DNA from: Hormiphora californensis | Taxonomy: Eukaryota; Animalia; Ctenophora | Assembly (NCBI GenBank): GCA_020137815.1 | Contig: CM035361.1 | Span: 1,240,001 to 1,304,000, forward strand | DNA length: 64,000 bases | Direction: 5' to 3' | In this document: positions 1-64,000 of the stretch, one piece after another | Layout: every line of letters starts with the position of its first letter | Numbering within the stretch: position 1 is the stretch's first letter | Program-made: the position numbers and the translations under genes | The notes under the pieces: model-generated | Databases searched by the model: none | What the model saw: only the letters and a program-made list of their open reading frames with translations | Told to the model about the DNA's origin: nothing

Positions 1-84
1 ATGACCACGTCTCAACAGTGACCAATCTACGAGATGACGATATGGTATGTACGAAGTAGTGAGAGCATGAAAGATGCATGAGTC

Positions 85-123
<39 letters not shown>

Positions 124-2292
124 GGTCATGGGTATTGCAGTGATATTTCGCAACATGGGTGGTGCTTCTGTCATTGCACGGGGATCTTTCATGAAGATTT
201 GTCAAACTGAACGTTCCCAGAAAGAAAGAGTTTTATGTCAACTAAATGCAAGCTCTCATCACCCCCCGGGATACCACCCACGTTGCAAAGTGCAAACTGC
301 CTCGAATCTAAACCATATATATAACCATGACCCATCAGCTCTATAATTGATCATCGTGTGACGCTGAGAAAGTGCCACCACAATGATAAATTGATCCTGT
401 ATAATATCATAACAATCTGAGGGACTTAGTGAGTTAGTGGTATATAGCTCCGAGCATGTCTCTCTCGAGGTCCAGTATTTTTCGATTTTGTTCCCTATTT
501 AATTCTTGCTCAGATCTAATTATTCAGAATAATAATCTGACTTGGAGAATGGAAAGTTTTGTATTTCCCAAAAAGGTTTCATGGTTTTGCAACATATCTT
601 TTGATCCTTTTAAAAGATTTTTGAAGGACTGGTTTGACCGATAAGACGTTGAGCTTGCCAAGTTAGACTGTTTTTATAAAATAAAATAAAAGAGTTTGTA
701 CAAAACAACGTTGAGCTTGGTTTAATTTTGAAATACCAACTACAGTCACTCCTAGTATAGAATGATATTTGAGTATGACATGACCTGAACTTCCTCCCGT
801 GAAACCTAGAGAAATAGCTTCCATGGCCGATAGTTAAAACTGATTTGATTCTCAGCTAGTATTATATATAGAGGATATATAATGCGGCTTGTCATCGCAT
901 ATTGCAGAGCCTGAGAATACTCAAAAAGTTAAAAAAGTATCTTCTAAAATCAGTTTTAAATTGTTCTTTGCTTTTATTTTATACTTGAACTTCAACTTGA
1001 ACTTCGAGCTACGGCACATAATTGCCATGCTACGCAGTCTGTCCATTCGGCCCTTTAAGCGACTTCGGGCTCGCGTAAGCTCACACCGGGCCGAAGGCCC
1101 CGTGTGAGAGCTGACAGACAAGGAACATGTCAAGTACATAGCTAATAAATTATTGATATTCGTCTTCAAGTTAGAGAACGATTCTTACTCTAATTGTTTT
1201 AAAACTATATTGTTGGATTATTCATTTAACATGCACTAGGGTACCATTGATTCGTTTAGTGTGCACGTAGCTTAGATTAACAGATCAAGAGTTGGAAAAG
1301 TTGCATTTCTCGGGGTAACTTTTAATTTACCGCTTATCGAGAAACCAGTTGTGGGATAATATAATAGTCAGGCAACTCAGGCAATATTGGAAACTTTGAG
1401 CTGACACCTCAGTGCTTCTCAAAATATAACATTTCTGTTATGCCGAAGCTGCAGCCTTTCAATTGCACGTAAACTTCATGTACACTGTTCAGAGAGGAAG
1501 CTTTAGTTGATTGTATTTGAAATATAGAACCGTGCTGTACATTTTCCGAACCGTGAACACAGTCTCAATATTCTCTCACTTTTATCATTTATTACACAAT
1601 CTCCTACGTCTTGCAGTAATAACAGCATTGTATCAATATATGTTGTCCCACATTTGATTGAGTAAAATGTTATAGCTTAACCTGGCGGATAGTTGCCAAC
1701 GACCGGTCCCTCTGAATATGAATCTATATAAGGGAAAATATATTGAAAATGTTGCGAATTTCTCAAATATAACTGTCTAGTGTATCTCGTAGCTGACCTG
1801 AAATCTTAGTAAATCGATAGTTCACTATGATATACCAATTGACACCTTATTGAGATTGTGTTCTATTGGACACGTTCATATCTGCTTGGGTGATCACATG
1901 ATTTCAATGCTATTGTAATTAATTGCACATGATCATATATCGATCCTACAATTCCCAACCTGTCTTTTCAACGCAAAACTAGCTCCCATTTTGCGTGAGA
2001 TATTGCGTGAGATTCTTACCCCTCTCCCCCCATTAGTCAAACCCCACCCGCGGAGCCTATATGTCACTGTTGAGAACTATATATTGTTTCGTGCCACAGT
2101 TCTTTAGAACAATAGAACATCAATCGTTGTAATTTAAAAATATTTTAGATGAATATAAGACATAAAAGCTATCATAATTGATCTAGAATAATTTCTTAGT
2201 TCAGTTTAACAGAAAGAAAAAGCAATCTTTGAAAAACTTGCTCTTTCCTTTTTCAGTTTAACATATAGTTTCTAACCAGCAGAACAGCTAGT

Positions 2293-5200
2293 ATGTCAGC
2301 TAAAGATGACGTTATGCCAAACTGGGAGCGGGTAATGCTGATCTCTTACGATGGTATTTGCTCCATGTTGGCCCTCTCACTAAACACCCTAGTGGCGTGT
2401 ATTATCCTTACCAAGGTAGGTGGAATTTTATTAACAATAATTAAATAGATACATTAAATAATTACATCCAATCATATCATTACCTAAATAATTACACTAT
2501 CAAATAATGTTTCATACAACTGGATGATAATGTGCCTTTCTGAGGGTGCCTTTCTGAGGGTGCCTTTCTAAGGGTGCCTTTCTGAGGGTGCCTTTCTGAG
2601 GGTGCCTTTCTGAGGGTGCCTTTCTGAGGGTGCCTTTCTGAGGGTGCCTTTCTGAGGGTGCCTTTCTGAGGGTGCCTTTCTGAGGGTGCCTTTCTGAGGG
2701 TGCCTTTCTGAAGGTGCCTCTCTGAGGGTGCCTTTCTGAGGGTGCCTTTCTGAAGGTGCCTTTCTGAGGGTGCCTTTCTGAGGGTGCCTTTCTGAGGGTG
2801 CCTTTCTGAGGGTGCCTTTCTGAGGGTGCCTTTCTGAGGGTGCCTTTCTGAGGGTGCCTTTCTGAGGGTGCCTTTCTGAGGGTGCCTTTCTGAGGGAGCC
2901 TTTCTGAGGGTGCCTTTCTGAAGGTGCCTTTCTGAGGGTGCCTTTCTGAGGGTGCCTTTCTGAGGGTGCTTTTCTGAGGGTGTCTTTCTGAGGGTGCCTT
3001 TCTGAGGGTGCCTTTCTGAGGGTGCCTTTCTGAGGGTGCCTTTCTGAAGGTGCCTTTCTGAGGGTGCCTTTCTGAGGGTGCCTCTCTGAGGGTGCCTTTC
3101 TGAGGGTGCCTTTCTGAGGGTGCCTTTCTAAGGGTGCCTTTCTGAGGGTGCCTTTCTGAGGGTGCCTTTCTAAGGGTGCCTTTCTGAGGGTGCCTTTCTG
3201 AGGGTGCCTTTCTGAGGGTGCCTTTCTGAGGGTGCCTTTCTGAGGGTGCCTTTCTGAGGGTGCCTTTCTGAGGGTGCCTTTCTGAGGGTGCCTTTCTGAG
3301 GGTGCCTTTCTGAGGGAGCCTTTCTGAGGGTGCCTTTCTGAGGGTGCCTTTCTGAGGGTGCCTTTCTGAGGGTGCCTTTCTGAGGATGCCTTTCTGAGGG
3401 TGCCTTTCTGAGGGTGCCTTTCTGAGGGTGCCCCGGGCCACCAGAGATCTAAAGTGAATTCTTATCTGTTATTATCTGCCATAGTAATACAGGGTGTCCC
3501 ACTGTCTTTGCGTCACCATGTTGACCTATTTTTCGTTGATTTTATATTAATTTAATGGAGCCCGGTCATGACCCAAAATCGCAGATCACACAGTGGGATC
3601 AGACAATGGGAAACCCTGTACTCAGACTGCTGTTCTTATTTGAGCATTTGAGCAGTCCTCTGAAGTCTGAAAGGTCCTAAATACCTCTTTTTCTCAGGGG
3701 GTAGAAATTGACAGCTTATTATAAAATAGGGACCCCCTTGCATGTCGAATATTGCCGTTCTCTTCCCAGGAAAATCTCCCTTTGCGACGTTCTAGTTATC
3801 ACATGTCAGGAAAAACTCATTTAACCGCCTGATAAATCGTTCAATTTTAACTGGGCAAGAACTCCAGAGGGCGATATAGTCTAAGTGGAAACCTGCAAAA
3901 AAAGATATTCTGTCGAATGTCGCTAATCTCATTTCGTCTTGACAGTAGCTATCTTTCATTTTCCTAGCAAAGTTATCAATTTGCTTAGTGGGCGCTGCAG
4001 ATAATATACTTTTATTAAAATTCGGTTTATGAAGAGCGTTAATTTATCTGGGCAACCCACGATGAAATAATACAAAACGTCAAAATAAAGGACTCTGCGT
4101 ATATATTGAATAACCTTTTCTCTCTTTATTCCCATCTCTTCGTGGGTATGCCCCACCCCCATATATCAAGCTGATATTATCACTTAAAACAAGCTGATAT
4201 TATCATTTCAATCAAGTTTATATTAGCATTTAAATAAAGTTGATATTATCATTTAAATGGGGGTCATGCCACCCACTAAGACACTATTATTTGTATCAGT
4301 ACCGTGAAAATGAATGCAGCTCAATGTCATGAATTGCTGTGTGATCACATCAACAAAAATACCGGGGTATTTCAGTTGACACGATTGGCAGCATACCCCT
4401 AATTGATCCATGAATTACCCCAAGCTATAGGGTTAACAAGACAGCCATGTATAACAACACCTTTCACCCTCACCAGGTTAATCTCCGGAAAAGCCCAACA
4501 TGTGCCACTGTCCTAGTGGCCTCTATATTTGGTCTGATTTACAGCTGTGGGTTCGGTCTCCCCCAAACAGTGGCGCTATTGAGGGGATCATGGCCTGGTA
4601 GATACGAGTGGTGTGTGACAGCGAATGTGATGAGTTATTACATTGTGTATGGGCTGGTTTACTTCTACTACACTTGTCACACTGGAGGTGAGTGGAGGGA
4701 TCTAGTTTTATTTTCTTAATCTTAGATTTTATACAATCTAGGAAAATTATAAATGAGAATTCTAGCTTAGTAGCTTCTTTCAACAACTATATAATTCAGA
4801 GTCCTGCATGAGAGTATGACTGCTCATTATCACCTAAAACACTAAAACTCCCCTCTCTATTTCAGACAGCCTATATGATATCACACCCCCTCAAATACAA
4901 CCGGTTTCAGCACTAAGACACGTGCTAAGGTGCTCCTTGGAACTCTCCTAGCCTGGACTATCCATCTCCCCTATCCATATCTGTCCATTTCTTTACTCTC
5001 TATCCCACCAATATGCAGTCAGTCCTGACTTCCTTCAATGCTAGTCATGCCTTTGAGAAGTATATTAAAAAGGAAGTATTCCCTTACACACGGAGCGAGG
5101 ACACGAGGAATAAGTACTGTGAGAGGTACTGGGTGATTGGATCTAAGGATGAGCAAATCATAGTTAATTTCATATTCGTTCTAAACTGTCTGGCAGTCCT

Positions 5201-5759
5201 GCTGATCGCAGTTTCATTCGGGGTCATCCTGACGACAATTGTTAACAGCAGCAGAATGTCAGTGAGATCTCACCGGGCCTGTACCACCAAGAAGGGTGAA
5301 CAAAACAGGAAACTGGCAAAACGAACTATTGTCATAACAACGGCAACTCTGTTTCCATGGTTACCAAATCTTGTCATGTCCATTGCGATGAGAATTCTAA
5401 GCAAACAAGACCCGTTTCACCCTTTCTTCCAAACGGAGATCTACTTCTCTCTCAACGACGCAGTTGTGTATCTTTACTACACAGTCCCCTGGGTGTTCCC
5501 TCTGATACACCTGATATTTGATCCCTACATAGCCCAAGGAAAACAACAACTATTCTCCTCAAGGTACGGTAGCTATAGTAACCATGGTAACCATGGTGAC
5601 AACCAGAATGCTGTGTATGTTCCTATGATCAATGTACTTACGCCAGTAAACTCACCTAATGTTATACACCTTGCTGATAATCACCGTGATAATATTCGTA
5701 CGCCGGTGATTGGTTGGGATCAAGACGATGATCAGTCTGTGTTGGGCTTTAATTGTTGA
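2293..5759 (+). CDS. Class A (rhodopsin-like) GPCR, 3 exons (2293-2415, 4477-4687, ~4867-5759), with 2-3 apparent indels
   Basis: Exon 1 MSAKDDVMPNWERVMLISYDGICSMLALSLNTLVACIILTK (TM1) ends at a gt donor. Exon 2 VNLRKSPT...W...C follows a cag acceptor. LVTLE/TAYMISHPLKY resembles the DRY..HPLKY region. ORF 5013-5759 has TM5-7 (PWLP, DPYI). Frames only join if small indels are assumed. Confidence 0.75.
2532..3432. repeat. 14-bp minisatellite (GTGCCTTTCTGAGG)n, about 64 copies, in GPCR intron 1
   Basis: Direct reading; it explains the 14-aa periodic ORF 2512-3441. Confidence 0.97.
3490..3618. mobile_element. Tc1/mariner-type MITE
   Basis: TA|CAGGGTGTCCCACTGTCT ... AGACAATGGGAAACCCTG|TA: imperfect TIRs and a TA TSD. 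Confidence 0.75.
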
Positions 5760-5823
5760 CGCTAATTTCAATGTAATCAGACTTGTGTAGTCTAGTTGAG
5801 GAAGCTGATGAAAAATAGTACTA

Positions 5824-5994
5824 CAGTCGGACCCCGATTTAGGGCCCCCCGATTTAGTGGCACCCCGATTTAGGGACAGGATTTTTTCCCCCGATATAGG
5901 AAATTAACCTTATTTGACCCCGATTTAGTGGACACCCCGATTTAGTGGACAAGAGCCTTTCCCCCGAGGGTGTCCCTAAATCGGGGTCCGACTG
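5824..5994. mobile_element. pogo/Tigger-like MITE (family copy 1)
   Basis: TA|CAGTCGGACCCCGATTTAG ... CTAAATCGGGGTCCGACTG|TA, with internal CCCCGATTTAG repeats. Confidence 0.9.
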
Positions 5995-7960
5995 TACTTG
6001 GTAGTTATCGTTAAATCAAACCAAGCGATATGATTAAACTTTTAATTGTGAATTTCAGCCTTGTGAAAATTGATGATTTCTAATATAACGTGATTTATGT
6101 GTAATTGTAGTATGCTAATTTCTACGTTAATATGCTGAGTAATTGTTGTGTCGAAGCTGTGAAGCACATTGAAATTTAATTGTACTGAATAGCATCAAGA
6201 CTCTGTAATTATAACCCGGGCAGCTTTTATAAATGATATGTTGAACTCGAGGTTTCTCTCAAAATCTCAAATTCAGTCCTGCTACTGCAGATGTCCGTAC
6301 CAATTAGATATACGACAAATTAACTTTTGTGAACGTTCACTTTCGCCTTTAAGTCGAAATTGCATACCATGCCATCTCGTACCGTAATTCAAATTTCAAA
6401 GGTCGTAATTGTGCAATGAGCTAGGTACCCAGACATGTCACTTTCTGCAAGTTACTAGATAACTACATAGTATACGTGCTATAGCAACAATTAAATACTA
6501 AATAAGGCGAAGGGGAAGTTGGACCTTTCACCCTTTTTAAGTAGGAAACAAAACTAAACCCTAAATTCAAGTTGCTGTAAGTTATCTAACCACTCCTTCC
6601 TCCCTTCCCCAGGCGGAGAATACATAGAACAGACACCGCAGTAGCAGTGAGTGACCCGTACCATAGTCCTGGAAGTCCAGGAAGTGTATGCCGTCGGTCA
6701 GGGGGCAACTTTCGGTTCAGAAACGGACGGGCAGGATCTCTCACAATCACTAAATTGTGACAATGACTATCTAGATAGCTTAAACACGATACTTATCGAC
6801 TGTTTACATGAAATTCATGGACTATCATGGACTGTTATAATTTGACAGCTAATTAATTAGACAGCTGATGGCTTTTTGTACTCTACTATCCGGGCTGGAA
6901 CCCTTTCTCAATTCTTTTGACGTTTTCAAATGTGAGAATAAAGGACTGTCTACTAGCTAATAGCTATTCGAAGAATGTTTTCGCTAATCATTAGGGAATT
7001 TAGGTATGTATTATGTAATTACAAAATTATCTAGCAGCTAGCTGTCATGTTGTGTTTAAAATCTGTGTCAAGATACTGCAGTTATGGCAGTTGTATTTGA
7101 CCCTTAATCAAAGCTGAAGTTGTTCTTATAATTTATGGAAGTTTGTGTTTCAATTTTAGTTTTTTTTTGGACACCCGGACGAACTCTGGAGAGGTCGGGA
7201 TAGGCCACCTTTGCGCTTACCAGCGCAGTAAAAGGTGGAAAATGGAAGGCTGCGCGTTACACGCTATGCGCGCACTCGAATTCTGAGTGCCCGATTTTGA
7301 ACTTTCACCACAACAATGTCTCCGCGCGTTACATCACCCATGTCTCCAGATCCCGAGCCTGTGTGGTGCAGGACTACAGGAACCACGGTTCCCCATCACA
7401 CACACGGCACACAGTGTCACACAACCAATTGGTGAGAGAGTCCTATAGCATGCTCTTTGGAGGACGCACGGGGTGACCAGGAGCTGAGATGGAGCTATCA
7501 TTAAATTATGAAAATCATCTCCATGGATACCCCCGAGAGAGAGAAAGAGGGCACGTAAAATATGTTTCTGTATTAGAGATACTTGGATATTCAAACTCAG
7601 AAATTGGGGGACCAACTACAAAATATGCATTACACTCCATATCTCAATAAATACACACATTCCACTCTTATTTACATTTTATACAGTTCATTAAACTGAT
7701 ACAAGTTTTTTTTACAATGTAAAACTAACCCAATAAATACCATGATTGAATAATGAATACCCCTCCTGCTGATCCCGAAATAGAACGGCATGAGACTATC
7801 ACAGGGGGCGCCTCAAATAGAAACCAACCCCCTCTAGCTCTTCAGTTCCCAACCTTCTCTCACACAACTCTTAAAATCTCTAATATATTTACATTTCAAA
7901 ACAATTAAATACTAATTGTCAATCGAAGATCTATAATTAATAGCCTCAAGACTCTGGCTA

Positions 7961-15339
<7,379 letters not shown>

Positions 15340-15929
15340 GATAAAATCTTAGTTTTCAGTAAAATCACTTGTTCTCATACTAGATCGAATTTAGAGAGAG
15401 GTAATACAGGCAAAATTGTTTCAAAGTTTATGATCAAACTGAGAAAAATGAATCAGACATGCTATGCTTATGGAATTCGGAGGCGGATGGTTCGGATGGC
15501 CGGTGGGGAATCCGAGATCTGGAATCTTCATGGCGCCGAGGACCGAGCCCCGAGCGTGTTTGAAATTGATCATAATCTTCAAATCGCCTTGGTGTAAACA
15601 GGGTGTGAACTGCATGTCGTGTTTGCTAGTCGCGAGCGCGCTTGCGAGACAAGCAAACACGTCACGGTTCATTAACAAGCATGCTGCTCAGTCATTTTAG
15701 ATTTATTACACAATGTAAGGATACCATGTAATAGGTGAGACTCTTGCCGTCACCCTCGTTCAAGTCCCGTGAAAAACGGAGCAGTACACGCAAACTGATG
15801 CCCATTTTCCTCGCGTGACCCCGATTCAGCAGTTTGAGACACCAACTCTTTAGGGGGCCATATCTCAGGAACCAGACAAGATAGGAAAAATCGCCGTCTA
15901 ACGAGGCGTACAGTTTTTAATCTAGTTTA

Positions 15930-16654
15930 GGGTAGAAAGGGGTAAAATGGCACACTTTCTAACGTTTTAGGTTCTAAAATACTCAATTTATACAGCAAGA
16001 AGAAAAAAAATTATATAGGCTATCCAATGAAACGTTTTCCTTTCAGACGAGCTAAATTTTAAAATCTGAAAGTTTTATTTAATAGCTTAATTAATCAATT
16101 CAAAAAGTTTGGTAGGGCTTTTTTTGGAAATTTTGCACTGGGGTAAAATGGTCCAGCCAATAGCATTGCTCGATTTTTATCACGTGCCTGGTGTTGTTAG
16201 AGCACTGGGGTAAAATGGTCCATGTTATCTTCAGTAATTTCTGTTCTGCTGGACCATTTTACCCCAGTGTGCTGGACCATTTTACCCCAGTTGGTATCAC
16301 GTGGTATTGGAGGCTCGATTTCATTGGTCCCAGGGTGAACCATTTTACCCCAGCGAGGGTGAACCATTTTACCCCAGTTTGACTAATTTGACAATTTAAT
16401 CAACTTAATAGTGGGTTTTTTGAAAAATTTTTATACCAAGTTTTAGAAGGATAAAAACCCTAACTGGCAGTTTTTGCAAAATTAAAATCGGCCAACTCAA
16501 ACAGAAATTACAGCAGTTTTAAAGCAAAAATTCGGAACAGAACGAGCAGGTCTCCGCTGGAGAAAAAGTCACGTGACTACATGTAATAACTAGGACCATT
16601 TTACCCCATACATGTGCCATTTTACCCCGTGTGCCATTTTACCCCTTTCTACCC
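15930..16654. mobile_element. TA-TSD MITE nested in the left foldback arm (pogo/Fot1-like)
   Basis: TIR GGGTAGAAAGGGGTAAAATGGCACAC; the right arm shows the empty site TCTAGTTTACCACTG, which establishes the TA duplication; internal GGGGTAAAATGG repeats. Confidence 0.9.
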
Positions 16655-16878
16655 TACCACTGTACCGGCCGTTTCACTCTCCGACCTAAAACAAAAATCG
16701 CAACCCCACAAAACTTCAAAATAATGAAATTCGCATCTCGCATGTCGTGTTGCATGTCGTGTCATGTTATTGACGCGCTCGCGTTCAACTCTCACACAGC
16801 AGCTGCAGAACATGGCGGGAAACATCGAGGAGTAGAGAGAGGGTCGGTGCCGAATCAAATATTTCTTGATCTTGATCT

Positions 16879-19453
16879 ACTCCATCTCTCAGCTATCCTA
16901 CCACTCATCAACTCGATCTCTCAGCTACCCTACCCCTCATCTACTCCATCTTTCAGCTACCCTACCCCTCATCTACTCCATCTTTCAGCTACCCTACCCC
17001 TTATCTAGTCCATCTCTCAGCTACCCTACTCCTCATCTACTCCATCTCTCAGCTTCCCTATTAGGGAAGCATAGAGATGGAAACGATTAGGGGTAGGGAA
17101 TCCCTATCCATAATCGTTTCCATCTCTATGCTTCCCTAGCCCTCATCAACTCCATCTTTCAGCTACCCTACCCCTAATCTAGTCCATCTCTCCGCTACCC
17201 TACTCCTCATCTACTCCATCTCTCAGCTACCCTACCTCCCATTTACTCCATCTCTCAGCTACCCTACCTCCCATTTACTCCATCTCTCAGCTTCCCTACC
17301 TCCCATTTACTCCATCTCTCAGCTGCCCTACCTCCCATTTACTCCATCTCTTACCTTCCCTACCTCTCATTTACTCCATCTCTCAGCTTCCGTACCCCTC
17401 ATTTACTCCATCTCTCAGCTTCCCTACCTCCCATTTACTCCATCTCTCAGCTTCCTTACCTCCCATAAATACTCCATCTCTCAGCTTCCCTACCTCCCAT
17501 TTACTCCATCTCTCAGCTTCCCTACCTCCCATTTACTCCATCGCTTACCTTCCCTACCTCCCATTTACTCCATCTCTCAGCTTCCCTACCTCCCATTTAC
17601 TCCATCTCTCAGCTACCCTACCTCCCGTTTACTTCATCTCTCAGCTTCCCTACCTCCCATTTACTCCATCTCTCAGCTTCCCTACCTCCCATTTACTCCA
17701 TCGCTTACCTTCACTACCTCCCATTTACTCCATCTCTCAGCTTCCCTACCTCCCATTTACTCCATCTCTTACCTTCCCTACCTCTCATTTACTCCATCTC
17801 TCAGCTTCCGTACCCCTCATTTACTCCATCTCTCAGCTTCCCTACCTCCCATTTACTCCATCTCTCAGCTTCCTTACCTCCCATTTACTCCATCTCTCAT
17901 TTATCCTAACATTCCTACCCCTGAGAGATGGAGTAAATGGGAGGTAGGGAAGCTGAGAGATGGAGTAAATGGGTGGTAGGGTAGCTGAGAGATGGAGTAA
18001 ATGGGTGGTAGGGTAGCTGAGAGATGGAGTAAATGGCAGGTAGGGAAGCTGAGGGATGGAGTAAATGGGAGGTAGGGAAGCTGAGAGATGGAGTAAATGG
18101 GAGGTAAGTAAGCTGAGAGATGGAGTAAATGGGAGGTAGGGTAGCTGAGAGATGGAGTAAATGGGAGGTAGGGTAGCTGAGAGATGGAGTAAATGAGAGG
18201 TAGGGTAGCTGAGAGATGGAGTAAATGAGAGGTAGGGAAGCTGAGAAATGGAGTAAATGGGAAGTAGGGTAGCTGAGAGATGGAGTAAATGGGAGGTAGG
18301 GAAGCTGAGAGATGGATCAAATGGGAGGTAGGGTAGCTGAGGGATGGAGTAAATGGGAGGTAGGGAAGCTGAGAGATGGAGTGAATGGGAGGTAGGGAAG
18401 CTGAGAGATGGAGTAAATGGGAGCTAGGTAAGCTGAGAGATGGAGTAAATGGGAGATAGGGTATCTGAGAGATGGAGTAAATGGCAGGTAGGGAAGCTGA
18501 GATATGGAGTAAATGGGAGGTAGGTAAGCTGAGAGATGGAGTAAATGGGAGGTAGGGAAGCTGAGAGATGGAGTAAATGGGAGGTAGGGAAGCTGAGAGA
18601 TGGAGTAAATGGGAGGTAGGGTAGCTGAGAGATGGAGTAAATGAGAGGTAGGGAAGCTGAGAGATGGAGTAAATGGGAGGTAGGGTAGCTGAGAGATGGA
18701 CTAAATGGGAGGTAGGGTAGCTGAGAGATGGAGTAGATGAGGAGTAGGGTAGCGGAGAGATGGAGTAAATGGGAGGTAGGGAAGCTGAGAGATGGAGTGA
18801 ATGGGAGGTAGGGAAGCTGAGAGATGGAGTAAATGGGAGCTAGGTAAGCTGAGAGATGGAGTAAATGGGAGATAGGGTATCTGAGAGATGGAGTAAATGG
18901 CAGGTAGGGAAGCTGAGATATGGAGTAAATGGGAGGTAGGTAAGCTGAGAGATGGAGTAAATGGGAGGTAGGGTAGCTGAGAGATGGAGTAAATGGGAGG
19001 TAGGGTAGCTGAGAGATGGAGTAAATGAGAGGTAGGGAAGCTGAGAGATGGAGTAAATGGGAGGTAGGGTAGCTGAGAGATGGACTAAATGGGAGGTAGG
19101 GTAGCTGAGAGATGGAGTAGATGAGGAGTAGGGTAGCGGAGAGATGGACTAGATTAGGGGTAGGGTAGCTGAAAGATGGAGTTGATGAGGGCTAGGGAAG
19201 CATAGAGATGGAAACGATTATGGATAGGGATTCCCTACCCCTAATCGTTTCCATCTCTATGCTTCCCTAATAGGGAAGCTGAGAGATGGAGTAGATGAGG
19301 AGTAGGGTAGCTGAGAGATGGACTAGATAAGGGGTAGGGTAGCTGAAAGATGGAGTAGATGAGGGGTAGGGTAGCTGAAAGATGGAGTAGATGAGGGGTA
19401 GGGTAGCTGAGAGATCGAGTTGATGAGTGGTAGGATAGCTGAGAGATGGAGTA
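16879..19453. repeat. 32-bp tandem arrays inside the foldback arms, two opposed arrays (16879-17899 and 17921-19453)
   Basis: Unit TCCATCTCTCAGCTTCCCTACCTCCCATTTAC and its reverse complement. Confidence 0.95.
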
Positions 19454-20854
19454 GATCAAGATCAAGAAATATTTGATTCGGCACCGACCCTCTCTCTACT
19501 CCTCGATGTTTCCCGCCATGTTCTGCAGCTGCTGTGTGAGAGTTGAACGCGAGCGCGTCAATAACATGACACGACATGCAACACGACATGCGAGATGCGA
19601 ATTTCATTATTTTGAAGTTTTGTGGGGTTGCGATTTTTGTTTTAGGTCGGAGAGTGAAACGGCCGGTACAGTGGTAAACTAGATTAAAAACTGTACGCCT
19701 CGTTAGACGGCGATTTTTCCTATCTTGTCTGGTTCCTGAGATATGGCCCCCTAAAGAGTTGGTGTCTCAAACTGCTGAATCGGGGTCACGCGAGGAAAAT
19801 GGGCATCAGTTTGCGTGTACTGCTCCGTTTTTCACGGGACTTGAACGAGGGTGACGGCAAGAGTCTCACCTATTACATGGTATCCTTACATTGTGTATTA
19901 AATCTAAAATGACTGAGCAGCATGCTTGTTAATGAACCTTGACGTGTTTGCTTGTCTCGCAAGCGCGCTCGCGACTAGCAAACACGACATGCAGTTCACA
20001 CCCTGGTAAATACTACACTTGTTTCGGTTTGTCACAGAGCCTCTTGGCATTGGCCTCACGTGCTTGCAGCCTCCAGAAAATATAGAAAGTTAAACTTTGA
20101 AAAATAGTAAGTTAAACACATTTTGTAAAAAAACTCAGATTTGAAAATCCTGGTTGGGCTGAAAATTAAATCACACAGGCACAAAGCGATGCAAATTATG
20201 ACATTTGTATGTAATGCGCGAAGTAAAAGACAGATATCGATGCCGCGCGTGCTCGTGAACATTGCATTGCGCGTTATTCGTGCGTTTTCAAATCGCCTCT
20301 GCTCCGTGTTTTTCAGTTCGTGTTTTTTGAAAAGTTCAGTTTTTTCCACGGCATGCTTTGTTTATCCCAACGGTTTTAACGTAAAATCTGACTTAATTAG
20401 TGTCGCTACATGAAGATCTCGACATATTGACCTCAATGGAGTTGTCTTTAAATATTGTAGTTTAGATATTAATATTTTAAGCACTTTTGAATCACCATTA
20501 CAGCCGTCAAACTCGGTTTTATAAAATAAAGTCGGGGCTAGAGCGGAGAGCCTAGACCCATTTAGATGCAATTACATTTGCTAACGTTCTGCGTTCGACG
20601 ACCGGCGTTTTGGCAACAAACCTTGTTAAAAATGACTGAAACACGCTCACTCAAATTTGCCATTGCCACTTTTGAAAGTGAGCACGTATGTCAAGCGTAG
20701 GCTGTTGGTGCGTGCTCCATTATTTTACACTATAAAGTGGTATATATAAATGATTATATTACATTTAAACGTTTGTGTGAGATATGATTAAATAATAATC
20801 TTGATCCTCTGTGTAGCTTCTCTTTATGGTGGGTTGTGCGTGACAGAGAGAAAC

Positions 20855-23777
20855 ATGGCGTCCAATAATAAGGCGGAAATACAGGTTGGAGGTAAGAGTC
20901 CCTTAAAGAATAATTCTTCTTTCTTCACTTCGTTCGGTGTGGCCAGTCACATCACGAATGAGATTTGACCAGGATTAATCGAAAAGGAGTTAAATGTAGA
21001 TTTGATAATTAATTAATGATCAGTTATTTTTGTGGATAACCATGTTTAAATTTCAGGCAAGTACAGACTAGTACGAAGGATCGGCAGCGGATCTTTCGGT
21101 GATGTCTATCTCGGCACGAACATCCTCACCGGTGAAGAGGTGAGATATTTTTGAACTTACCATTAGTATGGGGCCGGGGGAAGGGTTCCACTCTTATGTA
21201 CCCCGCTTTTAATACCCCCTAATTCCTAAACTGGTCATAATCTCTCACACAAGAAACTATCCTCCCAAAAACAACTCCTCTGTCCCATCTCCAACCCCCA
21301 TCTCTCTCTCCCTTCTCCCATCTCCAACCCCCATCTCTCTTTTCCAGGTAGCGGTAAAGCTCGAACCCATCAAGTCCCGGCACCCACAGTTGCTCTATGA
21401 GAGCAAACTCTACAAGATCTTCCAGGGAGGAGTAGGAATCCCTCACATTAGGTGAGTGTTATTATTACTTAATTGATATATTGGGGCGGTGGTATGATGT
21501 CATTTAGTGGTGACGTAAAAATACGCCATATCTAATTCATACATTTGTAGACAGCTCTCAAGAATGATGATACAATAACACTTGATTCTTGAAATAGATT
21601 TGCCTCAATAGATATCACACGTTAATTTTACTCATCTTCAAGTTTTGCTGTTCTCAAAACTTTCTACTTCTGAACTTTTTACAAATAATTTCCATGAAAA
21701 TCAATAAAATAAATACATTTAATTTGTCATTCCCCCTCTATTTTAAATCCTCCCACCAAATTTCAATTTTAAACTGAATTAAATCTCTCTCCCAGGTATT
21801 TTGGCCAGGAACAAGACTACAACGTACTCGTGATGGACCTCCTCGGGCCCTCCCTCGAGGATCTATTCAACTTCTGCAGCAGGCGATTTACAATGAAGAC
21901 AGTCCTAATGTTGGCTGACCAGATGATAGGAAGAATTGAGTTCTTACACAACAAGAACTTTATTCACCGAGATATAAAACCAGATAATTTCTTAATGGGA
22001 ATCCTGAAACAGTGCAACAAGGTAAATTGTAACATGACGTCATAATCTGGAAATATATCTGCATTATAATCGTTCTAGAAAGTGTTTTACAAAGATTTAC
22101 ACGTTTACACTTTAAAAAGATAAATCTAGCAGAACAGTCTTTTTTGTAGCACGTTGTAATCTCCTTAAGACCGTGAAGAATGTCTCATTCAAAATGATAA
22201 TATTTAACTAAACTTATCTCTTCAAGGTGTTCCTGATTGACTACGGACTGGCCAAGAAATACCGAGATTCCCGGACACGCCTTCACATTCCCTACCGAGA
22301 GGACAAGAACTTAACCGGAACGGCACGATACGCTAGTATCAACGCTCACTTGGGTATTGAACAGAGCCGACGGGACGACATGGAGAGCCTTGGATACGTG
22401 CTCATGTATTTCAACAGATCATCCCTACCGTGGCAGGGTCTCAAAGCAGGAACTAAGAAACAGAAATATGAGAAAATATCAGAGAGAAAGATGTCCACCC
22501 CCATTGATTTACTGACCAAAGGATTCCCGTCCGAGTTTTCCAGTTACCTCAACTACTGCAGAGGTTTGTTTTGTTTGTTTTTTTTTGTTTTTTTTGTTTT
22601 TTGTTTGTTTTTTTGTTTGTTTTTTGTTTGTTTGTATTTTTCAAACCCGCGGGGCGTGGGGAAGTGTTTTTTACCATTTATAGTCGTTTTATCTTTGTTT
22701 CTTTCTATCGCTGAATGATACAGGGTGTTCATTATGTGTGTTCATTGTTTGGCTCACACCACGCTCTGTAAGGGTTAGGTAGATTGAGGTGTTCATAATG
22801 GCACCACTCCAGCAGCTAATTAAGGGATGGCTCCCTGTATTATACCCTTCATAATCATGATAATGAATCCCGCCACACAATAGTTCACCTTTTAGTTGGC
22901 TGGTTGAGGACTAATTGAACCACTCAGATTTATGGGTGTGTGTGAAATCTTAATATGGTACCTAAACTAGAAAGTTCCGTGGTATTGAAAGATGAATCTA
23001 GAACCTTTTAGTGCTTGTTATACTACTAGCGTTATTATACTCCTTATTACAGGGTAGTCTATAAATTATAATCCCACACCATTTCTTGGTATCCCTTACT
23101 CGGAGATTTATAGAACCTCAATTTATCAAATAAACGCGTCCCCCGCGGTACGACTAATTAAGTCCAACACCTCATTTGTTATGTTTTAACCCTCCTTTAC
23201 ATTTGTAAAGAGGGTCGAGCTAGGCAACACCTCATTGGGAGATGGCATTAAGAAACACCCTGTACAATAACAGTACGGCCCCCGACTACATTTATCTAAT
23301 AACAAGATCCTTTCAGGGCTGAGGTTCGAGGAGGCCCCCGACTGCCCCTGACTACATTTATCTAATAGCAATCCTTTCAGGCCTGAGGTTCGAGGAGGCC
23401 CCCGACTACATGTATCTCCGACAGCTATTCCGACTACTTTTCAGAACCCTAAACCATTCCTACGATTACATCTTTGATTGGACCATGTTACGTCAGGTAC
23501 TGCTCTAATTATATATTTCTACAACGGGTACATTTAATTAGGTCATTATCGGTAATCCCGGTCCATTTATTAGGTCATTATCGGTAATTCCGGTCCCTCT
23601 CAATCAATGATCTCACCCCCCCCCCCCGATTAATATTCCCCAATATATAATCCCTATCCTCATTACACACAGCAAAAGGAGCAAGCCCAAGCAGCGAGTG
23701 CGAGCAACAGCGCAGCCGCCACGCCCGGAACCGCCAAGAAGAGGACAGAAACACGTGGACGGAGCAAGAACGAGTGA
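20855..23777 (+). CDS. CSNK1A1: Casein kinase I alpha, 7 exons (20855-20891, 21057-21139, 21348-21451, 21796-22021, 22227-~22564, 23381-23496, 23673-23777)
   Basis: [82 protein letters not shown]; short C-terminal tail. Confidence 0.93.
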
Positions 23778-23866
23778 AAACCAGAGAGATAGAGTGGGAG
23801 AGAGTAGGGTGATGTGCTGTGTGAACTGTTTATTGGACTCATTTTTTCACATGGATATGTATCCAT

Positions 23867-23975
23867 CAGGAACCGACCGAATCAGGAAATACCGGTCTCT
23901 GATTGGCTGATAACCAGTCACGTGACCTAAATAACGAGTTCTTATTGGTTGTTTACTTGTGTCGGTCGGTTCCTG
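23867..23975. mobile_element. 109-bp hAT MITE copy 1
   Basis: CAGGAACCGACCGA...TCGGTCGGTTCCTG; 8-bp TSD GTATCCAT/GTATCCAC (7 of 8 match). Confidence 0.88.
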
Positions 23976-24014
23976 GTATCCACCCTTTCAGTCATGCGCA
24001 GAACATATATTATT

Positions 24015-24268
24015 AAGTCCAATTTTAAAATTAAGCGTTTGTGATGTCACCATCAGACCTCGAGATATCGTTAGTGACGTACAGCTGTTACACCCCGATA
24101 TACACCGGGTCATTCCCCCGATAATTAATATACCGGGCCATACCATTCCCCCGATCAGCCCGGTAAATCGTAATCTTACTGTACATAATGGGGTATGACA
24201 TACCCGGTTTGTACGAAATTACATATTTTTTTGTGTAGCGTCCATCGCTTAATTTTAAAATTGGACTT
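24015..24268. mobile_element. MITE with TIR AAGTCCAATTTTAAAATTAAGCG
   Basis: 23-bp inverted termini; TSD unclear. Confidence 0.7.
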
Positions 24269-24802
24269 TGGAATTGGGAGCTATGTTGTTGAACGTAATA
24301 CACCGACAATAAGATGAATGAGTTTGTAGGTGAATTAATTTGTTGAAAAAAAGCAACGCTTGATGGGTCTCACGCGTTTTGGAGGGATAAATACCACGAA
24401 TTTGTGTTCTCCATATCCCTATCCACTTATAATGTATAGGAATACTTTTTTTGCTCTTTCACTAAGAAGGACAAACAGAGAGATATTAAAAGGAGAGAGA
24501 GGTATCTTTTATAGGTTCGCAATATAATATTTTTCACGCCCATCGAACTAAATTGATAGTTTTTGGGCCGTGAGACACGTACTATAGAGAGCTGCGGGGT
24601 ATAAATGTAATCAGCACGAATAATAAAGTTTTTGGGTTAGAAATAAATATATTCGTGTAATCTCTCACGGATGTATATTAATGGGGTTTTTTCATCTGTC
24701 AGTTGTTTTTGCTCTCAGCATCTTCACTCACATTTCACTTGTTAGAGATCCCCCTCTTTTAGAGCTCCCCCCCAGGAATATTTCCCCCGCGTCAGTTTAA
24801 CC

Positions 24803-24911
24803 TAGGAACCGACCGAATCAGGAAATACTGGTCCCTGATTGGCTGATAACCAGTCACGTGACCTAAATAACGAGTTCTGATTGGTTGTTTACTTGTTTCG
24901 GTCGGTTCCTG
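24803..24911. mobile_element. 109-bp hAT MITE copy 2
   Basis: Same family as 23867; perfect 8-bp TSD GTTTAACC. Confidence 0.92.
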
Positions 24912-26099
24912 GTTTAACCACACCAATATGTATATTGATGATCTCTCAAAAATATTATGTTAACGGAATGAAATGTGGGTGTTATCATTTTGTGAATGAG
25001 AGAGAGCAGTATATTTACCGATGATGTGCAGTCTTGTATAGAAAACTGAAGTGTGTTTGAACGAGAGAGAGTGGGAGAGAGATAGAGTGGGTGAAAGAGA
25101 GAGAAAGAGATAGAGATAAAGAGAGTTGGGTGGGAGATAGAGAGAGCTAGAGTGGGAGAGAGAGAGAGAAAAGTTATCTGTGAACCCCCATGTTACTTTG
25201 TGCACACTGATTTAAGAAAAAAATTGTTTGTTTCAAACTTTTCGATGATGTAAATAATCGGGAATTCATCTCTTCATATTTTATCCTAGCGTAGCAGCCG
25301 ATCCATCATCATTCATCAGTCCTCCACTTCACATGTTTGTTGCCAGACCGTCTAAAGACAGTCGTTCTAAGTTAGAACTTCTAACTGTGTCATGGCCTGG
25401 TAGATGGGTGGCGCCCTTGATATTGATCCTGCTAATCTCATCCTTGATTCTTCTAACTGTGTACTGTATATTATAATGTACTGTCATGTGCACTCCTCAA
25501 ATCCACTGTTTTCCGGGGTTTTGTGTGTGTGTAGGTGTGTTTAAGGGTACACCTGGCGTTTTTCATCATCGAGTGCCCAACCAAATGACTTCACCAGGGT
25601 TTAGGCCATACAAAATGGACCTCAAATATGCAATTTTAGCCCTAAAGTCGAATTCATATTTTTGCTACAGCCTATTTTAAAAGTGGCGTTTTTTCAATTT
25701 TTGTTGAAATTTTTAACCTCAGGACCACTTTTTTTGAGATGGAAACATTATATTCTTGGAATTTGAAGAGAATATAAAGGTGAATAAGCCTAAAGAAGGA
25801 TTTTTGAAATGGAGCTTTTTTCTGGCCATGAGAACGGTTTACTTTTTTGCGTCTTTGACACGCTGGCTGAGAATGTTTCCATGCTTCATTAGAGATGAAA
25901 ATCTGGAAATAGTTGCTCAAAACGATTATCTATGTGGCCCAAAAATTTTGGAACTTTCCCGTCAAAGATGTGGTGTACAAAGCTTGTTTTGTGAAACCCG
26001 TCTTTTTGAAAAAGAGGGAAATTCCCTGTATCTCAAAAACGGATGATCGTAGAGACCTGGGACCAAGCTTAATCGATTCAGAAGGTCCGATTTTGGGGG

Positions 26100-28680
26100 G
26101 GCATTGAGAGACCCATGGGCCCCTTTTAAAAACAAGGGGGTTTTGGAAAAGAAGGGAAAAGGGGAAAAAAAAAAGGAAGGGGAAAAAGAAGAGGAGGAGG
26201 GGAAAAAAGGGGGAGAAAGGGGGCTTTTTCCCCGGGCCCTTTTTTTTTTCCCCCCCTTACTTTTAAACGGAAAAAAAAAAAAAAAAAATTTTTTTCGCAA
26301 TTAAAAAAAACCCCAAAAACGGCGGAGAAAGGGCTGTCTTCAGTACCCCCCAAAATGGATTTTAATGTTAAGTTGGTCCCATTTTAAATCACCTTTTAGA
26401 TCGGGGAACCCTCTTTTTAAAAAGGACGGGTTTCACCCGCTCTGACCCCCTTTTGGGGGAAATTAAAAAATTTTTCCCAAAAATTTTTTCTTTCCCCAGT
26501 TTTATCCTAAAATTTAAAATTTACCAGGGGAAAAAAAAAAAAAAAGGGCTCCCCGAATCCCTTTAAAAACCCCCGGTTTTTTTAAACCAAAAAAAAATTT
26601 TTTTTCTTCAAAAAAAAAGGGTTTCCTTTTTTTTCCTTGGCCCTTTTTCTCTTTTTTCCCTTTTGGGGGCCCTTTTTTTCCTTTTTTTTCCCTTTCTTTT
26701 CCTTTTTTTTTTCCCTTCCCTTTTATTTTTTTTTTTTTTTTTTTCCCCCAAAAACCCCCCTTTAAAAAACGGGGGTTTTTTTTTTCCCCCCCCGGCTTTT
26801 AAAAAGGAAAAAAAAAAAAAAGGAAAAGGAGAGGAGAAAAAAGAAAAAAGAAAAAAAAAAGGGGGGAAAGAAAGGGAAAAAGTTTTTTTTTCCCCCCCCT
26901 TTTTTTTCCTTTTTTTCCCCTTTCCCTTTTTCCCCCCAAAAAAATTTTTTTAATACTCTTTTTGGGAATGGGGGGGGTTTAAAAGGGGAAAAAAAAGAAA
27001 AAGAAAAAAAAATTTGAAAAAAAATTGAAAAGTATTCAAATTGGTTTTTTGAAACCCAAAAAAGGCAAGAAAAGGGGGGGAAGGGTTTTTTCTTACTGGG
27101 GGAAAAAAAATTTAACGATTTTTCTGAATTTTTAAAATAAGGGGGGATGGAAGGGGTTTTGGGGGAAAAACAAAATTTTTTGAATATGTAAAAAAAGAAG
27201 AAAATAAAGTTTTTTAAAAATTTTCCATTCGTAAAAAAAGTTTAAAATTTCTGCCAAATTGAAAATGAGAAAAAAGGGGGCCCGAAAATTAAGCAAACCC
27301 CCCGAAACGGAAAAAAAAAAGGGTTAAAAAAAAGATTCGGAAAGAAAATTGAAGGGGTTCTCCCAAAAAAATTTTGGAAGTTTTGGCAAAAAAAAAGGGG
27401 GGGGAAAAAAAGGGCAACAAAATTAAAAATTTTAGTCGGGACCAGGGGGAAAATTTTTATTTGACCCCCCCCGGCGATGGTTGGGTTAGGTTTTGGAGAG
27501 GAAAGGGGAGACGAGAGAGGGTGGTAGAAAAAGGAAAATTAAATTGAAAAAGGGAAAAGAGATGAGAGGGAGGGAAAGGAGGAAAGTAAAAAGAAAATAG
27601 TTTAAAAGTGGGCGTGGGGGGGAGTATTTTATGCTTGGGAAGAATTGTAAATCATAAGGCGAAAGTGTGCATATAATTTCTCATCATCATATCATACTAA
27701 AATTATCGATCACATACCCTACATAAAAAATGTTTAATGTGTGCGAGGGAAACTATACTGTACAGAGACCCTATATTTTACCTCTGAAAAAGGGAAAGGA
27801 AAAATTGAACGGTGGTTTTTAAAACGGCCGGTTTTTTAATGGTTTGCTTTATTTAAAGGTACATTTGGAAAAAATACCCGGGGCCAAACTTTTTTTTTTA
27901 ATTTTCCCAAAAGTTAAAAACTGTTTTTTTCCCCCAATTTTTCAAAAGGTTGTTTAAACGGGTTGAAATCCCAAAGTCCCAAAGGGGAGGGGTTTTCAAG
28001 TTCACAATGGTAAGAAAATTTAAAAGTTTTTAGGGCCGCAGGATGTTCTGAGTTCCTTCCTGGTCACCCCCTTTGCCGCATTCCCAAAGCAAACTCCGCG
28101 AATTTTGCCCCTTTTTTTTGGGGGGCGGGGGGGGCGGCGGGGAGGGAGAGCGGGAGGGGCGGGGGGGCGAGGGGGGGGGGAGGGGCCAAAAACCAAAACC
28201 CCGCCCCCCCCCCCCCCCCCTCCGTCCCCCCCCCCCCCCAAACACCCCTTCCAACCCCTCCCCCCCCTTTTCTTTTTCCCTTTGCCCCCCCCTTCCCATT
28301 TGCATAAAAGGGCCCCCCGCATCTCCCCGCAACCCGAACCCCGGGGGGGCCCCCCTATATCCCCCTTTGCAAAAAATACCCCTTTTTTCTTTTGGGGCTT
28401 CCCCTTTTCCCTTTTTCCCCTTTTCCCTTCTTTTATCCTTTTAATTTTAAAAGAAAATTTTTTTACCAAATTTTACCCTCCATTTAAACCCCCTTTTTAA
28501 AGGGGGTCTGAAAAAAAATATAAAGCCCTTAGTTTGAAAAGGATTTTACAAGGTAGTTTTTGGGCGCCAAGGGGTTTATTTTCCATTTTAAAAAAAACCC
28601 GCGAAAATTAGCGTTTTAAAAATTTCGGAACTTTTTAAAAAAAAAAAAAAGCACCAACTTTTTTGGACCCCACAATATCA
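26100..28680. other. Low-quality, homopolymer-inflated sequence (probable long-read error)
   Basis: Abrupt switch to long A/T/G/C runs; 26340-26440 is a corrupted inverted copy of 25990-26105. Confidence 0.8.
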
Positions 28681-29867
28681 ATACTTTTAGTTGTGGGGGA
28701 GGGAGAGGTCTGGCGTCTGCAGGAGTGTATCACGGTCGCTTGTAGTGGGAAAACGGTAATGGAAAACGAAGATACAGTAAGACGACGCGCAACCGTTACC
28801 AATCAGGGCGCTAGTACGTGCTGACACATGAACTTTTTGCCGCGCGTTATGCACCGTGCGCGTCTCCTTACTGTATTTTGCGTTACCGTATTTTGACTGC
28901 AAGCAGCACTGTTAGGATTCAGGGACATAAATTATACTCAAGTTTGAGTATCTTTGGAAGATTTGGTTTCGCATCATGAAAAAATAAAATACGAATGCGC
29001 AACACGGTTGAACCGTCTATTCAGTATTATTTACCCAAAATAATTGACCATATTAGTCTATTATATTTGTTGAATCTTTTATCAGATCACCACTGTCAAG
29101 ATTGGCATTTTGATCGAAAATGGTCATAACAGTTATTTTAGGACCACTCACAAATTCGGGGGGTCGACTCCTTATTAAGACTTTAGACCGCTTCAGAAAA
29201 TTTAACTTTTTGTCTGACGTTTCTTGTTTAATTTCCCCCCCCCCCTCGTGACAGTGTACACAAAAACAAATTAAAATATGTGGTGTGTTACATACCACTT
29301 ATTTTAATTAGTAGGTCCCCCACTGTATGTGTGTGGTCCTCTCTCCTTAACCGAGATCTAGGCGAGTATGTGTGAGATTTCCCCATTCATCTGTTGTACA
29401 GAGGGCGTGTGTGTGTATCAGCACCAGAAGGAGATATATTAAAATTTCTTCCTGTATGTGTGTGGTCCGGTTTATACAATAATACATACCGCAATCCGCG
29501 TGTATTATTGTATAAACCTGACCAGCCATATATACACAGTGGGACCTACTGTTATAGAGGTGATGGGACCACTTACAAGTGACATCATGGTGGATCAAAG
29601 TGGATTAGGGGGATTGTTACTTTCACTAGGAGAGAGCAGTCTCTCCAAGTTATAAAATATACATGTAGGAGTCACCATCTCCAATCATGAGGATATCTAT
29701 TTAGATGTTAGGGGCCGCATACAGCTTAGAACCTGACACATGTGTTTGATAGGCCTACTACAGCTGAGCTGCTGTAGTCGCTTTAATTTCATCACGTGAT
29801 AAGCTTTGCTTGTCAGTCTACCTTAATGTTTCTCTCTCTCTCTCTCCCTCTCTCACTCGCTCTTTTA

Positions 29868-29921
<54 letters not shown>

Positions 29922-30047
29922 TCTCTCTTTCTCTCTCTCTCTCTCTTTCTCCCTCTCTTTCTTTCTCTCTTTTTCTGGTTTTACACGCGTGTATGTTTGC
30001 ACTATCATCAGTGTCAATAGCGGTAACGTGCATAGAAAAGAACGGGT

Positions 30048-30079
<32 letters not shown>

Positions 30080-30461
30080 AAGAGAGAGAGGGGGATGGTA
30101 AGCTTGCAGCTCCAACGGGCGTGGTAAGATTGAATGATGGACCGATAAATAGGAAGCACAATTCCGATATATCGATATAAGGATTCAGGATAAAACTTAC
30201 CCCAAACTTGGGTGGGAGGCACACTGCATGGTGAAATATGAAGAAAACTAAACTATACCTGATACGGGATACAACCCTTTGTTTTGTTCAAACCGGGCCG
30301 AACAAGCTGCAAGGCAAACCACCCTAATGTACTGACTAAACTGACGTCTGACCAGTTGTACTGTTAGTATATTGACACGCCAGACTTAAAAATAGGGGAT
30401 GTTGCAAGTAATGGTTGGTTGAGTGCTCGACTCAATCGTTCCAATTTATAGCAAGTCGAGT

Positions 30462-31123
30462 GGGGGGGGGGGGGGGGGCCGGCTGAAGTTTTTGAAGTTT
30501 GAAGTTTTCCACCCTACTTTTTGAGTTTTTGAAGTTTTTGAAGTTGACTTCAAAAACTTCAAAAACTTCAAAAACTCTAAACTACTTTTATATGCTATCA
30601 GTGACTATTATTACACTTGTTTAGGTTAGTTTCATGCTTAATACATATTGTGGCAAAGTTATCCGTCCTTGTCTGCCCTTTTTCTACCACAAATTAGGAT
30701 ATTTACAATGATTCCTAGCCATGAAATCCATGGCACAATTTGGTGTAAAAAATTTTAAATTTTTTGTAAAAACAGATTTCATTTTCATTCTATAACTCAA
30801 AAAGTTGCCTAGAAATTCTAAGAAAGTGTTTAAAAATTATGAAGTAAATTTTCAAAAATTTTTTTGGGGCCACACCCTTTTTTCACAGTTTCACAAAATG
30901 CAAATTTTTTATTAAGGGAGTAGTGAAAAAACATGGACACCAAATCATCAGCGGCCTCGAGTTTATATAAGAGTTATGAAGCAACATAGGGCCTATCTCC
31001 AACGGTTTAGGAGATATGAGTTTTTGAAGTTTTTGAAGTTTTTGAAGTTTTCCACCCTAAGTTTCTCTTTGAAGTTTTTGAAGTTGACTTCAAAAACTTC
31101 AAAAACTTCAGCCGGCCCCCCCC
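30462..31123. mobile_element. MITE with G-run termini and 8-bp TSD AGTCGAGT (Merlin/Mutator-like)
   Basis: AGTCGAGT|GGG..GCCGGCTGAAGTTTTTGAAG ... CTTCAAAAACTTCAGCCGGCCCCCCCC|AGTCGAGT; subterminal GAAGTTTTT repeats. Confidence 0.85.
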
Positions 31124-32563
31124 AGTCGAGTCCTAGTTGGTTAATTTTAGACGAATCATGTGTACTGAGTTGATATAGAGATATATATTGGGGGAATGAA
31201 GTGGATATATTAACGTTATATTAGTTGATTGTGACGCTCAAGGATATACCTCTGACGTCAGTAGATGACGTCATTTGACATGTCTTTGATCGCTTATGAA
31301 CCCCTATTTGATCACGCTTCTGACATACACGTGATCATATATTTCCACCCAAAATCCAAACTTTAAAACCCTTCATCGGCCTTCGTTCTCTCTCTTTATC
31401 CCCCTCCTCTCTCTCCCAACTCTCTTCTCTATCCTGCTTCAACTCGGCCCTCCGCTTCTCGTCGATCCTCTATCACTACTCATCAATTTATATCTGTCTT
31501 CTGCCTCGCTCTCTCTCTCCTCCTCTCCTCTCTCTCTCTATCCCTCTATCTCTCTCTCTCTCTCTCCTGTCACTCTCTCTCTTCCCCTATCTCTCTCAGT
31601 TCCTGCATGCTGTATGCAGTATTTCTGCATGCTCATGCTTTTGCAGGAGAAAGTAATAGCGTGATGCTACTATACACTCATCGTAAGTAGTTGCACACAC
31701 ATTTTACTAAAATTATTCGAACTCTTCATCTCGCCCTTTCTTTTTCATATAATCACTGCCTATCTTTAATAAACAAGCTGGTTTTCTTTATTTGATATCC
31801 CATTTTATCATTCCAAGCGGACAGCTCCCATCAGTGTATTATTTGTAATACACGCATCTTCACATTGTATTTACACACATTGGGAGCTAAATGTGGGGGC
31901 CAGTATCTCATGTGTGTATTGTACTCCACCGCACGAGACAGCCTGAACGAGTGAAACAATACACGGTCTGTTTTGTTTTCTTCTCTCTCTCTTTCTCTCT
32001 CTCTCTTTCTCTCTGAAATATGTATCCTGGCAAATTGAAATTCGATACATCCTGGCCTCTTATCTCCCCCTTATAACCCTAAAATAGAAAACCGACATGG
32101 GCACCGACATCCGTAGTTCTGTGAGTCGTGATGATTTTAAACAGTCGTGATGGTTATCATAATAGTTAAAATTTCTTTAAATATCAAGCTAGTTTTCAAG
32201 TCACGAATTTTCTCTCTTTCTATCGCCCTCTTTTCATCTGTCAATGAATCCCTGTGCTTATTTTCGCATCATTTTCTTTCTCTTTCTCCCTTTCTCATAT
32301 CCCCTCCCCTTGTGTATAATGGCTGTGAGTGTGTGTGAGTGTGGAAGAAGTTGACGTAACACACTCGAGCTCGCGTCGTTTTGTTGCGCCGGCACACTGA
32401 AGACAAAATGTCAGCATAAATCTAGAGGGTCGGGAGGGCGAAAGTGTCCTGTTGTAAGCAGTTTGGTCGCGCGCACCAAGTCGACCTCTGACAGCGGACT
32501 CGCGGCGCGCACCGTCCCAATAGACTGTCACTGACTGTCATGACAGTCTCTCTCCCTATTTAA

Positions 32564-32680
32564 AGTGCGTTTCAAACGACTTGACCTGAGATTCCTGGAA
32601 ATTCAGGATTTCCCCTTTGTAAATACACGCGCAATGCGCCAAATTCCAAGAATTACGGGTCAAGTCGCTTGAAACGGACT
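32564..32680. mobile_element. Small TTAA-flanked MITE (Kolobok-like AG..CT ends)
   Basis: TTAA|AGTGCGTTTCAAACGACTTGACC ... GGTCAAGTCGCTTGAAACGGACT|TTAA. Confidence 0.75.
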
Positions 32681-33809
32681 TTAATTGTTGCTCATGCTGT
32701 CCAGGGCTGCTTGTCTCTAGAAAACCGTTCGTCTATCAGCTGGCCATCTCAAGAAGATCAATACTCACCTCGGATTGGATATATTAAATATTTCGGTCTT
32801 TTTACCGCAACCGCGTAAAACAAATATTATAACTGCATTTATGCGCCGCGCAAAAAACGGATTACTCGATACGCGCGCTGAAAAGATCAGTGCACAACGC
32901 GAACTTGAAAGTCAAAGAAACTTCCAGGTCAATTTTTGTTTTCCAACAATCAACTGTTTCACAAAGTACAAACCGGAAACCCCCTGGTTTTGTGAAGTTT
33001 ATTTTTGCAATATCCCTGTTCCTGATTAGATAGAGACTTCACCTTGGTTTCTCTGATCAGGAGATGTTATTCGCAATGTCAATTGGGATGGGGGATCGAA
33101 CCTTGAACAGCGCTGCCTTATCTCGCACTGTATTTGGTGCAGAATAGCCAGGGATAAAACGGTCATAGCATATGCCAAATAAAGATCTCAAGTTTTGACA
33201 AGCGCTTCCCCGCAGCGAGCCACTTAAAACCTTGTCACTGCACTGGCAAGTGCCCCGTGGCCTTAGGGGGGTCTGGGGGCACAGCCCCCAGCATTAAAAA
33301 TATCCCCAGTCATATCAAATCATGACTCTGAAACAATTAAGTCCGGCGCGAGAAGTTCATTTACCCCCCCCCCAGTGGGGGCCAGTGCAGTATACCATAC
33401 GGATGCGACAAACGCCCTTTTTGAGCGCCTGTTTGACCATGTTCCCGATAAGCTAGCGAGCTGAAATTTTGTAGTCATAGGTACCTCTACCATTACTGTT
33501 AGTGATATAAATTTCAAGTGGATCGGTCGTTTCGTTCAAAAGTTACGAGGGGGGTCCCAAACACACCCTGTGTAGACACTATACATACATACATACATAC
33601 AAGGCACCACCATTTTGCAAACATTCGCCTGGAAAAACGGCTAAAGCTAGAGCCCTGAAATTTTAAACTTAGGTTACTCTAGTTATTCTGTGTGTAGTAG
33701 GCTATATGGCATCTTGATTGGAGATCATTAAGTCATTAATTATGCATAATTTATGTATAAATTTATGAATATCTCGGTAATGACTCATATTAGAGAAAAA
33801 TGAACGGTT

Positions 33810-34850
33810 CTAACCGACGCAAAATATTCGATTTATGGGGGGTCTTACTCGGGACAATTTTCTCTAACTTGAACCGTTAAGGAGTTATATGCACATAATT
33901 ATGAGAATATGCATATCTGAATATCTCAGGTTCTACTAACGGCTTTTCATTGGTCGCATTGGACGGAGAATAGTCGATTTGTGGGGGGTCGTCCCCCAGA
34001 TAAAAAGTCGTATCTCGCACCGTTTAGCCTTAATTTGCATATTTATGCGCCGATTCATAATTTAATGCATATTCTGAATATTTCCACTTCAGCTGGTCCT
34101 AGAAAGTTTTCATGGTCATATTTCGACGCAGAATGATCGATTTATGGGGGGTCGTCCCCCAGACAAAAAGTCGTATCTCGCACCGTTTAGCCGTAATTTG
34201 CATATTTATACTCCGTACATATGCACGACCTTTTTACAGACCAAACTGAGCGAAAACGGCTGGATTTAGAGCTTTTTGTCCCAGGGACGACCCCCCATAA
34301 ATCGACTATTCTACATGTAGTAGGCTATATAAAATTTTGATTTGAACATGGGAAGTCATTAATTATGCATAATTTATGTATAATTTTATGATTATCTCGG
34401 TATTGGCTGTTGTAAGGACATTTAAAATGACATATTTCGACGCAAAATACTCACTTTATGGGGGGTCAACCCCCGGACAAAAAGTCGTATCTCGCACCGT
34501 TTAGCTACTATTTGCATATTTATGCACAGATTTATGATTTAATGCATATTCTGGATATTTCCATTTCAGCTGGTCATAGAAAGTTTTCATGGACATATTT
34601 TGACGCAGAATGGTCGATTTATGGGGGGTCGTCCCACGGACAAAAAGTCGTATATCGCACCGTTTAGCCGTTATTTGCATATTTATGCGCAGATTCATGA
34701 TTAAATGCATATTTTGAATATTTCCATTTTAGCTGGTCCTAGAACGTTTTTACGGACAAATTTCGACGCAGAATGATCGATTTATATGGGGTCGTCCCCC
34801 CGGACAAAAAGTCGTATCTCGCATCGTTTAGTCGTTATTTGCATATTTCG
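33810..34850. repeat. Degenerate ~160-bp tandem repeats, probably the interior of a Helentron/HINE-like element (CATA microsatellite at ~33580)
   Basis: Recurrent TCGATTTATGGGGGGTCGTCCCC...AAAAAGTCGTATCTCGCACCGTTTAG units, one partly inverted at ~34270-34310. Confidence 0.7.
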
Positions 34851-34875
34851 ATACCTGTATACAAAAAACCTGAGA

Positions 34876-35129
34876 AACTAGATCAAAAAACAAAAAAAAT
34901 TTGTTTGGAACACCCGTGGCCTTTTTACGATACTTGGCGCTACGGGAAATGCACCCTTCGTCGGAGTAAAAGTAAAAGAGAGGGTGAAAAAGTGTGAGAA
35001 CTTGGAGAGAGATCGATGACATAACAATACCTAGTAGCTCAGATTATGGGTGCGTTTCCCGTAGCGCCAAGTATCGTAAAAAGGCCACGGGTGTTCCAAA
35101 CAAATTTTTTTTGTTTTTTGATCTAGTTT
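34876..35129. mobile_element. Palindromic MITE-like element with ~80-bp TIRs
   Basis: AAACTAGATCAAAAAAC...GGGAAATGCACCC is mirrored by GGGTGCGTTTCCC...GATCTAGTTT. Confidence 0.8.
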
Positions 35130-35137
35130 TAACATAA

Positions 35138-35765
35138 CTAGTAAGCCCGCTCGCCCTACGGGCGAATGTCGGGGATGGTCAATGGTCATACAGTAACCTA
35201 AGCAAATAGTGTAGTATCATTTGAAATTTTTTAAATCAGTAAATTTATCAGGTGAATTAACCAAAGGGATTCATTTGACAGAAAAACCACGGGTCCTCTT
35301 TTGCCAGGTCCTAAAGTATTTTATGAAGGAGTCGAGTATATTGGCAAAATACTTTCACGTATTATGTACTGTCATTTCTTGTTAGTGCCATTGATACTTT
35401 GTTATTACGTGTGTTGACAACATTTTTTGAATAATAATCACCTCTTTTGTAGAATTCGATCACGTAGTCTATAGGCGTCAGCGCCAGTTTGGGACATATG
35501 GGTCCTCCAAACTCGCTGGCGATTGTGTTGAAGTTGAGTAGTCATATTCAAGAAACGTGGAGAACAGATCAAATCGAGCAAACGATAAATCACACAACCG
35601 GCAGAGAGATGAATCAAGGATGCACGTGCAGTTTAAGGCTCAAGCTGGCAGGTTGCCAGGGTCCAGGGACAACACGTGCAAAAGGCCATTTCCAGGAATT
35701 TTGTGCCATATTTGGTTAAAAAAACGGGACATGGGATTTCCCTATTTGCTTTAATAATAGTATGA
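35138..35765 (-). mobile_element. Short non-autonomous Helitron
   Basis: Minus strand A|TCATACTATTATTAAAGC ... hairpin CGCCCGTAGGGCG ... CTAG|T. Confidence 0.8.
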
Positions 35766-35916
35766 TTTAGTAGAGGTCTCAACGTCTGCTATTACAGAAA
35801 ACTAACATGATGACAAAACGTCAGCACTATGAAATAAAAGGCGGCGTTTATCTCCACCCTAATTTAATCAAAACTAATTTATTTGTAAAACATTCAAACT
35901 TGGTATTCTTAGCAGA

Positions 35917-36869
35917 ATGGAACGAAGAAAGCAGCCAGACCGAAAGTGCAAAGATCCACCATCAGCCCATATTTTACAGTGGGAAGATCAGAGTGTTGCT
36001 GTTTTTTCTCCACGACCTTTCATAAAAACAGAACAGATCTTTGTAAACTCCTACCCACCAGTGAAAACGGAACCAGCTGACAGTGACTCTGGGGGTATCA
36101 AATTTGAACCAGACGTTGATTATAAAGTTGAACCTATTTTATTAACTCTCAAAACGGAACCAGTTGACCCTGAATATTTGGGAATCTTGCCCGATTGTGA
36201 TAACTTGGAACCGATTGGATGTTCTTCTCCCGTCTCTAATTCTTCTAACCTATCATCTCTTGGAATTCCACAAAATGGTAAGTTGCAGTTGCTGTTTGAT
36301 AGGATTGATCCAGAAGGTTTGGCATTTGTACGCTATTCGAATTAGTTAGATCCCATTATGCCGAATCTTTATTCCTTACTTCATTTTCCTCTATCTTTCT
36401 TCCTTCATTCCTTCCTTTTCAGGGGAAGGAAGTGAGGTAGACTCAGGTGCAGATATTCATCCCTCTTCTGCTGATTCCCAAACAGGACCACTAGCTGGCC
36501 CCAGTGAAGTGAACTTGGTATCTATTGTTAAGCGACCATTTCTGTGTGATGATTGTGGAAAAAGCTACACCCACCGGAGCAACCTTAATGAACATAGATT
36601 GGTCCACACTGGAGAAAAGCCCCATAAATGTGATGATTGTGGACAATTGTTCAGCCTTCGGAGCAACTTTAATCGCCACAGATTGGTGCATACCAGAAAA
36701 AGGCCGTACAAATGTGAAGAGTGCGGGAAAGGGTTTTCCCATTCTTCTCGCCTTAAAACTCACATGATGATTCATACTGGAGAAAGGCCATACAAATGTG
36801 AAGAGTGTGGACTGTGGAAGAGGGTTTGTTAGGTCTGATCAACTTAAAGCCCACAAGAAAGTTCACTAA
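35917..36869 (+). CDS. C2H2 zinc-finger gene A (exons 35917-36277, 36423-~36869); 3 fingers plus a frameshifted 4th
   Basis: N-terminal MERRKQPDRKCKDPP domain; CxxC..HxxxH fingers with TGEKP linkers. Confidence 0.85.
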
Positions 36870-37042
36870 GAAGAAAAATCCCTTGAAGAATCAACGCAAG
36901 AAAATCAGAATTAATTTGAAAGTGTGAGAATGCTTCAAAATATTTATTCGTATTCTGAAAGTTGTGAAATGAACGTGTATATAGATATAATGAGGTGACA
37001 TTATATGAGAAATGCAGTGTGAGCAAAACTTTCATTATCATT

Positions 37043-37220
37043 GTATAGGATGGGGAGATTGGGTGTGAGGAGTTGTTAGGATTTAGTAGGATTGCTTCTT
37101 CAGTTAAAAAAGTTGCTGTGAGGGTAGAGTATGTTTCTTTTCAGTGGTCTGGGCTTACTTGAAATTGAGATATTGTAGTGGTTTACATTTTATTGAATCG
37201 TTTCAGTTTTTTACAGATTT
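37043..37220 (+). pseudogene. Remnant of the Sen34 3' end and UTR (copy of 47102-47300)
   Basis: Near-identical to the Sen34 C-terminus and downstream sequence, with an internal deletion. Confidence 0.88.
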
Positions 37221-37228
37221 TGTCAATA

Positions 37229-37384
37229 CAGTCGGACCCCGATTTAACGGGATGCTCTGGGGAAAGGGTTTTGACCGGTAAATCGGGGTGCCCGGTATAT
37301 CGGGGTCAAACACCGTTAATTTCTTATATCGGGGAATTTTATCCTCCCGGTAAATCGAGGTTCCGGTAAATCGGGGTCCGAAAG
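37229..37384. mobile_element. pogo/Tigger-like MITE (family copy 2)
   Basis: TA|CAGTCGGACCCCGATTTAAC...TAAATCGGGGTCCGAAAG|TA. Confidence 0.82.
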
Positions 37385-37484
37385 TATTATTGTTAATTGG
37401 ATTTTTTCCATGATGCGTTTTCTCTGAAAGAACGTTTATATATCCGTTTCCTCACACCTTGTCCCCTATCCCATATTTAGCAGA

Positions 37485-39239
37485 ATGAATCGAAGAAAAC
37501 AGCCAGACCGAAAGTGCAAAGATCCACCATCAGCCGATACTTTACAATGGGAAGATCAGAGTGTTGCTGTTTTTTCACCACGACCTTTCATAAAAACAGA
37601 ACAGATCTTCGTAAACTCCTGCCCACCAGTAAAAACAGAACCAGCTGACACTGAAATGTACTCTGGGGGTATTAAATGTGAACCAGACCGTTGATTATAA
37701 AGTTGAACCTATTTTACTAACTCTCAAAACGGAACCAGTTGACCCTGAACATATGGGAATCTTGCCCGATTGCGATCACGTGGAACCGATTGATTGTTCT
37801 TCTTCCGTCCCTAATTCTTCTAACCTATCACCTCTTTCACTTCCACAAAATAGTAAGTTAATTAAACAGTGGCTATATGGATTTGATTTATTAAAAATTT
37901 AAATATATTTAAAGTTATAAATCAAATCCAGTTGTAGTGCACCGGGTGCCGACAGTGCTCTATCACAGGGTGAGAGCAAATACAAATTGAAACAAGTTAG
38001 TTAGTCAAACAAATGTTTCGCCAAACATTTGTTTGACTAACTAACTTGTTTCAATTTGTATTAAATCAATTACATATAAAATGATGGAAGAAGTTCTATC
38101 CACAATCCACATGCAATGTTTTAGCATGTAACATGTTATACCCCTATGGTGTGGAAGTTATTCTAATTTGACGAAATCTTTCTTCATTCCTTGTTTCTCT
38201 TTCTTTCTCCTTTCATTTCTTCTTTTTTTCAGGCGAAAGAATTGTGGTAGCCTCTGGTAAAGATATTCATCCCTCTCCTGCTGATTCCCAAACAGAACCA
38301 GTAGCTGGCCCCAGTAAAGTGAACCTGGTATCTGCTGTGGAGCAACCTTACCAAATGAGTTCCCTTCATCACCAGAGATTTATTCACTCTGAAAAAAAGC
38401 CCTACAAATGTAAGGAGTGTGGGAAGGGTTTTGCTCGATCTCGTAATCTCAAAGCTCACATAGTGATTCACACTCGAGAAAGGCCCCACAAATGTGATGA
38501 TTGTGGGAAGGGGTTTGATAGATCTGATACCCTCAGAAGACACTTAATGACCCATACCGGAGAAAGACCCTACAAATGTAAGGAGTGTGGGAAAGGTTTT
38601 ACCCAGTCTGGAACCCTCAAAACCCACATGATGATCCATACTGGAGAGTGGCCTTACAAATGTGATGAATGTGGGAAAGGATTTGATAAATCTGGTCACT
38701 TTAAAACTCACATGATGATCCATAGCGGAGAAAGGCCCTACAAATGTAATTATTGTGAGAAGGGGTTTGATAGATCTGATGTACTCAAAATCCACATGAT
38801 GACCCATACCGGAGAATGGCCCCACAAATGTAAGGAGTGTGGTAAAGGGTGCCCTACATCTGATTCTTTTAAAAAACACATGATGACCCATACGGGAGAA
38901 TGGCCCCACAAATGTAAGGAGTGTGGGAAAGGTTTTCCCCATTCTGGATCCCTCAAAATCCACATGATGATCCATACTGATGAAAGGCCTTACAAATGTA
39001 AGGATTGTGGAAAAGGGTTTAACACGTCTGGAAACCTCAAAGCTCACATGGTGATCCACACTGGAGAAAGGCCTTACAAATGTAAGGAATGTGGCAAAAG
39101 GTTTTCCTTGTCCTGTTACCTTAAAACTCACATGATGACCCATACGGGAGAATGGCCCCACAAATGTAAGGATTGTGGAAAAGGGTTTGCCAAGTCTGGA
39201 AAGCTCAAAAGGCACATGATGATTCATACTGGAGATTGA
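37485..39239 (+). CDS. C2H2 zinc-finger gene B (exons 37485-37851, 38233-39239); 10 fingers; +1 indel near 37690
   Basis: Paralogous N-terminal exon and C2H2 array; degenerate fingers continue to ~40034. Confidence 0.85.
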
Positions 39240-39418
39240 GGTCCTATAAATTTAAGAAGAGATCACCTTAAAACTCACGAGAAAATACACAACGAAGAAC
39301 ATTACTTAAAGAATCCATGCAAGGACATCAGAATTCATTTTAAAGTGATTCATACTGGAAAAATACCCTACAAATGTAGGGAGTGTAGGAAAGTGCTCAG
39401 CCAATCTTCATACCTTAA

Positions 39419-39999
39419 AGGGCCTAAAAACCCAAATTTTATTTAATTATTTTGAACACTACATCGTAACGAGCATGCTTTAGGAGTCCCAAAAAACATA
39501 GGTACACGCCCCACCCGCCCAATGTGAGCCCAGGGGGAGCCCCTCAAGTTGGGGCCCAGTTGGGGTCCCCTTGTAAACGCGCTTGTACTCCTTGAAATGC
39601 TAACAATATGATCCTCTCTGAAATTTGAAGTTTTGGGTAAAATTTAGCATTGTGTTTCAGGTGAGAACATAATCTTTCTTGTCTCTGTATTCTGGTAATT
39701 TTTCTCCTAGTTTTGATAGGCTTAAATAATAATTGATGAGAAAGATTATGAAATCTACTAAAACACAAGGATAGTTTCTATCCTAAATTTTATATTTGAG
39801 AGAGGATCATATTGTTAGCATTTCAAGGAGTACAACCGCGTTTACAAGGGGACCCCAAATGGACCCCAACTTGAGTGGCTCCCCCTGGGCTCACCTGGGG
39901 CCCGTGTGGCGTGTACCTATGTTTTTTGGGACTCCAATAGCATGCTTGTTACGATGTAGTGTTCAAAATAATTAAATAAAATTTGGGTTTTTAGGCCCT
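39419..39999. mobile_element. TTAA-TSD MITE with ~200-bp TIRs (Kolobok-like)
   Basis: TTAA|AGGGCCTAAAAACCC...GGGTTTTTAGGCCCT|TTAA, interrupting a vestigial finger SQSSYLK/VHVRRIHIR*. Confidence 0.9.
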
Positions 40000-40390
40000 T
40001 TAAGGTTCATGTTAGAAGAATTCACATACGATGAAATTAGATTCAAATGTGAAATTGCTAAGAAATAATGACACGTATTCAAAAAGTTTAGATTTTCGAA
40101 TGAACATTATAATGTGTCATATATGTGATATCTATTAGTGCCGATTAGTGTCTAGTTAAGTGCGTATTTGATTGAAACCATTTTTAAATTTTCTGTCCTT
40201 CTTGTTGCATCCAATCTCCAATGGGGATTCCTCATTTCTCTAACATTGATTTACCAACCCTTTGTTTGTACAACCCATCTCCCAAAATTACACCCTGATA
40301 TCTTTATAGGTTGATAATGACATAGTATGGCGTACTACAGAGAAACGAAGAGGACGTGTTTGAGGTGTGTATGAGGGTGAGAAATCCAAG

Positions 40391-41773
40391 ATGAAGGTAG
40401 CACATGAAGAGTTGAAGAAGGATATGTCCAGAGAGATTGAGATCTTGAGGGAAAAGGTTGATGGGTTAAAGCATTCAGTTGACGGGTTAAAGCATTCAGC
40501 AGGCGTTAAGGAGCTGGAGAACAGTATTCTGAGAAAAGAGATAAAACGACTGAAGTCATTACAAGAGGATACTGTACTGGTAAGTCATATTATTCTGAAT
40601 TTTCATAACATTTTGTTGTACTGGTAAAACCTTAGCTCTCTTTATGTCATCATATCAGAATTAGTATTGCCCCTGGTGTCTTGTGCAATGCTCTAAATCA
40701 TGATAGTTGATACATTGGTTCATGTTTTCAGTTGTCTGATTTAAAAAAGGAAGGAATGGAATGGAATAAGAACGGTATACTAAAACCCAGCAATAGCAAA
40801 GGACTGAAAGATCCTGGTAAGCAATAGCAAAGGACTGAAAGATCCTGGTAAGCAATAGCAAAGGACTGAAAGATCCTGGTAAGCCAGCAATAGCAAAGGA
40901 CTGAAAGATCCTGGTAAGCAATAGCAATAGCAAAGGACTGAAAGATCCTGGTAAGCCTGTCGTAATACAATTGCAAACCAATAAAGTCTACACTATTCAG
41001 ATACAGTCGGACCCCCATTTAATGGCCCCCGATTCAGCGGCACCCCGATTTAACGGACAAAACCATTTCCCCCAGGGTGCCGTAAATCGGGGTCCGACTG
41101 TATTACAATTTTCATTATTTCAGGTGTTTTGACTGAAATTGAAGATACAAGTATTAGCAATGTTTACACAGAGGCATCTAAAATCATGCCTACCACTGTC
41201 AGAGTTCTCCATCAAATACTTGGGAAAAAAGCTGTGAGTGATATAACTTTATAATTTTTATACTGCCCCGTGACCCTCCTGGCGCGGCTTCTTTACTTGC
41301 ATGAAGAAAACAAGTCTTGGCTCGATATTCCTCCCTCTAATTAATTAAATTTCAAATTACATCATCGTTATCATCTTTCCATTCTGAATTAGGGTGTTGC
41401 CGAAACGGAGTCTATGATAGGCTTTCTGATAGCAGTGATATCTAAAGCAATGAATCAGAAAAACAACCTGTTCGCTGCCCGGCTAGCTTTGGCACTGTCA
41501 GCCGCAGGTAATTTGTAAATAACTGGTCTTTCTATAATCTATACGTAATAATATATCTTTTAGGTTGCCATTATGACTTGATTGAACAGCTGTCGGCATT
41601 TGGAGTTACCTTGTGTAGGACGTCCTTGTTTTTACTAAGGAAGTACGCAACTGAGAACCAAGAATCCCTTCTTAGAACATTCGACCTCCGAGATCCTATA
41701 AGAGAGGTTGATTTTTGTATGACACCGGTGAAAACAACAATGAGTTTTGAAAAGTCGACAGTCGGAATAAATT
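40391..41773 (+). CDS. Five in-phase exons of a transposase-like (DUF6589-associated-type) fragment: 40391-40579, 40732-40816, 41124-41233, 41393-41507, 41564-41773
   Basis: GT-AG junctions with consistent phases: a coiled coil, then VYTEASKIMPTTVRVLHQIL and LIAVISKAMNQKNNLFAARLALALSAAGCHYDLIEQLSAFGVTLC. The family call is from recalled pattern only. Confidence 0.55.
41004..41100. mobile_element. pogo/Tigger-like MITE (family copy 3, short)
   Basis: TA|CAGTCGGACCCCC...AAATCGGGGTCCGACTG|TA. Confidence 0.88.
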
Positions 41774-41796
41774 GTAAGTAAATAACATCATGAGTT

Positions 41797-42705
41797 TTGC
41801 TACTTTTCTCCTCAACCCTTCATAAAAAACAGATCTATGTAAACTCCTGTCCACCAGTGAAAACAGAACCAGTTGACAATGAAATGTGCCCTGAAAGTAT
41901 CAAATGTGAGCCAGACGCTGATTATAAAGTTGAACCTATATTACTAACTCTCAAAACGGAACCAGTTGACCCTGAAACTTTCGGTATCTTACCCGATTGT
42001 GATCATGTGGGACCGATTGATTGTTCTTCTTCTGTGCCTGGTCCATCATCTCTTGGAACTCCACAGAATAGTAAGTCAACCAGTTGCACTGCTATCATAA
42101 TTTCATCTACATAAAGATTTTCTACTAGAATAGTCTACTAGTATAGCACTGTATATTTATATAGTATGTACATATATAATATATTGATATATTCCATCAG
42201 AACATTTAATTGTTAGGTACTTTGGGGCTATTATCTTATTTCCTTTTCAGGGGAAGGAAGTGTTGTACCCTCAAGTAAAGATATTTATCCCTCTTCTGCT
42301 GATGCCCAAACAGAACCACTAGCTGGCCCCAGTAAAGTGAACCTGGCATCTGGTGTTAAACGACCATACCAGTGCGATGATTGTGGAAAAGTGTTCAGCC
42401 TTCGTCGCAATCTTCGTCACCACAGATTCATCCACTTTGGAGAAAAACCCTACAAATGTAAGAAGTGTGGAAAAGAGTATACCCTGTCTGGAAGCCTCCA
42501 TAAACACACATATATGATACATACTGGAGAAAAGCCCCATAAATGTAAAGAGTGTGGCAAAAGGTTTAGGGACTCTGGAAGATTAAATCGCCACATGATG
42601 ATCCATACTGGAGAACGGCCGTACAAATGTAAGGAGTGTAAAAAAGCGTTCAACCAGTCTTCAATCCTCAATCATCATATCAGAACAGTTCACAAACGAT
42701 CATGA
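41797..42705 (+). CDS. C2H2 zinc-finger gene C; exon 1 is 5'-truncated (~41797-42070), exon 2 42251-42705; 4 fingers
   Basis: Homologous to A, B and D but lacks the MERRKQ start. Confidence 0.75.
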
Positions 42706-42967
42706 ATTTAGATTCAATCGTGAAATTGCTAAAAAATATTAACTCGTATTCCAATTTTAGAAATGTTTTATTTTAAAATAAACGCAATGTCTCATGTATC
42801 TGATATCTATTGGTTTCTTGTTAGTATTTTATTAATCCGGTTTATAAATTTTCTGTCTTTTGTTGACTGAAACCTCCATTTCTCTAACCTTGATTGGTCT
42901 TCCTCCCCTTTCCCTCGTTTTCACGCTCTTTACCTCAACTAAAACCATCTATCTTATGTTTAGCAGA

Positions 42968-44463
42968 ATGGAACGAAGGAAACAGCCAGACCGAAAGTGT
43001 AAAGATCCACCATCAGCTGATATTTTACAGTGGGAAGATCAGAGTGTTGTTGTTTTTTCTCCACGACCTTTCATAAAAACAGAACAGATCTTTGTAAACA
43101 CCGACCCACCAGTGAAAACAGAACCAACTGACAATGAAATGCACTCTGGGGGTATTAAATGTGAACCAGACGTTGATTATAAAGTTGAACCTATTTTACT
43201 AACTCTCAAAACGGAACCAGTTGACCCTGAAACTTTCGGAATCTTACCCGATTGTGATAACTTGGAACCGAGTAAATTTTCTTCTCCCGTCCCTAATCCT
43301 TCATCTCTTCCACTTCCACAAAATAGTAAGTTACACAGTAGCTTTATGGATTTGATTTATTAAATCGTACTACTATAGAATGGAAGAAGTTCTATTATAT
43401 TAGAAGTTTTAGCATGTTATGCTACTCTTGGGTCAAAGTTCTTCTAATTTGCCGAAATCTTTCTTCATTCCTTCCTTTCCACTGTCTTTCTCCTTTCATT
43501 CCTTCCTTTTCAGGGGAAGGAAGTGCGGTAGCCTCGAAAAAATATACTCATCCCTCTCCTGCTGATTCCCAAATAGAACCACTAGCTGGCCCCAGTAAAG
43601 TGAACCTGGTATCTGGTGTTAAACGACCATTTCAGTGTGATGATTGTGGAAAAAGCTTCAGCTGCCGGGGAACCCTTAATCGCCACAGATTGATCCACAC
43701 TGGAGAAAAGCCCCATAAATGTGATGATTGTGGAAAAGGGTTTACTAGATCTGCGAACCTCAAAGTTCACATGATGACCCATACCGGAGAAAGACCCTAC
43801 AAATGTAAGGAGTGTGGTAAAGGGTTTTCCTTGTCTCAAACCCTCAAATTCCACATGATGATTCACACTGGAGAAAAGCCCCATAAATGTGATGATTGTG
43901 GAAAAAGCTTCAGCTACGGGGGAACCCTTAGTCGCCACAGAATGATCCACACTGGAGAAAAGCCCCATAAATGTGATGATTGTGGAAAAGGGTTTACTAG
44001 ATCTGCTAAGCTCAAAGTTCACATGATGACCCATACCGGAGAAAGACCCTACAAATGTAAGGAGTGTGGTAAAGGGTTTTCCTTGTCTCGAACCCTCAAA
44101 TTCCACATGATGATCCACACTGGTAATAAGCCCCACAAATGTAAGGACTGTGGTAAAGGGTGTGCTACATCTTATTCTCTTAAAAAACATATGATGACCC
44201 ACTCGGGAGAATGGCCCCACAAATGTAAGGAGTGTGGGAAAGGTTTTTCTGAGTCTGCAACCCTCAAAACCCACATGATGATCCATACTGATGAAAGGCC
44301 TTACAAATGTAAGGATTGTGGAAAAGGGTTTACCAAGTCTGGAAACCTCAAAGATCACATGCTGATTCACACCGGAGAACGGCCTTACAAATGTAAGGAG
44401 TGTGACAAAGGATTTTTAAGATCTGATCACCTCAAAGCGCACATGTTTGTCCATGAAAATTGA
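42968..44463 (+). CDS. C2H2 zinc-finger gene D (exons 42968-43325, 43514-44463); 10 fingers; degenerate fingers continue to ~44720
   Basis: Intact N-terminal exon plus C2H2 array. Confidence 0.9.
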
Positions 44464-45333
44464 AAAACACATAATGATCCATTCGGGAGAAAGACCCTAC
44501 AAATGTGAATATTGTGAAAAAGGGTTTGCATTGTCTATAAACCTCCAAAAGCACGTCATGATGATTCATACTGGAAAATGGCCTTACAAATGTAAAGAGT
44601 GTGGGAAAGAATGTGCTACATCTGATAGTCTTAAAAAGCACATGATCATGCATGATAATTTATACCGGAGAAAGGCCCTACAATGTAAGGAGGGCCCTAC
44701 AATGTAAGGAATGTGGGAAAGCATTGTGAGAATATTTATTCGTATTCTAAAAGTTATGATTTTGAGTTGACTCAAAATATCATATACACATGACTTACCA
44801 GTTTTTTTAAGTCGCCTGAAATTTCAAAAGTTTTTCAACAAATTTACATTTAGTTATGAAACCCGATAGCTGATTTATCGGTCGTTTGAAGATTTTGCGC
44901 GCTCATGATAACTGCTAGCTGGGGGATTTAACACCCTGCTCGCGATTTATCAGGCCAGTGTCCTTTTTCACGCGTTTCTCTTCATTTGAATAACATGCGT
45001 GTAAAATTCTAAGTATTGAAAATGTGTGTAAACACACAGTTCTGTCAACAAAAGAAAGGGGAAACATGTCTGCAACACGTTTCAATGCTATCTCTCTCAT
45101 AAGGAGTGAAAAGAATCTCATTCTCTCTCATTGTCTCTTTTACTGTTCACTACCTCTGACAGTGTGTATTGCCCCTAATCTTTCTCTCTCTTTCTCAAAC
45201 ATGTTAGGAACAGTAGACAGTAAGTCTACACACATTTTCAGGGTATCTGTTGACTATTTACCAGCAGTTCTAGTGTGTTTCACCTTGTGTTGTGTCTCTT
45301 ATTTGTGTGTAATTACTATCGGGTTTCATAAAA

Positions 45334-45526
45334 TATGAACGTTTGTTAGCCTATCGCGTTATAGGTTTAAATCACCTCCCCCTCACCCTCGGCTGGCGCC
45401 TCGGGATCGGCGTCGGGATTTAAACCAGTTTAATCGCCCTGCCGGGCGATTAAACTCCAGTTGGCTGTCCCCAGCTCGCGCTGGGAACAGCCAACTTCAT
45501 AACGCGCCAGTCTACAAACGTTCATA
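45334..45526. mobile_element. TA-flanked small element with terminal inverted repeats and three internal hairpins
   Basis: TATGAACGTTTGT...ACAAACGTTCATA; internal stems TTTAAATC/GATTTAAA, TTAATCGCCC/GGGCGATTAA, AGTTGGCTGT/ACAGCCAACT. Confidence 0.7.
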
Positions 45527-45609
45527 CTTCATTTATCAGTTTGTTTATATTCCTTTCCGCGGGGGTTTCCTTCATTCCAAACCCATCTTCTTCCCTAGTT
45601 AGGATTCTA

Positions 45610-47243
45610 ATGATACCGGGAGTTGGGTTTATCAGCTGCGTCAAGGATACACCCTCCCAAAACTCCAACTCTACTCCATCATTGTTTCAGGTATCTACTC
45701 CTTCCTTACCCCACCTTCAGGACTCTACTCCCTCCTTCCCCCACCTTCAGGACTCTACTCCCTCCTTCCCCACCTTCAGGACTCTACTCCCTCCTTCCCC
45801 ACCTTCAGGACTCTACTCCCTCCTTCCCCCACCTTCAGGACTCTACTCCCTCCTTCCCCCACCTTCAGGAATCTACTCCCTCCTTCCCCCACCTTCAGGA
45901 CTCTACTCCCTCCTTCCCCCACCTTCAGGACTCTACTCCCTCCTTCCCCCACCTTCAGGACTCTACTCCCTCCTTCCCCCACCTTCAGGACTCTACTCCC
46001 TCCTTCCCCCACCTTCAGGATTCTACTCCCTCCTTCCCCCACCTTCAGGACTCTACTCCCTCCTTCCCCCACCTTCAGGACTCTACTCCCTCCTTCCCCC
46101 ACCTTCAGGTCTCTACTCCCTCCTTCCCCCACCTTCAGGACTACTCCCTCCTTCCCCCACCTTCAGGACTCTACTCCCTTCTTCCCCCACCTTCAGGACT
46201 CTACTCCCTCTTTCCCCCACCTTCAGGTCTCTACTCCCTCCTTCCCCCACCTTCAGGTCTCTACTCCCTCCTTCCCCCACCTTCAGGACTCTACTCCCTC
46301 CTTCCCCCACCTTCAGGACTCTACTCCCTACTTCCCCCACCTTCAGGACTCTACTCCCTCCATCCCTGAAATTCCCATTAAAATAACCCGAACACGAGAC
46401 AACAAGTACCTGTTATGGGATGTGGAATCTATCAGCGGTTTACGTGACCACTTCGGAGTTGTTGGAACACCCATTGGTACCTTGCCAAGGAAACCTCGAC
46501 AAAATAAGGTGTTGGGGTTACCAGTGTGTTTTATGAAGGAGCAGGTGTACTTGTTATGTGTTGCCGGGGTTGCCATAGTAGTGGATATACCGGGGGACCT
46601 TCCCAAATCACAGGATTCAGAGGTGTTTTTGGCTGGACTTGAGGGGTCGTATAAAGCACAAAACAGGCATCTCCAGGCATCCATTTATCAGAGATCACGT
46701 GACTTTGTTGAGAATCCAAGGGAAGTTCCAGAACATTTAGCGCTCGATAAGCCTGTTAATGTCCATTCACCTGAGTACTATCTACAACGTGTATTTGAGG
46801 TTTCCCTTCCTCGACACTGGATTACAACCGCATCTAACCCGGCTCCCCTACCGACCCTAACACCACGAGAACGCTCCAGGGCCATGGTGTTACATGATCT
46901 GTACAGGAGACGGTATGCCGTGACATCAGGTCGGAAGTTTGGCGGGGATTTCCTGGTTTATCCGGGTGATCCCTTGGTGTTTCACGCTTGGTACGTTGTC
47001 AGAGTGACGGGTTGTCAGGGTGATGATCACGTTGTCAGAGTGACGGGTTGTCAAGGTGATGATCAGATGGGAGGTAGGGAAATTAGGAAGAAGGGGATTA
47101 CTGTACAGGATGGGGAGATTGGGTGTGAGGAGTTGTTAGGATTTAGTAGGATTGCATCTTCAGTTAAGAAAGTCGCTGTGATGGCCACTGTTTTCGGGGA
47201 GAGGGTAGAGTATGTTTCTCTACAGTGGTCTGGGCTCACTTGA
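45610..47243 (+). CDS. TSEN34: tRNA-splicing endonuclease catalytic subunit Sen34 (conserved core 46362-47243; start uncertain)
   Basis: YLLWD..LRDHFGVVGTPIGTLPRKPRQNKVLGLP, DLYRRRYAVTSGRKFGGDFLVYPGDPLVFHA, RIASSVKK, YVSLQWSGL; catalytic Tyr, His and Lys present. Confidence 0.9.
45694..46361. repeat. 30-bp minisatellite (CTCTACTCCCTCCTTCCCCCACCTTCAGGA)n, about 22 copies
   Basis: Direct reading. Confidence 0.95.
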
Positions 47244-47393
47244 AATTGAGATATTGTAGTGGTTTACATTTTATTGAATCGTTTTAGTTTTTACAGATTT
47301 TATCATCAATTGTTTCCTTGTTTTACCAGTCATCAGCTTTTCCTCCAGTCTCTACCACCTTGTACAAGAATCTAAAACCTTTCCTGTTTTAGT

Positions 47394-50300
47394 ATGTCAG
47401 AGGAAGATAGTGCGGGTGAACTTCAAATTCAGGTTGGTTCCTTAAAATACAGAGAGTCCCAATCCCAGATATGTCAAGAACACCAAGAACACTGATCTAC
47501 AATAGTCCCTGATTTCGCATAATTTTCTAGAAATCAATTAATTGTAATTTACTTACTGGACTATCAATTTTAGGAAGATGAGAAAGAGAATATGCAGCCG
47601 AATTTCACCAACAACAACAACCTTTCTAAGGTAACGTAGGTTAATGATGCAGATGAGACATTGATTGTTTGTTTGTTGTTACTAAACCCTAGAGTACGCT
47701 CAGCAAACCTCCATACCAACCCGGTTCTACTGTGGCGTTGAATCCCTTTCTCTCTGCTGGGAGAGACTCATAGTTTTGGCGTCTAGAACCTTTGAGAGGG
47801 TCTTGGAATGTGAGGCATTGAACCAACCAACAAACCCCGGCTTCAGTGTTCCCCCTATTTCTACATCCCCCCCTCCCCCCAAGACAGTTGTACCCGCGGA
47901 GACGGGGCGGACACAGACAACAGTTCGAACAAAGTTCTGTGTTCACTTTTTTGCAATCTTCCAGGCCCTAAAGTATACCCCAAACTACTATGTCCCTCAC
48001 TCGGGTTTTGTAAAATTTCCCACGGTCATAACTCCACTCCCTGATGAGATAGAGACTTGAAATTTGTTTTGTAGGAAGAACTCGACATGATCTCCTCACA
48101 AAACAAATTTCAAGTCTCTATCTTATCAGGGGGTGGAGCTATGGCCGTCTAAAATCCGGTCGCGCGCAGCAAGGGACATAGTAGTTTGGGGGGACCTTTA
48201 TGTTCGTAGGGCGCGGTGTGTTTGGAGATAGGTTTTGTGCGCGCAGTACATTCACGCGCGGAGCTTGGCGGGACCGTGTTGTGCCACAGTCATGAAACTG
48301 TCACGACCAGGACCGGTTCAGAGGGGACAGCCGACAGTATTTCGTGATACAACTCTCCCCAGTTTTAAGAAAACTATTTACCGGGTGACACATAGTGAAA
48401 TAACACTTGACAGCTCTCCTTCCCATTCAGGTTGGTTTACTGGACTCTTCAGATGAGGAAACTGAGGAACATATGGTAATGAGTCGTAAGAAGCCGGTAG
48501 TGTTTGGATCCAGTTCTGAAGAGGATGTGATCAAGGGAGATGGAGGAGAGGAGGAGGAAGATTTAGAGAGGATGGGGGATAGTGGGTCTGAAGAAAAGAT
48601 AGAGAATAAAAAGAAGAAGGGAAAGAAGACAAACAGGAAGGCTCTATCAGATGAAGATCTGTCAGTTCAATCGTCTGCCTCTGAAGATCTACCTAAAACA
48701 AAGAACAAAAAGAAGAAAGGGAAGGGAAGGAGCAAGAAGAAGGGGTCTACTGAAGATGAAATCTCAGACAATTCAGACGGCTCACCAGTCAAAAAGAAGA
48801 AGAAGAAAAAGAAGGAGCCACCCAAGGAATCTCAAAATGACCACAGTCTTGTGTTAGAGAGTGATAGTGATGACGAGCTGCTGAAGGAAATTGAGAACAT
48901 GAATTGTGATGACAAAACAGTCCAGGTGAGTCCACCTCACTCTAACCACTAACCACTTACAGTCAAATAACCGTTATAACCCCATTAGTTATTCTTGGAC
49001 CTGGTTATGTTAGGTGTTACCCCATATAACCCCATTTACAAGTCTAACCCCATATTTTCCCAGCCCAAGTCGGTTGTATCGGGTGGTAGTGATAGTGACG
49101 ATAGTGTGGGACTTCCTGACGATATGTTTGTGGTGCGGAAGGGAGAGGAACAACCTAAACAACCTAAAAAGAAGAAGATAAAGGATCATGATCCGGAGGA
49201 GTGGGCTAACCAGGAGTGGATAGGTTGGTAGGGTCATTTGGAGATCATTTGGAGATCATTTGGGTGGTATTTTAGAAATACTAGACAGCTCCCCGTGAAC
49301 ATTTTTCCTCTCTTGATTATTCGGACAAATATCCTTGCCCTGACAATCCCGAACAATTTTGTATCTTTCCCACAAAATCTCACAACGGGTCCATTTCAGC
49401 GAAGGAATACAGTGAGGGAGGAGCGGAGGGAGTGGAGGGAGGGGAGAAGAAGAAAAAGGGAACAAAGAAAAAGAAGGAAGATGGACTTGATGCGGTGTCA
49501 GCACTTGTTGCGGAGAGACAGCGAATGGTTCGAGGTAAGATTGGTCCTAATTCACTAATTACTGAATTGGATACCGCTGGTTTCCTCCCGGTATGATTCC
49601 GAGAGGGTAAATGCCTCACCCTGATTTAAAACCCACTGTTAGATACCATTACATCTGCAATAACACAACCCCCCCCCCCCCCCCCTCAGAGTCTGCTGTA
49701 TCCCTCCCAAGACACGAGCCAGCACCACTGCAACTGTCAGACTGTCTTGTAAAAGTACCCAAACTATCCGTCCCACTCCGACCTAAAGCACACCAGATTG
49801 AACCAAAAAAAGAGGTGTTCCGACCGACGCTGTCTTCAAAAAACGATAAATTCTTTATGCCAACTAACCTTGGAAACTTCGTTGACAGGTTTAGAAGCTT
49901 ATGTATTACCCATGCATAAAGAACTAACCATGTGTCCCAAAATTCTGAGAAAGAGAATCTAGTGCATAGTTAAATAGTATAGTACCCACTCGATTGATAA
50001 TCCACCCCCTCCCCCCCCCCAGATTACAGAAGCACATGTCCCTGGACAGTGGGAAGGGGGTAGATGAGAGGAGCAGTGGTGGAAACACCCCCAAGAGCGT
50101 CTTCCTGAAGAAACAACTACAGGAGAAACTAAAGGTAAATACATATATCACCACCAAGATCTTTTTCAGTCTCTCCTGTGCACTGTTTGGGCAATGTAAA
50201 TCTTCCCACACGTTTATTGAACTTCTCAAATCTCAAATGATTATTCTCAACTTTTCCCTAAACCTCTATCAGATGCAAATGTTGGCCAAGAAGCTGGAAG

Positions 50301-53300
50301 CCCGTAAACAAGCGGAAGAGAATGCCCCCGACTCACCGCCCCCTGTGAAGGATCCCAAGAGGGATCTGGAGGAGTTGGAGAGGATACTGAGTTTGGAGGG
50401 GGACAGTGATGTAGAGGAGAGTGAGGCTAGGGAGACTGGGGATGAGGGGAGTGGGGAGGAGGAGGAGGAGGAGGGGGAGGAAGGAGGTAACGAACTACCC
50501 TTTTCAAATCTAGATCAAAGAAAATTAAATCTTGAAGATAAAACTAGAAGAGGCTATCTAACTAGAATCCTAAGAGGAAGTGTATCTAATACACTATTCG
50601 AAATGTTTCAGAAAAAGTTGATAAGGATGAAAGGAGAGCAGAGGCGCTGTTGAATGATGAGGAAGTATCGAGTTCTTCAGGGAGAAATGATGAAAATGAT
50701 GATACTGATAGTGATCTGGTATGTTAGCTTCACTTCTACATTTTATAACACCCAAGACCCAACCTTCAGCTTCGCCCATCTTCTTTTTGGCCACCAAATG
50801 GAGGATCCATCCTTTGTTTTTGTCTCCCTTTTCTAATTCCCTCGTTTCTATCTCCCTCTCATTTCCCGTCAAAAGTATTTATACCACCTTATCAATCATC
50901 AATTGATCTCACTATTCTCCCTCCCAGTTGGTATCGGCTGATGAAGTCCATATCAGGGAACTGCCAGCTGATTCTGGGGCTGATGATGTAGAGGACCCAT
51001 TACAACCATCCCGATATAGCCTCCGCAGAATGACACGGTATACTGTGGTACAATGGTTTTCGTAAAAGTGTTTAAACTTTCAAGGGGCTGCTATAATACT
51101 TTGGTTACGAAGTTACCCCTTGCCAGCGCGCGCGAAGGTCACCCGAGTGTGAGGTGTCTTCGATACCAATATAATACTGTCCTCCCTCCCTAGTTAAGAA
51201 CTACAGAAGGCCAGAAGGGGACAGTGCATGAGCAATCGTTTATTAGGGACCACAAAGTAGTCAAATCTAAATTCACGTTCTCTCCTGTCAGGTTTCTCCG
51301 GAAGCGTCGTCTTCAGACAGTCCCCAAGAAGAAATCAGCAGCCCAGTTCTCTGACTCTGAGGAAGAGGAAGAAAAGGAAGATGAGAGAAAGGGAAAGGTT
51401 GAGAGGGTGAAGGAGAAGATGAAGAAGTTACTGGAGGAGAGAAAGAGGATAAAGGAGGATCTGGTAGATAAAAAGGTATTATACATGTTCTGAAACCGTG
51501 CAGGAGCCACTCTAGAATAGCTGTGAAGAACTGCCAGTCCAACTATCCACCTATTTTCTGTTTGACACAGTTTCAGGCGTCACTTTTTTCTGTTTACTCA
51601 CACTTCTCCCCCACCCCCTACAGAGCCGTTTACTAACACTCCCTCCCTCTACAGAGCCGAGTTGAGAGGCTACAAAAGGCACGTGAGGTGATGGAGGAGA
51701 AAGCGATTAAAATCACCAACATTGCTGTTATAAAGAAAGATCCTCACCCACAAAAGAAGAAACCAGCAGCAGCAGCACAGCCCTGGATGTTAGATGATAG
51801 TGATGAAGATGAGGACGATGGGAGGGTCATGTTAGTCGAGGAAGATGAGGTTGGTGGGAGCTATTACGGTTTTGAGCTGCGCTGTGATTGGCTGAAATTT
51901 CGAGCGAGGGGAAATTTCAGCCAATCACAGCGCAGGATTTGAGCCGAAGATGAGGTGAAGAAAGTGTGACATAATACAATTCACAATTCCTTTTACTAGT
52001 AGGCCCGTTCGCCCTACGGGCGAATTTCGGGGAAATGGTAGCTGGATTAGGGAACGCTGATATCACCTGCACCATCCGTTCCTAGCCTATCTCTCACTTT
52101 CTCCCTACTCATGTTGTTGTACGCTCTGGGCTTCCTGACAATGTCAAGGTCCGAATTTAAGAGATCAATGTCACGGAGGTGCAGTGCTGTTCCAGAAACT
52201 CATCACGTGAAAACTTGGCCGCTATGTAGCCGATTCGGAGATTTCTATATTCGACTGGAGTAATCACCCTTGGGCGACGTTGGGTAAAGCTATCCGTAGT
52301 CATTGATTGGCTCGCTTGAACACGTTGGCGTAATCTGTCATATTCTCTAGCCTACTCTCTGACAGCAGCAGATCTTCTGGACCCATATAACCGTTGCCGA
52401 ATAGCGCTTGGGGTGGAAGAGCTAGACATCAGGACAGAAGTAAAAGAATGCACGTGCAGAATTGAATTTCCCCTTGGTACCCAACTGCAACCGGGAGAGA
52501 TCTCTCCAGGTCCCTCTAATAATTGCACGTGCAAGTGTAAGTACTGTGTAGTTGCTAGGTGATCTCTGTCACACAATTTGCTTAGTAAGTAGTATGATTT
52601 GAATAAATTCCCACATGATCAATCAACAAATCATAACATTCATTCAATCAGGATCAGAAGAAGAAGGAAGAAGATGATGAGGAAGATTTGCCGTGTATTA
52701 ACATGGATGATGATGATAGTGTACCACCTCCTGCTACAGCTGCTGCTGATAGTCAACTCCCTAGATTACTACAGGGTGATAGGCAGTATCCTAGATTGCT
52801 ACAGGGTGGTAGTCAGTATCCAAAGGGTGATAGTCAGCATCCAAAGGGTGATAGTCAGCATCCAAAGGGTGGTAGTCTCCCTAAAGTGGAGGGTGATTCT
52901 CTCCCTATTGTTCTGGATGAGGATAGTCTTGTTCCCCTACCAGCTGACCATGACGATAGTTTTAGGTATGTTACATGGGGTATCTTAATGTGTTTTAGTT
53001 AGCTCAAGGAAGAGTTGGGTATAACGTCGAATATATAACGGGACCCGGGGAAGAATTAGAGCTTTCCAGCTCCTGGGAATAATCACCACAATAACACCCC
53101 CAGGTTCGGCTCGTTGGGAACACAGCAAGTTGGATCCCTTGATATGGACTCCCTGGGTGCTACCAGTGAACCCATGCCTGACTCTCTTATCAGTTTCCCC
53201 GCTGACTCGTTAGGTAAAGACAATCTCAGGAACATCCCAAATTGATCTCGGGTCTTTATCTGGCTTTGTCTCCCCGTAACATTCAGTGAAACTGTGTGAA

Positions 53301-56300
53301 CTGTGAAATTGTATTCCTGTTTTGTGGCTGTGGTGAAGGGGTGTAAAACTGAAACAATCAATGAATGGAGTGGGGGCCACTGGGTGACCTCCAAACTGGT
53401 CTCGCGTGTGTTAGGGTGGGTTCAGGCATTCAGGAAAACGACGTTGATTCAGGTGTTCAAATCAAATGCTAATAAAACACACGCGAGACCAGTTTGGAGG
53501 TCACCCAGTGGCCCCCACTCCATTCATCATGATGCCGCGGACGGTGAAACCAGCCCCTCAAGGTTGGCACAGCTGAAACAATCAACACATTGTTTTAAAC
53601 CAGGTGCTACATCACTCCCTAAAACCCCACATTTTCCAGGTGCTGACTCCAACCAGCCCCATCCCTTGAGGGACCTATCTGGTTTCAACTCAGGATCAGG
53701 GCCCCTCTCCAGTACCATCATACCAGATAGTCTGGATACTATGCCTATCAGCGAGAAAACATTTGATGTGGACTCAGCAGGTGAGAGAAAAGTGAGATCG
53801 TTACTTTAAGTAAAGAGAGTAAGACAAACTAGCCAACCGAGATGAGGATAGTTAAAAATAACTGTGCTTCAATAATTCAATGATACAATTTAAGTCATGA
53901 CTTTCTATCATTTTATCCCCTCTCATTACCCCCTCTCCCAGCACAAAGTGTGATAGAAGAGACCCAGGATCCTGCCTCTCAAGCGGGGGACAGCTTCCTG
54001 CCTCCCGATGAGAATGCTGTCTTTCTAGACACTCAGGGGCACATACGATCTGCCACTGTTTCTGAGTAAGTGGGGTATTGACATTTTTTCCCTGCCCGGG
54101 TGAATGCCCGTCGGGCATTCACCCGGGATGATGTTTTTAGCACGCACGTGCTAAAAAGATCATTCAGGGTTTAGAAATCAGCAGATTGTGTAGTTAACTA
54201 AATGTCCGTCCGTCCGTCCACCGTTACACATAGTAACAAAGTCTGCTCCTTCATAAAACTTTCAACTCACACTTTGTTGATGCAACAAAGGAAACGATTA
54301 ACATGAATTGTGGCGCGCAATTATTCACTCGTATCACTTCCTACTTTCACATCAAATCACTTTGGGTACCCTACAGCCGTACCATGACATGGTAGCAAGT
54401 CTTCCAATCATGAAACTACTATCACACAATAATTGCAAGTGACTGGAGTTAAGATGAGCGAGGGTAAAGTTAAAGCACTTGGTAACCAACCAGGGTCTCC
54501 TTAGCAACTGCCTTGGTTATCATAGCAACTGTCTTGGTCACCATAGCAACTGCTTTGATTACCATAGCAACAACCCTGGATACCATAGCAACCAACATCG
54601 TATAAGCCGAGTGAAAAATTCATCGGGAAATCCGGTTTCGAAGCTTTTAGTCATCAATTTTACACCCATTTGTGGCAGGGAAACACCGCATTATGAATAC
54701 ATAATGCAATAATTCTTGTTGAATTTACGTCTAGTTTCTCCAACAGGATTCCTCCTGCAATGCATTTGAATCACTCTGACAACCATACCATACCCCTAAC
54801 ACCTCATCGACCCCCTGACACCACTATTAGTTAGTACTCGATTAGGAATCTATGACTACTATTTCCATCCTGTGCAGTGAACAAGAGGGAGGGATAGAGG
54901 CTCTTGCAGCACTTGACAACTCAGCTACTGGTGATCTACTGGACCTGTGCTCTGGTGGATTTGGCACCCTGCCAACAACAGGAAATGCAGGGTTTGATAG
55001 CCTTCCTAAAACTGGCAGTTTAGAGTTTGGATCGTTGCCAAAAACTGGTAGTGCTGGATTCGGCAGTACATCCAAATCTGGTACGTCTCCTGAGGGAGGG
55101 TCAGGGGAGCCAGTATCACCTGTCAGAGTTACTGTTAGGGATATCAACTTCGGGGCTAAGGATATGACTCCAACAAGTTAGTACTAATAAATAATAGTTT
55201 AAATCTTCATCTCTATTTCATTTGTATCAATTCATTCTTCAATTGGATGAGGGTTTAATTTAATTTTTCTACCATTTTCACTCCCTACCAGATCCTATCA
55301 ATGATATCATCTCTCCCCTTGTCAGATGTTATGCAGTCTCCTATTACAATGACGCCCATTGGAAATAAGGCTAAACTTCTCTCTCAGACACCCCTCACCA
55401 GGTAAGATCTTGACCTTCCCATAAGACGGCTTCCAAAGAGCAAATTTAGATCTTTTTATTGTGTAACTGAGAGGAAAGTAGTAAGACTACGATTAACTGA
55501 AATTAACCCCCTCCCTCTACTACAGATTCAAAGTAAGAGACCCCGATAACGACGATGAAGATGATGATGATGAAGATGAGTTATCCCGGGGTGGTGGGGA
55601 GGACAGCAACATGTCACGACAGAGGAGGTCTCTTTTTGGGGGAATGGTGGATGGGGAGGCTGAGAAGAGTGGAGATGAACACAGTGATGATGAAGATGAA
55701 GGTAACATTGTGTGACGTCATTGTGTGACGTAATAACATTTGGTGTGACGTCATAGACTCTAGTGACGTCATTATCATAGTGCAATGTGACGTCGTTAGA
55801 ATTGAGAGTCTTTCTAGTCGAAACTAAACGAATTGTCATTCTAGATGTGACTAATTGTGACGTAATACAAATACCTCCCTTCCTAGATGGTCAAGATGAG
55901 TTTGATGAAGAACTGCTGGCAGCCCCTGAGGACCTACCTAGCGACGAGGAGGAATTAGCGAGGTGAGTTTGTTACTTTAACTAAAGAGAGAGCAGGTGAG
56001 TTTGTTACGTTTACTATAGAAAGATATGACTAGACTCTAACATGACCTCTCCCAATTAGGGTTCTCAAGGAGAAATATCAGGATCAAGAGGCTCTGAAGG
56101 AAAAGGAACAGATTCGAAGGTTGAAGGAGCGGTTTATCCAGGTATTTCATCAATCGCCTTGCATTGTGTCTCGCTACGTATGAAAAGTTCACCCCTCCCT
56201 CTCTACCCTAGACCCCCTCTAGATGCCTCTCTACCCTAGACCCCCTCTAGATGCCTCTCTACCCTAGACCCCCTCTAGAGGCCTCTCCACCCTAGACTTA

Positions 56301-57415
56301 AATTAATTTTTGTTCAGGAGGAACAGGGATTCTTCAGAACGAGGAAGTTTCACCAGGACGAGGATTCTAACTTGGACTTGTTCTCATCCAACCAATTAGG
56401 ATTCGATGATGAAGAGGAAGGTAATTAAAACTTCGCTAATTGATCGATTTGTTAAATAGTGTATTAGGCGTTTGATGTTTTGAATTTGATGTTATTGTTT
56501 TATTTTAACGATAACTATTCTGTTGTTTATCAGAGAATATTGATAGTGAAGCCTTCAAGAGTGAGCTAGAGAGAAGAGCTGAGCGACTGAAAAAGGAGCA
56601 GTTCGTAAAGGATAAACGAAGAAAAGAGGTGAATTTTATACCAACTAGATTCTGCAAACGCTCCTATCCTGCTATTTTATACACGGCCTAATTGATAATT
56701 GATCTTTCATACGCCTATCATTCGGTATAATCTACGTGTTGTAACCGCGTTGAGTAACCATGGTAACGACCTGTTGTTTCAGCGATCATAACCCTGTTGT
56801 GTAACCATGGTAACCCTCGCTCATTATTACCTTTGCAGGCCGTAGCAGCAGTAGTTGATGATGATAGTCAGGCACTACTGGATTCTCTAGTTGATATTAC
56901 AGACAATACCAGCAGATCCAATTCATATCCGACAATTAGCAAACCTGCTGAGAAGGTATTATAGATGTTTCTAACACGTTTTAGAATACCCAAATGCGTA
57001 AAATATGGTATCTGGTTTTATACCTAAATCCTCCTACTACAGAAGACCTGAAACCCACTCACCTCTCTTGCAGCAGTGTGGTAGTTTCCTCAAGGCAAGT
57101 TCCAAACTACAAGACAGACTATCCAGTATGTCAGACAAAGCCCCCTCACGAGCCTACGTGTTCCAATCAGTTAGTCCTGGACAGGCTAAGAGACGTAGTT
57201 CGAATGTTTCGGTAAGATTTATTGTAATAGGATGATTTTAGTTAGGTTTAGTTAGGTTTGGAAACTAAGTTTATCAGTTTTAGATTTAATGTTGCCATAA
57301 ACACTCCTCCCTGTTATTATAGGCAAGCCAAGCTAAGCGCAAGAAGATGACCTTAACTGCCCATGCTAGTGACGCAAAGAAACAAACAAAAAGTATCTTC
57401 AACGTGATAAAGTGA
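47394..57415 (+). CDS. CLSPN: Claspin (replication checkpoint mediator), many exons
   Basis: ERQRMVRESAVSLPRHEP (DNA-binding region), DLLDLCSGGF (Chk1-binding repeat), DGEAEKSGDE, RRLKERFI, GSFL, AYVFQSVSP, C-terminal KSIFNVIK*; acidic and lysine-rich throughout. Confidence 0.85.
47965..48200. repeat. Imperfect palindrome inside an intronic repeat element of Claspin
   Basis: CCCCAAACTACTATGTCCCT/AGGGACATAGTAGTTTGGGG and GATAGAGACTTGAAATTTGTTTTGT/ACAAAACAAATTTCAAGTCTCTATC. Confidence 0.7.
51996..52597 (-). mobile_element. Short non-autonomous Helitron in a Claspin intron
   Basis: Minus strand A|TCATACTACTTACTAAGC ... TTCGCCCGTAGGGCGAA hairpin ... CTAG|T; termini related to 35138-35765. Confidence 0.8.
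53360..53527. mobile_element. Palindromic MITE-like insert with ~52-bp arms
   Basis: ATGAATGGAGTGGGGGCCACTGGGTGACCTCCAAACTGGTCTCGCGTGTGTT is mirrored exactly. Confidence 0.75.
54084..54720 (+). mobile_element. DINE-1/HINE-like non-autonomous Helentron
   Basis: T-run insertion site, subterminal inverted repeat TTCCCTGCC/GGCAGGGAA, 5' palindromes, (GTCC)n microsatellite, 3' stem-loop GCATTATG-AATA-CATAATGC. Confidence 0.75.
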
Positions 57416-57989
57416 GAATTATAAGACGACACAAAGATGGTGATTAATTCCAACTAAGTTTTTCAATTACAATTTAGTCATTTTCAGACATTTTAAGCCT
57501 AGAACACTGTGTCGGAGACATTTTCTTGAGTAGAATTGATGTATCTTAGTTCCCAAGATCAGCCCAGAGATGATATTTGTGCTGTGTAGATCATATAGTG
57601 ATATTGATGGAGCTGGAAATCTGAAAATATTTTTAATTGATTGAGAAATCGTGTTTTCTTATACCCCACCCCCATATCCCTGTGAATCCCTATTCTTACC
57701 TCGCCTCTCAATTCTTAGCTATGTTTATGGAAATGGTGGAATCTGCCCTGAACCTTCGCACACCAATCAGGAGACTCCACAACCGGAACCAGAGATGTAT
57801 TCTGGAGATGGCTGACATATCGTTAGTTTCTATGGAATCAAGGCCGCAACTACACTTGAAAGGTTAGTTTTCTGTATATCTGTGTGTCTGTCTGTCTGTC
57901 TGTCGGTTTACTAGAAAAGTCCCCCTACAGTACTTTCCCAGCAAACATCTTCTTGTTAACCAAACTAACAACATTTCACTGTCCCACAC

Positions 57990-58917
57990 TCACCATGAGG
58001 CTCCGCAGTAGTAGTATCACATGTAGGGACCTCTGATGGTTGCAGAGTTCCACTTGCTAGACACGATATTACGTCACCACATGACGTAGTGTAGTTCTCT
58101 CCCGCTGTCATAGCCGGGGTCTGGGATGTTCCCGGACAATCTAAATAGATATTAGGCGGGAATGTTTAGTTAATTTGTATCGCTTGTTTTCTAGTTTTAA
58201 GATTTAAACGACCCCATACTTTTTGACTAACTGGAATTATAGGGAAAACAAGGCAAAATAAGGGGGAAACCCCTTCCAAAAAACTTACCATATTTCCGAA
58301 ATTTAACGGATGCAGTATCCATTTTTGTAAACTGAAACTTCACAGTATCACTCTCCCAACCCTCCACACACTTCTCCCCACCATCCTCAAACTCGTACAC
58401 CATCAACTCAACCCCATTACACGCTATAGAGAAGGTGGTGGGGGTCTTAGATAGGGTCCAGGTTTTGGTGTCCGAGAACTGAGATATATCCGCCTCAAAC
58501 TTCTTCCAGCCATGACTGCAGTTTTCCAGCCGATAAAGGCCGTTGGGTTCTCTAAATTGTATGAGTAGAAGTAGACCTTCATTATATGCCGGACCTGAAA
58601 TTGAATGGTTTCTAAACTTTAGAAATTTAATTACAATAGATTGGATTCGTAGCAGGAATGAACCAGAGTAACGAACTCCATTTTGGGTTTTGAACCCCAG
58701 TAATAAAATTACCCCTCCGCGAAAGCTCACGGAACTCCGAAACCATGATTATAAAAGGGTCTACCTGTGGGGGAGGAGGGGTAGAATCGGATTTTTACAA
58801 CTTTCGCTTTAGTTTTATCCGACTCTAAGGGTGCATCTGTAAGGACTTGTAGAGGTACTCTCTCTAGATCCCAGGGAACAGCTACCTGTCTTTCAACGTC
58901 ACTCCACCCAGTATCAT
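57990..58917 (-). CDS. Partial multi-exon gene carrying a ctenophore-expanded domain (W..VER.V..PWDLE..PLQ..TD ... WT..KT ... CNGVE ... DTAS) plus a Cys-rich exon
   Basis: Exons ~58917-58765, ~58594-58288 and ~58140-57995 with GT-AG ends; the domain is recognised from memory of ctenophore proteins. Confidence 0.6.
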
Positions 58918-59199
58918 CTGTAAAATAAAGTTTGGTAATTTTTACTTGGTATTGTTTGTTGTCAGAATCACTAATATAATCACTAATGTAGTGATTCGTG
59001 ATTCGTGAAACTTTGATATCTACAGTCCGGTCACCAGATATCGGAGCCGCGACTGCAGGTCTTGGTTATAACACTCGCCTGGCTTAGTAGAAGCGGGTAG
59101 AAAAATTAGGAACACAATGCATAGTAACGTCATTTCAAACACACATTTCAAGAAACTTCAATTTAGTTTTCATGGCAGGTCAAGCACAATTTTTAATGT

Positions 59200-62100
59200 T
59201 CTAAATGATTCAGTTTGAGATGACTCTCTCTCTCTCTCTCTCTCTCTCTCCCCCTCTCCTTCACCCCCCTCTCTTTTCTTCTCTCTCTCTCTCTTCCTCT
59301 CTCTCTTCTCTTCTCCTCTCTTTTTCCCTCTCTCTCTCTCTCTCCCCTTTTCTCTCTCTCAGGATGGTGGGGCGTGTAGAAGCTAATGGTGTTGTTTTTT
59401 TTTAAATTTTTTAGAAAAAGATGATTTCTGTCTTTTCTTTTCTGTCGCCCTGCCCCTGTCTGTCTTTTTTCCCTGTCCGTCTGCAAAAGGATGAAATCAA
59501 AACTCAGAAACCAAACGTTATGAGGGCCATCATCCCCCTCTGTCTCTCTTTTCCCTCTCTCTTCCTCTTACTTTTCTCTCTCCCCCTCTCTCCCTTCCTC
59601 TCTCTCTCCCCTTCTCTCTCTTCTTCTCTCTCTCTCCCCTTTCCCTCTCTCCTCTCTCTCTGTCCTCCCCTCTCTCACTTTTGGGCTCTCTCCCCTCTCT
59701 CTCCTCTCTCTCTCCTCCTTCTCTCCCCCTCTCTCCCCTCTCCTTTTGTATATAAAATGTCTCACTTTCTCTCTCCCCTTCTCTCTCCCCTTGTCTCTCT
59801 CTCCCCTCTCTCTCTCTTTTTCTCGGGGAAAAGAAACACAAAAACCCGGGGTAAACTCTTTCTTGAGTAGCACTACCGTATTACTTCTCTCTCTGTTTTT
59901 CTGGTTCTATATATGCTTCACGTAGATGGCAACGCCATTTCATTTTGATTTATTGTGGTGGTGTGGTCTCCCTTCTTTGTTATGTTCTAACCCTCCTTTT
60001 AAATTTTGGGGGGGCGGGCGAAAAAAAGTCTAGAAAGGGAAAACCCCCTTTCCCATACGGGGCCCGGGGGTTTTGTTTTTATCTAGATATACTACTACTA
60101 GTAGTAAAATACTAGTGTTTAGTTAGGTGTGGTCTGTGTGTGTGTGAGATTTGACTACAAAAAACTTGATATACCCCCCCTCTTTTTGGGTTTAACGGGT
60201 TTTTTACCACACTCACAAAACAACAATCACAGCCGGGACATACATTTAGCATTTTTTTTTTCCACTGCCCCCGGGCCAGTTTCATGCTCAGAAGTTTGGG
60301 GGGGGGAAACAAAAACAAACCGGATACCCCCAAATATCTCCAAATCTGGGCACTTCAAATTATTTGCGCTATAATTCGCCATATTTTTCTTCTGTTTGCC
60401 TTTTCCCCCAGAGTAAAAAGTGTCTATAATACGCGTGTGAAAACCTTTTAAATCAGTAAATCATGGGTTTTTTATATTTAGATCTTTAAACTTTTTTAAG
60501 GCGATGATTTGTATAGCCCACGTGGTGTTTTGTCTTTTTCATCCTTCTCCCCCCCTTTTTTCCCGCTTTTAAAGTCATTTTTGGGGATCAATTCAAACCA
60601 CTTTTTTTTGGGCCCTTTTTTAGGGGTTTTTATTTGGGTTTTTTTCCCCCCCCCTCCCCCAGCTTTCCCTTTTAAAACTATCTTTTTTTCCCTCCTCTCT
60701 CTCCCCTCTCTCTTTTCCCATCTCTCTCTCCTCTCTCTCCTTTTTCTCCTCCCTTCCATCTCTTTCCCCCCCCTTTTTCCTCCCCCCCTTCCCCTCCCCC
60801 CTTTCTCTCTCTCCTCCCCCTTTTTTTTCCTTCCCTCTCTCCTCATTATCCGTACACTGACACGTCACTTCCGGTCGCGCGCCTACAGACAGCCTTACAA
60901 TTGTGCCTCTCTTCAGTCACGTGGTATCATCACATGGCACTTAGTGAGCCCAAAAAATGTATCGCACTTTCAAATTTTTGAGAGAAAAGGGGGAAAAAGG
61001 GGAGAGAGAGAGGGAGAAAGAGAGAGAGAGAAAAGAGAGAGAGAGAAAAGAGGGGAAGAGAAAGAGAGAGAGAGAAAGAAGGGTTTAATTTGTTTAAAAC
61101 TGAAAACGTTCCTAATCATGGGACATGCCTTAGCCTCGTAAATTTAGCACGCGGTTTTATCCCCAAAAAGAGGGGGGAGAGAAGAGAAAAAAGAGAGAAC
61201 GAGAGGGGAAATGCTATTTTTGCTCAAAAACGTGTTTTTAGAAATTTCTATTATATCTACCTGCGCTAAAATTGTTTTTGTTTTTTTTTTAGGGGTTCCT
61301 TGCGGGCTAAATTTTTTATTATCAATTTAAATTTTTTCTCTCTCTCTTCTTTCTTTTTTCTCTCTCTCTCTCTATCCCCCTCTCTCGTTCTTTTCTCCCC
61401 TCTCAACTCTTCTCTCTCTCCTCTCTCTCTCTCTTTTCTCTCCTCTCTCTCTTTTTCTCTGTATGTTTTTGATCTTGGTTTGGATTGATTTGATTGTTTA
61501 CTTTAAGCAAACAAAAGTTTAGATTGTGTCAATCCATCATTTGATAAAAATCCCCTTTTATAACGGTAGTAGAATTAGGCCCTGTTAGTTCTGAAAATAT
61601 TGAATGGAGTTTTGGTAAAAAGGAGGGGGGGGTGGGTATTTCGGGGTGGGAGAGGGATACTCAGCCAGTGGTTTTGCTTATTTAAAAAGTCAGGGATGTC
61701 GAGGGGGGCACGTTATTAGGATTGCTGCCCCCTAATGGTACCCGAAAGGCAACATCGATGACGTGATTAGCTGACTCCCGGGGACTTTATCTCTCTCTCC
61801 TCTCTCTCCCCTCTCTCTCTTCATCCTCCTCTCTCCTCTCTCTCCTTTTCTTTTTCTCTTTCTCCTCTTTTCTCCTTTTCCCGTCTCTCTCTCTTCATTC
61901 CTCTCTTCCCCCGTCCTCTCTCTCTCTCTCTCTCTCCTCTCCCTCCCTCTCTCTCTCTCCCTCCCCGGTCTCTGCGTGTGTCTAGGCGTCTGTGTTGTCT
62001 ACCTCTGTCTGCACTGTTTTGAGACTGCATTTTTGGCCCCCCACTGCGACAAACCCAGGGATCAACCCGAGATAGTGTGACAGACTGAGACAGACAACCT

Positions 62101-63350
62101 GTGACAGATTAACTGACGACCCCCGGACAAAACAACAAAACATCAAAGGGGTTGTGGGCTATTTTTTGGGGAAAAGGTAATCTTAACTATTTCCCCTCCT
62201 TCTAAAATATTACCCCTCCTTCCAAACTATTTCCCCTCCTTATAATATATGTCTTCTCCCCTTCGGTGCCTCTCAATATAATTTAAATGCGATGAAACCC
62301 CGATGAAACACGTGATAGAATTATTTTAGAAAAAAGAGAGTTTAAAAAAAAGAGAAAAATTTTAAATAAAATGAACAAAAAAGTTAGAGAGGAAAGGGGG
62401 TAAAAAAAAAATGATAAAGGGGAATAAATGGTAAACGGAAATGATGAACTTCCAAAATCAATTAATTTAGTTTGTTTCCCCCCTTTTTTTTCTCTCTCTC
62501 TCCTTCTCTTTCTTCTTTCCCCTTTTCCTCTCTCTCTCTTTTCTCCTCTATCTCCCTCTTCTCTCTTCTTTTCTCTCTCTCTCTCTCTCCCTCTCTCTCT
62601 CTCTTCTCTCCCCCTCCTCTCCTTCCCCCTAAACTCCTCCTCCTTTTTCTCTCTCTCTCCCCTCTCTCTTCTTCCCCCTCTCTCTTCCCCCCCTCGTTTC
62701 CCCTTCCCTTTTCTTTTGTTATATATTGCGGTTAACTAAATGAAGATCGGCCATTAAATTAGTAACCGCTTTAAAACAGTTATTTTGTTGTTGTCAGTGT
62801 ATTATTTTCCTTACTAAAAGACTTCTTAATCTCCATTCTGGATGCCATCTAGCCGAGATCAACACCAGCACTCTCTTCCTGGTGTTCCCTAATTATTATT
62901 GTATGCGATAGAGAGATGTCTTTGACCCTGAGCTTGTAGGACCATTGTAAAATTTTGAGACATACTGTAAATCTTTGGTTTTCACTGCTTGAAATTTTGA
63001 TTTCAAAACTCAAAAAAGGGAAAAGTTTTATTTACTTTGGAAAATTTGGGGGAAACTAAGGGCCAAGATACGGGAAAAATGTGACGTGAAATGGAGCTAC
63101 TTTTAAATTTTAACTAGGGAAAGTTTTTACTGAAAATTTTTATGAAGGAGTCAAAACTTTATCCCAATTCATTCTCATTTTGATTTTTTGTCTACTGATG
63201 ATTTGGGGGCCTCCTTTGTGGGGCACCATGAAAATGTGTATAGGGCCTTAAAAAAATGCTGTTGTTTTTAAATTTTTAAAAAACTCTCGCCGGCTTTTAA
63301 ACCCCCCGTTTGAGCTTTTCTTTTTGATTTCGGCCCCAAAGGGGCAGGAT
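59200..63350. other. CT/GA-rich, largely low-quality sequence
   Basis: Corrupted microsatellites and homopolymer inflation; 63000-63270 is an error-rich copy of 63480-63745. Confidence 0.7.
63190..63247 (+). ncRNA. Hammerhead ribozyme type I, degraded or mis-sequenced copy
   Basis: GTCTA CTGATGA TTTGGGGGCCTCCTTTGTGGGGCACCAT GAAA ATGTGTA TAGGG. Confidence 0.6.
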
Positions 63351-63667
63351 ATCTATCTTTTTCCTCATCTACTAAACTTTGCTATAATGCAAAGCTCCCT
63401 CAATTTATTTGTGGTTGAGCTCTCTTGTGGATCTGAGGACACGTACGACGTCTGGTTTTTGAGGAACAATGATCAAAATGGAATACAGATTACACACTCC
63501 AAGAAAGGGAAATGGTTGATGTACTTGAAAACTGGGGAATCTAGAGGTCCAAGATACGAAGATGTGACGTGAAATGGAAACTACTAATTCTAACTAGGAA
63601 AAGTTTGACTGACTGTTTTTTATGAAAGGGGTCATACTTTATCCAATTCATTCTCATTTTGATCTTT

Positions 63668-63721
63668 GTCTACTGATGATTGGTGCCTCCTCGTGGGGCA
63701 CCATGAAACATGTGTATAGAC
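63668..63721 (+). ncRNA. Hammerhead ribozyme type I (minimal, self-complementary stem III)
   Basis: Stem I GTCTA/TAGAC, core CTGATGA (63673-63679), 9-bp stem II TGGTGCCTC/GGGGCACCA, GAAA (63705-63708), stem III ACATGTGT, GUA cleavage triplet ending at 63716. Confidence 0.85.
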
Positions 63722-63753
63722 CTTAAAAACTGCTGTTGTTTTTAATTTGGTAT

Positions 63754-63839
63754 CACTGCTTGTACAACTTATAACACTGCCCAGTGTTATAAGTTCTGAC
63801 TTATAACACTGGGCAGTGTTATAAGTTGTACAAGCAGTG
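63754..63839. mobile_element. Tiny palindromic element (CACTG...CAGTG) built from two nested palindromes
   Basis: CACTGCTTGTACAACTTATAACACTGCCCAGTGTTATAAGT is mirrored around TCTG. Confidence 0.7.
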
Positions 63840-64000
63840 CTATAACACCGCTGTACTTAGAACTCCTCACTCAATGTTTCTGTCACACTTAGAAAGAAAA
63901 AGCGTGTACGAACTCTCTCTTTTCTCTTCTTTATGTCACACTCACGAGCCGCTTGCAGCATCGATATCAAGATAACAGTTACGAACTCCCGGACCCACCC

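What the first reader, a model, noticed from the sequence alone, without database searches (positions are those of the whole stretch)
63000..63745. Tandem hammerhead ribozymes 478 bp apart: candidate ctenophore retrozyme or Penelope pLTR system
Seen: a complete type I hammerhead at 63668-63721 with conserved core, 5-bp stem I, 9-bp stem II and a GUA site. Its stem III (ACAUGUGU) is too short to close stably in a monomer but is fully self-complementary with G-U pairs. A second, error-rich copy lies at 63190 within a ~250-bp direct repeat. Established: minimal hammerheads with palindromic stem III that act as dimers are typical of Penelope-like element pseudo-LTRs and animal non-LTR retrozymes. 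Inference: a transcript spanning both copies could self-cleave to a ~480-nt unit that may circularise. No RT or GIY-YIG ORF is visible, which suggests a non-autonomous element. The 10.1-11.1 position is a non-canonical U-U.
Basis: partly seen in the sequence, partly recalled or inferred. Interest (0 to 1): 0.85.

Follow-up and report, generated by a model that had tools for sequence, protein, structure and literature searches.

The report
Comb-jelly hammerhead retrozyme, Penelope-style insertion
This is one copy of an abundant, protein-free repeat in what is likely a comb-jelly genome: it carries a predicted self-cutting RNA motif twice and was likely pasted in by a borrowed Penelope-type reverse transcriptase, which makes it an ordinary member of a known class in a phylum where we found no published example.

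Summary
The type I hammerhead at 63668-63721 is real: it is the only descriptor hit in the window, with 0 equally good hits in 100 shuffles, although Rfam misses it. It belongs to a repeat family with tens of copies or more in two organisms, whose copies end at about 63749, 33 nt past the predicted cut. Here the family forms one 757-bp insertion: a 5'-truncated 283-bp copy plus a 474-bp unit, flanked by a 14-17-bp target duplication. Contigs without the insert join the two flanks, so a simple overlap artefact is unlikely. This is the Penelope partial-tandem footprint with no ORF, most likely a non-autonomous non-LTR retrozyme. The upstream copy lies in unpolished sequence, so its ribozyme and the unit-to-unit junction are unverified. 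Cleavage, expression and a 476-nt circle are not shown. One hint of in vivo cleavage: three contigs begin at the cut site, one a closed 52-nt loop from an RNA library. The motif is not 'minimal' and may cleave as a monomer. The scan has noted similar elements in other animal genomes, and leader-fused hammerheads elsewhere in this one. Verdict: new member of a known kind.

The parts
62945..62991 (+). Left part of the host repeat that was hit; ends in the left target-site duplication (62974-62991, one extra base)
   Evidence: High contig depth at 62945-62987 in X1, X3, X5; four X1 joints link 62970-62976 to 63746-63749; aligns to 63746-63762
62992..63274 (+). 5'-truncated upstream copy (283 bp, pseudo-LTR-like), error-rich
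   Evidence: 233 matches in 291 columns to 63481-63749; 49 of 51 differing letters lengthen homopolymer runs; carries the read-majority letter at 4 sites where the downstream copy departs
63190..63246 (+). Upstream hammerhead copy; core boxes and GUA (ends 63240) present, stems smeared, C15.2 missing in the assembly
   Evidence: Sequence, alignment; no contig confirms 63203-63245 in X3, X5 or X8 at 85% likeness
63275..63748 (+). Full unit of the repeat (474 bp as assembled), no ORF; 63275-63380 error-rich
   Evidence: Deep contig cover from 63381 to 63749 in 4 of 4 DNA runs; contigs bridge 63430-63511 and 63457-63542; all six frames interrupted
63668..63721 (+). Type I hammerhead ribozyme, predicted cut after A63716
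   Evidence: no variant at >=10% listed in the catalytic boxes; 63701 C>T keeps a G-U pair, 63716 A>T keeps an NUH triplet
63717..63749 (+). 33-nt tail from the predicted cut to the family's fixed 3' end (inferred reverse-transcription start)
   Evidence: 11, 12 and 13 contigs of X1, X3, X8 and 7 of X5 leave the window behind 63749 with unlike flanks (agreement 0.46-0.54)
63746..63762 (+). Right target-site duplication (14 bp certain, up to 17 with T-rich microhomology to the element's end)
   Evidence: alignment; empty-site joints in X1
63751..63842 (.). Nested palindrome of the host repeat (44-nt arms, 32-bp internal unit); target, not part of the element
   Evidence: deep cover in X1, X3, X5 and none in X8

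Best explanation
The locus is a 757-bp insertion of a multicopy, ORF-less repeat (a truncated 283-bp copy followed by a 474-bp unit, each ending in a hammerhead motif plus a 33-nt tail, inside a 14-17-bp target duplication), likely a non-autonomous Penelope-derived retrozyme copied in by a Penelope-type enzyme supplied in trans. Shown: motif, layout, target duplication, multicopy family, fixed 3' end, no ORF. Inferred: a Penelope GIY-YIG/RT protein nicked the AT-rich host repeat, started reverse transcription internally 33 nt downstream of the ribozyme cut site, copied one whole unit and ran on for another 0.6 unit, on a circular or multimeric RNA. Inferred: transcripts of such tandems cleave after GUA, weakly as a monomer and better as a double hammerhead through the palindromic stem III, releasing a ~476-nt monomer that can be ligated to a circle and serve as the next template. 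Neither cleavage nor the circle was observed.
For: Motif beyond chance. Family abundance: single contigs over the pre-ribozyme segment have depth 10,900 (X3) and about 6,900 (X5) against about 193 and 223 on the unique left flank; depth is not a copy number but implies tens of copies or more; also present in a second organism, X8. Fixed 3' end 33 nt past the cut, with unlike flanks: an RT priming on the cleaved 3' end would stop at 63716, so initiation is internal, as shown for anole Poseidon (PMC11167929). Truncated copy placed 5' of a full copy, variable-length target duplication and a 30-40-bp tail are the Penelope-like signature. Target duplication and empty-site joints. The two parts of the unit are contiguous in the family, not a private fusion. 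Double-hammerhead fold -41.8 kcal/mol vs -31.0 for two monomers. The two listed variants within the ribozyme are compatible with function. Three contigs (2 in DNA run X1, 1 in RNA library X16) begin their match at 63715, within 2 nt of the predicted cut.
Against: No contig covers 63230-63362, so the tail-to-unit junction is known from this one error-rich copy only and long tandem arrays are not shown. No compensatory double change was seen, so covariation is not shown. 63701 C>T, listed for X5, is not listed. RNA libraries gave only 5 contigs at depth 2-4 in 3 runs and may hold DNA. The cut-to-cut unit does not fold better than shuffles (z -0.68; clean part z -1.43), unlike the strongly self-paired retrozyme circles described. 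In the unit's context stem I is predicted to form only 0-14% of the time, and the cofold minimum (-43.7) is an inactive fold. No partner Penelope ORF was found; no genome was available to look. Only 1 of 9 predicted Xenopus dimers cleaved in vitro. Empty-site joints come from one run (X1) with 21-29 nt on the shorter side.
Confidence: 0.68

Rival explanations
1. The two pieces are ends (pseudo-LTR fragments) of an autonomous Penelope-like element. Its reverse transcriptase copied 474 nt, jumped back to its start site and copied 283 nt more, making a one-off tandem with a private junction. No self-perpetuating 476-nt RNA exists.
For: The junction at 63274/63275 is unconfirmed. Contigs behind 63749 are heterogeneous rather than one dominant read-through. 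Many ~80-nt ribozyme-plus-tail pieces sit in long unique contigs (e.g. X1 record 7, X3 record 14, X8 records 30-32; X5 record 13), as for truncated Penelope copies. The unit folds no better than shuffles. Earlier scan notes propose this for other genomes (unchecked).
Against: No ORF remnant in six frames of 63275-63760 (though errors limit this). The 5' part of the unit is covered about as deeply as the 3' part. The internal junction reads on into T/A-rich letters resembling the common first letters seen behind 63749 (weak, AT-rich).
Confidence: 0.22
2. The tandem is an assembly artefact: one copy was duplicated or two loci were misjoined in an unpolished long-read zone.
For: 59250-63350 is rich in homopolymer runs (0.13-0.43 per 250-bp bin, against 0.02-0.16 upstream). 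No listed contig spans the insertion. Both flanks of the insertion are repeats.
Against: The two copies have different left neighbours (target duplication vs 5' part of the unit), which an overlap cannot produce. A matching duplication brackets the whole 757 bp, and empty-site contigs join exactly these flanks. Each copy has its own errors, and the upstream copy keeps read-majority letters at 4 sites.
Confidence: 0.06
3. It is a SINE-like repeat moved by a LINE, with the hammerhead as a passenger.
For: A LINE-type RT with close ctenophore relatives lies at 8322-10466; LINEs also make target duplications and 5' truncations (established knowledge).
Against: No shared tail with that LINE or anything else in the window. 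No poly(A) or simple-repeat tail; no Pol III A/B box match. Partial tandems with a hammerhead near the end are typical of Penelope-like elements.
Confidence: 0.04

Closest known systems
Metazoan non-LTR retrozymes (coral, mussel, axolotl; Cervera and de la Pena 2020, PMC7229834; Li, Clavereau and Pollet 2026, bioRxiv 10.64898/2026.07.22.740005)
   Same: Non-coding unit with one type I hammerhead, GC below 50% (0.39), head-to-tail repeat, target duplication longer than 4 bp. Axolotl HHR_Amex2 has the same 2-bp stem III with tetraloop and U-U at the base of stem II.
   Different: Only 1.6 units here. The unit (476 nt) is longer than the 150-450 bp of the 2020 paper but within the 51-972 bp of the 2026 preprint. 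It is not predicted to be strongly self-paired. Circular RNA not shown. Host likely a ctenophore, a phylum not sampled in the sections read.
Hammerheads in pseudo-LTRs of endonuclease-bearing Penelope-like elements (Cervera and de la Pena 2014, PMC4209133; anole Poseidon, Frangieh et al. 2024, PMC11167929; Craig et al. 2021, PMC8557442)
   Same: Long helix II, 5-bp helix I, small palindromic helix III; truncated copy 5' of a full copy; fixed 3' end downstream of the ribozyme; many solo truncated copies; variable target duplication.
   Different: No RT/GIY-YIG ORF between the ribozymes (476 nt instead of ~3 kb). The 3' end is 33 nt past the cut, against about 85-92 in Poseidon. U-U replaces the conserved G10.1-C11.1 pair. 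Helix III is retained, so it is not the 'minimal' form.

Membership tests
Type I hammerhead ribozyme | Conserved core boxes with three helices, open helix I, NUH cut site | tested here: met
   core consensus recalled and consistent with PMC4209133
Type I hammerhead ribozyme | Match to an Rfam hammerhead model | tested here: not met
   No hammerhead family among 32 matches at E<=10 or at gathering score; a library limit, not a structural failure
Type I hammerhead ribozyme | Structure kept among copies (covariation) | tested here: inconclusive
   Two function-compatible single changes, no change listed in the core, no double change; contigs selected at >=85% likeness
Type I hammerhead ribozyme | Self-cleavage | not testable with these tools
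   Only a hint: 3 contigs start within 2 nt of the predicted cut
Minimal PLE hammerhead (min-HHR) | No helix III/loop 3 beyond the conserved nucleotides; G10.1-C11.1 | tested here: not met
   2-bp helix III with tetraloop and U-U at 10.1/11.1; fits the 'small palindromic helix III' variant
Non-LTR retrozyme | Non-coding unit of a few hundred bp, GC<50%, one type I hammerhead per unit | tested here: met
Non-LTR retrozyme | [quoted passage not shown] | tested here: inconclusive
   1.6 units; upstream ribozyme and junction lie in unpolished sequence with no contig cover
Non-LTR retrozyme | Multicopy family, target duplication longer than 4 bp | tested here: met
Non-LTR retrozyme | Abundant, highly self-paired circular RNA of unit length | tested here: inconclusive
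   5 shallow contigs in 3 RNA libraries, no unit-length back-joint detectable; folding not better than shuffles
Autonomous Penelope-like element | RT and GIY-YIG ORF between pseudo-LTRs | tested here: not met
   No ORF in the insertion; the one RT seen among the window's long ORFs has LINE-type relatives
Penelope-mobilised insertion | Partial tandem, fixed 3' end just downstream of the hammerhead, 5' truncation, variable target duplication | tested here: met
Penelope-mobilised insertion | Homology of the unit to the pseudo-LTR of a Penelope element in the same genome | not testable with these tools
   No genome held

The most novel reading that the evidence does not exclude
This is an active ctenophore retrozyme whose hammerhead cleaves in vivo and whose cleaved or circularised RNA is what the Penelope enzyme copies. 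Genomic pieces and a 52-nt closed loop that begin exactly at the cut site would be its direct footprint. [quoted passage not shown]
Probability: 0.25. Interest if true: 0.6.

Novelty: new member of a known kind. Interest (0 to 1): 0.33.

Why it matters
If confirmed, it places hammerhead retrozymes in ctenophores; three full-text searches found no paper reporting this. The locus also joins retrozyme anatomy with a clean Penelope insertion footprint, supporting the proposed Penelope origin and mobilisation of animal retrozymes. Copies that start at the cut site could settle whether the ribozyme acts in vivo, which is still open for Penelope-like elements. The class itself is already described, and the scan has found several better-assembled examples elsewhere.

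Tried and rejected
Rfam found no hammerhead. No whole genome is held, so no genome-wide copy census or partner search was possible. The exact ribozyme pattern had 0 hits in metagenome, viral and GTDB collections. A segment near 63441-63485 is predicted to pair with both flanks of the ribozyme and block stem I, but 26 of 100 shuffles did as well, so it is not claimed as a regulatory switch, although one RNA contig changes strand there (63459 to 63669). The ctenophore spliced-leader end (motif from PMC8527503) has 0 matches in the window at up to 2 mismatches. No Pol III boxes. The ESM Atlas look-up of the window's GPCR gave no usable taxon. Lack of cover at 63230-63362 is not read as absence, because the window is error-rich there. 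A sequence look-up in earlier findings returned nothing, as did a look-up near this place. bioRxiv 10.64898/2026.03.07.710320 mentions ctenophores only as an analogy.

Full report
Observation. The hammerhead at 63668-63721 is present as described. Stem I has 5 pairs, stem II has 9 pairs with one G-U, U63680 faces U63704 at its base, and the GUA triplet ends at 63716. It is the only descriptor hit on either strand of the window, also with a relaxed descriptor that admits minimal and U3-A8 variants. In 100 shuffles of the window there were 3 loose hits and none as strong. Rfam does not report it. In the monomer, stem III can form two pairs closed by a tetraloop. Two copies can instead form an 8-bp intermolecular helix, and the double-hammerhead fold scores -41.8 kcal/mol against -31.0 for two monomers; the cofold minimum of -43.7 is an inactive fold.

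The second copy. 62992-63274 aligns to 63481-63749 with 233 matches in 291 columns. Of 51 differing upstream letters, 49 equal a neighbour, against a background of 50-67%, and the zone 59250-63350 is enriched in homopolymer runs. The upstream copy therefore lies in unpolished long-read sequence, and its ribozyme cannot be called intact or broken. The downstream copy is not clean either. At 63527, 63579, 63623-63630 and 63642 the read majority differs from it, and the upstream copy has the majority form. Both copies are compatible with one young template plus independent errors.

The family. No genome is held, so I used public runs: 20 of 24 listed runs hold part of 63380-63760, none more than 47% of the words. 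Four DNA runs (three of organism A, one of organism B) cover 63381-63749 deeply. Single contigs just before the ribozyme have depth 10,900 (X3) and about 6,900 (X5), against about 193 and 223 on the unique left flank. Depth is not a copy number, but it implies tens of copies or more. Contigs leave the window behind 63749 with unlike flanks: 11, 12 and 13 in X1, X3 and X8 and 7 in X5; these tables are cut. The family thus has a fixed 3' end 33 nt past the predicted cut. Several long contigs hold only about 80 nt, from 63669-63679 to 63749; these are solo ribozyme-plus-tail copies or diverged subfamilies. Within the ribozyme two variants are listed: 63701 C>T (41-52% in 4 of 4 runs; it turns G-C into G-U and is not listed again for X5) and 63716 A>T (15% in X8; GUA to GUU). 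None is listed in the catalytic boxes or at the U-U position. No compensatory double change was seen.

The insertion. 62974-62991 and 63746-63762 are a direct repeat, and four joints in run X1 link 62970-62976 straight to 63746-63749, with 21-29 nt on the shorter side. The element is therefore one 757-bp insertion (283 + 474 bp) into another high-copy repeat, with a 14-17-bp target duplication. A simple overlap artefact would duplicate flanks as well and cannot give two copies with different left neighbours inside one target duplication. The junction at 63274/63275 remains unconfirmed, because nothing could be laid on 63230-63362. All six frames of the unit are interrupted. The window's one long RT ORF (8322-10466) has LINE-type relatives and shares no tail with the element. 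Of the 120 listed relatives of that RT, 5 carry an organism name: Mnemiopsis twice, Bolinopsis, a bird and a bacterial bin. The host is likely a ctenophore; this is not proven.

RNA. Three metatranscriptomes gave 5 contigs at depth 2-4. They may be DNA, so expression is not shown. One 82-nt contig in X16 has, by eye from the printed loose ends, the same first and last 30 letters, that is a closed 52-nt loop. Its joint falls at 63715-63717, on the predicted cut. Two contigs of DNA run X1 also begin their match at 63715. These three records hint that an RNA end exists at the cut site and is copied or ligated; a single molecule could explain the loop. The cut-to-cut unit folds no better than shuffles (z -0.68), and a predicted blocking helix is not beyond chance (26 of 100).

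Mechanism. Shown: motif, layout, duplication, fixed 3' end, multicopy family, no ORF. Inferred: a Penelope-type RT/GIY-YIG protein acting in trans nicked the target and began copying internally, 33 nt downstream of the cut site, then copied 1.6 units from a circular or multimeric RNA. Anole Poseidon starts internally, downstream of its hammerhead, prefers AT-rich targets, needs protein for ribozyme cleavage and does not need cleavage for insertion in vitro (PMC11167929, parts 1-2 of 4 read). Partial tandems, 30-40-bp tails and variable target duplications are the Penelope signature (bioRxiv 10.1101/2021.04.23.441226 and PMC8557442, passages). More-than-unit copying of a circle was proposed in PMC4209133 (parts 1-2 of 4). 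The main rival is a one-off tandem of two pseudo-LTR fragments of an autonomous element; only the recurrence of the junction can separate the two.

Comparison. It works like a non-LTR retrozyme (PMC7229834, parts 2-3 of 6; bioRxiv 10.64898/2026.07.22.740005, parts 1-3 of 5). It meets the tested features of unit size, composition, copy number and target duplication; the tandem-of-intact-ribozymes and circular-RNA features are inconclusive. It is not a minimal hammerhead and not an autonomous Penelope element. In the 2026 preprint only 1 of 9 predicted dimers cleaved, so activity should not be assumed.

Novelty. Searches for hammerhead plus ctenophore, hammerhead plus ctenophore genera (top 25 of 700 listed, none with the word hammerhead) and Penelope plus ctenophore showed no report of a ctenophore hammerhead or retrozyme. 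Two of three supplement files of PMC4209133 have no ctenophore term. The third file, the supplement of PMC7229834 and the preprint supplements could not be seen and may list one; subscription papers are not covered. The scan's own notes describe similar elements in other animals and leader-fused hammerheads elsewhere in this genome (unchecked). Verdict: real feature, new member of a known kind, interest 0.33.

Noticed in passing
window 63715-63749 (run X16 record 3; run X1 loose ends): An 82-nt contig from an RNA library closes on itself as a 52-nt loop made of the ribozyme's 3' product plus 15-16 foreign letters, joined at the predicted cut; two DNA contigs also start at 63715.
   Followed up: partly
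window 63667-63679: Many family contigs start at the first bases of the ribozyme with unlike flanks. One loose-end consensus in X5 (4 contigs, agreement 0.57) resembles by eye the 3' end of the ctenophore spliced leader given in PMC8527503; AT-rich, untested, but it echoes two earlier notes on leader-hammerhead fusions in this genome.
   Followed up: partly
window 63751-63842 and 62945-62991: The host repeat is a nested palindrome (44-nt arms, 32-bp internal unit with copy-number variation, fold z -16.6), abundant in organism A and uncovered in organism B; possibly a foldback or miniature DNA element.
   Followed up: partly
window 63459 and 63669 (run X17 record 4): An RNA-library contig switches strand between two segments predicted to pair; template switch or an inverted genomic copy.
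   Followed up: partly
window 63848-64000: A further high-copy repeat starts right of the palindrome and runs off the window.
   Followed up: no
window 15599-20005: Large inverted duplication (95-99% identical arms) around a ~32-bp tandem array.
   Followed up: no
window 8322-10466 (-): 714-codon open LINE-type RT frame with closest named relatives in ctenophores.
   Followed up: partly
window 35900-44500: Cluster of duplicated C2H2 zinc-finger genes (motif recognised by eye).
   Followed up: no
window 45603-47243 and 22212-22718: tRNA intron endonuclease catalytic domain (Pfam E 1.5e-11) behind a tandem repeat, and a casein-kinase-1-like exon (recognised by eye).
   Followed up: no
window 59250-63350 and about 26500-28500: Homopolymer-smeared, apparently unpolished long-read zones; annotations there are unreliable (for the first, translations for the second).
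   Followed up: partly
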